Origin: Marsupella aquatica
Lineage: Eukaryota > Plantae > Marchantiophyta
NCBI GenBank assembly: GCA_973895155.1
Contig: OZ316891.1
Coordinates: 27,841,045 to 27,905,044, forward strand
Direction of reading: 5' to 3'
Length of the DNA stretch: 64,000 bases
Translations under genes and position numbers: made by a program
Notes under the pieces: generated by a model
Databases searched by the model: none
The model's input: only the letters and a program-made list of their open reading frames with translations
Told to the model about the DNA's origin: nothing
In this document: positions 1 to 64,000 of the stretch, piece after piece
Numbering within the stretch: the stretch's first letter is position 1
Layout: each line of letters opens with the position of its first letter

Positions 1-3000
1 TCAGCCGGGTTGAGTTTACCATCAATCTTGACTAGCTCAAACAAATTATCAGACACAGCCTGCCTGATAAAATGGTACCTGACGTCAATGTGCTTCACTC
101 TGCTGTCCATCACCTGGTTCACAGCAAGGTGGAGCGCACTTTGACTATCACAATGGAGCTTCACATTCCCCTGTGGCAATCCCATTTCAGTGATAAGTCT
201 ATCCAACCAAATCGCTTCCTTTGCTGCTTCCGCAGTTGCAACATACTCCGCTTCTGTAGTAGACTGAGCAATACACTTCTGCAAAGTAGACCTTCAACTT
301 ATGCATCCACCGCCAAGTGTGAACACGTATCCTGTTGTTGATCTCCTTCGGTCCAAATCTTGTCCATAGTCAGAATCTACATAGCCAATCAATGATCTAG
401 CATTCTTTGCATTCGCATCAAATAAAAGACCATGATCCACGGTACCCTTCAAGTACCTGATAATCCACTTCACTGCTTCCCAGTGTACCTTCCCTGGATT
501 CGACATGTACCTGCTCACCTTGCCCATAGCCATGGCAAGATCAGGTCTAGTGCAAGTCATCAAATACATGAGACTCCCCACTGCCTTGTCATATGGAACC
601 TTTGACATCAACCCCTTCTCTGTGTCATCCGTAGGACAGAACGCTGATGATAACTTGAAGTGTGGAGCCAACGGGGTACTTACTGGCTTGCTATTCTCCA
701 TGTTGAACCTTGCAATTACCTTCCTCGCATAACTGCTCTGCGTCAACCATAGCTTGCCAGCCTCCAAGTCCCTAGTGATCTCCATACCCAAAATCCTCTT
801 AGCTGGCCCTAAGTCCTTCATCTTAAACTCTGCACTAAGCAGTGCCTTGAGCTTAACAATCTCAGACCTATCCTTGGCTGTAATTAGCATGTCATCCACA
901 TAAAGTACTAAAACAATGAACCCAAAGACAAAATTCTTCACCGGTTTCAAATACACACAAGGGTCAAATACACTTCTGTGAAAACCTTGTGACCGAATCC
1001 AATCGTCAAACCGCTTGTTCCACTGTCTTGGTGACTGCTTCAACCCATACAAGGATTTCAGCAATCTGCAAACCAATTCCTCCTGTCCTATCTTCACAAA
1101 ACCTAGCGGTTGTCTCATGAAGATCACCTCTTCCAATGTGCCATAGAGGAAAGCTGTGACAACATCCATCTGATCTAGGAGCAGACCAAACATTACAACA
1201 AGTACACACAATAGTCGTATTGTAGAGTACTTAGCAACTGGTGAGAAGACCTCATTGTAATCCACACCTTTCTCTTGTGTGAATCCCTTTGCTACCAATC
1301 TAGCCTTGTAGACCTTCGATCCACCTCCTATGGAATTATCCTTCAGCTTGTAAATCCACTTGCTGTCCACCACTTGCTGACCCTTAGGCAGCTTAACAAG
1401 CTCCCAAGTTTTGTTGTCCTTTAGTGACTGCATCTCCGTTTGCATTGCTGCAGTCCACTTCTGCTTCTCTTTTGAAGCACTTGCCTCATGAAATGAAGAA
1501 GGTTCTCCTTCTTCCAAAATTAACGCATCACCCTCATCATCAGCTGTAAAATCATCCTCTTGCAGTTGAGATGAATCAACCCACTGTCCATACCTTGATG
1601 GAGCGCGTACAGTGCGACCAGATGTTCTTCTAGCCGATGACTCCGGTTGATCTGCGTGTGCTGGTACAATTTGAAGCTCAACAGCATCCACTTGTTGCTC
1701 ACCAGCATCAACAAACTCCTCTGGTTCCTCTGGCACAGGAACCAGCTCCATAATTGGAGCAACTCCTCTCCGGTCATGCACCTCATAACCAATCTCCCCC
1801 TCAACGAGATCCGGGATAGGAGATTTTCCTTTGTAAGTACGGGAGACCTGAGTATTCTCCCCCTCCTTCAATAATCTGGATTCATTGAAGGAAACATCCC
1901 TACTGACAACGAGCTTACAGGCAATAGGATCCCATAGCCTATAGGCTTTCACACCACTCTGGTACCCAAGAAAAACACATTTCCTGGAGGTAGGATCCAA
2001 CTTGGTCCTATTCTGCTTTGGTGTGAGAGCATATGCATCACTTCCAAAAATTACCAAGCCATGATAGTCTGCTTGCCGCTTATAGCGCATCTCAAACGGC
2101 GTTTTGAAATTGATAGCACTAGAAGGAGAAAGATTTACCAAATAAGCTGCGGTATTGACAGCTTCTGCCCAAAATTCTTGTGGTAAACCTGATTGGCTCA
2201 ACATACTCCGTGACCGCTCCAACAGTGTCCGATTGAGCCTCTCAGCGACACCATTCTGCTGCGGAGTATAAACTATGGTGAGATGGCGAGTTATCCCCTG
2301 TTCTGAACATATATTACTCTTCAAATTCCATTGAAGTGTACTCCCCGCCGTTGTCTGACCTCAGACTCTTCACCCTTGTATCCAAACACTTGATCGTGTT
2401 TCCAGTCTGATTCTCCACCTGGGCCTTCCACTTCTTAAAAATGGACAAGACATCAGACTTATGCGTCATGAAATAAATCCACACAAATCTTGAGTAATCA
2501 TCAATAAATGATACATAGTACAACTTTCCAGAGTGTGAGGGAGTCGGGGATGGACCCCACACGTCACTATGTATGTACTCAAGAACCGCTTTGGAACGAT
2601 GAGTTCCAACACCAAAAGCACGACGATGCTGCTTTCCAAGAATGCAATGCTCACAAAACTCTAATTTACAAGATTGCAAATCAGAAATGAGTCCATTCTT
2701 CCGTAAGATAGCCAAACCCTTCTCACTCATGTGGCCTAGCCGTGAATGCCACAGTTGAGTCATCTCCTCGTGAGACTTGGTTACATTGGCCTCTCCACAT
2801 ACAGTATTGCCCTGTAACACATACAAATTCTTTTGTCTACTCCCCTTCAAAATCACTGTCTCTCCCGACCTGACTTGAAGTTCACCATCAATAACGCTCC
2901 ATTGATGACCATTTGAATCCAACACACCGAGTGAAATCAGATTCTTACGCATGCCAGGTACATACCTGACTCCGGACACTGTGCGCACAGCGCCATCAAA

Positions 3001-3192
3001 CATTTGAATCTTCACAGACCCAATTCCCTCAATTTGACAGGAGTGATCATTTCCCATCAGAACTGAACCGTTTGAAATAGAGTAAGAACTGAAAAACTCA
3101 CGAATGTAACAAATATGAAAAGAGCAAGCACAATCAAGAATCCACACATCATCTGCTCTCCTAGATGACGTGCACAGGGCATACCCCCGGCT
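1..3192 (-). pseudogene. pol: Copia pol (PR-IN-RT-RNase H), with a frameshift near 2310-2320 and a TGG>TGA stop at 294-296
   Basis: WILDCACSFH protease, WHSRLGH..CEHC, YIHSDVWGP / SDNGGEY / PQQNGVAER integrase, LYVDDML RT, YVDSDY...STTEAEY RNase H continuing past the stop to the window edge. Confidence 0.95.
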
Positions 3193-4227
3193 TCATAAAA
3201 CATACTCATCATTGAGTAAATCAGCTTCTCCATCAGCCCTAGCCACATTTGCCGATGAAGTTTCCGCTGCCTTTCCCTTACAGTCTCGCTTGAAGTGTCC
3301 AACTTGGTTGCACTTCCAACATGTCACCTGCCTCCTCTGAGGGGATTTACCCTTGGACTTAGATCTGGATTTAGATCTAAACTGGGTTCTACGGTCCCCA
3401 GTTGGTCGCTGCATACTCCTCCCACGGTTAACATTGAGGGCAGCACCAGATGATGAAGGCTGTGACGTGATGTGCATCTTCTGTTGAAGATCATCACTAA
3501 GCAGAGAACTTACCACGTCATTGTATGAAATGGTATCCCTATCACGATGCAACAACACTCGTGATAGGGACTGGTAAGATGGAGGCAATGAACTAAGAAG
3601 CTGCAGAGCCTTCGTCTCATCATTCAAAGTCTCCCCAAGGTTTTCCAAGTCAACGACCATGTCGTTGAAAGCATCCACATGGTCTTGCAACTTCGTACCA
3701 GATTCCTTCATCTTGAAACTCATCAGTTTGTAGGAAGTGTAGAGCCGGTTCGACAACTCCTTGCGGTGATACTTGCTCTGCAATTCCGCAAATAAGGACA
3801 TGCAATCCTTATGTGCACCCAACTGCTTGATGATGGGAGGCATGAGATAGAGTGTAACACACCACACTCCCTGCTCCTGCATGCGGTCCCATTGTTTCTC
3901 ATCAACATCGTCTTCACGAGGGCTCAGCAGTTGGCCCATCCCTAACGCATAAAGCACTCCCTTCACCTGCTTCTCCCATAGCAAGTAGTCAGAGCGCCCA
4001 TCATACTTTGTCACTTCATACTTGGGTCCCCCAAGCTTGAAAGTCCCCATCTTCTTCTTTACCGTGAGCTCCGGTAGTAGTACTGCTTCCTCCACCACAC
4101 GCCGCACCGGTGATGGTATCGGTGTCACGTGCTCTTCCTCCTGCTCCTCTCTCTGCCCCTGAAACCTCCGCGGTGACCCTCGTGCTTCAAGTTCCACGTC
4201 TTCGAAAAACTCCTCCGAATCACTCAT
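3193..4227 (-). CDS. gag: Copia Gag (acidic N-terminal extension, capsid-like region, CCHC knuckle), 344 aa
   Basis: KYDGRSDYLLW motif, LLSSLPPSY motif, CWKCNQVGHFKRDC zinc knuckle; uninterrupted ORF. Confidence 0.93.
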   Translation of the reverse strand: MSDSEEFFEDVELEARGSPRRFQGQREEQEEEHVTPIPSPVRRVVEEAVLLPELTVKKKMGTFKLGGPKYEVTKYDGRSDYLLWEKQVKGVLYALGMGQLLSPREDDVDEKQWDRMQEQGVWCVTLYLMPPIIKQLGAHKDCMSLFAELQSKYHRKELSNRLYTSYKLMSFKMKESGTKLQDHVDAFNDMVVDLENLGETLNDETKALQLLSSLPPSYQSLSRVLLHRDRDTISYNDVVSSLLSDDLQQKMHITSQPSSSGAALNVNRGRSMQRPTGDRRTQFRSKSRSKSKGKSPQRRQVTCWKCNQVGHFKRDCKGKAAETSSANVARADGEADLLNDEYVL

Positions 4228-4913
4228 ATGAGAAAGTCACAAAAAATGTTGTTTTTCACAACTTCTCAAAAAACTCGAAACTCAACACCGCCGCGTAGCC
4301 CACAAAGCTAGGAGTCCAATACAGAAAACCGAAATCAAAATCAAAATTTGACGGAAAAGTTATTCAAATTTCGGTCGAGGTGGGTAAAACCTTGGGAAAC
4401 TCCCCCGTTTTGACCACCTCAGGGAATAACCGAAATACCAAGTACAACCCATTGTCGGAATTACGATGTGATTGGTGCGCCGCGTTGCCAACTTCAATGG
4501 CTACGACCTTGTCAACAACGAATGTTGATCAATTGCACTTGGTGCCGTCACCAATCCAACAAGGTAATTGATTTTGCTTAGCCTTCCTCTTTGCATCAAA
4601 GAGCCAATCCCGGACTCAAAACAATCGTCTTGCCTCAATCTCTCCGTTGAGTCAAAACACTTGACGCTTCTCCCTCCGAGTCGATTGTCAACTTTCTTCA
4701 CAAAATCCAGAACGACGAAAACTTAGATCTCTCTGCACCACGAGCTCCGTTCAGCGATTTCTTCACACCGTTAGAAAGCTCTTGCCCCGATCTATCCGTT
4801 GAGCCCATAAACTCCAAGTTCCATGTGACGGAACTCCGGGAAATCCACCGACACTCAACGCTGGAAAAACCGTAATGAAATCCCGTCATGAACACACGTC
4901 ACCTCCCAAGCAT

Positions 4914-4925
4914 GCTCTGATACCA
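4914..4925 (-). promoter_or_regulatory. Primer-binding site, tRNA-iMet type
   Basis: TGGTATCAGAGC 2 nt downstream of the LTR end on the minus strand. Confidence 0.93.
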
Positions 4926-4927
4926 AT

Positions 4928-5384
4928 TGTTGAGCATAGACGACGATCGCAACGGCAAGCCCATGAACCATCCAACGCACAATAGTCGACACAAGAGATA
5001 CGTGGTTCACCTCCTTGAGGCTACGTCCACGGGAACACACAAGAGAGCTTTACTGAACTCTAAGCCCGTCGGCTATACCGAGTCTCCACAGTGTAAGCTC
5101 TCTCTATCTCTCAAGTGGCTCCATAACAATGAGCCTTGGTTCTACCTCTCCAAGCACACATGCCTCTTATGATATAGTGTGCAACTTAGTTGTACCTAAC
5201 CACATAGTTGTACCTAATCACGTAGTTGTACCTAACCACATAGTTGTACCTAATCACGTAGTTGTACCTAACCACATAGTTGTATCTAATCACGTAGTTG
5301 TACCTAACCACGTAGTTGTACCAACCCACGTTGTTGTACCAACCACGTCATACCTAACCTAGACGTAAGAGTAAATACCCAACA
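4928..5384 (-). repeat. 5' LTR of copia copy A (457 bp, TGTTG...CAACA)
   Basis: TG..CA termini with 5-bp inverted ends; homologous to 20228-20574, 22208-22552 and 41712-42054. Confidence 0.95.
5187..5345. repeat. 18-bp tandem array inside LTR A (~9 copies of TAGTTGTACCTAAYCACR)
   Basis: Directly visible; translates as the spurious VVPNHI/V repeat ORF. Confidence 0.95.
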
Positions 5385-5389
5385 GAGGA

Positions 5390-5580
5390 TATGTGTGGGT
5401 GGTGTGTAGTGGTGGGAGTATTGGTTTCTCCTCAGCCCCTGACTGGCCAGCTGTTAGGCCCTGGTTTAACCCTCTCTCCCTCTTGGTCTGGTCCCCGTTG
5501 GATCCCTAGCTATTGCCCCCTTTGGAGTCCCCTTGTGGCTATCCCACATAAAATTGCATGCTCCAAAGCAGAATGTCTGA
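5390..5580. repeat. Dispersed GC-rich repeat, inverted relative to 10380-10790; copia A abuts it
   Basis: TGTGTGGGTGG..GGTTTCTCCTCAGCCC..CTCTCTCCCTC..CCCCTTGTGG matches the reverse complement of the 10.4-10.8 kb unit. Confidence 0.7.
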
Positions 5581-7981
5581 TTTAGACATTCAATGCAAAA
5601 TAAAGAATGGGCACTGGCTCCACCTTTTGTGGTGAGTACATTGTTGACCACAGGACACAAATGTGCATAAACAAGGTAGAGAATGTGGCTTTTATAAGGG
5701 CAGGTGTGATTTAAGTTGAATGAGAACTAAGGTTGCCACATGGACAGGACACCTAAGGAATCCACTGAAAACCTTCTGTTACTGGTCAAATGCATGTTTG
5801 CATGTCATGTAAGGAACATAAGTGTAGAATGTGCTATGTGAGTAAATTGTGACTTTTCCTTTAATTGCGTCCATCAGAGTTATGCCTGCATGACCATCCA
5901 GGCATCATATCATCCAAGCATCATGTTAAACATTTGTTTTCATATAAGCTTCCACTTCCCTCTTCCAACTAATAAACTGACATTCTGATAATTAATCTTC
6001 TCTTTGTTTCTCACGGTATGCTTACAAAAAGTCATGGGGGAAATCTCCTTGGTCCTTCAATTATATATGGTAACATTTTTTCTTGCTCACAGACTACTTG
6101 AATCCCATTGCCAAGATTGACTCATTGACTCCTTGTAGCATTGCCTGCCCATCTCATTTATGCTCAACAATACTTCCGCTCAACACCACTACAACATATG
6201 CAATGCTCAGGCACTGGGCTAGTCTCACTACTATAACATGCTATCCCCTGCCCCATTTCTCCATGTTGTCCGCTTACGAAAAGCAAAAAAAGGTTGGAGC
6301 AAAATCTGACCATAGGTTGATAAAACATATTTCCTTGACCGGTCAATCAAGAAAATATTCCTCCTACCGGCATGTCTGCACATTATCACAATCGGCATGC
6401 ACACACCTTACCCTTGGAGAACATGTGTACACATCTTACCATTGTACTCATGGAGGGAAAACTACACTTGCATGTAGGGCATGTGATCGAGCTAGCAACA
6501 GTACCACAATACCTGGAGTCTAAGTGTACAGTTATAGTACATTTGCCTGGTAGTGTACAATGCACAATTGCACCCTACATAAGTGTGTGGTGCACCACGT
6601 CTGCCTTACTTAGAAACCAAAAGAAAAAAAGAACAAAAAACTAAATATTTAAAAAAATTTAAAAACCAAAAATGAAGAAGAAAATTTACAAAAATCATGA
6701 AGGATTACAAAAAGAAATAAAAAATTAAAGAAAGACTAAATTTTTAAAAAGACTAAACTAAATACAAAATTAAAGAAAATTTCAAAAACATCTCTCCCTC
6801 CTATGGCATGGTAATGTTTGGACTCTACCAAGCTGTCCCTACCATGGTTGGCTAGTCTCAATCCCTACACCCTTGCCCTGAGTTGCCCTCAGAAAGAACC
6901 ACATTGACCAAATGATGATATCTTTGGAATAAAAAGCATCCAAGTTGAATGATGAGACTTTGCATTGAAAAAATGAGCACAAATACAGTCACAAACAACA
7001 AATTTTGAATTATGACAATAGTTTGTTGCATTATTTGCAATTGGTTGCTTCCCCACAACATTTTCATGTAGCACATGACCAGGTCTGGTTGCACCAATGA
7101 CTACATGGTTGCAACGACCACATGGGGTCATGACAACAATGATCACCTTCAATTCTTTTTTGGCTTGTCTTCACATTTTTGTGTCAAGCACCAGTATTGC
7201 TGCAAGCTGAGACATGGCTGCAATGATCACATGGTTATATTGACTACAATGATAAAATTTCAAACTTTCAAAACTTTTGAAAAGCTTTGAATAAATATGA
7301 TAACTCAAACACAAAAATTCATTAAACAAATACAAACAAAACAAAACAAAAACACTCCCTCTTATCACCTTTGTCACCTATTTTGCGTCCTATGCTCTAA
7401 CCTTTGCTCTCCCCAACAATAAGATTTTTGAAACAATAACTGTGACCAAAATGATAAAGATTCTTTGCCTTGCTTACATTTGTTGTCCTACTATTATATC
7501 CTTGTCTCCCTTGCATTTGTTTGCCTTGCTTTGACATTGTTGCCTCACTTTGACATCTTTGTCTCATCTTTACATCTAAATTTGCCTTAACATTTGTGTC
7601 TTGCCTTGACATCTTTGTCTCACCTCAACATCTTCTGTACAAAGGACGGGCATTGGGCTTGTAAGGGGTATAATAAACTATATTCATACCAAAATCTACC
7701 CATATATTTGCAATCAACAAGTATCTTCAAGGCCTATGGTCTAGAGTGACATGTGGGGACTGCAACTTTTGGAGCCTAATTTGAGTTGTGTGTGGCACAC
7801 AAGTAATGGGGGCCAATCTATTGAAATGGTGCAAGGGGGCTTGAGTATACTCCCCTCTATTTAGGCTAAAAAAAGGGGCACTTAGGCTAGCCACAAATTC
7901 ACCCAATTTCGATGACAAGTAAATAAAATAATGCACATAGAAGTATTTTGATTGAGGTTTTCGTGTGACCTAAATTTTGAG

Positions 7982-7989
7982 AAACCCTA
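7982..7989 (+). promoter_or_regulatory. Telo-box AAACCCTA upstream of RPL24
   Basis: Exact motif ~180 nt before the ATG; typical of plant ribosomal-protein promoters. Confidence 0.65.
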
Positions 7990-8161
7990 GTCCGTTCGTT
8001 CGGTTTTCTCTGCTCTTCGTTTCTCCTCTCTCTTCGTTGTTGTGCCTCTTTTCTCGTTGGTCTGGACTGTGAACCTCTTCCACGTTCTTTTCGGCACCGA
8101 TTGATCGATCAGCCGAGCAGCTGCTGCTGCATGCTCGGAGGAGTTACGAGGAGGTCTCGCC

Positions 8162-9147
8162 ATGGTGCTCAAGTACGTAATGCTCACCCAAATTCGCTCT
8201 GAACCACTCCACTAGAGCACTCCGTTTTTCCTGTTCTCGTTCGCCGCAGGTTTTGTGGTTTGTGATCTCTATTTGTTGCTTCGGTGGAGATTTGTTGATG
8301 CACTGTGAATCGATGTGCGAGTCTGTTAACTGTGCCCGCTTGATTTGGTTTGACCTCTTGCAGGACGGAGGTCTGCCGCTTTAGCGGCTCGAAGATTTAT
8401 CCCGGGCGGGGAATTAGGTTTATCCGCAGTGACTCGCAGGTTTTCCTGTTTGTTAACTCGAAGTGCAAGCATTACTTCCACAACCGGCTGAAACCATCCA
8501 AGCTCACCTGGACTGCGTTGTATAGGAAGCAACATAAAAAGGTATGTGGGGCTCTGCTAGCTTTCTTTGAGTTTCCTATATGTCATTACCCTGTACGTGA
8601 AATGGTTGTTATGAAGCTTTATATGTGATACTCAAAGCTGCTCTGTCGTCGTTAGGACATCCTTTCGGAGACCGTTAAGAGAAAACGCCGAGCCACGAGC
8701 AAGCCCTACTCGAGATCCATTGTCGGTGCTTCGCTGGAAGTCATCCAGAAGAAGAGAACCGAGAAGACCGAAGTTCGTGCCGCTGCTCGTGAGGCAGCGC
8801 TTCGGTGAGTGACGTTCATATCAGATAGTTCTCTTGCGAATTGTAATGAGAGCATTCCTACTGAATTAGTAGCTTGCGCAATTACATTCCTTCGGGGGCA
8901 ATTGTCTTTCAATCCTGTGCATTTCTTCTTGTGGTGTCCATTTACGGTTGTAATCAGACGCTATCTTTCAATAAGTGCATTCTTGTTTTCTAGGGAGATC
9001 AAGGAGAGAATTAAGAAGACGAAGGATGACAAGAAGGCCAAGAAGGCAGAGGCCGTGAAAGGTAGCTCAAAGGCCGGCAAGCCTCAGGTTGCTAGGGCAG
9101 CTCCAGGCCCGAAAGCTAAGACTGGTGGAGGCGGTGGCAAGCGGTAA
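8162..9147 (+). CDS. RPL24: Cytosolic 60S ribosomal protein eL24; exons 8162-8172, 8364-8541, 8656-8804, 8994-9147
   Basis: Spliced product [76 protein letters not shown]; all introns GT-AG and in frame. Confidence 0.97.
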
Positions 9148-9728
9148 TTGCTATAGGATATACTGTACTCCAGGAAGTTAATGGATCATCCGTTTACCTA
9201 GCGCGGGAAAGGTTTTGTACATGGGCAGGGTCTTGTATTTCGCAACGGCCGAGGTTGAGGTATTTTTGAGGTTTTGGCCCCAATTTGTAAACAGATAATT
9301 GTGAGGAATAACGAGCTGGGGTCTACTTTTGGTCTCCTCATATGGTTTCATGCAACCTGGATCTCAAAATCGATTAAAGCCCCGAGAGTAAGCTCAAGTA
9401 GCAGACCGTTGAGAAAGAGCTCAAGGCGCCCAAGAATTATCACAACTATAATTACTGCATTGGTTTTCTTTAACAATCATAAATTTGAACATGGTTTGCT
9501 GTGAGGTATCAATTGCTACCGACTATGCTTGAGACTGAATTCGTACTTAAGGGAAGCATTGTGCAGCGATCTTCGTCGTCTCATTGTAGCAAAGAGAATC
9601 TATGTAATATGAATTGGGGACTCCGTTTGATATGCTTCCTTTAGGCCCTTTCGGATTGGATCTAACAGCAGGCATGCCTCAACACCTCGAATACTTCCTT
9701 CAGTTTACGTTCTGTTGTCTATGTCATA

Positions 9729-10110
9729 GATTAGCAGGACGTGTAAAGATAGCTCAGAAGTTGTGAACTGAAGTTCAGTGCAGGGAATACACTATTGAAG
9801 AAGCAGAAGCGTTATGGATCGAAACTAACTATCCCCTAGATCACAAAGTGTTTCGTTCAAGTTCTGCCTCTGATCTCATCGATTAGGAAGAGGTGTTGTG
9901 AACTGAAATTGTGACAGTACAGGGAATACATTATTTTAGAAGCAGAAACGTCATAGATCGAAACTAACTGTTCCCTAGATCTCAAAGTGTTCAGTTTAAG
10001 TTCCGTCTGCGATTAGCAGGAACTGTAAAGATTTCTCAAAAGTGGTGAACTGAAATTCTGACAGTTTAGGGAATACATTGTTGTAGAAGCAGAAACGTCA
10101 TGGATCGAAA
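9729..10110. repeat. Degenerate tandem repeat, ~3 units of ~140 bp
   Basis: Recurring GTGAACTGAA..AGGGAATACA..AGAAGCAGAA..GATCGAAAC. Confidence 0.75.
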
Positions 10111-10379
10111 CCACCTATTCGATGACTGCAATATTTCACAAGAAGTGAGACTTCGTAAGTAGAGAATTATAATCAACCCTGACCTGTCAGATCGTACAAT
10201 CTCCGTTTCATCAATACGTACAGTACCCACCTCCTTCGACAGTATTAGTTAATCTCAGCATCTGACAAGGGTTGGGGTTCCACCGCTTTTGTTTTCTTTG
10301 CCTTGAGTACTGAAAGTTCACCCATCGAACAGAGGATAGACATCTTGACTACCTAAAGTTCACCCATCTACCAGAGGAT

Positions 10380-10913
10380 AGCCATTACTCTGGAGCATAC
10401 ACCGCTGTATGGTAGCCCACAAAGGGGGTCATACCAGCCCACAAGGGGGTCATACCAGCCCACAAGGGGGGTCATACCCAGTACCAGGAGGGAGAGAGTG
10501 TTGGCCCAGAGCCCCTAGGCGGACGAGCCAAGCCCACAAGGGGGGTCATACCCAGTACCAGGAGGGAGAGAGTGTTGGCCCAGAGCCCCTAGGCGGAAAA
10601 GCCAAGGGCTGAGGAGAAACCTGGACTCCCATCACTACACCCCACCCACACACACAGCCAAGCCCACAAGGGGGGTCATACCCAGTACCAGGAGGGAGAG
10701 AGTGTTGGCCCAAAGCCCCTAGGCGGAAGAGCCAAGGGCTGAGGAGAAACCAGGACTCCCATCACTACACCCCACCCACACACACTCGCCCTCCACATAA
10801 CCCTTGCATGTGGAGGGGGATTGGGATTTCTTGTTTCTAGGTCCATCCCCGCCCTCCACATAACCCTTGCATGTGGAGGGGGATTGGGATTTCTTGTTTC
10901 TAGGTCCATCCCC
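10380..10913. repeat. GC-rich repeat with nested tandem duplications (~21, ~72, ~130 and 63 bp)
   Basis: Repeated CACAAGGGGGGTCATACC and GGAGGGAGAGAGTGTTGGCCC; 63-bp unit at 10788 and 10851 contains hairpin CCCTCCACAT-N9-ATGTGGAGGG. Confidence 0.85.
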
Positions 10914-11474
10914 TGGCTGATGGTGTATGTTGTCTGTCAGATAATCTGTCTTGACTAGAGTGGCTGGACTACATATTGTTGGAGATGAATTAAATGACCT
11001 AGAAGTTTGCATTGATCACTCTCTTGTCAGTCCCCAAGACCCAAAGACTGTTAAGTCACATGCTTGGGTCATTTGCACGGGTAGATTTATCCATGGGCTG
11101 GTGTCTCCAAGAGCTGAGGAGTAGAGGACAAGGATAATTGAACTCATTTCGTCATTCATTTTTGAGTTAGATTTCATCCTGACATTTGCTTCATAACTGT
11201 GCCCTGTTGGTTAAACAATTCTAGGGAGCAGATTCCTCAAATTCTTGGTACATATTTGGTTGAATTAGTTGTGGACCCCTGTATTGTAAGGATACTAATA
11301 CATGTTTCATTTCATTCAACATTGTGAAGGGATGGAGACCCTAAATTGTTAATGCTTGTATGGCAACTAATAAATGATTAGTTTTATTCAACATTGTGAA
11401 GGGTTGAATGTTAGAGTTTATTTGCACTATATCAATATAAATACAAAGGTTGTAACTAAATAACAAATATTTTA

Positions 11475-11840
11475 TGACACAAAGACGCTACGAGTTGTGC
11501 AATTAGTTACTTCAATGTGCCTTTTTAACGACACTCATTTCAATAAAATCCATAAACTTAGGAAAGAAAGCCAGGAGGGGAACTTAAAACACAATGTGTT
11601 GCCATTACTTAGAATCATTCATCTCACTCACGAGAATACTTATAAGTGGTAGAAAATGAAGCCCTTGGTTTCTCTCTAGGAGATAAGAAAGTTTGAAACT
11701 TTAGGGGGCTGCCAAAATAAATTCAAAACACTATAGGATACCAAAAATTAAAGGGGACCAAAAATGAATTATAAGTATATATAATACAAAGGATGCCCCT
11801 TATTAAGGCACATTAAAATAAAAATGCATGACACATAAAT
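11475..11840. repeat. AT-rich dispersed repeat; inverted copy at ~22025-22735 (split by a solo LTR), relative at ~36550-36690
   Basis: Shared GGCTGCCAAAATAA..TAGGATACCAAAAATTAAAGGGG..GGCACATT(A/G)AAATAAA blocks. Confidence 0.7.
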
Positions 11841-12079
11841 ATGAATAAGACAAGACATGAAAAGTTGGACTCACCATATACCATAACTCCAGTAGATATA
11901 ATATGTATGTAAAGTTATGATGATAAAAAGAAGTTGTTGCTATGGTGGCCAGGTTACCTTTGGACAAGGTTACGCTTGGCTGGTGATGTCTGGTGTATGT
12001 GCTGGATAATCCAACAAACATACCCTTCTTGGCAATGGCCCTTGCCTGGGCGTCAGTGAGCAGGCAATATTGCTGATCC

Positions 12080-12800
12080 TTTTCAGTTTGTTGAGCAACG
12101 ACATGGCCTGGAGTTGTGTCAAGGCAACCAGCATGTCAATCAACATCTTGAGTAGATGCTGCAGTATCCTCAACCACTGTCTTCGCCATTGCTATGGGAG
12201 GCAAACTTTCAAGCTATCCTAACCCTGGTACTAACTTACTACAATGCTTTGCCCATATGATGAAGTCCTTTGTTACAAGGATAATCTCCAACTGCATATT
12301 TAATAGCTTTGCAATTAAGATACCTTTTGCACATTGTGGAGATACCAAAGAATTTATTTGGTAGCTTGAGTTAAATATATCTTTTGCATATTGTGGAGAT
12401 AGGAAGGAATTTATTTGGTGCCTTGAGTTCAAGATATCTTTTGCATATTGTGGAGATACACAGGAAATTACTTGGTGCCTTGAGTTCAAGATATCTTTCG
12501 CACATTGTGGATACAAGGGAATTTATTCGATGTCTTCAGCACACTCTAAACGATGTTTGATGGTTTCTTGAGCCATGTGTGGTGCCATAGAATGCAGTTG
12601 CCTTATTGCAATGCTTTTGCACGTATGATGAGGAAGTCCTTTGTCGAGGACACACTCACAAATGAGAGGGCATGAGCGAATACATCCAGGCTCCCAGGGA
12701 GCATAGCTCAAGCACATTAGGATACTATGGCACCTATTCAAGATGTCAATCAACATGCTGGTCACCTTGACACAGTGCCATGTGGCTGTTCGAGAAACTA
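12080..12800. mobile_element. Non-autonomous TIR-type element with internal 57-bp tandem repeats (12320-12520)
   Basis: ~80-bp imperfect inverted repeats (12085-12170 vs 12719-12800); TTTGCAYATTGTGGAGATA recurs every 57 nt. Confidence 0.6.
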
Positions 12801-14012
12801 AACAATCCGATTAAGGACCGCCTGTGCTGTGTTTGGATGCGGGACAAATGAAATACGAGGAATCAGTGAAGGCCAGGCAGCCAAAGTCATGCCACACCCG
12901 GTGGGCACTAATTAATGTAGCTGGTATTGATGTAGTTGGTAAGAAAATGCGTTCCAATATGCGTTCTCATCCTAAACGGTAACAAAAAACATAAGCATAT
13001 TTGGTTAGGATTCCCCTTGTGAAGCAAAATAGGGGTTGCTAGATACTAGAGCTTCTCCAAGTTCCAGTGAAGGGTACAAATGTCTTTGAGAGGAAATGTT
13101 CATCTAGGAGTTGCATTTGTTCCAATTGATTAAGCATTGACTCTCACCCTTCGTCAGAAACTAACAAGAGGAGAGAAGTCTGATCACAGTGGCTCAGACT
13201 TAAGACATGAAAAACAAATGGGTAAAGGTGCCTTGCAGTTTGAATTGATTACTGCACATTCGTACATGTAGTCCTTGAATACGGACAGTCCTTGAGTCAT
13301 GACCTAAACATTTACAGAGCTCCCAATTACGCTGGGACCGATAGGCGTGAATATCTGCAATACACCCATAACTGGTAAGTAAGTTCTAGGACATCAGCAG
13401 CTTCCTTGGAGCAGGGCAATTTCTAAAACGGCATCCTTAGCAAAACTCACTGTAAATCCATTCTTCTATGACACAGTAAATTTGCATGGGCTCGGCTTGA
13501 ATAGTAGCTCATGCTCCTACAGGCAAAAGGCAACTCTTGTACTGAGCAATTAGAGCACTAGAAGAACTCTCAGAAAGGGAACACTCAGCTGTGTAAAATA
13601 ATCAGGCACGTGCTTACACATCATCCCCACAATGTACAAGATAAACCTGTTCAATATCATCCCTCACGACTACCCACTCCCTGAAATCGATAGAATGTAC
13701 TGTGTCTTGAACTTCGGTGTAGAACATTAGGCTCCCAAAAGCTGAACCTACTGACAAGAAAGGCTTTTGGAAGTGTTCTCATTTGCATTCCTATACAAAT
13801 GCAAATGAGCCTTGTCTGCAAAAATCTAAGAAGTTTGGTTGAAGTGAGACAACCAGGATCCTGCAAAACATCGTATTGGGCAAATCAAGCATAGATTTTT
13901 GAAAGTGATCGAAAGTTACCAGGAACAAACTACTCCTGATCTGAGCCCATGATGTCAAAACTGTAAGCCTGTCTGCTTGCCAGAGGGCGCAAGATAGGTT
14001 CCTGCTTTGTGC

Positions 14013-16414
14013 TCAAAGCTCAGGTAAGCCTCCTTTCCCTGTTACTGGATCATAGGTTCTCTCCAGTACATCTTCCTTCGCAGTATCTTTAGGACCATCT
14101 GTTGAACAACAACTTTGGGGATCAACAGTCCGATAACACCTCCATTGCAGGCAGTATGAAAAAGCACAATATCACTGATGTCTAACTTCATGTCCACGGC
14201 ACCGCGCTAGACCCTTTCAAATGTCACAACGACGAAACAATAGAATTGCTAGATAATAAGTTTTTGATCAGGTGATAATGAAGTCTACTAAGACGGAAGA
14301 AGAGGCTCCAAGGTTTAAAGCAGAATGTTTTAATAACGGACTAGGTCACAATCTCGGATACTGGTTCCTCGATCGACATTGGGTCCAGCTGTAATGCATA
14401 AAGGTATAAGTAATGGAAAGAATTGGAGTCTAGCAGGCAGTTAATGACTTGACTATTTACTAAGTCAGGTAAGATGATTTCGGGACTTACCGGTTATTGG
14501 TCTAGGGGTCCTCCTTTCCTTGAGCATCTCAGGACGCGGGATTATACTGTTTGATGATGTACCTCCTGTAGTGACACGAACTTTGGTGCCATCTTCTAAG
14601 TATCGAAAGATCACTCGACAAGGTGCACTGAGAAAACCACCAGTAAAGAAATTAAGGTATGAGCAGTAGCTTCAAAAGCCTGGTTCAATGTGGGAACAAA
14701 GATATCCTCCAATTAAGAATCTCGTTCAAGTGCCAAACTAACATTGATATTGCAAACATGCCTTCTATCAATACTGAAACTTGAGACTAGTTAACAACTA
14801 CGAGGTAAGTTTGAAGTTGGAACGAACTTGGTAACAGGATCAATATGTTGTAGCTTTGACACATGAATGGGAGACTCCATTGTCACAATGCCTCCAGGAG
14901 TATCATCCCTACGTTTGATATGCTTTTTGACCTACACCCAGGAATGAAGATGGTTAGTCTGAGGATAGCTTGATACAAAGCGCCAGGACAGGATATACCG
15001 ACATGGTCTCGTGTAAGCCTACCTACTGCACATGCCTGAAGCGAAGAACACTACATTTCGACCCAAAATGCAGGTAGAGTGTAAACCCAGTGAGAGTCGA
15101 CTTGACTACAACGTTATATCTATGATGTAAGAAAAAATTCCAGATTTCGAAGCAGAATTTGCACGCAATCCCAAGAACCTACCAAATTTTTCCCCTCGAT
15201 GACGACTTTGTTTTTGGAGCGGAGTACTTGGGTAACTTTTCCAGTAGAACCCTTGTCTTTACCTCCCATTATCATGACCTGGACATGATTCAACTCATCG
15301 AATTAGGCCATTTTGGGTCAGCAAGGTTGAAGATTGTGAGTGGCGTTGCCAGCACCCTCGCTTATCTGCACGAGGAATGGAAGCAGCGCGTTATTCACAG
15401 GGATTTCATATCACGAATGTTATGCTTGACCGTGATTTTAACGCTCGGTTGGGTGATGTCGGACTCGCAAGGTTGTCTGAACAGGACCAAGCACCTCCCC
15501 GAGTACAGCAAGTCTAGCAGCAACTTGGCTCCAGACGATGGCCCTCAGGCTCAAACCCACGGAGACCAAAGATGTATACAGTTTTGGAGCCCGGGCATTG
15601 AAGGTCACCACAGGCAAGAGACCCATACTGTCGTCCCAGGATCAGAAAGCCCTCCAACTATGTTTTACTCGTGGATTGGGTACGGAGTCTATAAAAATCA
15701 TCACCTTTTGGAGGCAACAAGCCGTATAAAACAAGAGGCATTCGATCCTGTTGAGACGATAATGTTTCTAAAGATCGGACTTCTCCGCTCTCATCCCGAC
15801 CCCAACGAAAGAGCTAACATGAGGGAGGTCGACAACATGAGGGAGGTCGACACCCTCCCTTTCCACCTTTCATTCCGTGAATAGATGTCTTCACACAGGG
15901 CGACGTTCTATACGGATGATTATGGCGGCCCAGATGAATCCAGCGACCAAGAGGCATTGGTCAGCTCAATCGAATCCCATTTCATCACGTCTACAAAGGA
16001 TCATGACAATTCTGTTCCACCGCCACATGCACCAGACCGGCGGAGAACCTCTTCGATGCCTCCACTGCGTTCTAGGCCATCTGCTTCTCTGATTGTGTAA
16101 TCCTTTCAGCTTGATGTGAAAATGAAGTCCACAGCTAAAAATAAACAAAACAAATGCCCGAGACGTGGAACACATGATTGGAGGGACAACACATTTTCCA
16201 TTACCTGCTTTCTGTCCCAGCAGGCGGGAATTCTGGTTGTTAAGGGGGCTATTAAATGGTCAGGTAAAAACCTAATTTGAAAATCGAGAAAGCATAATGC
16301 AAGATGAACGAATACCAGAGAGATCGAAGACAGAGGCGTCGGTTCGATACATACATTGTCACCGCGGAGGACGCGCCAGTGCTTGAAGAGCTTTTGTGCA
16401 GCCTTCCATCCCAT
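14013..16414 (-). CDS. Mitochondrial-type ribosomal protein uL24 (KOW), 160 aa; exons 16414-16355, 15278-15183, 14931-14828, 14627-14491, 14098-14013
   Basis: MGWKAAQKLFKHWRVLRGDN-VMIMGGKDKG..VVIEGKNL-VKKHIK..ESPIHVS..DPVT..YLEDGTKVRV..IIPRPE..GPKDT..TYDPVTGKGGLPEL; GT-AG introns, 483 nt in frame. Confidence 0.93.
15320..15860 (+). pseudogene. L-type lectin receptor-like kinase, C-terminal kinase fragment (frameshifted), inside uL24 intron 1
   Basis: RLKIVSGVASTLAYLHEEWKQRVIHRD / NVMLDRDFNARLGDVGLARL / KDVYSFGARALKVTTGKRPI / LKIGLLRSHPDPNERANMREV spread over different frames. Confidence 0.85.
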
Positions 16415-16898
16415 CGCATCAGTCTTCTGGAGATGCGGCCGATTCGTCACAGATGGACACAACAATACTGACAGCGAGTGCAGAAGCCGATCATCCAAAG
16501 CTTACGGACTGGAAAAAATCGACAGTGATCTCAGAAATCAAGTATCCAACGATGGAGCCGACGATATCGACACTGATCGAAAGATTGAGTCGAGAATTCC
16601 GACGATGATCGAAGAGTTTGCACATTACTTTGAAGGTTTTGTATGTTCGTCGTGCAGTCCCAAAGACCGTAGCCTGATCCTGACTACAGTCCGTAGCGCC
16701 GTAGCGTTCTCTTAGTTCCCGCAGTTGACTGCAGTCGAACGCAACCAATCTCCAAAGCTTTCTATTCTCTTACAGAATCTAATGTTTCCCATGTAACATG
16801 TGCTATCAATGAAATGGCTTGCTAGTGATATAAAGAGGTTTTCTCAAAGTGTTTTTTTTCTCGGAGTTTTTTTTATGGAGGTGTTTGTTTAATGGGGA

Positions 16899-17210
16899 GG
16901 GATTTGCTTGATCAGCCCCAAAATGAAACGTGTTACTAGCTTGCCGAGTGATCCAGACGGTTGATTGACCTTGAATCAATGTACCCAAAAGTTCAAGGGC
17001 TCTATCAAGTATGCAATTCTATTTGGGGTCTCATCAAGCAAATCACTAGTTTGATGGGATCTCAAAATGAAACTGAAATTAAAGTGTTACTTGATGATCC
17101 AGACCATCGATTAGCATTGATAGACATTCATTGAATCAATGTAGTACCTAAAACCTCATGGGTCTTATCAAGTAACACTTCATTTTGAGGTCCTATCAAG
17201 CAAATATCTC
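16899..17210. mobile_element. MITE-like inverted-repeat element; relative at ~41000-41175
   Basis: ATTTGCTTGAT...CCCCAAAATGAAAC at the left end vs TTCATTTTGAGGTCCTATCAAGCAAAT at the right end. Confidence 0.6.
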
Positions 17211-18679
17211 AAACTTATGGCATATTTCATTAATTCTGCGGAATACCACTGATGAGAGGAAGCCTAATTAAATGAGCCTAGCATAATCCTAGGATCCTCC
17301 ACCGCACACCTGATCAAATCACACCATACAGCCCAGCAATCAACAAAACCAATGGAGCCCTAACATCCACAGCCGCCTAATGAGAAGTGAACCAAGAATT
17401 ACTGGACCTAAATCAGCCCTTTCAGCATCAATGCTTTTTGAAAGTTTTAGTGTCTATTTGCCAAAATTAATGGTCCAGATTTGATTGTACATAAATGAAA
17501 TGGTCACAACATTTGTGAAGTACAATCTTTGTGCTAAATGGAGGCTTCTCAGTGCCCCATTAGAGCCATCTTGCATCTTAATTAGCAGCCTTTTTTAGTT
17601 GAGGTCTTCAGTATCACTGAGCCCCGCTTTAGTGGCCTAGCTTGCCTCTTTTTGACTTATCTGTAAAGGTCATGAACCCAACGCTAGCCCTTTCCCTGTT
17701 GAGCAAAGACGTGACTCGTAACGGTATGCACATGACCATCCAACAAACAAGAAGTCAATACAAAGAGATACATAATTCTGATCTTTGTGATCCATAGTGT
17801 TTGGCAAGGGTGAGTGGGCAGCTGACACTTGTCCATGTCCAAACTTGCCAGTTCTGGTACTTGGAGGCAGCGCCACATTTTCATTGTGCAGGGTTTTGAA
17901 AAACTAGAGTAATTCTCACTTTCATTTTCGCAAGATTTGTTTTTTGTCTTCATCTGAACTGGTAATCAGGCCAGAGTGTAACTAATTTTTAGGCTCCCAT
18001 AGTCTCAACCTGTTTTCTTTGTAATAATAATGGTAGCTCTATCAAATAGAGATAAACAGGCTGGTACGCAGGTGACCCCAGGGCAGGAGCTCAATCAAGA
18101 CCGGCTATGGCACACCATTTCTTTGCTCGACAGTGTCGCAAAGCAAAAGAAGAAGTGCATTTAAAAGGTGTGACCGGTGTGGAAAGCCAGAGAGGCAAGG
18201 ATGTTTGATTCAATATGCGTACTGACCCCTATTTTATATTTGTCCTTGACCCTATATCCCAAGGTCCTGATCTAGGGCATCTAGAACATTGAGATGCCAT
18301 TCGTGTCCATCTGGATTGCTTCACTGTATGTTTGCGAGCTCCATGGAAAGCAAGAGAGGCAAGGATGCTAGATTCATCTATGCATACCAACCCCAATTTG
18401 ACATTTTCCCTTCACTTTCTAGAGCATCGATATGCCAGTCACGTTCATCCAGATTGTTTCACTGTGTGTTTGCGATGTTTGTTTCTCCCGTAATCTGTCA
18501 TTTATGTTTTTTCTCCCGCTAGGATGTTTGAAACAGGGTTAGTGTGTTATCCATAGTTGGGGGTAGGGAGACCAGATCTGGTGTCAAAATGTGTTGTCAT
18601 GGTCCCCAATTGGTTGAACACTGCAAGTGGAGGAGCCAGACCTGGAGAGTATTGTCTAATGTTTTTCAGTTTAGACAAT

Positions 18680-19340
18680 CAGCTTTTTACTATCCTGTCC
18701 CCCAAACTAGCCGAATTTCATAACCTGCCCCCCAAACAAATTAAATTGCTAAGTTGCCCCCCATTCCGTAGATGGGTTAAGGCATACCCAGTACATGGTC
18801 CCCGGTGCCACATGGCACATCGAAACTGGTCCGGGGTAACCACTGGTTTGGCCCTGCCCCTCTCCCCCTTCCCCATTGAGGCGCTCCCGCTGCCAGCCCA
18901 AACAGGGTCATTCGCGGCCATGTAGGCCCTCCCGCAAACGACGGTTTTTGGTCAAACCTAACAAGGGCGAATGTGTAAACATTTGCATCGTCTTTGCAGG
19001 AGAAAACGAGGGCTTGGGAGCGTGGGCAGCGTTTTCATGAGTACAGGCGAGGGGCCAAAAATGGGTCATTTGCGGGAGGGCTTTGTTTGGGCCGGCGATG
19101 GGAGCGGGATGGCTCTGTTTGGGCCGGCAACGGGAGCGCCTCGATGGGGGAGGGGGAGAGGGGCGGGGCTGAACCAGTGGTTCACCTGGACCAGTGGCAA
19201 CATGCCATGTGGCACTGGGGACCATGTACTGGGTATGCCTTAACCCATCTATGGAATGGGGGCAACTTGGCAATTTAATTTGTTTGGGGGACAGGTTATG
19301 AAATTTGGCTAGTTTGGGGGGACAGGATAGTAAAAAGTTG
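18680..19340. mobile_element. Mutator-like MITE (661 bp) with ~240-bp TIRs
   Basis: Long near-perfect inverted arms (CTTTTTACTATCCTGTCCCCC.../...GGGGGACAGGATAGTAAAAAG); 10-bp TSD TTTAGACAAT / TTTACACAAT (1 mismatch). Confidence 0.88.
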
Positions 19341-20227
19341 TTTACACAATTCAAGGAGTGAGAACAGATCTGGTGTTGATGTCTTTCCATCATCTACAAT
19401 CAGTTGAAACAGTCCAAGAGAGGGGCCAGACCTGGAGAGTGGTTTCTGATGGTTTCGAATTAAAACATTGCAAACATGCGTACTTGTCAACCTGGATTTG
19501 TGCACCTATTCTAGCATCATGAAACACCCAGGTTGACAAATGTGCCCTGTTGCACTATGTGTCATAAGACTTGGTTTCATAAGTCTGGGCAGGAAGGTGA
19601 CTTTAGTTCGCAACCAGTCAGTCACCAAACAATGAAGGCTTTCTCTTGGAGAATGTCTAGGTGGTTCCACCAGCAAGAGCATGCATTAATATGGTGTGTT
19701 CACCTTAGTCTAGGAGCCTTTTGTTTATTATTGTCCTAGTTTTGAAAGATTGTCTTGCTAGCTTAGTTGCAGCAGTCTGGCACAAGATTAGTAGCTCTTG
19801 TGTGATAATTGCTCGAGCACGTGCTATAGGAATCGATTTGCAATTGATTGGATAATCGATTCCATGAACGATTGATTGCTGGTGTGCATTGTGTAGGCTT
19901 AGTGCATTTGCATTTTTAGGGGAAGGGATCAATTTGAATCCCATTTATTTATTCTGATCCATTAAGGGAAGGATTGATCTGTCGCCGAACAAACAAAGAA
20001 GAGAGAACAGAGTCCGCTATATGCATACAACATTGTCGGGCAACAGATGGTGTACATTACAGGATGAAGTGAAACTACTCAAGATCTTGTGGCAATCTTG
20101 GGGAGGCCAATGTCGTTTCTTCAAGCACTAGTGCGCAATTTAACTAGAACTAGAACCAGACTACTTGAAAGATCGAGTCATCAGCTTCTACCTAAGCCCT
20201 TTCCCCTGAAGAATCCAGTGGTGTACT

Positions 20228-20574
20228 TGTTGAGCATAGACGACAATCGCAACGGTAAGCACATGACACATCCAACTCTCAAGTAGTCGACACAAGAGAT
20301 ACGTGGTTCACCTCCTCGAGACTACGTACGTCCACAGGAACACACAAGAGAGCTTTACTGAACTCTAAGCCCGTCGGCTATACCAAGTCTCTACAATGTA
20401 AGCTCTCCTCATCTCTCAAGTGGCTCCATAACAATGAGCCTAAGTTCCACTTATCCAAGCAAACACCGTTTGGCATATAGTGTGCATCCTAGTTAACTTA
20501 ACCATGTCTCCGACTATGGTTAGTCTAACTATGGTTACATATCATAACCCTAGACCTTGAGTAAATACCTAACA
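20228..20574 (-). mobile_element. Solo LTR of the copia family
   Basis: TG..CA termini, homologous to the other LTRs, perfect 5-bp TSD GTACT, no PBS or internal domain. Confidence 0.95.
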
Positions 20575-22207
20575 GTACTTTCGAGGATCACAATAGAGAA
20601 AGCAGGGTGGACTATACTACTAGGAATGATCAATTTGACAAGCTTCAATCAAATCCCAATATCCTAAAGATTCTGCTAGAGTTGCATACTTTTCTTGATT
20701 GCAAGAGTTAAAGCAGGGTCCACTACAGTAGAAAAGATCAAGTGAACAGCCTTCAACCAGTTCCCCACCACATTGGAGATCCAGATGGAGATCCTGATGG
20801 GGATCCAGGATCTGGTAGTTCTTTGAAATTAAGGCCCGCCACTTTCTTGGAAGGGCTCACTGTCATTTAGAAGTGTTGATTAAAATAAAAATAACTACCA
20901 GATATGATACAAAAAGGCCCACCAAGACACCCTACACTAATTGCACTTTTCTTACCTATGATGATGTTAATAAAGCTTGTCAACTTGTGTGCCTTGAAAT
21001 GAAGTATAAACAGCCATTGTCAACCAAGTTTGGAAAGGACAAAATAGTGCAGTTGTAGAGTTATCCTAGGTAATGTGACCAGAGTTTCATGAATCAATCT
21101 GTGTGGGTGTCAAAATTTAGTGTGATGATCAGCCTTCATCAAACCTCTTTCTTTGACATATAAGTCTTTTGTCTTATTATTTTCTACTTCTTACCTGGAG
21201 TGTCAAAGTATGGAAAGAGAAAATCAAGCGTCAAAGCAGAGCGAGATCTCAACACGCCAACCTATCTCAAGGTAGGTTTAAGGAAAGTTTGCCTGGGCAG
21301 CCAGTAGGAGGGCTTGGAAGGAGATGGATCCACATAACCTCAAGGATGAACAAGAACTCTACACCAAGTGTGGAATGCCCAGCTGCATATCATCCATTTT
21401 TTCACCAGAAAAAGTTATTCTAGTGCACAAGAGACTGATGAAAATTTGTGACCAGTACTCTTTACTCCAGTTTATTCAATTCAGAGATTAGGTGGGTCTG
21501 ACATGGGCGTGACCAAGGTGAATCCATTGATAAGGTAAAACGATGTAACTGTGAAATATGCAACACCAGTGCAACAAGTCTTACTTTTCTTGTACCACAG
21601 AGGAGGGCCAAAATACACATTAAAAGCTCAAAACATTCTGACATTGGTTTTGTTCTTGTTTTTGGAAGGGGTTGGGGGGGGCAGTTGTGGTATCTAGGAT
21701 AGTAGGAGCTTGACGGAGAGTCCAATTATCCTCCTTTTACAATCTGTTTCCTGAAGTGTGCATTGAGTCAAATCAATTAGGTAAGCTTGCTACAGCACGA
21801 TTGTCACAGGATTGCTGGATGCTTTGGATGTTGATTAGTTTGTGCTTGAATACAATGTTGCAGCTAATTATACTTATCCACCAATGACTGCAACATTGTA
21901 TATTTGAATACTTGAATACTTAATATCAATGTTTGAAGACCTCAACAATATATAATATGTATTGTATTGCAGCTTCAAAATATGATGGTGAATACAGATT
22001 TCAAATTTTGTCTTATATAGAATTTTTTGTGTCATGTATCTTTATTTCAATGTGCCTTATCAAGGGGCATCATTTGTATCATTTAGATTTTTAATTAAAT
22101 TTTGGACCCCTTTAATTTTTGGTATCCTAGAGTATTTTGAACTTATTTTGGCAGCCCTCCTAATTTTTAAATTTCTTGTTAGATTAACAGTGTGTGTCAA
22201 AACCAAT

Positions 22208-22552
22208 TGTTATGAATTACTCTTAGGTCTAGAGTCACGATTGCACCGTAGTTAAGGCTAACCTTAGCCGTAGACTTGGTTAGGTTAGTCATGCTGTGCA
22301 CACTCTATAACCAAACGGTGTTTGCTTGGAGAGTAGGGACTCAGGCTCATTGTTACGGAGCCAGTTGAGAGATAGGGAGAGCTTGTGCTGTGGATGCTTG
22401 GTATGGCCGGTCGGCCTAGAGTGCAGTAAAGCTCTTGTGTGTTCCCGTGGACGTAGCCTCATGTGGAGGTGAACCACGTATCTCTGTGTGTCGACTATTG
22501 TGCGTTGGATGGTTCATGGGCTTGCCGTTGCGATCGTCGTCTATGCTCAACA
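22208..22552 (+). mobile_element. Solo LTR of the copia family
   Basis: TG..CA termini, perfect 5-bp TSD CCAAT; inserted in an older AT-rich repeat. Confidence 0.95.
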
Positions 22553-25500
22553 CCAATGGCTCTAATTTGACCACTTGAACAAAGTTTCAAGTAATCTCAT
22601 AAGTGAGAGAATTGATTCTAAATAACCTGAACACCTAATGTCTTAAGTTCCCCTCATGGCTTTCTTTCCCGAGTTTATGGTTATTATTGATTTGAGTGTT
22701 TAACAAAGTGCAGATCTTAGCACCTTTGTGTCATAGAATTGAACTTGACTGTACTTTTCATTGGTCACTATGTGATTTTCCTTGCATCTGCTCTACTTAT
22801 ACTATTTTGTCCCACTCACTCTCGTAATATGTATCATAGTCCTTCTACTCTCATATTTTATCCACTCACAGATCACTAGTACAAGACAAAAAATCAGGCA
22901 TGTTCTATACTATATATAGCAGTGGATGACAAGAATATAGAAGGATGTGGAATGGTTGGATAAGAACAAAAGGAAAATAGGATTGGGAGGGGGTGACAAC
23001 TATTTACCTTGTTAACCCTACACCAAAAAATCTTTGGAAGGGCAAGCATAAATTTTAGGGTTGCTTTTACCCTTCCATATGATTTTAGGTGACCTATCTC
23101 ACATGATGATCCAATCATGGTGCAAATAGCTGTCTTTAGGAGACCTGCAAAACATTGCACAGTATAAAGTGATGTCAGTCAAAATTGTTGTTTACAATGC
23201 TCATGACTGCAATGAGGTCTTATTGTGGTTGTAGGTTACTAAGGGACCATAACCCACTGTCCAGTTAGCTATTGTGTAATCTTTTGGGAGCTACAGAAAG
23301 TTAGAACGATTAACTACAAACATAAGGAAGTTCAATGCACATCTTACTACTAGAAACAAGTACATTAGACTCTCTCTAAGTGCATTAAACTCAAATATTA
23401 TGGTTCCTTTGTATAAATGGTCACACTTTTGGGACTGAAAAGTTGCTGGGGCTATCTGAGAGGTATGGTTACAAGTTGTGGTCTATTTGAGAATCAGAAT
23501 TTTCTTTGACTGTATTTACTTGTTTATTTTCCAGAAAAATTCAAATTTATATTTAATCACCAGGCAAAACAATTAGCTTGGTTCTGGTGAGTGGGTTTGT
23601 CTTCAGACATACAGAAACAAAATTGTTGAGTCTTTAGTCCTTCACTAGCTGAATGCATGTGCTGCTCCACACCCCCTGGCACTAGTCATCATTGCAGAAA
23701 GTATTGTCAAAGCACTAGTATTGCCCCCGCAGCGGCTAGCTCCCCTAGAGGACGTTCCAGTCCCACTTGCCGATTTAGTTTTTGACACTTGATGTGGACC
23801 GTTCGCTTTTTGCCACATTTGCTAGGAATGATGAGGACCTTGGTCCGTTTGGGTTAGTTTTAGTTCCTCTTTCTTGGTTTTTAGGGGTTCCCTATTGCTC
23901 TCTTCCTTTACGTTTGGTTTGCATTGTCCACTTGGACCCTCCTTTGTTTGTTCTTTTGTACTCTGTCTGGTCCTTTTCTATAAAAAGTTTGTATATTTCC
24001 TGTCACTAGTGTATTGAAACAAAAGTGAAAAGACTGTTTGATCCTCATGGCATGGAGACTATTTCGTGAGACTACAAGTCCAATCAGTGTAGTGAGATTT
24101 TTTGTGGGAGGCCAACCATATGGGGCCATTTTCCCAAAGGCTGACTAAATGGGTAGGGGAATCCATTTTATGGCCCGGGGTTTTGTTTCCCGGGTGAGAA
24201 AAAACAAGATCCTTCAATTATTAGATTAAATTAACACAGACAAATTTTGTTTGATGGTTGCCCAAGAGATAAATTAGCTTGTTGGGGCAAGAAGACATGT
24301 GTATTCACGTGTACTTGAAAAATGCTATAGTAATGCAAGGAGATTATTACAAGAACAATGCACATTAATCAATCAAACACGATAATACTCTGTCCCTCCA
24401 AAAATCATTGTTGTGTTTTAACAAATTAGAAAAGAGAGAGCCAATCCTGGCCCGTCATAAACTCCTCCTATCTCAAATATTTTTCCATGCTACCTCTGCT
24501 TGACCAAAATGAAAATACAAAACTCTGATAATTTGATTTAATTTGAAATTCAAAATTGGGAAAACTTTGAATAAATATAGCAAACAAATCATCTTTCTCT
24601 ATTCATAAAAAATCAAAAACAAAACAAAACAAAAAACATTCAGTCCGATTGCACGACCATACTCGGACTTTATGACGTTGAGGCCGTTGTCACCCAAGAA
24701 AAACATGTTGAGCAACAACCCCTTGCTCTCACCTCTGCCCTCCCCAAACAAGACCACTCCACAACAGCAATAGTGACCAAAATGATAAAATTCCTGCAAC
24801 AACAATCACTAAGCCAAAATGATGACATGACATTTTTGCAACCACAATCTATGATAAATACTCCCATGAATTTTTTACTGTGGTCATCTCTAAAATTTTG
24901 ATGTTTGTCATGCCAAATGAAAATTGGGAATCAAAGTAACAGGGGAGGGGAGGTTTGATTGAGGCGGAAAACAATTCTCCTTGATCCTGGCCCTTCCCAC
25001 CTCCCACACATATACTCCCTCCCCCCTCCCCCTCCCATGCCCGCACCCATGCAAGTATGGTACTTCTTCACTGCAATGAATAAGATTCCATCATGTTTGT
25101 TCTCTGCAGTTTTCAATGTTGGCTATGCTTGCTGTCATTTTGTACATTGTAATCTTTTTGGCACAAATCTATTATGTAATAAACTACATTTTTGCATAAC
25201 AACGTCTTTTATGCAATGATCATGTCTTTTATGCAATGAAACCCTAAACACAACAACCTCATTTGTGGAATGACTTCTTTTATGCAACAACTTATTTTAC
25301 ACAACACCTTCTCTTACACAACAATAATTTTTTTCTCCAATACATCTTTTGCACAACATTATGATCATCTCTGCAACTACATTTTATGTCTTGTGCACAA
25401 CAACAACTTTTTAGCAATGACATCTTTTATGCTACAACATCTTCTCTGCACTGCATAGGTATTTCAGCTATTAAGTTCATTATATGTAGTAGGACCCTCA

Positions 25501-25639
25501 AATTAAAGCTGAATTGAGTTGCCCTTCTTAAAAAATGTTCAAATCTCCTTCTGAAAAACATCTGTCACCTAAATACAAAGCTCAAATGGACCAAGAGGTT
25601 GTCCATGCCCAACCCCATGGACAGCATAAACTCATAAGC

Positions 25640-26300
25640 TAGTTAACACCAAAAGGAACAGAGATGGTAGTTACTTGACTTTTTTGAAGGACACCTTGAG
25701 TAGTTTACTCTGGGGAAGGAATAAATACGGGAATTAAAAGTTACCCAACCGATGCCCGTAGTAGTTTGGGCATGAGCAGCAAAATACAGTACTACTTTTG
25801 GGAAAGGATGTACACCTACTAAGTAGTTCACTTAAATTGGGAAGGATACTTCACTTTTCTTAAAAAGGACACCTTGAGTAATTCACTGGGGAAGGAAGGC
25901 CCAAGTAGTTTGGGCCTGAGGGCAGATTACCACTTTTGCGAAGGGCGTTTCACTTAGTTTTGTGAAGGATACCTAGGTAGTTTACTGTTGGGAAGGATGA
26001 TTGAACACTTTTGTAGGTTGGTTTGAGTAGAAAATTGTCCTTTTTGAGAAGAATCCTCCACTTTTGAATAAAAACAGTCTGAGTAGTTTGGGCATGAACA
26101 GAAAATTACCACTTTAGGAATGACACTTCACTTTTGTGAAAGACACCATGAGTAGTTCACTTTAAGGAAGGACCTGTTGACTAGTATGGGCCTGACTAGC
26201 AAATTACCACTTGTGGGAAGGACACTACTTTTTGACAACACCTTGAGTAGTTCACTTTTGAGGAGGATATTTCGCTTTTTTTGTGTAGGACACCCGACCT
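25640..26300. repeat. Degenerate short-period tandem repeat
   Basis: Recurring GGACACCTTGAGTAGTTCACT..GGGAAGGA and GTAGTTTGGGC motifs. Confidence 0.7.
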
Positions 26301-26714
26301 TGCATGCTACACGTGTGTGTATATGTAAGCATTCACATTTTTTTAGCACAATTTTTCCAACCCTAGTCTAATGTAAGAGGTGTTTTCACTCTAATGCCAT
26401 GTTTCTCATGTTCAACCCATTCACTATAACCCTATAACATTTTCAGGCTTATGATTACTAGATCTGTATATGGGGGTATTTTAATTAGTTAGTTGGTAGA
26501 TTTTTAAGAGTGCAATTTCAATTGTGGTGGTGTTAAAGGTGATTTCATTTCCAGTCTGGAGGAATATAATTCATTAAGGGTTGGGGTTGCAACACTTAGT
26601 AAAACTTTCTAGGATTGTTGTCTTTCATGTTTACACCTAGCCACAGACTCTACTAGCTAGAAAGTAAAAATCTACTAGCCCTAAAATCTACTAGCCCTAA
26701 AAGTAAAAAGTGGC

Positions 26715-27440
26715 TTTTATTCAAACATAGCGTCGGATTTAATACAACGCCCGGGCGCTGTGTTTGAGTTTGGCGTTGTGTTCAAAGTTGGCACATAATT
26801 TCAAAGTTGGCGCAACACAGTGTTGGCGTTGGCTCTATGTGAGATCGTATTTTGGTAGATAGTGTGCATTCAAAACTGAACAAATGAAGTAGGCAGTCCA
26901 CAGTTTTCGCAGCATGTAACAAAAATTTATCAAGCAAAAGCTCAGAACACGTAGTTGACAACTTGTCCAAGTCTCCTTGGTTATGTGATTTTATTGTGCT
27001 GTTAGACATATTTTTATTGTTTGAGGCAACCAAAAAATTGTCTTATGGTATGGCATGCACTAAGTTGACAATAGTGATGCTCTGGAACATTTCTTAGGAT
27101 ATTGTTGTTTGTCATAAATTTATGGTAGTTATGATTTGCAAGGTCTGTTCTCTTACCTTCCCTCGTGTAATTACAGCATTTGAATTACCTACACATTCAC
27201 AATACATTAATCTTTTAACCTTGTACACAACGGCCTAAACTCAAACACAACCTCAAACTCAAACACAACGCTATTTTTGAACACAACGCCATTCTTGAAC
27301 ACAGCGACACTCGTGAAAAAAATCCAAAACCATGTCAAAAAATTTGAACACAATGCCTAAGGCGCTATATTTGAATATAGCGCCCCTTGGCCCACTATTC
27401 AAATATATCGCCCGGGCGTTGTGTTGGGGGAAAATAGTAG
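26715..27440. repeat. Element with AACACAACGCC / GGCGTTGTGTT motifs clustered at both ends (likely non-autonomous DNA TE)
   Basis: Motif clusters at 26720-26830 and 27220-27430, largely in opposing orientations. Confidence 0.5.
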
Positions 27441-29889
27441 CATCTTCTCATTCACTCAAGGTGACATGGTCACCCTGACTGAAAAGCAAAAACCTCAAAA
27501 CCACCCTGAGTTTCATTTGACTATGACTGCTGGTCAAATGAAACTAAAAAAAAGATGTTTGTTTCCAGTGAGAAGAAGATGCATGTGCACGTTCAGTCTG
27601 CCTTGTACCTCACGTTTGCAACAGAGTTTCCAAACAAGGGGAAACCCCTCTAGACTGAAAACCAGCCAGAACGTCTTGAAACAATGAAGGTTTTAACTCA
27701 TTCCATGAGCTTCATTCCAGCTCTTCAAGGAATCATCAGCTGGATGTCGAAGCAACACTTTTTTCTTGGGGAATCTTTGCTTAAAATTTTCTATAAAAAG
27801 CTATGCCATTCAATTCCAAGGGAATTTTTTGAAAATTTTCCCCTCAATCCCCGAAATTCTTATTTAGGTAGGACACCAGATCTAACTGTCTTTCTTGGGG
27901 TCTTTTCCTTTCTTCTCCCTTTATTGGATTCTTTTGCCCGTTGGATCCTGTCTCCCAGTCTGGCCTTTCTGTCTGTGGACATTGTGTTATATATTGTAAG
28001 TAGAGAGAGTGAACAACCCCTTCAGTCTATGCCACTTTTTTTGACATAAAATACTTCTTAAGAAAGGAGAGAATTCATCACTCACACTCCGTTCCCAAAA
28101 CGAGTAAAAATGACTCTGAGTCGTTAGATTGGACGAGAGTTTGGATGGGACTCCAAAATGCTGTTCATATGAAAATTAAACTTGTAGCTCTAGAAATACA
28201 TAATTTAATTAAAACATATACGTTTCTTGGGATCTTAGAAATCTTATTCAAGCAGAAAGTTTGAAATGGTGATCACATCCGGTTAATAGCTTCTAGATCT
28301 CTATCAAAACTCTTAAAATTTGGATGGGATACCAATATAATTAAAAAAAATAAAGTCACATCCAGGCTAACAGCTTAGATCTCGATCAAAACTTTTGAAT
28401 TTGGATGGGATACCAAATATAATTTTTGGAATAACGTTTTAATGATATTTAATGCAATATTTAAATTGGTGCTCCGTGAGCAAATGGGGAAATTGGCACG
28501 TGTTAACAACATTAACTGCCTCAATATTGGGTTCGTTAGGACTAGGAATGAAAGCACAAGTCTGAAAGAACAATTTCACACGGAAGTCTGTAGGAAAAGA
28601 GGTTGGCACGTTTGATATGGAAGATGAGGAGTCGTGCTCACTCAGTAATGATGTTCAGGCATAGTACCAAAAAAACCCAAAAGGGCTTGACAGGTAATAA
28701 TTGATTCAGTTGGTGAGGATGACATCCAAGGTGAAACGATTGAATGATGTCAATACCTTTTTCCTCTTCTAAGGTCCACATCCATAGTTGTGGGGTGCAC
28801 TTGCAGATCAGAAGGTTCTATGTTTCAGTCTGTCCAAGTAGTTTTTTGCTGAGGGGCAATGTGTGGTCCTCTTGTACCACTTTCAAGCAGATCAGAAGGT
28901 TCTATATTTTGAATCTGTCATCGTGATTGTTTTTGTTGATGGGGATGTGTGGTCCTCTTTCTTGTACCACTTTCAAACTGGATTTGGGGTTATCTTCAAG
29001 CTAAAGGGGGCTGTCTTCAAATTGGTAGAAAAACACAATCAAAAATGTACAAGGGGTCAATGTTCAATTTCACATGCATCCTTCACAGGAAGAAAATGAA
29101 ATTAAACAATGATAACAGTAAAACAGCCCTCATCAGCTGATTCATCATAGAGCACTTTCATTATAGAATCCATACTTAATCTTTGACGAATAAGAAACAC
29201 ATGTCGGCTTGTAATCACATTCACTGTTTGGATCACTTTTAGACAGAGAAGTAGCCCTTTCGCACAAATTACTCTCCTGAAAACGAACCATACATTAAAT
29301 GGTCTGCAGCCGATCTATTTTGCCTACAGGGTAACTACTTTTGCATTGACAACCTTAACAAACAGATAAAGATCTGAGGTAATCAAAGCCTTCCGAATAT
29401 ATGATCTCCCCGCTACCCAAATTGAACATACATAGGGTAAGCTTCATATCCCATAAATTAACGGAGACTGCAGGTCCCTAACCGTATACAGATCCCCTAC
29501 CTAGACCCAGGTTGTTATGCGTAATTTATCTGGCTGTAAATTCTGGGGCACAAGATATCCAGAATGGCATAGAAATGGCTACCCACAACTACAGCACTTT
29601 ACTAAGAAATGGCCCCCCACTGTTGTAAGACCAGTCTAATAAGGATAGTTCTTCCTGGGAGCGACACCTCCCATACCGAACGGACCGGTAGGTAGTAAGA
29701 TAGGGCCCGGCGGCAGGGTGAAAGGCCCTGCCCCTACAGGCAAAGCGAAGAAGCCGCGGGGGGGCGGGTGATGGACGATCGACGATCGACGATCAGAGCG
29801 AGAGACGAGAGACGTCTGAACGAAACACAGAGCCCAATTCCCCCGCCTTCAAATGTCGAGCTCCTTCCTCGTCTAGTGCACCACATCCT

Positions 29890-30690
29890 AAGACGACGAG
29901 AGCACGAAATCCTACGAAGTCTGCCTCGTGAGCAGAGCTGGCATTGCAATCCTAACAAGGAAGCAATTGCTCTTCGAACCGCGAGGAGGCGGAGGCGGTG
30001 GCGGAGGAGAAGGTCCAATTCCTTGCGTTCAAATAATATTATGTTGCACTCCTTGCCTGCTCTGTCCGTGCGCGCGAATTGCTCACGAGAATAGCAGCAG
30101 CAGCAGCAGCAGCAGCGAGAGGCTAGTTAAGGAAGCAAGTTTTCTACGAACGAGAACGAGAACGAGAACGAGGAGGAGGAGGAGGAGGAGGAGGAGAATC
30201 GGCTAAAGAAACATTTCTGCTACGAGCGGAGAGGAGAAGGAGGAGCAGGAGGAATCCTTGCATTCAAATAATGTTGCACTCCTTGTCTGCTTCGTCCGTG
30301 TGCGCGAATTGCTGAGACGCGTCCTTCTGAATGCAGAAGCAACAGCAGCAGCGATAGGCTAATTAAGGAAGCAAATTTTGTACGAACGAAGAGGAGGAGG
30401 AGGAGGAGAATCGGCTAAAGAAGAATTTCTGCTACGAACGGAGAGGAGAAGGAGGAGCAGAAGGAGAAGGTCCAATTCCTTGCGTGCTTCGTCCACGCGC
30501 GCGAATTGCTGTCTACCTCCTCGTGCGATTAGCAATACCAGCAGCAGCAGCGATAGACTACGGAAACAATTGAACAAAGAGAGGAGGAGGAGGAGGAGGA
30601 GGAGAAATTGGCTGAGGAAGTAATTCATCTACGACCGAGGAGGTGCAACAGGAGGACAAATTGGCTAAGGAAGCAATCCTTCGACTAACG
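29890..30690. repeat. ~230-bp tandem units with (GAG)n/(CAG)n microsatellites directly upstream of the ADAL gene
   Basis: Repeated GCGCGAATTGCT, AAGGAAGCAA and GGAGAATCGGCTAAAGAA blocks. Confidence 0.8.
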
Positions 30691-30716
30691 AGTTGGAGGG
30701 GAGGACGACACATATA

Positions 30717-33700
30717 ATGTCTCCAATGCTGCAGAGGTTGTGTGAGGAGGCTGGTGAGGAGACTGCTCGATGGAAGGCCATTCCGAAAATAGAGCTTCAC
30801 GCTCACCTCCACGGCTGTGTTCGGCCTTCGACCCTTTGGTGAGTGAAATCTTTACAAGTGATACGAGAGAGTGATGAATTCTCGACTGTTCTGTAGCAAT
30901 CGGTTCCAAGACTTTCGCCACTGATACAGGCGGGTGTAGTGGACGATAGCCCTGACTTGTCGCAGCTTTGAGTCGGTCAATGTTGTGTGTTTCTTGGATG
31001 GTATATGGACTTCGTCGGGTATTCTGGTTGCTTCAAGCTTAGCGAGGGAATCTTGTTGATTTGAATCAAGTTTGTGGAATTGTAGGCACTGTCGTGGATG
31101 GCAGAGTCCCGGCAGAATGTGGTCCGCATCCAGTGACTGACCAGTGGTAACTGTCTTCGCATAAATTGGCACAGCGAATTAGCTTCGAAGCAGGGAAGGA
31201 CTGGCACTACAGCGGTCGACGATATTGTTCACAAAATATGTGAAGGTAGTAAGGCGCGCGTAACTTTTGAAACCTGGGTACCTGGACAGATTCTTCCGTT
31301 AGAAGAGTCACATTCGTCTCATCTGTACGTTAGTTGTGTGCCCGTGCCGATCTGTGGAGTCTCCTTTGCATTTATGAGAGCTAACTTTGTCTGGAATGTC
31401 CGGAATGGAGTGAAGCGATGCTGATTGACATGCCTTTTAAAGTTTGGCTTGTGGTTGGCGGACTCGATTTATCTATCCTGCTCTTCGTTTTAGGTACTGG
31501 CTCTTAGTGCATGGAGGCGTGGTGACACTTTTATTTAGACAATTTCGTTTCTCTCCGATCCGATCGCTACCAATTACCAAACCAGATCAATAGCGATTGC
31601 CGTTCTCCCAGTTGCAAAGGTTTAACCATGAAAATGCCATTGCTGAGGTCGTGTATGACTTTACTCTCGCGCTTTGTCATTGACAAGATTTTCCTAGACG
31701 CTGGACGTGGCTAAGCGATTCCAGTAGAATTATAATGGACTTGTAATTTTTCATTCATGGTACTCCCTTTTCAAATTGGCCCCCGAGTTTTACTATCTAA
31801 GCAGTGATGTTTCTTGAGAGTGCTCCGAGAATTGAAACTCGATTCGTTCTTTCTTGACAAGGATTCAAATCAAACGCGTCTCTGGCGGACTGTTTCAGGC
31901 TATTTCCCTTGATCCACGGCCTTACGACTGACCACGCCATAGTCACAAGAATCACTAAAGAGGTTGGAAGATCTCACCGTTACTGTACATTAGTGTTTCC
32001 CTCTAGAGAACGATTCTCTCTTTTTGAACTACATGGCTCATTAAATCATTGAAACTGTGGATGATACTCAGGCAATCGAGGACTTCGTTGCGGACAATGT
32101 GGTCTATCTCGAGTTACGAACAACTCCGAAGGTGACTAAATTGAGCTCATTTGCATTGCCTCGAGCCTCCAGATTACGTCTTCATGGGTTTCATATGTCT
32201 TACTTCAGACTCGTGTCGACGTTGCTGGCACTATTCGTCCAATTTCACGACGGTACAACGTGATCCTGATTTTTGGCTGGCTCTCATCAACAGCGTAATG
32301 AAGCCCAGGGAATTAGTAAACGTTCCTACGTCGAAGCAGTTCTGGCTGGTTTTGAGTCTGCGGGGGTTTCCCCTTGTTCGAAAAGTGGGTTGCGAACGTC
32401 AGACGGACAAGCCAAACCGAGCGTGCACGTGCGGCTTCTTCTCAGCATCGATCGTCGAGAGAGTGCCGAAGAAGCAATGGATACGGTACCTACTACCAGC
32501 CTTTGCGTTTTTCATTTATCCAAAGAAATCATGGTTTTGCTCTAGTGCAAATCATCACGCCTCTAGTATGAACATTATTTTAATGTAGTTTCTGGGGACG
32601 CGTCTAGCTGAAATATACTCACGGAGTTTAACTGACAGGTGCTCCTTGCTTGGGAGTTGAGAAACCGTGGTATCGTCGGGATTGATTTGAGCGGCAATCC
32701 TATGATCGGGCAGTGGTATGTGCGAGTTATGTCTTGCGTTCTGATTTCCCGCACACAAGGCAGCCAGTAGTTACAATTTTCAAACAGTTTGTTGGTCGAA
32801 ACAGATGATTCATTTTGATTGTCGCAATCTTTTCACCTATGTCTTTTCCTACCTTAAAACGATGCCGGCCTTGTTTTGAATTTGTTTTTGACAGGGAGAC
32901 TTTCCTACCTGCTCTGAATTGGGCCAAGCAACACGGAATGCCTTTGACACTGCACTGTGGAGAAGTAAGTTGACAATGATCTCTACTCTGTATTCAACCA
33001 GGTACGCAGTACTCACGGACTAAACTAGGGACGACCTTGTCTACTTAAACAACAAAATAATGCAGGTAAGGATCTATAACAGTCAAGGAAAAGGTTTCAG
33101 CGTTCGACTCCCTTAGGTAGGAAATCGGAGTACATACATTTGTGACGACAGATATTGAGAACGGAAATATAAAGGGGAAGACTTGGCTGCTCTCATGTGA
33201 TTACCAGCGTTAACAGAGTGCTTCTTTCTCATACTCGCAGGTTTTCAACCCTGAGGAGGTCCGAGCAATGCTTGCTCTACAGCCGCAGAGAGTAGGTCAT
33301 GTCTGCTGCCTGGACAAACCTGAGTGGAGTGCTTTACTAGCATCAAATATACCGGTAAACTTTCTACCTATGATTGATTCTGTGATTATCAGCTTTTTCA
33401 AATCCTGGGTCTCTGAAAGTATAGTGGGTAGTTGACTAAAGAAGATTAAAATTCTAGACATTGCTTCGTATTCATTTGGAGATATTGTTAGAGCGAGGCA
33501 CTAGTATTGCATGCCGAATTATACGAAGCTAAGAAGAAGAGGGTGAGGTGAACCTCTCTTACTTGAGCAATTATTACGTTCGTTTCAAATTGCAGGTAGA
33601 GATTTGCCTGACTTCAAATGTACGCTCAAGGAGTGTGCGTTCCATATATGACCATCATTTTGGTTGGTACACTGACCCTGGTCTAAGTTCTTCGATGGTA

Positions 33701-34545
33701 GTAGTATTTTCAGAAAGGAGGATTCCATTGATTTTCTCGTCATATCCACGTACGTTGGCCCCGTTAGTGAACTCTTCTGTGTTGATTTCAGAAAGTTTTG
33801 GGCCTCGTAGGTCTTGACAATCAATTTGGTTCATTTTCTTTGCTCCATGTGGTGCTTTCGTTAGCCTACGTCTTTTCTTTGAATTCCAGCAATATTTTGT
33901 CATATCTTATGTTCAATGTTGTTTTTGCTCGTGCAGCCGCACTTTATAAGGCAAAGCACCCTACTATACTTTGCACTGATGACCCGGGACTGTTCTCCAC
34001 TTGTCTTTCTCAAGAGTACTCTCTTGCAGCAGCTTGTTTTGGTATGGGACGGGAACTATTTCCGAAGCATTATGTCATTCAAGCCCTTTTTTTCCATGTA
34101 TCGTAGACATTAACGGGAGAGCTTTTCCATAAACGGGAACTCACAAAAATACCTAATTAATTTCCCCATTATACCAGTGTTATGGTTTTGGAGTGAGTTG
34201 TCTTGCATAGATTTCAGGATAACTAATAAACTGCTCTATATATGGTACAGAGCAAGCTCTGCTTCCTCTCTGGCCCTTCTCGTAAACCCTCCCGCGTTTT
34301 CTAGTCAACAGCAAAAACTGGTGTGCTCCCTTTTAAGTGACCACAGCTTCACTACTTAAGTATGCGTTGGATGTTGAAAACACAGCTTCAGTTCAAACTA
34401 TGGTTGTGCAGGACTGTCAGAAGAGGACCTTTTGATGATGGGGAAGAACGCAGTAGAATACACATTCGCAGAGGAACAGCTGAGGTTGACCCTACAAAAG
34501 ATATTCGAGGAAGCATTGACAAAAACTGCTGACCGATTACACTGA
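30717..34545 (+). CDS. MAPDA: Adenosine deaminase-like protein / N6-methyl-AMP deaminase; 11 exons (approx. 30717-30838, 31175-31245, 31862-31962, 32072-32131, 32295-32486, 32639-32715, 32895-32964, 33241-33354, 33596-33662, 33937-34041, 34412-34545)
   Basis: PKIELHAHLHG, DNVVYLELRTTPK, VRLLLSIDRRE, GIDLSGNP, TLHCGE, RVGH, VEICLTSN, LCTDDPGLFST motifs joined by GT-AG introns. Confidence 0.92.
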
Positions 34546-37099
34546 CGAGTGGGCACATCTGAGCTTTTTCATGAGCTTAGCTAGACTGCGGTTATTCATT
34601 TGGTGTGAATTCTGTGAAGGGAGATTACACCAGAATGCATGTCAAACGGACAATTTCATCCCATCATATCATATGAACATGTTGACATATATGTTCAATG
34701 CTGCTGACTAAAGCAGTCAATCCCTGTCATCGATATGCAGAGAGTGGACCTGAGGCGCTGGATGTGCAGATGAGAATATTCTTGGGAGGGCATAGGACGG
34801 CTCGTTCATTCTGACAAATCATACCCTCAGTGTCAGGGGGAGGTGAAAGTAAGTATTTCTACTCACAACGCTGCTCTACTACCTTCTTCGCCTCATGCTT
34901 TATCCTTCCGTGATGGTGTAAGTTGTGCTAGGCTACGGTTAGTGCTACTTCAAACGCCAAATCTTTAGGTTTGGATATCGTGAGATCTTTGACATTGAGC
35001 ACCTTCCAAATAGATGTTTGTCGTTTGTACGGAATTTTAAAGCCCTCTCTTCGTCACAGACGCACCCCACTCTGTCCAGGATAACAGATAGGCAACTTGG
35101 AGAAACCAGTGCCAACGAGTTGATCTTTTCAACGGACTCCTTGATGAGAACAAAACCCGTAATCATCAATATGTATCAATATCTTCGATTCAATCCTGTC
35201 CAATTGAGTGTACTAGATAGTGTGTGAATCCCCTCTGAACCACAGTAGTAAAATTGGGGAAAAGGTCGGACCGAGTGGTCAGTTGGCTTACACGGACAAG
35301 GTCCCGGCATAGCTTTTAGATCAGGATCACCGTGGAATGTCTTGATCAGGAGCTTTACTGTGTTTCTCCACTTTAAACTTCGACATGGGCCCTGCAACGG
35401 AGATTGCTGATCAGGCGTTCCTAAATTTTGATTACTTTTCCATGGATCTGAAACTCCTTATCCACTTCCTTGTGTAATGCTCTATAGTGTATCGTCATAG
35501 AAAAGGTAACAAGAGTAGACCTTTGTTCATTTACAGAACTACTCTTTGGATGTGCTCGGCACGTGAGCTCGAAACACCCTACTGACCTACGATTATAAAC
35601 TGGGCAGGAAAATAAAGACGGGAGCAATAGGAACTAAGCCTTTTTTATATATTAAACAAGAGGATGTAACTAGGGTCCTCGTTATTTCCAATGCTTTATT
35701 CGAAGCTTGATCAGGGCCGTCTGCGGGATCAGTCCACCTGCAACATGCAGACCGCTCGGAGCGAGAGGGGACTGCAGGGATTTGGGTGGTAGCTAGAGCG
35801 ACGAGAGCTGGGTTAGTGAGCGCTTTTGCGTTCGGTAGATGTGGGGGGATTTTGTTGCTGCTGTAAGCTATGGAGGCCGCCTTGAACGAAAGCCTCTTGC
35901 CTGAGCTTGATAAAGGTATCTGGTTTTTACAATATGTTAGCTGGATTATAGCATGTTCATGGCATGTTCATCTTGGAACAAGCTTAGTTTATTGTCTTGT
36001 AGAGATGTGTAAATGATTAGTGTATAGTATTTGATAGAATTGAGTGGAATACACCACATGCCAAATAAAAGTACATTTCACATAATGACCAGTGACAAGT
36101 AAAAGTACAAGTGTGCAAGTGTTGAAAGCATGTTGATCCCATAACATGGTTACGTTTTTGTCTTGTAGTGATGCCTAAATGACTATTGCATTGTATTTGA
36201 TAGGATTGACTAATACAGCAAATGCCAAATAAAAGTTCATTTCACATAATGACTAAGAAAAGAACAAGTGCACAAGTCTTGAAAAGTTGTGCACATAAGG
36301 AACAAATTCTAACCTGCCCTAATGACACTCAATCTACCAAGCATTGTGTATGTAACTTCGAGAAGATTCTCATTTGCTTTAGGTAATGACAATAGAAACC
36401 ATAAGCTTAGCAATCAAAATATGAGAAGTATTTTAAGCATGAGGTGCCCACATCTCAAAGTTTCAAAACTCTCTCACATTCACTATATTTGGCAGAAATT
36501 AGATAAAATTTGCTAAAGGGGGTGGATGCACTGACTATATTAAAAGTTAAATTTAGTAGGAAAGGAGAGCCCAAAGATAACCAATGTAAAAAACATTTAG
36601 AGGGGTGCCAAAATAATTTAAAATCTAAATCATTCAAGTGATGGACCGCGTGATGACACATTGAAATAAAAATATATAACAAAAAATATTAGTAAGACCA
36701 AATACTGAAATGTAGATTGGCCATATAGCAGTGTAAAAAATAAGTTACAAAGTCCAGAGCATCGAGACATCATTTGTGAGTGGATAATACAGTACGGAAT
36801 GCCCGCCGGAGAAACTATGGCAGCAACCTAAAGTACACTTTTCCAGTAATTAGTGCTTGAATGTTATGTCTTACTTATGGGGGGTTTTCCCCCCTTTATT
36901 GGGTGTCTTGCCTTTGAGATCCCCCAATTTGGCATTGTGATAAATATTATACATTTGATACTTTGTTCTTTGGCAGCGTGGTAATATAAATGTAATTGCT
37001 ATCTTGTGTGCAAAAGTTGGAAAGGAGATGGCCATCCAAGAGCATGAGAGCATACAATCCACATTATTATGGGTTACTAGCCCAATACCCGTGGGTTGC

Positions 37100-37850
37100 A
37101 CAGAAGATGTCGAGGTGAGAAAAAGATGTCAAGGATAGAAAAAGATATAAAATGTGAAAAAGATGTTGAGGTGAGAAGAAGATATCAAGGTGAGAAAGCG
37201 TGCCAAGAGAGAAAAAGATTTTGAGGTGAGGAAAAGATATCAAGGTGAGAAAAAGATGTCAAGGAGAGAAAAAAGATGTTGAGGGAAAAAGAGGTCCAGG
37301 AGAGACAAATATTGTGAGGTGAGAAAAAGATGTCAAGCTAAGACAAAGTTGTCGAGGAGAGACAAATATTTTGAGGTGATGAAAAGATGTTGAGGAAAGA
37401 AAAAGATGTTGGGCAAGGTAAATATATTGATTGAGGCGAGAAAATACAGGGGAAAAGATGTTCAGGCGAGAAAACATGTTAAGGCCAAAAAAGAATGTGA
37501 AAGGAGGGCAAAGACATTGAGTAAAAAAAACATGTTGAGGCAAAAAAAAGATGTTGAGGCAAGAAAAGATGTTGAGGCAAGAAAAGATGTCAAGACGCAA
37601 AAAGATGTTGAGTCAAGGCAAAAATGTCCAGGTGAAGCAAGAAAATATATGCTTTGCAAGAAATACGTTGAGGCATGTTATGTGTCATTGCAGCCATATA
37701 GGTGTTGCAGCCATGTCAAGGCAAGGCAAAATTGTTGAGGTGAGGCAAAGATGTTGAGGCAAGACAAAACTGTTGAGGCAAGTTTAGATGTCGCAGTGAG
37801 GCAAAGATGTTGTAGTGAGGCAAAAATGTTGAGGCAAGACAAAGAAATGC
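37100..37850. repeat. Degenerate ~20-bp satellite (AAAAGATGTTGAGGYRAG); inverted relative at ~7480-7640
   Basis: Motif reiterated dozens of times. Confidence 0.85.
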
Positions 37851-38928
37851 ACGTCCGCCAAAGGAATGTAGACAATGCAAAGAAATGTAAATAGGGGAAG
37901 AAAGTTGTTTAAACATCTCAAAAGTTGTTGCGACCATGTTGTCATTGTTGTGATAGCTATGTTGTTGAGAAGAGCAAGGATGTGGGAGGATGAGAGGGAG
38001 TGCAAGAGAGGTGATGGCCACTTGTGGCTTTGCAGGGTCAGGTGTGGTTGCACAATGCTGTTGGGAGGGGAGCATTTTATTTTTTCTCTTCCCCTTTTTC
38101 CTACTTCTTCACTCCCTTGCCACTCCATTCTTCCCCCTCTTTCGTACCTTAGTTTGGCACCATTAACTAAACAAAAATGCAAAATTAAATAAAGAGTAGA
38201 AAAAGGGAGTTAAGAAAATTAACCCATTTTGCTTCTTTTTAAAGTTTCATAATTATACTCTATGCAAAAATCCAAACATTTTGTCATGAAAGTTTATCAT
38301 TCCTATGTGTGTACTTAGATTAAACAAAAAACAACATTTAAATTAATGTCACATAAGGTTGATTCATCACATTTTGGATGATGTCACATAAGAGTCATGT
38401 CACGTACTCTGTATTCTACTATAATGAGAAGTATATCACTTGACATTCCTGGTCAATCAATCCAAGCGTACACAAAAAATTCAAAATAAATCTGAGGTTC
38501 AGGTTGATTCCCTCCATTTTCAATTTTGTAAGCAGACGAAAGGACTTTGGCGGCATTGCATATTATAGAAATAGATATTAACTCTGAATTTACAAGAGGT
38601 AAATAATTAGGGTTGCAGAGACAATTTTTAGATATTAGACGGATTGTCTCCTCCTCAAAGACTTGTTGGACTATTGTTGGACTTCGTGAATTGGGGATGA
38701 AAGTGAAGGATTATTTAAGTAATTCTCATTTGTTCAGTTTTGAATATATTATGTCCACATTTCAATCTCGCCAAGCTCGCAATTGCTATTTAAATCCAAG
38801 AGATTCTTGAATACATAATTATGTCGATGCTTCTTGTCTAGTATCCTATTCCAATGTGAAATGATACTCCTTTAATATAAAACACAATGCTGACCGTCTA
38901 AGTTCTCTTTTGTGTGATTGCGATCTAG

Positions 38929-39586
38929 GTACATAAGGCTCATTGTTGCCGAGTCGCTGCGTTTGAACCCTCAACCACCATTGCTCATTAGAAGGGCACT
39001 CGAACTCGACACTATTCTTGGTGAGTCCGATGTAGGGAACTTTTAATTCTTTAATGAACTTTATTTCTAGGTGATGGCACTCTTTTTGCTACGTGCATAT
39101 TGTGGAGCTCGTTGCGTTAAATTGATGTGCAGGCAGAGATGGTTTTCAGTGGTGTACTGTCATGATCTTCACCTTAAGTTGGTTGGTGTTTGAATGTATG
39201 CTGACCACTCCCTTTGGAATGAAAACAGGTGGTTACAGTGGCGATCCTACTGGGTATCCACTTCCCAAATGAGCAGATGTATTCATTTCCGTAGGTTTCA
39301 TTCACAAATAATTTGTTTGTCGATCTTGATGGTCAGTTGAGAGACTGCACTACCAGTGCTGGTAGGACACTTAACCGGAAGAGAGAATTCGGGTTGTACT
39401 TATCAAATCATACGTGATCTTCGTTTTGGTCAGGGTTAGTTACAATATTCACCGGTCTCCATATTTCTGGAATGAGCCTGAGAAGTTAAACCCAGAAAGC
39501 GTGTTTGGAGCCCAAGCCTAGTGAGATTGATGGGTGGGCAGGAGATGATCCCACCCGCAGCCTAGGTGCATTTTATCGTAATGAGG
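38929..39586 (+). pseudogene. CYP97B-type cytochrome P450 fragment (3 exons, in-frame stop and frameshift, no heme-binding Cys exon)
   Basis: YIRLIVAESLRLNPQPPLLIRRAL (ExxR), GGYSGDPTGYPLPK*ADVFIS, YNIHRSPYFWNEPEKLNPE..DGWAGDDPTRSLGAFYRNE, with introns retained. Confidence 0.85.
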
Positions 39587-39995
39587 TGAGTGCGGCGTGT
39601 AAGAAAACTTCTATGCTGAACTTGGAGGTTGTTTAAGTGAGACTGCCATGTGGGTGTTTTGATATCTTGCACACTCTTCCACAGATTATTCCTGGTGAAG
39701 AAGGAGCGGATCCTACAGGGGATCTAGTGAGAAGCGAGTAGGCACACAAACAACGTATGGCCCAAGAAAAACGCCAAGGAATCCAACGGGCGGCAGATCT
39801 TTCCCGCCCAAATGTCATTTATTTCATAAACGGAAGAACACAAAAAAGAGCTGCAGTATTAGAGTGTTATTGCCACAATATGATTGAGATAAACTGAACC
39901 GCATAAACCAGGTTCTTATACATGATTCCTATAGCCCAGGTGATCGACTCGCAGCCGGGAGCTAATGCCCTCACAATTCCGTGGTTCAAGTGCGG

Positions 39996-40622
39996 CTAAT
40001 TCTGTCCATGCCGTCGTTCAAGGGCTGCAAATTCTGTCCCATGCGTCCAACCTAAATATCCGGAGAAGTACATCCAACGGGTCCTTTCCAACACGCTATT
40101 GAGGTGTTCAACTTGCAGATTGGCCTGTCTGGCAACACGAGCCGCAATGGCATCCATTTCATCCATAGTGAGGAAGGCGGTGGCCTCCACTTCATCCAAA
40201 AATTGGACTTCCACTTCGTCCAAAACATACTCCGCTTCTCGCAAAAAACTCCCCGCTTCTTCCAATTCATTAATCACGTACTCCACTTCAATTCGGCCCA
40301 TATGGTTGGCCACCACTTGGGGAGTACCAGCTTTGTAGCCATTTCTGTAAGGCTGTTGGCAGATCTCACACAAAGTATTTCTTTTTGCGTCGCACCAATC
40401 CTGGAGACATTTTTGATGGACGTACTTGATCAAACCGAAGCAAGAGCATGGACTGTCGAGGTTTCTGAGCTCGTCCTTGTCGTGACAAATTCGGCAAGTG
40501 GGAAAGACGCCTGTCTCCGCAGTGCACGCTTCACTAGAACTATCGACCCTAGTTCCATTGCGCCCCAATGAATTGTCTGACAGCAGCTGGGAAGCCGATG
40601 GAATGTCGTTCGAACTGTCCAT
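39996..40622 (-). CDS. Intronless RINGv (RING-CH, C4HC3) domain protein, ~208 aa, acidic C-terminal half
   Basis: CRICH..SPCSC..YVHQKCLQDWC..CEICQQPY; first ATG at 40622. Confidence 0.75.
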   Translation of the reverse strand: MDSSNDIPSASQLLSDNSLGRNGTRVDSSSEACTAETGVFPTCRICHDKDELRNLDSPCSCFGLIKYVHQKCLQDWCDAKRNTLCEICQQPYRNGYKAGTPQVVANHMGRIEVEYVINELEEAGSFLREAEYVLDEVEVQFLDEVEATAFLTMDEMDAIAARVARQANLQVEHLNSVLERTRWMYFSGYLGWTHGTEFAALERRHGQN

Positions 40623-41711
40623 GTTTCCCACGTACTTCGTCGAAGAGAGTAGCTAGCTTGTCCTACGGGAGAGAAGGTAGTTGTGAGATTGTGTCCGTTC
40701 TGAGCAAAGTCGTTCGTAGGCTTGGCACTCAAATCTTCAGAAGAGCTAATTTGAAGGAGCAAGAGAAGCAGCAACGCCAAAATGTGTTTGCACAGGTATT
40801 CCAGGAGTAGGGCCTCCACATACTCTTAAATGCTGCTCAATCGCCCTACTTGTCAATAGTCAATACTACCTAGATCCTGCACTCCACTTGTAAATGCCGC
40901 TCAATCACCCTAGTTGTCACCCTAGTTTTCAACAGTCAGTGTGCTATCTACGCACTTCAGCCTCCTGCTGTAGCTAGCTAGTCATATATTGTTCGTTCCT
41001 ATTTGCTTGATAGACCCCAAAATGAAACTTGTTAGTTGATAGACCCCCTGAGGTCTATCAAGGGTCCAGATCTGAGATCAAAAGATCCCTCAATGGTCCA
41101 GATTAGGGAAAAGTATGGAGGGGGGGGTTGATTAAGCAAATTTTGTCAAGAAGGTGGTCTACTAAGCATATATCTCTCTATTCCAATCATCCTAAAGGAG
41201 CCATCCATTGGGTACACCAATGAAACGGCAAGGATGAACCTGAAAACAGATGTAAGCTTTGCTTGATTGAACGGTATGTGCCAAAACTAGTCACTAGATT
41301 AGAATAAATCAACTAACACCTGCCTGGCCCTGGAAAAGATACAGAAATGAAACTGGTGAAATCACACTGAGCTAAATGAACTACCATTGGTCAAACTCTT
41401 AATATGGTAATTTATGATTGTCAATTTATTGACTAATCATAATATGCAACTGGATATGCAACCCACCAAATGTTAATTTGTTTACAAATTGAGTTGTGGG
41501 TGGGACTCAATCCTGGCCGTCACATTATGGGCCAGTAGTGCAGGGGTCTACATTTTTATACGGACTGTAAAGCTGGCTATAGTTCTTTTCTTTTCTTTTC
41601 ACATAAAATTAAAAAATATTCTTAAAACATAATTTGTTATTTTTATTAAAAGGTTTTTAGAATTTTAATAAAAATCCTAAAATGCTGGCTGCAGTAGTTT
41701 GATGATAGACT

Positions 41712-42054
41712 TGTTAGGTATTTACTCAAGGTCTAGGGTTATGGCATGTAACCGTAGTTAGACTAACCGTAGTTGAAGATGTGGTTAGGTTAACTAGGAT
41801 GCACACTATATGCCAAACGGTGTTTGCTTGGATAAGTAGAACTTAGGCTCATTGTTATGGAGCCACTTGAGAGATGAGGAGAGCTTACACTGTAAAGACT
41901 TGGTATGGCCGACGGGCTTAGAGTTCAGTAAAGCTCTCTTGTGTGTTCCCGTGGACGTAGACTCGAGGAGGTGAACCACGTATCTTTTGTGTCGACTACT
42001 TGCGCGTTGAATGTGTCATGTGCTTACCGTTACGAGTATCGTCTATGCTCAACA
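41712..42054 (+). repeat. 5' LTR of copia copy B (343 bp) followed by PBS TGGTATCAGAGC
   Basis: TG..CA termini; closely similar to solo LTR 20228-20574. Confidence 0.95.
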
Positions 42055-42907
42055 ATTGGTATCAGAGCATGCCTGGGAGGTGACATTGTTCGTGACATGA
42101 TTTCATGATGGTTTTTTCTAGCGTTGAGTGTCGGTGGATTTCCTGGAGTTCCATCGCATGGAACTTGGAGTTTATAGGCTCAGCGGATAGATCGGGGCAA
42201 GGGCTTTCTAACGGTGCAAAGAAATCGTTGAACGAATATCGTGATGCGGAGAGATCTAAGTTTTCGTCGTTTTGGAATTTGTGAAGAAAGTTGGCAACAT
42301 TCGTGTTCGACGGTTTTTCGGAGGAGGGACCAGAGTTTGTTTTCCCAACGGTGTGAGCTCTACGGCAAAGGAGGTGTCGCATGCTATAGCTTTGCTTGTA
42401 GATCGGGACGAGCTGATCGTTTTGGTAGATGGTTTGTTGCCGAGTGTGTGACGAGTGCGTCGCAATGAGCAAAAGAAGCATTCTGATTTTTTTGACCGGC
42501 TATGGAGTCCTCTTTTGCCTGAGCGGGGTTTCTCATCATTGCGCTCGACTCGGAGGGAGAGACGTGAAGTGCTTGGGCTGAACGGATAGATCACGAAGAG
42601 GTGATCGTTTTGAGTCCAAGATTGACCATTTTGCCCATGGGAGGAAGAAGTTCTGAGTTTTTGCCACTGATTGACTAGCAAACGGTGCGGGTGCGCAAAT
42701 CTTTCCAACCCACCGATATCGGTTTCTGATTTTTCACCATAATCTGAATGTTACAAGTGATTCGGAGGAGATTTTTGAAGAAGTGGATCTTGAAGCACGA
42801 GGATCACCACGACGGTTCAGGAGGAGAGAGAGGAGCAGGAGGAAGCGCACGTGACACTGGTACAATCACCGGTGCAGCGAGTAGAAGGGATTGTGAAGGA
42901 AAAATAG

Positions 42908-44932
42908 ATGGCATCCAGGTTCGGAGGTGTCAAGTTTGAGGTGGAAAAGTATGATGGGCGTACAGACTACTTGCTCTGGGAGAAGCAAGTGAAAGGAGTT
43001 CTTCGCGCTATGGGCCTAGATCATCTTCTCTCTACACAAGAGATGTACGATGATGAAGAGGAGATTCCACTAAAGAGGTGGAGGCAGGAACAAGTAATTG
43101 CAATGAATGCGGTGATGCTTTATCTAAAGCCGCATATCATCAAGAAGTTGGATGACTACGCGGATTGTGCATCTCTATTCAAAGCCCTAAGGGAGAAGTA
43201 CTATCGAGAGGATGTATCAGATCGATTGTACAAGAAGTCTCTCTTGATGAGCCTTAGGCTCAAAGAAGGGAACAAGCTCCAGGATCACTTGGATGAATTT
43301 GACAGCCTAGCTGTTGATTTGTCTAATCTTGGTAAGGGCGTTGAAGAAGAGGACAAGGCCTTGCTTTTTCTCAGCTCCTTACCCCCATCTTATCAGGGTT
43401 TGAAGCAGGTTCTCTTGTATAGAGACTTGAAGTCTATTTCATACAATGAGGTGGTAAGCTCTTTGCTGTCAGATGATGCACAGAAGAAGTTGGGTCAAGC
43501 CCAGACAGCATCGTCATCTGGTGCTGCCTTGAATGTGAATCGTGGGAGGTCACAACGGCGTCCCGAGCAGCGCACGAATGGCAAGGGATGAAGTAAATCT
43601 AGGAAAAGATTTGCTTCAAAGGGGAAGTTCCAGGAGAGAAAGCCAGTAGTCTGTTGGAAGTGTCACAAGGTTGGTCACATTAAGAGGGTTGGTAATGATA
43701 AGGCAGCTGAATCTTCATCAGCCAATGTGGCTAGTGCTGATGGAGAAGTTGATTTACTCAATGATGAGTATGTTTTATGAAGTCAGGAGTATGCCCTGTG
43801 CACATGATCTAGGAGAGCAAATGATGTGTGGATTCTTGATTGTGCTTGCTCCTTTCACATTTGTTACATTCGCGAATACTTCAATTCTTATTTTGTGTCA
43901 AACAGTTCAGTTTTGGTGGGAAATGATCACTCCTGTCGAGTTGAGGGTATTGAATCTGTAAAGATTCAAATGTTTGATGACATTGTGTGCACAGTGTCCG
44001 GAGTCAAGTTTATACCTGGCATGCGTAAGAATTTGATTTCACTCGGTGTGTTGGATACAAATGGTCATCAATGGCGAGTAATTGATGGTGAACTTCAAGT
44101 CATGTCGGGAGAGACAGTGATTTTGAAGGGGAGCAGACAAAAGAATTTGTATGTGTTGTAGGGCAATATAATATGTGGAGAGGCCAATGTAACCAAGTCT
44201 CACGAGGAAATGACTCAAATGTGACATTCACGGCTAGGCCACATGAGTGAGAAGGGTTTGGCTATCTTACGGAAGAATGGACTCATTTATAATTTGCAAT
44301 CTTGGAAATTAGAGTTCTGTGAGCACTACATTCTTGGAAAGCAGTATCGTCGTGCTTTCGGTGTTGGGACTCATCGTTCCAAAGCGGTTTTTGAGTACAT
44401 ACATAGTGATGTGTGGGGTCCATCCCCGACTCCCTCACACTCTAGAAAGTTGTACTATGTATTATTTATTGACGATTACTCAAGATTTGTGTAGATTTAT
44501 TTCATGACGCATAAGTCTAATGTCTTGTCCATTTTTACAAAGTGAAAGGCCGAAGTGAAGAATCAAACAAGAAACACTGTTAAGTGTTTGGATACAAGGG
44601 TGAAGAGTCTAAGGTCAGACAACGGCGGGGAGTACACTTCAATAGAAATTGAAGAGTACTATGCAGAACAGGAGGATAACTCGCCATCTCACCACAATTT
44701 ATACTCCGCAGCAGAATGGTGTCGCTGAGAGGCTCAATTGAACACTATTGGAGCGGTCATGGAGTATGCTGAGCCAATCAGGTTTACCAAAGGAATTTTG
44801 GGCAGAAGCTGTCAATACTACAGCTGATTTGGTAAATCTTTCTCCTTCTAGTGCAATCAATTTCAAAACGCCGTTTGAAATGCGTTATAAGCGGCAAACA
44901 GACTATCATGGCTTGGTAGTTTTTGGAAGTGA
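42908..44932 (+). pseudogene. Copia B gag-PR-IN with multiple nonsense mutations
   Basis: KYDGRTDYLLW, CWKCHKVGH, WILDCACSFH, YIHSDVWGP; stops at ~43589, 44159, 44222, 44492, 44543. Confidence 0.92.
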
Positions 44933-44949
44933 CACTAGAAGAAAACAGG

Positions 44950-45330
44950 GCCCTTTATGACCAATCACCCAATGACAGAGATGAATAAATGACCAAAAGT
45001 TTTAATGACACAAAAAGAATGACGGGGGAATGACTGTCCACAATGACCAATAGACTGAAATGACAAAATGTTAATTTTTTCGTCATTTTGTATAATGTCT
45101 ATAATGACTGATGCGACCAAAATGACCCAATTTCCCTAAATGGTCAATTTAGACACATGTCTTAAATGACACAATTAATAACAACAATGATAAATCAGTG
45201 TTTAGCAACATTATAGTCACTCTGGACAATGACTGAAATGACCAAAAATCTATTTGCATCATTTTGGACAACGGTGATAAATGACAAAAAATGTATTATC
45301 GTCATTTTAACCAACGGTGTTAAATGACAA
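44950..45330. promoter_or_regulatory. Left subterminal region dense in AATGAC/GTCATT motifs (right equivalent ~63230-63930)
   Basis: Many direct and inverted copies at both ends, as expected for TnpA-type binding sites. Confidence 0.75.
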
Positions 45331-45334
45331 AATT

Positions 45335-45830
45335 TAGGGTCAATCTGAAAATGAGAATATATCAGTGTTTACAACAACATATTGTCATTATGGACTTCTG
45401 CCATAAATGACTAACTCTAGGGTCAATCTTGAAATTAGGACATATTAGTGTTTACAAGAACATACCGTCATTATGGACTTCTCTCATAAATGACAAAATT
45501 TAGGGTCAATCTGAAAATGAGAATATATCAGTGTTTACACAACATATTGTCATTATGGACTTCTGCCATAAATGACTAACTCTAGGGTCAATCTTGAAAT
45601 TAGGACATATCAGTGTTTACAAGAACATACCGTCATTATGGACTTTTCTCATAAATGACTAACTCCACAGTCAATCTTGAAATTAGGATATATCGGTGTT
45701 TTCAACAACATACTGTCATTATGGACTTGTCGCATAAATGACTAAATATAGGGCAATCTAAAAATCAGGATATATCAATGTTTACAATAACATACAGTCA
45801 TTATGGACTTATTACATAAATGACTACTTA
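45335..45830. repeat. ~83-bp tandem array (~6 units, alternating A/B variants) in the CACTA left arm
   Basis: TAGGGTCAATC at 45335, 45418, 45501, 45583; each unit has GTCATTATGG..CATAAATGAC. Confidence 0.9.
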
Positions 45831-45909
45831 TAGAGTCATTAAAGAACCCAAGAGATATGAAGATTAAAATACTCAATAGTCATTCCAGACACCTATCATA
45901 ATTGTAGAG

Positions 45910-48900
45910 TCATACACCTTTGGAGTGATTTTCCAGAAGTGTCATCATATATGGATGCGCGCATACTATCGTATCCATGGGGCAAATGAAACCTTTTTGT
46001 CTCTCCAAGAAGTAGGGCAATACCAATGGAAGGTTGTCATGCTTTGTTGTAATTGTGTCATGTTTGTGCCGGTGTTTGGACGGGGAATATTTTAATTTGC
46101 AAATAAATGCATGCATACCATCACATCCAAAGGCAAATAAAAGTTGTTTTTTGGTTCTCCAAGAGGTAGTGCTGCCCCAATGGAATGGGCAGGGGAGTAA
46201 TGCTTCTCAGTATGGTGTGGGTGCATTCTCAGTATGGTGTGGGTGCAGGTTTAGGGAAGAGGAATATTCCAACCTTGCAAGGAATCTAAAGCTAGCTCTC
46301 TTTGGAGGTACTAGGGCCTTTATTGGGTCATATGTGAGCAATGGCCCGTCATAAATGCCAATGACTAAAAGTAGGGTCATTAAAATTGTCATATGGAGAG
46401 TCATATCAGTCTAATGACTGGATTTGTGGTCATTTGAGGGGTCCCTTATGTAGTCATTAAGGAAAAGCACAAATGACCATTTTGGGGCTAGGGGCTTGAG
46501 GTGGGCCCTAGAGTGCCATGGGCCCCACATAGAGGTGAGAACCCCTCCACTAGGTGCGGGACACTATACTCATCATTGTCCAACCACTAGTTGCGACATA
46601 AACACTTTGGGCACATGTTTTTGTGTTTCCTTAAGGCATGATGCACCTTTGGGGAAATCACTCCCAAGTCGTACGACTTTGGAGTGATTTGCCAAAAGTG
46701 CAACCATGGATGTATACCATCACATCCAAAGGCAAATAAAACCTGTTTTTTGGTTCTCCAAGAGGTAGTGCTGCACGAATGGAATGGGCAGGGGAGTCGT
46801 GCTTCTTAGCATGGTGTGGCTGTGGGATTAGGGTTTGGGAATATTCCAACCTTGCAAGGAATCTAAAGCTGGCTCTCTTTGGAGGTACTAGGGCCTTTAT
46901 TGGGTCATATGTGAGCAATGGCCCGTCATAAATGCCAATTACTACAAGAAAGGTCATTAAAATGGTCACATTGGATGTCATATAAGTGGAATGACCTGAA
47001 TTATTGTCATTTGAGGGGTCCCTCATGCAGTCATTAAGGAAAAGCACAAATGACCAGTTTGGGGCTAGGGGCTGGAGGTGCGCCCTAGAGTGCCATGGGG
47101 CCCCACATAGAGGTGAGAACCCCTCCACGAGGTGCGGGACACTATACTCATCATTGTCCAACCACTAGTTGCGACATAAACACTTTGGACACATGTTTTT
47201 GTGTTTCCTTAAGGCATGATGCACCTTTGGGGAAATCACTCCCAAGTCGTACGACTTTGGAGTGATTTTCCAAAAGTGTTGCCATGCATGCACACCATCA
47301 CATACAAAGGCAAATAAAAGTTGTTTTTGGGTTCTCCAAGAGGTAGTGCTGCCCAAATGGAATGGGCAGGGGAGTCATGCTTTTAGGGTATGGTGTGGGT
47401 GCAGATTTAGGGAAGAGGAATATTCCAACCTTGCAAGGAATCTAAAGCTGGCTCTCTTTGGAGGTACTAGGGCCTTTATTGGGTCATATGTGAGCAATGG
47501 CCCGTCATAAATGCCAATGACTAAAAGTAGGGTCATTAAAATTGTCATATGGAGAGTCATATCAGTCTAATGACTGGATTTGTGGTCATTTGAGGGGTCC
47601 CTTATGTAGTCATTAAGGAAAAGCACAAATGACCATTTTGGGGCTAGGGGCTTGAGGTGGGCCCTAGAGTGCCATGGGCCCCACATAGAGGTGAGAACCC
47701 CTCCATTGCGTGCGGGACACTATACTCATCATTGTCCAACCACTAGTTGCGACATAAACACCTTGGACACAAGTTTTTGTGTTTCCTTAAGGCATGATGC
47801 ACCTTTGGGGAAATCACTCCCAAGTCGTACGACTTTGGAGTGATTTGCCAAAAGTGTTGCCATGCATGCACACCATCACATACAAAGGCAAATAAAAGTT
47901 GTTTTTGGGTTCTCCAAGAGGTGGTGCTGCACCAATGGAATGGGCAGGGGAGTCGTGCTTCCCTGTATGGTGTGGGTGCGGGTTTAGGGAAGAGGAATAT
48001 TCCAACCTTGCAAGGAATCTAAAGCGGGCTCTCTTTGGAGGTACCAGGGCCTTTATTGGGTCATATGTGAGCAATGGACCGTCATAAATATCAATGACTA
48101 AAAGCAGGGTCATTAAAACTGTCATATGGAAAGTCATATCAGTCTAATGACTGGATTTGTGGTCATTTGAGGGGTCCCTTATGCAGTCATTAAGGAAAAG
48201 CACAAATGACCAGTTTGGGGCTAGGGGCTGGAGGTGGGCCCTAGAGTGCCATGTGACCCCACATAGAGGTGAGAACCCCTCCATTGCGTGCGGGACACTA
48301 TACTCATCATTGTCCAACCACTAGTTGCGACATAAACACCTTGGACACATGTTTTTGCGTTTACTTAAGGCATGATGCACCTTTGGGGAAATCACTCCCA
48401 AGTCGTATGACTTTGGAGTGATTTGCCAAAAGTGTCACCATGGATGCATACCACTATTCCAAACGCAAATGAAGCCCTTTTTTGTCTCTCCAAGAGGTAG
48501 CGCAACACCAATGGAATGGGTGTGGTAGTGGTGCTTCCCTCTATGATGTGTCTGATGTTTAAAGGTATACGATTATTCCATTTTTGCAAGGAATGTAGAG
48601 CGGGCTCTCTCTGGCGGTGCTAGGACCTTCTTTGGGTCATTTTTTAACAGAGTCATGTCATAAGTGTCAATGACCACAAGTAGGGTCATTGAATTGGTCA
48701 TATGGGATGTCATATAATTCAAATGACTGGACTTGTTGTCATTTGAGGGGTCTCTAGTGCAGTCATTGAAGACAAGCATGAATGACCAATTTGGAGCTAA
48801 GGGCTGGAGGTGGGCCCTAGAGTGCCATGTGGCACCACATAGAGCTCGCAACCCCTCCACTAGGTGTCAAATACTATAATTACTATTCTCCAACCACTAG

Positions 48901-50500
48901 TTGCACCATTAGCAGTTTGGAGCCATGTTTTTGTGTTTACTTAAGGGATGATATAATCTTGGGGAAATCACTCCCAAGTCGTACGACTTTGGAGTGATTT
49001 GCCAAAAGTGTCACCATTGATGCATACCATCCTATCTAAAGGAAATGAAGCCATTTTTTTGGTCTCTGCAAGAAGTAGTGCAAGGCTGTTGTCGTTCCAT
49101 GTAATTGTGTCATGTTTGTGCCGGTGTTTGGATGGGGAATATTCTATTTTGCAAATGAATAGTGATGGGGCACTCAAGAAGGTAGTGTAATCTTCATTGA
49201 GTCATTTCTGAAAAAATTGGTGTCATAAATACCAATGACTACAAGTAGGGTCATTAAATCTGTCATATGGGCTGTCACATAAGTCAAATGACTGGATTTG
49301 TGGTCATTTGAGGGGTCCCTTGTGCAATCATTAAGCAGAAGCACAAATGACCAGTTTGGGGCTAGGGGCTGGAGGTGGGCCCTAGAGTGCCATGGGGCCC
49401 CACATAGAGGTGAGAACCCCCTCCACTAGGTGCGGGACACTATACTCATCATCGTCCAACCACTAGTTGTGCCATGAACACTTTGGACACATGTTTTTGC
49501 ATTTACTTAAGGCATGATGCACCTTGGGGAAATCACTCCCAAGTCATACAACTTTGGAGTGATTTGCCAAAAGTGTCACCATGGATGCATACCACCGTAT
49601 CCAAGCGCAAATGGAGCCATTTTTTGTCTCTCCAAGAAGTAGCGCAACACCAATGGAAGGTTGTCATCTTGTGATGTAATTGTGTCATGTTTGTGCCGGT
49701 GTTTGGATGGGGAATACTCCATTTTGCATATGAATAGACTTAAGGCATTGTGAGTAGGTGTTGTAATCTTCATTGGGTCATTTTGGAGGAATAGTGTGTC
49801 ATTAATGCCAAAGACTGCAGTGAGGGTCATTTTGGCAGTCCTTTTGGAAGTCATTTGTGCCAAATGACTCCATATGGGGTCATTATAGAGGTCCCTCATG
49901 GTGTCATTACGTACCATCAGAAATGACCCTTTTGGGTCTAGGAGCTTAAGGTGGCCCTAGTGTGCCATGGGGCTCTACATGAAGGTGGCAACCTCTCCAC
50001 AAGGTGCGGGGTACTATACCCACCGTACTATTCTCCAACCACTAGTTGCACCATGAGCACTTTGGAGCCATGTTTTTGCAATTACTTAAGGGATGATGCA
50101 ACCTTGGGGAAATCACTCCCAAGTCATACAACTTTGGAGTGATTTGCCAAAAGTGTCACCATGCATGCATACCATCCTAAGGCATGCATACAAAAATTGT
50201 TTTTGTCTCTCCAAGAGGTATATAGTGCAATACTAGTGGAAGACTATGTCCTTCTATATAACTATGTCATGTTTGTGCCAATATTTGGATTTTGGATATA
50301 TTCTATTAAATTCCAAAGGAATTGTAAAGGGGCACTCCGAGAGGTAGTATACTCTTCATTGGGTCATTTTCACATAATGTGTGTCATTAATGTCAATGAC
50401 TACAATAAGGGTCATTTTGGTAGTCAGTTAGAGGTCATTTGGAGCAATTGACTGCATATGTGGTCATTAGAGAGGTCCCTCATGGTGTGTCATTAATGGA
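45910..50500. repeat. ~578-bp tandem array (~8 units) in the CACTA left arm
   Basis: Marker palindrome AAATCACTCCCAAGTC.TA..ACTTTGGAGTGATTT at 46655, 47233, 47811, 48389, 48965, 49530, 50110. Confidence 0.93.
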
Positions 50501-51074
50501 AACACCTCAAATTAGGGTAATCTTGGTTGTCATACTAGAGGTCAGAAGTACCAAATGACTGGAAATGTGGTCTTTACAAAGGCTATTGGGGGGTTCTCTT
50601 TGGAGGTACAAGGGAGTTCATTGGGTCATTTGTGAATTAAATGGTGCTTCAATCTGAGGACTAAACGTGGGGTCACTCACGCTGTCATATTGGAAGCCAT
50701 TAATGTTGGCATATTGGAGGTCATATAGTCATGGGAAGGCTCACTTATTAATGCTTTGGTGTAATGCTCTCAAAAACTCTTACACAACATAGCCTCATAT
50801 GTAGTGGTCATGTAGCATGTAAGGGACCCTATAATTGTGCTTGAGTCATGAATGAGGGTTTCTCTCAATTGAGTCAGGAGTGGAGAGCTATTAAATGCTA
50901 ATATTTGGATGAGTATCACTATCATATGGTGAGACAATAAGGTAGTCCAAAATGGTGTTCATGCATGCGGGTTATGGGTTTATATCGCGGGCATATATCG
51001 GACCTTTTATATCGCTAGCATCATTTTTTATATATAACATTGGTCCTTAACATTCTTGTTGGCACCTACACAAA

Positions 51075-51275
51075 CAGCCATGACCTTATGGGGGGGGTCG
51101 TGACATTATGAGTTATTAACCTTGCCTTCCCTACTTAGGGCCTTATGGGGGCGTCCGGACCTTGTTATTAACCTCTATAGTTGGTATTTCCCTAGGGCCT
51201 TATGGGGGGGGGGGTTTACATTGTTATTAACCTAGTCTCAACTTCCCTAGGGCCTTATGGGGGGTCCAGACATGT
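51075..51275. repeat. ~58-bp tandem repeat (CCTTATG(G)n..TTATTAACCT), ~4 copies
   Basis: Directly visible. Confidence 0.75.
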
Positions 51276-51837
51276 GAGAGATATTGTCAGAATATAACCC
51301 TAATTAATGACCCACAATATCCACCATCCCCATCCAACAGAATACCTTACCTTTACGGGCTTTAGGGGTCTAGCATTAGGTTTTTCCCGCTAAGTGTTCT
51401 TGCGTACCAACAGGAGCCCTTTTTCCTGAAAAAACATCGAGAGGGCAACGCTCGATGTGCTCATTTCTTGGCATGCCTTTGTGTGCACATTGCAAGGGCT
51501 TAGGGTTGCGCAGCGTTGTGCTCCATTCCACCAAGCTTCGACACCCTTCGAAGCGTTGGGCGAGGCATTGTTCGGGCAAGCATTGGGTGAGGCATTGTTT
51601 GAGTGAAGCGTTGGACGTGGCATTGTTTTAGTGACCATTTGCAAGGTTTAGAGGAGGAGCTCCGACCCGAAGCCATTCAGGCTACAATTGTTTTTGAGCT
51701 TGTTGCGCGCGGTCGGCGGAGCACCTCGGTAGGACTTGGGAGCTTCTTTGGAGGACCCTGCGCTTTGGAGGACATTCGGGCTTTGGAGTGCCCGATTGCA
51801 GGGTCAAGGCAATAGCTTCTTTACATTTGTCATTGTT

Positions 51838-52070
51838 GCGGGTGAGGAGCGGAGGATGAGCTGCAATCGGCGATAAGCTGCGGGTGAGGAGCGGAGGATG
51901 AGCTGCAATCGGCGATAAGCTGCGGGCGAGGAGCGGAGGACGACCTACAATCGGCGATAAGCTGCGGGTGAGGAGCGGAGGACGAGCTGCAAATCAGCGA
52001 CGAGTTGCAATCAGCAGCAAGCTACAATCGGCAAGAAGCTGTGGGTGAGGAGTTGCAATCGGCGAGAACC
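51838..52070 (+). repeat. GC-rich 42-bp tandem repeat, probably in the first non-coding exon of the CACTA transcript
   Basis: GCGGGTGAGGAGCGGAGGAYGAGCTGCAATCGGCGATAAGCT at 51838, 51880 and later copies; candidate donor AAG|GTCAGT near 52143. Confidence 0.8.
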
Positions 52071-54353
52071 TACAGGAGGTTCCATCAAGGAGCTGCGAGA
52101 ACTTATATCTGTGGGAGCGAGTTTGGGCTGAGGTGCGAGAAGGTCAGTTGTGCAATTTTGCGCTTCTTCCCCTTCTGGCCATTTGTTCATTCTGCATTTT
52201 TGCTTTGCTTTTGCCAATGTGCTACCAATGTGCTGTCAGTCCATGAATCCAATGTTGCCTTCTTGTTCTGTTGCTTAGTGTCTGCTAGTATGCTTATGGC
52301 AATGACAGAGAAGCTCCGATTGCTAAGAGACTATTTGCTCTCTCTTTCTCGCTCTCTCTCTGTCCCTCTCTCTCTAAGTGCCTGAGTTTTGCACCAGTTT
52401 TTGAATGTCTACAATGTTGAGTTCCCTTTGCAGAGAAATGTGAATGCAGTTTTCGAATGTCTAGAATGTTGAGTTCCCTGACGTGATGCGATGGAGCATC
52501 CTGGACGCGCACTGATTGTAGCAGTTGTGCGTGTCGTCGGCACTGTCATGGATTGGAGAAGGAAATCCCATAGAACTAGCCATTGCACTTTCTCGCACAA
52601 TGCCTGCATTTCCTTCCCTGTACCATGCTAGCTCCACTGCGACCTTCCACTGCTATCTATGTTGATTCCTTCCACTGCTACAAAATTCTGCTTTGCAATG
52701 GCATCCCAATGCTCATATGTCCCAGTAAAATTCGGGTAGACATAAGTATTAGGCGCGGACTCTTCTCTCTCTGCCTGCCCAAGATCAGGGTTTACTGGTT
52801 CTAATTGCTAATTCAGTCCCCATTTAGAAAGACCTAAGAAATTTAACTATCTTCGAGCTTTATTGTTTGTTTTGGCAAAATCTTCCTTTGCGGCCAGCAG
52901 CTGAGGCCCAGCGTCCACGATGTCCGATACATTTTTCAAGACATAAGTAAGCTGGCTGGGAAATGCCTTTCTCCTCAATCTCAAGAGATGATTTTTCTGG
53001 AGTCTGCTCACGTATTGCTCTTGCTTGTCCAGAACCTGAACAGCTATTTACCACAACTGAATCAAGTGCCCGAGTTCTGACCAAGTTGTCCTTTGTCTGT
53101 CTGCTGTTGATTTCTGATTGCTACTTGTTGGATTTGTCTGCTATGTTCAATTCAGTTTGTTGTCTTGTTGTCGTCTGACAATGTTTGTGGTGCAAGGTGA
53201 GCTTGATCTCTTATTATTACAATGTAGTCCTTAGTTTTCCATTGTATGATGTTTTCCTTAGTCTGTCTATGTTCCTCAATGAATTGGTTTCCTTACTCTT
53301 CTTTTGACATCCCTCTGTATCATAGCCCTTTTCTTTTCTCTTTTTTTTACTGAAGAGAAGTGCAAGCATGTATGGTGAATCCTCACTTGATTCCAGCAGC
53401 GACTCTGTAGAATTTTGTCGCCAAAAAGTTTCAGAGTTTCGTGTGTGGTTTGCCAACTGCTGTGCCACCTCAGAGAATTCCTTAGTGGCTTTTGTACAAG
53501 CCTTGCTCTTCAACTATGGTAATTTACAGCTAACTGTCTGATGTTCACACAACATCCATACACAGCAATGAATACAACTCCATGAATACAGCCACATGAT
53601 TTCCTTTGGTCTGCAAACTGGACAAAACTAAACTAAAATCAGCTTGGTCAATTTTAAATCCTTCGTAAGGGTCTCTGACAGCAGCCCGGTATAGTCATTT
53701 GTGCACGAAGATAGAGTACGGTGCAGCTTTTGAAAAAGTGGGTGGACCAGCAGCTTGTTGAGAGTAAAGCAACTTATGGTTCTGTAACAGATGTGTGCAG
53801 CAGCTTAAGATGTAGAAGGCACACAATAAAACTTGATTTTTACAGATTTAAAAAAGGGCAGGGTGAGTGAGCACTGCATGTTGAACTCACAGGTCCGAAT
53901 CTTGATTTGATTTCGCTGCTAAAATTCGTATCTCTTGCCTGAGTCCCAGTTTGCTGGAGTTTTGTTGCTCTCTGTGCTTTGTTGTGCACATTGTTGTGTT
54001 TGCTCTGTCCATTTTAAAACTTGAGAGCCAAATGAATGCTTTGCTGAAACTCAATTGCTATTTTTTCTGTGTTGCCCTTACAGATTTTAAAAAGGCAGGG
54101 TGAGTGAGCACTGCTGTACAGCAAGCAAAGGCATACAGGTTGCAATATTTGTGATTGCTTCCAATCATCTAGGCCAAGGTTATTTGCGCTGCTCAGTCCT
54201 AAATGCTTTGCCATCTATAAAGCATTGGTTTATGTTGCACCCTTGTGGTTACATGTCATATTTTATGCTGCACCCTCATTCTTTTGTGTCATACTGCACC
54301 CTGTTATTCCTTCTTGTTTCACAATCTGATGTAGGGTCTGAGTGTGCAGGACC

Positions 54354-55013
54354 ATGGCTCGCAATAAGCAGAAGGCCATGAATCGTTGCAGAGGTGAATC
54401 CTCTCAAGCACCTCAATTGTCCTTATATTCAGACATTGAGATTAACCAGAATAGTCCACATGTATGTGCGATTTGTGATGAGGGAGGGGATCTCATTGTT
54501 TGTGATGGGCCTTGCCACCGACATTTCCATAAGAATGTTTCCTGTCCTTTGGGTCAGCAATGGCTATGCCCAACTATATCCCTCGCTGATGGCCATGTTG
54601 GAGAATGGCTTTGTGTTGATTGCAAGAATGAGGAACATTCTTGCTTTAAGTGCCATGTGTCTGGAAAAATTGGTGAAGAGGTAAGAAAATGTCCAGACTC
54701 TCTCTGTGCCCGGTTTTACTGTCGGCAGTGTTTGGTTCCTGGCACAGCATCATGTGGACTCCATATTTGTCTTACTTGTGGACAGGGGCCCAATGATGGG
54801 GCTAATGGCTTTTTGGTTCAGTGCATGAGGTGTCCTAAGGCATGGCACAAAGACTGCCTGCTGTTTATCCAGCAGAGGGGATTTGCCCATGATCGAACAA
54901 TTTGGGATCACTCAGCGCATGGGCAGCCCAAGAAGGGGATGTTTTACTGTCCTGACCATGACATTGACCCTACACTAGGCACTCCTGCTAGGAGCCACAT
55001 ATCTTGGATTTGA
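54354..55013 (+). CDS. CACTA-borne stand-alone EDM2-like PHD-finger cluster protein (219 aa) with H3-tail-like N-terminus
   Basis: ACCATGG context just after a TGCAG acceptor; CAICDEGGDLIVCDGPCHRHFH..C..WLCVDCKNEEHSCFKC..C..C..CGLHICLTC..QCMRCPKAWHKDCL..YCPDHDIDPTLGTPARSHI follows the EDM2 PHD layout as I recall it. Confidence 0.85.
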   Translation: MARNKQKAMNRCRGESSQAPQLSLYSDIEINQNSPHVCAICDEGGDLIVCDGPCHRHFHKNVSCPLGQQWLCPTISLADGHVGEWLCVDCKNEEHSCFKCHVSGKIGEEVRKCPDSLCARFYCRQCLVPGTASCGLHICLTCGQGPNDGANGFLVQCMRCPKAWHKDCLLFIQQRGFAHDRTIWDHSAHGQPKKGMFYCPDHDIDPTLGTPARSHISWI

Positions 55014-55610
55014 TTGAGGCTGGATCGAACACAAACTTGAGATAGAGCTTTTTGATGGTTTCACGTGGACTTAAACAATTTTCAGAGTGCTAAAACATGT
55101 GGACTATTTATATGCAGTTTGATGAACTCCTCATGTATACACACTCTACGACAGTGCATTGCGGATTGAGGCAATTAATTTTGAGAAATCAACTTTATTA
55201 TCTTTTCCAGGGTAGGATTCTGATTTTCAAGCATGTACTTTGAGTGTGACTTTCCTCCATATTGATGTCTAAACTTCACTTGTAAATTTGTCACTGGTGT
55301 CACAAACGTTACTTATTCCAGACCTGTCTGCTCACATTCCTAATAGGCAAACAAATACTGGAAATGATGAAGGCACAGAGATTTACGTTCATAGTATCAT
55401 TCTGATGACACTGTATGTGATGCTCTATTTGTATGCAAGGAGAAGGTGCCCTACTACAGTGGATTTGAGAAACTGGGCTCTGTGGGTTTGAGCAATTGGA
55501 CTGTGGTTGGCATCGGTTGTACAACTGTGACGGTAGGCCCAATTTTGTATGCATGTCACTCTGATTCAGTTTGAAAATCATAGTTTGAATACAATTTCAA
55601 TCAAGCTAGC

Positions 55611-58600
55611 ATGGCACAATTGCCACAGAATACGTTAGGTGTGGGTAGAACTCCAAAGTTGCCGCTCTTCCATCCAGCTAGAGTACAACATCGTGATGAT
55701 GCTTTGTGGGTTCGAGAACAGAAGGCCTGCCACAAGAGTGGGGACCATAAGATGTACTGCCCTTGTGTGAACTGCAAAGGGAATTATAGGACTAATCGGA
55801 ATACTGCTAGACTGCACCTTATTAAACATGGTCGGTACCCTGCATGTCGAGTGTGGGTGGGAGAGGGACAGGACTCTTCTGATGAAGAGTGGGGTGCTGA
55901 CTACATGTCACAACATGGCCCTGAGGCATTGAGGGTAGCAAACCTTCAGCAGGCAACCTGTGCACAACAGCCAACTGTAGATGTTGAAGAACATTTATTT
56001 GTAGATGTTCCAGAGTATCCAACTGTGGATGTTCCAGAGTATCCAACTGTGGATGTTCAAGAACATCCAACTATAGATGTCGAAGAACATATCAGGGCTC
56101 TACTGGAAGAAACGTTGCTGAGAACCAGTGAAGAATCCCCTGAGCATGAGCTAGATGATCAGGACCGTTTTGACTTGGATTTTGTACTTGGGGATGATGA
56201 GAGTGAAGGAGGTGCCCATCCTGTAAACCCCCTTGAAACCTCCAAAACTCCTGTGGAGACTGATCCTGCACAGTTATCTTTAGATGCAGCAATGCAACCT
56301 TTGTTCCCAGGCAGCAAAATAGATGTTGTGTCATTCATGTTGCTTCTGCTGAACATCTGTCATGGCCATGGATTCTCAAACAAAGGAGTGAATGCATTGT
56401 TGTCTTTGATGGGGGAGCATGGTATGCCTACAGAGCATAATCTGCCCAAGAACTTATATGCTGCAAAGCAGCTATTGAGAAAGCTTGGCTTGGATTATGA
56501 GAGAATCCCTGTCTGTGAGAAAGGTTGTATGCTCTTTAGGGGTGAGAATGCCAAGTTAGAAAACTGTTCAGTGTGTCAGCAGCCCAAGATGAAGAGAGTG
56601 GGGAATTCATTACAGGCAAGGAAGGTAGTGCGGTATTTCCCTATAATTCCCAGGTTGAAGAGATTGTATGCCACTGCTGGTACATCTAAACTCATGACTT
56701 GGCATCATGAGAATAGAAGCACAGACAACATGGTTCGGCACGCAGCAGATTCAAAGGCTTGGAAGCATGTGGATACAAATATTGATCGGGAATTTGCAGC
56801 TGAACCAAGGAATGTGCGATTTGGGTTGGCACTTGATGGGGTGAATCCCTTTGGGAATAATTCCACAGCTTGGTCTACCTGGCCAATACTGTTGTTGAAT
56901 TACAATTTACCTCCTTGGCTTACCACCAAGAAGTTCTTTGTCATGCTAGCTATGCTGATTCCAGGACCTGATTCAGTAACAGAGGAACAGCTAGACATAA
57001 TATTGGGCCCATTCTATGAGGAGTTGGAGCTGTTGTGGAAGAAAGGAGTGCCCTGCTTTGACAAATTGCCACGCCCAGGATTGTCTCAACACTTCAACCT
57101 TAGGGCTGTGCTATTGTGGACAATCAATGATTACCCTGCATATGGTTTAATATCTGGACAACAACACTCTGGATACAAAGGATGTGTCATCTGTGGGCCA
57201 GAATGTGTGGCACGTGGTTCTAAGCACTTGCAGAAATTAGAGTACAGTGGCCACCGTCGATGGTTAGCAACAAGGCATCTTTTTCGTAGACCAGATAGTG
57301 CACAATACTTTGATGGTGCAATTGAGAGTCGACCTGCACCGTGTAGAATGACAAGCTCTGATAGAAAGAAGTGGGGAGACGAGACAACAGAATATTTGAA
57401 GAAGGGAGGAACCAAGGTTGAGGATGAGAAATGCCCCATAAAGGTGCATGGAGTGAAGAGGGCTACTGGTCTGTACAAGTTGCCCTATTGGAATGTAAGA
57501 CTCCATACTACTACAATGAATTTCTGCAATCTCTTCATATGACTTTGAAATATATTCTCTTCATATACTTCCTGTAGCCCAGATTTTGTAATTGTTGTAT
57601 TCAATGCACTAATTTCTGAATTGTGTCCACTGCACAAACTACTGCCCAGTGATGCCAAAAGTTGTATTCAATGCCCTAATTTCTGAATTGTGTGTCCACT
57701 GCAGAAACTACTCATTAACCATTGTCTAGATCCCATGCACTGTGAGAAGAATCTTGCACACAACATTGTGCACACTATCATTGGGACCAAGGACACTCCT
57801 TCTGTGAGAGAAGACATGAAGCTCTTACAGGTGCGCCAACACCTATGGCTTGTACCCAATCCAGCTCCCAAGCGTAAGGATGACAAATTGTTGATGCCCC
57901 CAGCCCCATATTGCCTGAGCAAGAAGGAAAGAACAAGGTTCTTGGAGGTTTTATTGACCTTGAAAGGGCCCACTGGTTTTTCAAGTTCTTTGGCAAAGTG
58001 TGTTACAAAATCCAAGAAACTCTCTGGGTTGAAATCACATGATTTCCACCAACTCATGCAACAGATTCTCCCTCTGGCAACAATGGGATTACTTGATGAA
58101 GGGGTTCGCTTGGCCATAGCTGGGGTGAGCAATATCTATCGCCAGATCTGTACGAAGGTGTGGGACCCTTCAATGTATGAGAATTTGATGATGGATGTTG
58201 CATTCACTCTCTGCATTTTGGAAATCCATTTTCCACCAAGCTTCTTTGATGTCATGACCCATTTAATGATTCACCTAGTGGAGGAATTAGACTTGTGTGG
58301 CCCAGTTACAGGCAGATGGATGTACCCAATAGAGAGGAACCTGAAGGTATTGAAGGGTTATGTACGAAACAAGGCACGTCCAGAGGCTTCTATGGCTGAA
58401 GGCTATGTATTAGATGAGTCTTTGGGATTTCTTTCTGAATACATGATTGATGCAAAGGGAGAGGGAAAACGAACCTGGGAGTTGGAGGAGGATGCTGGCG
58501 TTGCAGGCATTGTTTTGGAAGGGGCTGCAAAGGCGATAACTTTGGATTGGTCTGAAATGATGGCCATGCATCATTATATATTAGAGAATGAAGAGACAGT

Positions 58601-59604
58601 GGCTCCATGGTATAGGTACATAAACCCTAGAAACTCTCCTATCCTTAGGCATATGGATCATAATTATGTTTCCCCATTGTGTTTGTATATTCATGGTGGA
58701 TCGTGCACTAATGTCTTCAGTGTTGTTGTTGCCATGCAGGATATATGATGCTACCAATGAGACTGTTACCAAACGAAGAGTGGATTTCCGGAAGGAGTGG
58801 ATGAGGAAGCCTGCCAATCGAAGAAAACCAGTGGAATTTCCCGTAGACTGCCAAGAATTGCCACCTTTCAGGGAATGGTTTCAAACATTAGTCAATACCC
58901 ATAATTTTGAGAAAGAGTCTGAGCGGTCATTACTATCTGCATACTCCACACCACCTAGTTTGAAGGCACGACTGTATAGGGCATGTAGAGCCTATGGGCA
59001 CCATTGGAGGACTATTCCATCCTTGGGGTGTTTGAGTGATTGTGATTCTGGTGCTTTCAGCACTTTTGATTCTGGGATGGCTTCTACATTCACTGAGAAG
59101 CGAGTGGACAGGTCTGGTGCAACCATAGAAGAATCTGTACAGTATGTAGGGGCCTTGACAGATATCTTGGTACTGAATTATGGCAGCTTGAGGAAAGAGG
59201 TGATTCTTTTCAAAGGGAAATGGGCAGATCCATCATGGACTCCTAAATCCTCTGCCAGTATGAGGTATACCAAGTCTGGTCTTTGGCAGGTGAATTTCCA
59301 TAGAGAACTGGGTGTGTCCAAGAAAATGGATTACGTTTTCCCAAAGCAAGTGGAGCAGGTTTTCTTCCACCCCAATGAGAAGGGGATAGCATGGAGAACA
59401 ATCCTCCACAAAGAATCCAGGTCCACAAGGGTGTTAGGTGATTACACAGACGTTGATTTCCATGCTACAATGGAAAACAATGTCAAATTACACATCGAAT
59501 TGGCTAAGGCCTGTAGGTCCAGAGAAAATCCAGGACCAAGTACTGGTCCCAAACGAGGCAGAGATGCAGAGGGATCTGCAAGAAAGGGCAGGCCTAAGCA
59601 GTGA
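55611..59604 (+). CDS. CACTA transposase (TnpD/TNP2-like), exons 55611-57494, 57705-58615, 58740-59604; 1219 aa, intact
   Basis: CPCVNC..HL N-terminal domain, LALDGVNPF, WTINDYPAYG, DPMHCEKN, GLKSHDFH, PPSFFDVMTHL, RWMYPIER, YVFPKQVEQVFF; 3660 nt in frame. Confidence 0.95.
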
Positions 59605-59702
59605 ATAGGTTTTAGCTAGGTGTGTGAAGTCCATAGATGGACTACATGTATGGACTATTTATGAAATCAGACTAATGGTTTATCCATTTGTGCAGTTGGT
59701 GA

Positions 59703-62700
59703 ATGCAGCCTGTGAAAGGAAGATTGCAAGGGTTGTCACATTCTGTGAATCCTTATGAGGAGGCCCGAAATCGGAACATAGAGCATAATGTCAGAATTAT
59801 GCGTGATCTAGGACTGGGGCCAGACTGCAAGCTGATGTGTGTGTTGATATGTCTATTGCAAATTTGATTCAGTAGATGGAGTTGTCAGGTTCATGTTCTG
59901 TTTTCATATTCCAGATTGGTCTCATACTAGTATGGATCCTGTACATAAGTACTAGTGTTATGGTGTTGTAGATTCATTTTGCATGTATGTTTGATCTGCA
60001 TTGGTGTATGTTGATGATTGCTTTGTTCCTTAGAGGCCCAACCACACATGTACAACGAGAGAGAGGAAAGCCTGCTTTGGTGAAAGGTACTTCAACTGAA
60101 ACATTGCCAAAGAGGAGGAGCTCTAGACTATCAGAAGTTACCAAGGTGAACATGGCAGAGTTTGGTGATGATGGCTATGGTTCTCCTTCTGAGTATGACA
60201 CTGAGGATTCTGACATTGGAGGGTCAGAACCAGAGAGTGCACAACAGGTAATGCTTGAACTTCATCATCCTAATAGGAAGGGATCCTTGTCCCTTTTTCA
60301 AATTATATGTTGATATGCTTACGTTGTCCATGATGTAGGTACAGAAACAAAATCGTGGTCCTAAGAAGACTGGGCCTGGTGGAGGTGGGCTAGTGAGATG
60401 TTGGAAAGACCCAGACACTGGACTCTTATATGAAAGTGAGTGGATTGTACTGTTCTACTTTTCAGGTGTGTTTGGAAGTTGATATTCTACTTGGAAATGA
60501 AATTAATTGAAGTGCTTTGGTGTTGTGTGTTTGTTTAGTGGTTCCATCAGCATCTGAAGGCAGATCAGGTCAATCTGATGTACTACATTCCAGAGGATCT
60601 TCAGGTAATACACAATCTGCTCGTGTTGCATATGCAAGTACATTTGCTCAACTTTTCAATCATGTACATATTTTTTGATTGAATGCATGTGTGTGCATTG
60701 CAGGAGGGGCCTCTGAGATGCGCAGGGAACGAAGGCATGCTAAGAAGCAGTTTGATAATACTGCCAAACAACGAAGGGATTGCGGAGAGGTGCCCAAACA
60801 CATTAAAGTGAGTATTGTACTTGTTTGTAGATTTAGACAAATCTGATCCTCTCTGTTGTTGTGTGTATAAAACCTGGACTCTGCATAAATTCCAGAGTTA
60901 TGATCTGACATTGTCTATGAAATGCAGATTTATGACAATGATATTGATGATTCTGATGGCAACAAACAATACTGGCTGGAGGAACTTCGTGGCAACGTAC
61001 TCAGAGTCTTTGATGTATCAAAGCCAAAATGGACTGATCATCCACAAGTTCATACAACCACAGTGTGGAATAACATGGCAGCTGAGTGGGAGTATGTGGG
61101 TGGGGAATTTATTAACACCAAATTCCAGAGTCATTGTCGTGGCATATTGAAGAGAGAGCGCCATAAAATGCATGTTTATTGGAAGAAAGTTTGCAATGAG
61201 GATCCAACCAAACTTGGGCCATCTGGTGTTGATCCAAAGAAATGGGCAGCTTTGGTATCTCATTTTACCAGTCCAGCATTGATATCTTTGAGTAAACAGA
61301 TGACTGATAAAAGAGCACGAGTGCAAGATACCTCTCACTTTGGAAGGGGAGGGCATGCTGCAGCAGCAAAGAGAATGGTAAATTGTCTATCATTTTCACT
61401 ATCAATTCTGTCTTGTTTGTGAATCTTGATGAAAACAAACTCTGTGATTTCTCATTCATTGTGTGTTTGAACAGAAGCAGAAGAGAGGATCAAGCCCAGG
61501 TATATCTGACCTGAAAGAAAACCATGGTAGTCAGGGTTCATTGCCAAAGGTGACAATGAGCCCATCATTGGCAAGTGCAGAAGGTCAGACTGGTAGTTTT
61601 GTGGGAGCAAAGGTGAGCCCATCATTGGCAAGTGGGGAGGGTAAAAGTGCTAGCTTACTGGGGCAAGGAAACAGACATGGATCAGCTGTGAGTATTGTCA
61701 TACCAATTTGATTTGTACATCATTCTCCATTTGACAGAGCCAGTGTTGTGTCGTTTGTAAGTTTGACAGTGAGACTGTTGTGTTGGTTTGTGGTTCATTT
61801 ACAGACCCCACATTCAAAAGAAGAGATCACTGCCATTGGGGCTGTGAAATTGGATGTCGCTGAGTTGAAAGGCACTGTGAGGGAGTTGACAAACATGATG
61901 ACTACGTGGATGGCACATCACCCCAGTAATGCACAAGTTCCAACAGTTGTGCCTAGTCACAGTAAGTTGACTACAACTACCAAACAAGGTAGTAGAAAGC
62001 GATCTCTTACTTTTTCAGGCGATAATGAAGGTAAAATTCTCTATCATGTATACACTGTCCATTCAATGTAATTATTGTGATGTGTATATGTCATTGCATG
62101 TTTATAATGTTCTTGCATGTTTTTAGTGTGATTATATGTTGCTGGTGTATACATGTTTGTTTATGCATTTCTTTTGTGTGTGTTTTATGACAGCATCTTT
62201 AGGGGAGCCTCCTGTGTCGCAGGGAAGACCAACTGACACAGCTAACAGTACTCTAAAGCAAACTGAATTGGAAGTGAACCTTTTGCCATCTAAGTTGCCC
62301 AAAGAAGCCATTTCAGATGTCTTTCAGTTGCCAGAGGATAAGTCGACTCAGTTGACACCAGATGTAACCCCAGAATCATCTGAGTTGCCAAAAGAAACTC
62401 CCATTCCAAGTGAACAGGATGACACTCCATCAACTAGAAAGGGAAAGAAGAAAAGGAAGAAAGGATCCTCAGCAAATGCATCACCTGCACAGAAGAAACC
62501 AATGCAGTCTCCTAACCCCGTTGCAAAGGTAAATGTGTGTTTGATTTGAGTGTTCTTCTATCTTTCAATTTCTGTTTATTGCATTTTTAACAAAATGTGT
62601 TGTTCACAGTTTGCAAGAGGAGATTTGGTGAAGATGAAGAGCGTTGTGGACAATTCCATGATAGTGGCAGAAGGTGAGGTGACAGGGCTGCCAGGAGAAG

Positions 62701-62870
62701 ATAAGTTTCATTGTGCAGATTTTGAAAGCCCTTTCTTGCGAGTGCGTGTGATTGAAGTGTTTGTAGATGTGGCATTGCCATTTGCCAATTCAGGGGAGAA
62801 CCAGTCTAAATTATCTGATGTGAAAGGGATGAATGCCCTATGGAACTCTAGATTGCTTAAGAAGCAATAG
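59703..62870 (+). CDS. CACTA ORF2 (TnpA-like), ~10 exons; some exon boundaries uncertain
   Basis: Exons flanked by AG/GT sites; PSGVDPKKWAALVSHF..SKQMTDKR..SHFGRGGHA (Ptta/En-Spm ORF2-like) and C-terminal IVAEGEV..RVRVIEV..LPF..LW (Tnp1-like). Confidence 0.78.
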
Positions 62871-64000
62871 AAATAGCACTCTATCAAGAAACAATAGACA
62901 TGATAGAATGACAACTCTGTTTTTCTATAAACATGCAGAGTGATTGGTATGTCAGGTTGTAACAATTGACAATCTAATATTATTGATGTCAATGTAATTT
63001 TGTTTCATAAATTTGCATTGAGTTCAATATTTACCGTGAGACTTATGAAGGTATCTTGTATGAATATCAATTGGATTTGTGATATATATCGAATGTTTCT
63101 TTAAGTTTTCATTTAGCAACTCTATTGAATGGCTTTGTAATATATGATTTTTGATTGACATCAAGTTTTATCTATCATGATCACTTAAATTTGAATTTCT
63201 CCAAATCATTGAATACTTCGTCTGAATGATTGGCTTGAATGACTAAATGACTAGCTAGAATGACTGATGTAATGGTCATTATTCACAACTATCTTTGTGA
63301 CCAATATGACTCAACTCTGGTCATTAAAGACATAGACTAAATGATTCAAAGAATGACATATACAATGACCTTTCTCATGGTCATTATAAACAAGTCCACT
63401 ATGACTCACTTTATGTCATTCAAGACATGTCATTAATGACTAATGTGTATCTTTACGTGTCTTCTCCCAATTGAACCACGTGTCTCAATATGACTTGTTT
63501 ATACTGTAGTCATTTTGGACACGTCCAAAATGACCCAAATATATTGCCAAATGGTGAATCCTCTTTGAACCACGTGTCACTATTTGATTTGTTATATAAT
63601 GTACGTCATTTTGGACTGTCCAAAATGACCAATGTTATTAGTTTTTTTATTGCCACGTGTCGTTGTGTGATTGGGTACGGGGACCATCGACGGTCAACGG
63701 CAATTGACCGTCGATGGTGATTTGTGTCGTCATTTTGGACCGTTCAACATTTATGACCATATCATAAAAACGGTCATTTAGGATAGTATGAAATGACCAC
63801 ATGTTTTTAGCGTCATTTGTCCAAAAGGACCGTGACCAAAATGTCCGTTGTGACGTGTCTGGAAAGACGAGAACAATTGCGTCATTGTTTTGTTAAAAAG
63901 ACCTGATTAATAGTCATTGTTTTGGTCATAAAATACATTGTTTTCTACTAGTGTGATGCATATGCTCACACAACAAAGCAGAATAGGATCAAGTTGGATC

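Follow-up and report, generated by a model that had tools for sequence, protein, structure and literature searches.

A CACTA transposon of 19,021 bp (positions 44933-63953 of the 64-kb window, the whole stretch of DNA analyzed here) carries, as a third gene beside its transposase and TnpA-like genes, a stand-alone gene for a PHD cassette of the EDM2 type. The gene lies within an intact element and is not an artefact, and by comparison of sequenced copies it is under purifying selection and kept with the element. Through this gene the element likely engages chromatin, and a probability of roughly 0.4 is given to the reading that its product is a chromatin adaptor that brings TnpA/TnpD onto nucleosomes.

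The element was assigned to CACTA/En-Spm from terminal inverted repeats (TIRs) starting with CACTA, a 3-bp target-site duplication, a transposase with Transposase_21 (4.5e-66), DUF4218 (8e-36) and DUF4216 (3e-5) in Pfam, and subterminal repeats, with a hexamer density of 26-30 per kb at both element ends versus 0.62 per kb outside (Table 1). The TnpD model consists of three GT-AG exons with no internal stop, and among named transposases those of Calypogeia (53%) and Riccia (40%) come closest, which makes a liverwort-like bryophyte the likely host. The exons tested of the TnpA-like gene gave no Pfam match, and a tandem HTH domain, a feature of the class, is putative here. Because TnpD is open and a TnpA-like gene is in the expected place, the element looks autonomous. 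The left flank matched the other copia of the window (294-4300) at 86% over 1,507 columns and the match picked up again past the right TIR (94% over 48 columns), and therefore the element inserted into a copia; together with the premature stops, this bore out the initial annotation, in which the element was placed in a dead copia. The copia insertion was set aside as evidence for the proposed targeting of H3K9me2 chromatin, as a single insertion carries little information.

Table 1. Coordinates of the CACTA element, the PHD gene and the interrupted copia within the window
Feature	Position	Strand	Details
Broken copia interrupted by the element	42908..44932, resumes 63954-64000	+	Retrotran_gag_2 1.6e-22; premature stops
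Left target-site duplication TGA	44930..44932	+	TGA/TGA, 3 bp
Left TIR, starts CACTA	44933..44947	+	14/15 bases identical to right TIR
Left subterminal repeat region	44948..45933	.	30 AATGAC/GTCATT hexamers in first 1 kb; 82-83-bp repeats
About eight copies of a 577-bp tandem repeat	45994..50600	.	Families D1-D14
Three candidate leader mini-exons	53156-53196, 53846-53862, 54084-54099	+	AG/GT borders from sequence
Stand-alone EDM2/NSD-type PHD-cassette gene, 219 aa	54354..55013	+	Open frame, Pfam, alignments, selection, tree
H3-tail-like N-terminal nonapeptide	54357..54383	+	5/9 identical to H3 1-9
Rebuilt segment up to Cys1 of finger 1	54447..54467	+	Q-x-S/A-P/A-H-V-C replaces acidic patch
TnpD transposase, 1219 aa	55611..59604	+	Exons 55611-57494, 57705-58615, 58740-59604
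TnpA-like gene, nine exons, 654 aa open; first exon unlocated	60034..62870	+	Named by position only
Right subterminal repeat region	63140..63938	.	21 hexamers in 814 bp
Right TIR	63939..63953	-	Pairs with left TIR at 14/15 bases
Right target-site duplication TGA	63954..63956	+	Matches left TGA

Each unit of the 577-bp tandem repeat contains an imperfect palindrome of about 60 bp, and a 42-bp G-rich tandem repeat lies at 51837-51992, in the presumed leader of the element. Elsewhere in the window, the second copia copy (294-4227, minus strand), 86% identical to the interrupted one, has three separate long ORFs for gag and pol. A single-exon RING-variant ORF of 208 aa (39996-40622, minus strand; RINGv 1e-13; CpG observed/expected 0.83) is possibly a retrocopy or cargo. 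The ORF at 16106-16414 (minus strand) begins with a putative organellar ribosomal protein L24 start of 21 residues and then reads into a probable intron. Degenerate tandem arrays with strong strand skew were found at 37077-37862 (19-bp) and 5148-5363 (18-bp).

The PHD ORF starts in the context gaccATGG, is uninterrupted for 219 aa and ends 597 bases before the TnpD ATG on the same strand. An ACCATGG start, an intact ORF of that length and a position inside the TIRs upstream of an intact transposase of the same strand had all been described in the initial annotation and were confirmed, the TnpD frame being open. A chance ORF was rejected. The coding part is intron-less, as close relatives align end to end. 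Splice acceptors at 54334 and 54349 and the candidate mini-exons precede the ATG, so the 5′ leader of the gene probably comprises several exons; the earlier description of a single-exon ORF holds for the coding part. Among eight exon combinations tested upstream of the ORF, one would add 12 residues in frame. Two of the mini-exons (53846-53862 and 54084-54099) are duplicates of 16-17 bases with strong donor and acceptor sites.

Pfam matches of the PHD ORF were PHD_NSD (5e-8) and PHDvar_NSD (2e-7) above the cut-off and PHD and PHD-1st_NSD below it. Residues 26-216 aligned with the PHD cassette of a quinoa EDM2-like protein (29% identity, E 2e-20, 191 residues), and this alignment, which includes the C-terminal YC..H.I...LGTP.R.HI motif, confirmed the earlier attribution of the Cys/His pattern and the motif to the EDM2 PHD cluster. 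In the accessible text of the source, the EDM2-type cassette is defined by repeated atypical PHD units ending in His, C4HC2H (PMC3776765); the ORF has such units, with one finger-2 His being Cys. Full EDM2 is described, in the part of the source available, as having a methyltransferase-like ELP domain and acidic and proline-rich regions (PMC7529245). The PHD ORF has none of these and no RFD-like part, and its stop comes right after the cassette, in agreement with the initial annotation of a stand-alone EDM2-type PHD and no other EDM2 domain. A PDB sequence search gave 9 matches, with NSD3 (2e-10) and NSD2 best and no plant structure among the nine. An NSD rather than EDM2 origin was ruled out because EDM2-family matches cover the C-terminal motif and score higher.

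A search of 1.84 billion representatives gave 376 proteins matching at E 0.001. The best five of the 376 were 166-245 aa long (42-45% identity) and were followed by long EDM2-family proteins, the named proteins nearest the top of the list were from Marchantia, Riccia and Calypogeia, and host-type matches had 30-48% identity. Three closer stand-alone proteins (83, 71 and 53% identity) end at the same residue as the PHD ORF. Eleven members with 39-85% identity have 34 invariant columns, 18 of which are Cys or His. When longer proteins were searched, 1 of 1,323 candidates matched; it was an EDM2-like protein of a host, and none of the candidates was a fusion of transposase and PHD, which is weak evidence. 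A first fold from 11 sequences (pLDDT 70.8) was superseded by a 60-sequence model of the relative P0002 (pLDDT 85.7, pTM 0.81), in which residues 1-28 are predicted to be disordered. Structural matches of this model were NSD and PZP PHD modules with modest scores, the best being NSD2 PHD-C5HCH (Z 5.3, rmsd 2.6, 75 aligned), and an atlas search gave PHD/NSD-type clusters only (best 0.90).

The stretch is present in five runs from three organisms, none of them listed as RNA, and four of the runs were compared. Across 51000-63960, all 30 bins are covered by contigs of these four runs, one of which has a contig of 1,204 bases that alone spans the whole PHD ORF, with four substitutions; among the contigs listed from the runs, none bridges the PHD ORF and TnpD. 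Variants in the PHD ORF (40 of 49 variant rows, four runs) comprised 24 synonymous, 16 replacement and 0 stop changes. With 24-27% expected to be synonymous, pN/pS is 0.21-0.25 (P about 1e-5), a rough count because the rows are unphased and partly from shared contigs. The ratio of synonymous to replacement changes was 12:8 in common and in rare variants alike, one frameshift was found, its contig having a 5% share, and the sole change of a ligand Cys was in a rare variant. CpG observed/expected was 0.25 for the PHD ORF, 0.22-0.25 for TnpD, 0.26 for the TnpA-like gene and 0.51-0.54 for copia. The comparison of dN/dS among copies suggested in the initial annotation was made here as pN/pS, whose value (from unphased rows) is far from 1, and none of the outcomes named there as counting against the idea (decay at a ratio near 1, near identity to host EDM2 exons, lack of a PHD match) was found, the identity being 29% to the quinoa EDM2-like protein and 30-48% to host-type matches. 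A recent passive capture was rejected on the same identities and pN/pS, on the single clade with its long branch, and on a CpG depletion equal to that of the transposase.

Trees were built from 133 cassettes (fast) and from 48 of them (careful); the latter kept the stand-alone rows minus two near-duplicates and sampled the hosts. In the 48-cassette tree the stand-alone rows were monophyletic (9/9, support 100/99). The stem leading to them measures 1.25 changes per site, and branches inside the clade are longer than among flowering-plant EDM2, so that the phylogeny against host EDM2 that had been proposed earlier returned a separate clade on a long stem. By these branch lengths, the capture is old or fast-evolving. 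The sister group consisted of seven methyltransferase-less paralogs, five of them named as liverwort (89/83), and grouping of the clade with true liverwort EDM2 was an alternative that was not rejected (p-AU 0.46). The donor may therefore have been a methyltransferase-less EDM2 paralog rather than EDM2, the sister position not being firm. Separate short PHD-only EDM2-like genes encode 250-390 aa in grasses and 280 aa in Marchantia (P0045, P0098, P0114, the P0027 cluster and P0021).

Residence in a transposon was seen directly for the window copy alone. The distant member P0011 (44% identical PHD) and P0303 (37% identical Transposase_21) have the same source and the same longest contig of 13,432 bases, one match among two members with contigs long enough for both genes; on this indirect evidence, P0011 is probably on one contig with the CACTA transposase P0303. 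A metagenome scan gave one locus from 52 pattern matches (L001), a broken copy of the PHD gene with no transposase within its 1,495 bases. Viral and prokaryote collections contained no match for the PHD ORF and none for the transposase, and no annotated genome protein was found in the eight clade clusters looked up.

Of the H3 groove, one side is conserved together with the fold, its motif being retained, and the K4 side is rebuilt, its acidic patch being replaced. The retained motif is G-G-x-L-x-x-C-D, present in the clade as GG(D/E)L..CD, and G45, L47, C50 and D51 of this H3 A1/R2-side motif are invariant in 11/11 members. In AIRE-type fingers this motif binds R2. An acidic cluster before the first Cys is a feature of H3K4me0-reading PHDs of the AIRE/BHC80 type in the accessible text of PMC3241642. 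Asp or Glu was found within six residues before Cys1 of finger 1 in 0/19 clade members versus 109/110 host-type proteins (110 parsed and 12 unparsed; finger 1 only), and 18/19 members have His two residues before Cys1. Features of an H3K4me0 reader are thus divided, with the hydrophobic L47 before the third Cys and the R2-side acidic D51 present and the acidic cluster absent. One ligand of finger 2 is Cys in 11/11 parsed members versus His in 45/46 parsed hosts (76 hosts were unparsed by the pattern), and the spacer is 7 residues in members versus 10-43 in hosts. An ordered, family-specific helix packs before finger 1 in the P0002 model. With one histone-contact site rebuilt, EDM2-like mark reading is improbable, and the PHD protein probably does not read marks as EDM2 does. 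According to a review (PMC7472560), H3K9me2 is among the marks that the PHDs of EDM2 bind, and distal polyadenylation is promoted by the ASI1-AIPP1-EDM2 complex; from the residues compared here, the H3K9me2 binding cannot be assumed for the PHD protein.

An H3-like motif at the predicted N-terminus of the window protein (the start Met is predicted from sequence alone) was overlooked in the initial annotation. Compared with residues 1-9 of H3, at least four positions matched in 7/18 members and three or fewer in 11/18; P0002, the closest relative, matched at 7, and the window protein, P0009 and P0026 (from its second Met) at 5. Background Met-nonamers had at least four matches in 17/4,483 and five in 2/4,483, and shuffling gave P of 0.0007 for the window protein and 0.00004 for P0002. 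The first two matches were probably inherited, because MAR is also the start of 13/135 host-type proteins, EDM2 of algae, liverworts and Selaginella among them. Within the EDM2 family, this start was seen in green algae, Mesotaenium, liverworts and Selaginella (P0012-P0016, P0029, P0033, P0049, P0071), most seed-plant EDM2 start acidic (MASSDDE-type), and three unrelated short grass EDM2-like proteins begin A-R-x-K. The conserved free A-R N-terminus may gate the protein's own finger; docking of the tail on the PHD was seen in neither monomer model, and a 24-residue N-terminal piece of P0002 gave no PDB match at E 10, the query being too short to inform.

As an adaptor, the PHD protein would be made from the 5′ promoter of the element by alternative splicing, finger 1 would still hold the H3 N-terminus through the GG(D/E)L..CD motif and, because the K4-side acidic patch is replaced, mark preference would be unlike that of EDM2. 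Through contact of the cassette with TnpA or TnpD in trans, silenced copies would be activated or excised, or target choice would be steered. Such an arrangement would parallel that of RAG2, which serves RAG1 as a separate PHD subunit. The location, open frame, domain identity, purifying selection and single clade described above underlie the adaptor reading. In the accessible text of a preprint, TnpA activates Arabidopsis Spm while H3K9me persists (bioRxiv 10.64898/2026.08.24.746577), so Spm-type elements operate inside H3K9me chromatin, and PHDs are described as fused in other transposon enzymes, Rehavkus and Gypsy-7a_cRei, in the available parts of PMC6446971 and PMC9940879. The adaptor reading is weakened in that fused PHDs act in cis and a free PHD needs an interface, which is putative here. 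To our knowledge most CACTA elements transpose without such a PHD gene. Loss of the acidic patch could equally mean lost histone binding, and some plant PHD signatures, in VEL proteins, reportedly do not bind H3 (PMC9640981). If histone reading was lost, the rebuilt cassette would bind a host protein or nucleic acid as a scaffold, to the benefit of the element, which is unlikely here: the changes at the K4-side site and in finger 2, fixed throughout the family along its long stem, the ordered helix before finger 1, and the ability of PHDs to bind non-histone ligands (PMC3241642, in the text available) agree with it, but the four invariant residues of the A1/R2-side motif do not. Retention of H3K9me2 reading, with the ASI1-AIPP1-EDM2 complex recruited or competed with to give a full-length transcript, was favored by the initial annotation and is now very doubtful. 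The clear EDM2-family descent, the marks and distal polyadenylation described for EDM2 (PMC7472560, as far as accessible) and a transcript that would be long and intron-rich (nine-exon and three-exon models) are consistent with it. However, the acidic patch is lost in 19/19 members, finger 2 is altered in ligand and spacer, the RFD-like, methyltransferase-like and proline-rich parts are absent, the nearest host group is itself without the methyltransferase-like domain, and the AIPP1-binding part of EDM2 was not found in the literature. The earlier claim of retained H3K9me2 reading was given up on these grounds, and that of RNA processing through the EDM2 complex is unsupported, all other EDM2 domains being absent.

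Histone-mimic counter-silencing is known from viruses. By such a route the free N-terminus would mimic the H3 tail and weaken silencing of the element, either by occupying or being modified by host readers and writers of H3K4/K9 or by gating its own PHD. The H3 matches in 7/18 members against a low background and shuffle P, the predicted disorder of residues 1-28 and the A-R-x-K starts of the three grass proteins point to such a decoy, but the majority of members (11/18) match at three or fewer positions, the pattern was noticed post hoc, MAR starts occur in 13/135 host-type proteins, a nuclear-localisation signal or a DNA-binding arm would also account for a basic N-terminus, and the tail is undocked in both monomer models, with one splice combination adding 12 residues ahead of it. 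The decoy is accordingly judged improbable, and its fullest form, a plant DNA transposon that encodes a histone mimic together with a rebuilt EDM2 reader and that docks on and soaks up, or is switched by, the H3K4/K9 machinery, a little more so. Least probable is a passive Pack-CACTA cargo, or a host gene family sitting in the element. Gene fragments captured by CACTA elements typically lie on the 5′ side of the transposase (PMC8978399), grasses and Marchantia have short EDM2-like host genes with a PHD part only, and context was seen for few clade members. Nevertheless, copies from three organisms give a pN/pS of 0.21-0.25, the clade contains no annotated genome protein in the eight clusters looked up, many members look broken, as expected for transposon copies, and the CpG depletion is transposon-like. 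The hallmark of Pack-CACTA, high host identity with neutral decay, was not seen (host-type matches 30-48%), and passive cargo is largely refuted.

In a search of full texts outside subscription journals and Repbase, neither a PHD gene carried by a CACTA element, whether EDM2-type or stand-alone, nor a histone mimic encoded by a transposon was found. The word PHD does not occur in the accessible text of a survey of 962 Spm protein structures (bioRxiv 10.64898/2026.08.24.746577), and PHD is likewise absent from the main text of a 2026 atlas of transposon products in Arabidopsis (PMC13547354). Fused transposon PHDs and accessory anti-silencing genes are already known. A free histone-reader gene drawn from the heterochromatin machinery of the host, rebuilt and selected, would be a route in the conflict between transposon and host that differs from that of the known anti-silencing proteins VANC and TnpA, which recognise DNA motifs. 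The fixed changes of the cassette amount to a natural mutagenesis of the EDM2 PHD module. Because the element looks intact and the protein is small, transposon function in H3K9-methylated chromatin is directly testable in a bryophyte.

Among known systems, EDM2 and EDM2-like proteins have the same PHD cassette and C-terminal motif, and the clade branches among streptophyte EDM2-family cassettes, whereas the PHD ORF is cassette only, has lost the acidic patch, has a changed finger-2 ligand and spacer, and is transposon-borne. The methyltransferase-less paralogs of liverworts (Marchantia, Riccia, Calypogeia; 280-770 aa) are the nearest host group and have the cassette at the C-terminus, and the Calypogeia protein has a segment before finger 1 in common with the PHD ORF family, but these paralogs keep acidic residues before Cys1 and have long N-terminal regions. 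The cassette of NSD1-3 is the best PDB match in sequence (NSD3, 2e-10) and in structure (NSD2); the PHD ORF differs in having no SET or PWWP, and NSD matches are weaker than those of the EDM2 family. VANC of VANDAL (Mutator) and TnpA of Spm/CACTA are likewise transposon-encoded and, in the accessible accounts, act on the chromatin of the element by sequence-specific binding of DNA motifs, VANC through non-coding motifs of its element and with hypomethylation in trans, whereas the PHD ORF has a host-derived histone-reader fold beside a TnpA-like gene; no VANC family was among its Pfam matches. PHDs fused in the Rehavkus transposase, the Gypsy-7a_cRei polyprotein and, reportedly, CR1 ORF1 are, in the texts available, cases of transposons keeping a PHD, but belong to other superfamilies, while the PHD ORF is a separate gene with a whole EDM2-type cassette. 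Pack-CACTA fragments have the same position 5′ of the transposase; the PHD ORF differs from them as a whole folded module, under purifying selection and far from any host sequence found.

What the first reader, a model, noticed from the sequence alone, without database searches (positions are those of the whole stretch)
59703..60160. ORF2 begins with a CDCA7/WDR76-like helix (YEEARNRNIEHNVRIMRDLGL) followed by RRSSRL
Seen: a short exon missed by the ORF track (ATG 59703, just after a TGCAG acceptor) encodes MQPVKGRLQGLSHSVNPYEEARNRNIEHNVRIMRDLGL. The next exon encodes RRSSRLSEVTKVNMAE. From my knowledge, YExxRxxNIxxNxxxLxxLGL followed by RRSxRL occurs at the N-termini of CDCA7, WDR76/Cmr1 and some B3 proteins, and in CDCA7 an N-terminal helix binds the remodeller HELLS (plant DDM1). 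Inference: TnpA may recruit or sequester DDM1, a second chromatin interface in the same element. Maize Spm TnpA is known to drive demethylation of its own element.
Basis: partly seen in the sequence, partly recalled or inferred. Interest (0 to 1): 0.72.

Follow-up and report, generated by a model that had tools for sequence, protein, structure and literature searches.

The report
Plant transposon carries chromatin-adaptor cassette
An intact plant jumping gene encodes, at the predicted start of its helper protein, a short helix of the kind host proteins use to dock the silencing remodeler DDM1 and a motif identical to a known nucleosome anchor, so it may steer the host's own chromatin machinery onto itself, but no binding was tested.

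Summary
The sequence is real. It lies in an intact 19-kb CACTA element whose transposase is closest to a liverwort one. The helix starts a predicted 10-exon, 699-aa TnpA-like ORF2. RRSSRL lies about 54 residues after the helix tyrosine, in exon 2. No RNA was available and the exon-1 donor is weak.

The same helix opens ORF2-side exons in 3 of 80 related loci, from two other transposase clades. A profile of these four transposon helices retrieved host CDCA7-family, B3 and EF-hand/UIM proteins. The window keeps 3 of the 4 published CDCA7alpha DDM1-contact positions in this helix (E, R, N; E41 is His). It is closest to B3 helices, and CDCA7-only profiles do not detect it significantly. RRSSRL equals the tardigrade Dsup acidic-patch anchor.

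Best reading: a CDCA7-like adaptor (DDM1 dock, nucleosome anchor, TnpA DNA reader) acting locally at the element's ends (0.4). The scan noted this cassette earlier in protist and fungal host proteins, not in a transposon.

The parts
44933..63953 (+). Intact CACTA (En/Spm) element, 19,021 bp; 14-bp terminal inverted repeats CACTAG(A/T)AGAAAAC with one mismatch; 3-bp target duplication TGA (44930-32 and 63954-56); inserted in a Copia-type element
   Evidence: both flanks map to adjacent positions of the Copia copy at window 1994-2270 with a 3-bp overlap
44933..46000 (.). Left subterminal repeats rich in AATGAC/GTCATT, likely TnpA binding sites (inferred)
   Evidence: 28 per kb against 0.6-0.8 per kb in the flank and coding region
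63001..63953 (.). Right subterminal repeats with the same hexamer
   Evidence: 22 per kb
54354..55013 (+). ORF with NSD-like PHD fingers upstream of the transposase
   Evidence: PF23004 and PF22908 above cutoff; PF00628 and PF23011 below cutoff
55611..59604 (+). TnpD transposase, 3 exons, open 1219 aa
   Evidence: Transposase_21 and DUF4218 above cutoff, DUF4216 below; open frame; closest named relative Calypogeia fissa, 54%
59667..59695 (+). Branch-point-like TCAGACTAAT and TGCAG acceptor in front of ORF2 exon 1
   Evidence: the same decamer lies just upstream of the acceptor in the contig of organism D (table 7)
59703..59836 (+). Predicted first coding exon of ORF2; 3' end uncertain (in-frame donor candidates 59819-59858)
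59754..59816 (+). Helix YEEARNRNIEHNVRIMRDLGL of the CDCA7/B3/EF-hand-UIM N-terminal class; predicted DDM1 dock
   Evidence: residue spacing compared with PMC12711577
60113..60130 (+). RRSSRL in ORF2 exon 2 (60034-60247), identical to the Dsup HMGN-like acidic-patch motif; followed by an acidic tract
60928..61377 (+). ORF2 exon 6, likely TnpA-type DNA-binding domain
   Evidence: ESM Atlas first hit 0.96; rank-8 cluster 0.92 with PF03004 on 32% of members; tblastn E 3e-4 to L008, which has a sub-cutoff PF03004 hit; no Pfam hit of its own; AF2 pLDDT 48
62610..62870 (+). Last ORF2 exon, beta-rich domain shared with locus L030
   Evidence: tblastn E 7e-7; AF2 pLDDT 36, uninformative

Best explanation
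The predicted TnpA-like helper protein of this CACTA element likely works as a transposon-encoded CDCA7-type adaptor: its N-terminal helix would dock the host remodeler DDM1, RRSSRL would grip the nucleosome acidic patch, and its DNA-binding domain would aim both at the element's own subterminal repeats. Shown: both motifs, their order, their membership of a motif class shared with host chromatin proteins, and the intact element. Inferred: the splice joining them to ORF2, binding of the DNA domain to the AATGAC repeats, DDM1 and nucleosome binding, and the outcome. The outcome I favour is local remodeling that exposes the ends to host demethylases and to TnpD.
For: (1) A profile of four transposon helices alone found 56 proteins at E<=1e-3 among 1.84 billion. 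Eight of the 56 have a Pfam family: 1 zf-4CXXC_R1 (CDCA7), 3 B3, 3 EF-hand/UIM, 1 HA. (2) The window keeps all nine near-invariant positions of 55 anchored hits (Y, E, R, I, N, L/M, L, G, L/I). The published DDM1-contact residues of CDCA7alpha E32/R35/E41/N42 have the spacing of window E19/R22/H28/N29. (3) 116 of 119 CDCA7-family proteins chosen by their zinc finger have RRSxR after the helix (10/50/90th percentiles 52/55/56 aa). The window spacing is 54 in the model and 48-61 over all 8 donors. (4) RRSSRL is the Dsup segment solved on the acidic patch. (5) Softened CDCA7 profiles (2 of 6 settings tried) rank the four transposon helices 1, 2, 3 and 5 among 36,647 six-frame segments. A mixed host profile ranks them 1-4, with the window at E 7e-4. 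(6) The helix recurs in L066, L079 and L059, and one clade for the four transposases is rejected (p-AU 5e-7). (7) Organism D keeps the branch-like decamer and an in-frame YEE after a one-codon gap (my hand translation of a 30-base loose end). (8) Arabidopsis TnpA acts locally at termini and needs ROS1/DML2/DML3.
Against: Default CDCA7-only profiles score the window helix at 1-2 bits, and softened ones give E 3-1300, never significant. Without B3 rows the host profile drops it to rank 28. A profile of the other three transposon helices gives E 19. The B3 match (E 2e-7) is partly circular, and no DDM1 link for these B3 proteins turned up (listing only). The window has His at the E41 position and V30/I32 where hits have charged or polar residues. 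Organism D has Gln at the conserved Arg. R35A/N42L did not break CDCA7alpha-DDM1 binding, so the shared residues are not proven determinants. Organism C differs by 5 amino-acid changes in residues 1-38 with little silent change; all avoid key positions, but the chance of that is about 0.24 (hand calculation), so there is no proof of selection. L066, L079 and L059 lack RRSxR within 1.5 kb. L008 and L030 have ORF2 exons but no helix above the null. DDM1 recruitment by CDCA7 normally promotes silencing. The exon-1 donor is weak.
Confidence: 0.4

Rival explanations
1. The cassette is a real chromatin module, but the working part is the nucleosome anchor, and this divergent B3-type helix binds another partner (another SNF2 remodeler or a cofactor) rather than DDM1.
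For: The helix is closest to B3 proteins (rank 1, E 2e-7) and is missed by CDCA7-only profiles. The class is spread over several unrelated host families. RRSSRL is an exact match to a solved motif.
Against: The only experimentally mapped partner of this helix class in the papers read is HELLS/DDM1. B3 helices keep the same E/R/E/N spacing as CDCA7alpha.
Confidence: 0.27
2. Decoy: the helix binds DDM1 to block it, occupying the surface used by CDCA7 and H2A.W, so that CG maintenance or H2A.W loading fails at the element (locally) or genome-wide.
For: CDCA7alpha binds within DDM1's H2A.W-binding module and may compete with H2A.W. Transposons are activated in ddm1.
Against: Arabidopsis TnpA-Spm1 hypomethylation is confined to termini and abolished in the ros1 dml2 dml3 mutant; it was not checked whether that TnpA carries the helix. 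Helix plus nucleosome anchor plus DNA reader is the layout of a recruiter.
Confidence: 0.13
3. Passenger: a captured piece of a host B3-like gene that is not spliced into ORF2 or has no function.
For: Weak donor, poor start context, no RNA. Amino-acid changes outnumber silent ones against organism C. The L066 first exon resembles host EF-hand/UIM proteins over about 57-75 aa, as a capture would. CACTA gene capture is well known (recalled).
Against: The exon sits exactly where ORF2 needs a start. The acceptor and branch-like site are kept in organism D. Helix-to-RRS spacing after splicing matches host proteins. A helix occupies the ORF2 side in three transposase clades.
Confidence: 0.13
4. The helix is a self-association or TnpD-binding coiled segment of the transpososome.
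For: TnpA is modelled as a homodimer and as a partner of TnpD (PMC13547354). The window helix is strongly amphipathic (moment 1.01 against a median of 0.58).
Against: The motif is shared with host proteins that have no transposase partner. CDCA7alpha/beta are not predicted to self-bind.
Confidence: 0.07

Closest known systems
CDCA7 / CDCA7alpha,beta (HELLS/DDM1 adaptor; PMC11343034, PMC12711577, PMC12718391)
   Same: N-terminal helix with E-R-x-N spacing of the DDM1 contacts; in the CDCA7-family proteins fetched here, RRSxRL about 55 aa later; a DNA-reading domain further on.
   Different: No zf-4CXXC_R1. His replaces the E41-equivalent. CDCA7-only profiles do not detect the window helix significantly. 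It is encoded by a transposon.
B3-domain proteins of the At5g58280 type (P0170, P0165, P0160)
   Same: Closest helix (54-60% identity over 20-24 aa) and RRSxR-like motif 55-57 aa after the Tyr.
   Different: No B3 domain. Their partner is unknown in the papers listed. No similarity was seen outside the two motifs.
En/Spm TnpA of maize and Arabidopsis (bioRxiv 10.64898/2026.08.24.746577; PMC13547354)
   Same: Second gene head-to-tail after TnpD in a CACTA element, likely helical DNA-binding exon, C-terminal beta-rich domain, dense subterminal repeats.
   Different: Host is liverwort-like, whereas both papers call TnpA-like proteins flowering-plant-only. A term search of each finds no mention of CDCA7. 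The known route is ROS1/DML-dependent demethylation.
HMGN / tardigrade Dsup / yeast Dot5 acidic-patch motif (PMC12487698, PMC13347269)
   Same: RRSSRL is identical to the Dsup core; PKRRSSRLS is one residue from the HMGN consensus RRSARLS over its first seven positions.
   Different: Six residues in a disordered linker of a transposon protein; binding was not tested here.

Membership tests
CACTA (En/Spm) element | CACTA-starting terminal inverted repeats and a 3-bp target duplication | tested here: met
CACTA (En/Spm) element | Transposase_21/DUF4218 transposase and subterminal repeats | tested here: met
TnpA-like accessory protein | Tandem tri-helical HTH DNA-binding domain (Transposase_24-like) | tested here: inconclusive
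   No Pfam hit; Atlas lead with PF03004 on 32% of one cluster; all-helical AF2 model at pLDDT 48
TnpA-like accessory protein | Binds subterminal repeats and drives terminal hypomethylation | not testable with these tools
   needs ChIP/EMSA and methylomes
CDCA7 family | zf-4CXXC_R1 zinc finger | tested here: not met
   No PF10497 hit in the six ORF2 exon frames scanned; short exons 3-5 were not scanned, but are too short for the 99-position domain
HELLS/DDM1-binding helix (HLBH) class | Conserved Y-E-xx-R-xxx-I-x-E-N-xxx-L/M-xx-L-G pattern | tested here: met
   9 of 9 near-invariant positions; 3 of 4 published contact positions, E41 is His
HELLS/DDM1-binding helix (HLBH) class | Significant match to a profile of CDCA7 helices | tested here: not met
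   1.9 bits by default, E 3-1300 when softened, 1.2 bits with the algal row added. Only one angiosperm subfamily was available, and Arabidopsis CDCA7alpha/beta themselves were not fetched
HELLS/DDM1-binding helix (HLBH) class | Binds the N-terminal CC2 of DDM1/HELLS | not tested
   No DDM1 sequence found; complex prediction unavailable
HMGN-like nucleosome-binding motif | RRSxRL core | tested here: met
HMGN-like nucleosome-binding motif | Acidic-patch-dependent nucleosome binding | not testable with these tools
   needs EMSA with wild-type and acidic-patch-mutant nucleosomes
WDR76/Cmr1 N-terminal motif | Same helix in WD40 proteins | tested here: inconclusive
   0 of 56 hits carry WD40; the resemblance is recalled only

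The most novel reading that the evidence does not exclude
Plant CACTA transposons have repeatedly captured the DDM1-docking helix from different host adaptor genes (B3-type here, EF-hand/UIM-type in an angiosperm-like clade) and fused it to TnpA. They thereby encode their own CDCA7 mimics that redirect the master silencing remodeler to their ends, in this family together with an HMGN-type nucleosome anchor and a neighbouring PHD reader.
Probability: 0.3. Interest if true: 0.85.

Novelty: new variant of a known kind. Interest (0 to 1): 0.62.

Why it matters
How TnpA of En/Spm reverses or evades silencing has been an open question for decades. The newest work shows it needs host demethylases but names no docking surface in the sections read. 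A 21-residue helix and a 6-residue anchor give defined, mutable candidates for direct contact with DDM1 and nucleosomes. The search also suggests that the DDM1-docking helix is a plug-in shared by several plant host families (B3, EF-hand/UIM), and that TnpA-like genes exist outside flowering plants.

Tried and rejected
No genome is held for the window. No RNA holder was listed; the laid contigs behave as DNA with no splice joints, and run X8 gave no cover.

A word-based search with the DNA-binding exon found 0 of 95 candidates. PDB sequence searches with the helix and with profile A2 found nothing. Pfam has no model for the helix. The ESM Atlas gave only unnamed clusters under 0.9 for it. AF2 models of the DNA-binding and last exons were too poor for fold searches (pLDDT 48 and 36).

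Attempts to obtain a DDM1 sequence by short motif scans gave nothing, phage-type SNF2 proteins, or one plant protein that I read as ETL1/SMARCAD1-like from recall. A histone H2A scan found nothing. Complex prediction (a helix homodimer was attempted) was not available, so there is no verdict either way.

In one search, L027 (44.5) and L078 (43.0) scored just above the single-shuffle null maximum (42) but lack the conserved Glu and Arg and were dropped.

Rejected: an in-frame fusion of TnpD into the helix exon through the 59695 acceptor (in-frame TGA before the ATG); the helix inside TnpD homologs (0 of 120); filing ORF2 as a CDCA7.

Full report
Setting. The finding lies in a complete CACTA element at 44933-63953. 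It has matching 14-bp ends and a TGA duplication, and both flanks map to adjacent positions of a Copia-type copy elsewhere in the window. It carries a PHD-finger ORF, an open 1219-aa TnpD and ORF2. AATGAC repeats are 22-28 per kb at the ends against under 1 per kb in coding DNA. The closest named transposase is from the liverwort Calypogeia fissa (54%; starred 4-row clade), so the host is probably a liverwort (inference). Nine runs from six coded organisms hold part of the stretch.

Observation. The peptide, the ATG at 59703 and the acceptor at 59694-95 are as described, and a TGA precedes the ATG in frame. RRSSRL starts 27 codons into the next exon. A 10-exon model is open for 699 aa. Only the first donor is weak; 8 in-frame candidates put RRSSRL 48-61 residues after Y18, and 54 in the model. 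No RNA run was listed and no splice joints were seen. One contig of organism D keeps the branch-like decamer and continues in frame as G-P-L-S-Y-E-E-Q-Q-N (my hand translation of the loose end). That supports a coding exon but has Gln at the conserved Arg. Organism C differs at five residues among 1-38, none at key positions; this is compatible with chance (about 0.24, by hand) and does not show selection.

Other elements. Of 80 transposase loci from metagenomes (only 20 are 9 kb or longer, so most cannot show ORF2), three carry the helix on the strand opposite TnpD: L066, L079 and L059. L066 was found by a window-derived pattern and then used in the scoring pair. L079 and L059 scored 87.5 and 53.5 against a single-shuffle maximum of 42. 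In L066 the helix opens an exon followed by further long ORF2-like frames. None of the three has RRSxR within 1.5 kb, and L008 and L030 have ORF2 exons without a detectable helix. On a 26-row transposase tree the four helix-bearing rows fall in three clades, and one clade is rejected. Rows without the label are often unknown rather than negative, so gain and loss cannot be told apart.

Host relatives. A 33-position profile of the four transposon helices found 56 proteins at E<=1e-3 among 1.84 billion; the top two are the ORFs of query rows L059 and L079. Eight of 56 have a Pfam family: one zf-4CXXC_R1, three B3, three EF-hand/UIM and one HA; 48 have none, and none has WD40 or Transposase_24. 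The window matches all near-invariant columns but deviates at H28, V30 and I32. PMC12711577 (section 9, passages and a supplement term search; one supplement of scanned pages unread) names CDCA7alpha E32, R35, E41 and N42 as predicted DDM1 contacts and shows direct binding of the N-termini. The spacing equals window E19, R22, H28, N29. The same paper reports that R35A/N42L did not abolish binding, that a second contact pair (E61, I62) exists, and that the site overlaps DDM1's H2A.W module. PMC11343034 (passages; a text search of its supplement did not return the alignment sequences) and PMC12718391 (passages; supplement unreadable) define the helix. These unseen alignments could sharpen the residue mapping.

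Reciprocal test. I fetched 119 CDCA7-family proteins by their zinc finger; they are one angiosperm subfamily, not the Arabidopsis alpha/beta class. 116 of 119 have RRSxR after the helix, median 55 residues. Their default profile detects L079 (E 8e-8) but not the window (1.9 bits). With six softer weightings the window ranked 5, 5, 8, 15, 139 and 1997 of 36,647 segments, never significant; at the two softest, the four transposon helices took ranks 1, 2, 3 and 5. A B3 profile ranks the window first (E 2e-7), an EF-hand/UIM profile ranks it 106, a mixed host profile third (E 7e-4), the same without B3 28th, and the other three transposon helices alone 14th. The B3 and mixed profiles are partly circular, because those rows were found with a profile containing the window. 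So the window helix is a divergent, B3-like member of the class, while L066 and L079 are closest to the EF-hand/UIM family. That hints at separate captures.

Second motif. RRSSRL is the core of the tardigrade Dsup segment PPRRSSRLT solved on the nucleosome acidic patch and resembles the HMGN consensus (PMC12487698 and PMC13347269, passages). Its chance occurrence in the exon is 6e-4. Earlier scan notes on protist proteins led me to check this.

Mechanism. Helix, anchor and DNA reader in that order is the layout of the CDCA7-family proteins fetched here, with the zinc finger replaced by a likely TnpA domain. In Arabidopsis, TnpA-Spm1 binds clustered terminal motifs, demethylates only the ends and needs ROS1/DML2/DML3 (bioRxiv 10.64898/2026.08.24.746577: abstract, sections 4, 6, 31 and passages). 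I therefore favour local recruitment of DDM1 to open the ends (0.40) over another partner (0.27), a decoy (0.13), a passenger (0.13) or self-association (0.07). Every binding step is inferred.

Novelty. 'transposon-encoded' with 'CDCA7' gave 0 papers. 'HLBH' gave 25 papers, 15 listed, of which only the CDCA7 papers were relevant by title. CDCA7 occurs 0 times in the two 2026 TnpA papers (PMC13547354 passages only). Listings showed no such link. The library lacks most subscription journals. Also seen as passages only: PMC12885070, 10.1101/650028 (WDR76 co-purifies with HELLS) and one abstract passage of PMC11417364. The motif in WDR76/Cmr1, the labels 'angiosperm-like' and 'moss-like' for the loci, and CACTA gene capture are recalled or inferred, not from a call.

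Verdict. Observation confirmed; interpretation partly supported; a new variant of a known kind; interest 0.62.

Noticed in passing
window 54354-55013: Single-exon ORF with three to four NSD-like PHD fingers directly upstream of TnpD inside the element; no match in the 80 related loci.
   Followed up: partly
window 59703-62870; L008:856-1671, L030:932-2956: TnpA-like ORF2 in a liverwort-like element, and in loci of the non-angiosperm-like transposase clade, although two 2026 papers call TnpA-like proteins flowering-plant-only.
   Followed up: partly
L066, L079, L059, L008, L030: In these elements ORF2-like exons lie on the opposite strand upstream of TnpD (head-to-head), unlike the tandem layout of the window.
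   Followed up: no
L066:6955-7239 (-): The first ORF2 exon resembles the N-terminus of a host EF-hand/UIM family over 57-75 aa (about 41-43% identity), mostly through the helix; possible exon capture.
   Followed up: partly
window 46000-50600: About 4.5 kb of long internal tandem-like repeats (roughly 580-bp period read from CACTAGTTG spacing), rich in the subterminal hexamer (10.6 per kb).
   Followed up: no
window 294-4236 (-) and 42908-44932 / 63954-64000 (+): Two Copia-type copies about 94% alike in the parts compared; the second has stops and frame breaks and is interrupted by the CACTA element.
   Followed up: partly
window 39996-40652 (-): ORF with a RING-CH-like cysteine/histidine pattern (recalled), outside the element.
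   Followed up: no
L083:556-2895: A plant-type SNF2 coding sequence (ETL1/SMARCAD1-like by recall) filed as a viral contig in IMG/VR; probable contamination.
   Followed up: no
P0169, P0149: CDCA7-family proteins with the helix-RRSxRL cassette repeated two or three times in tandem.
   Followed up: no
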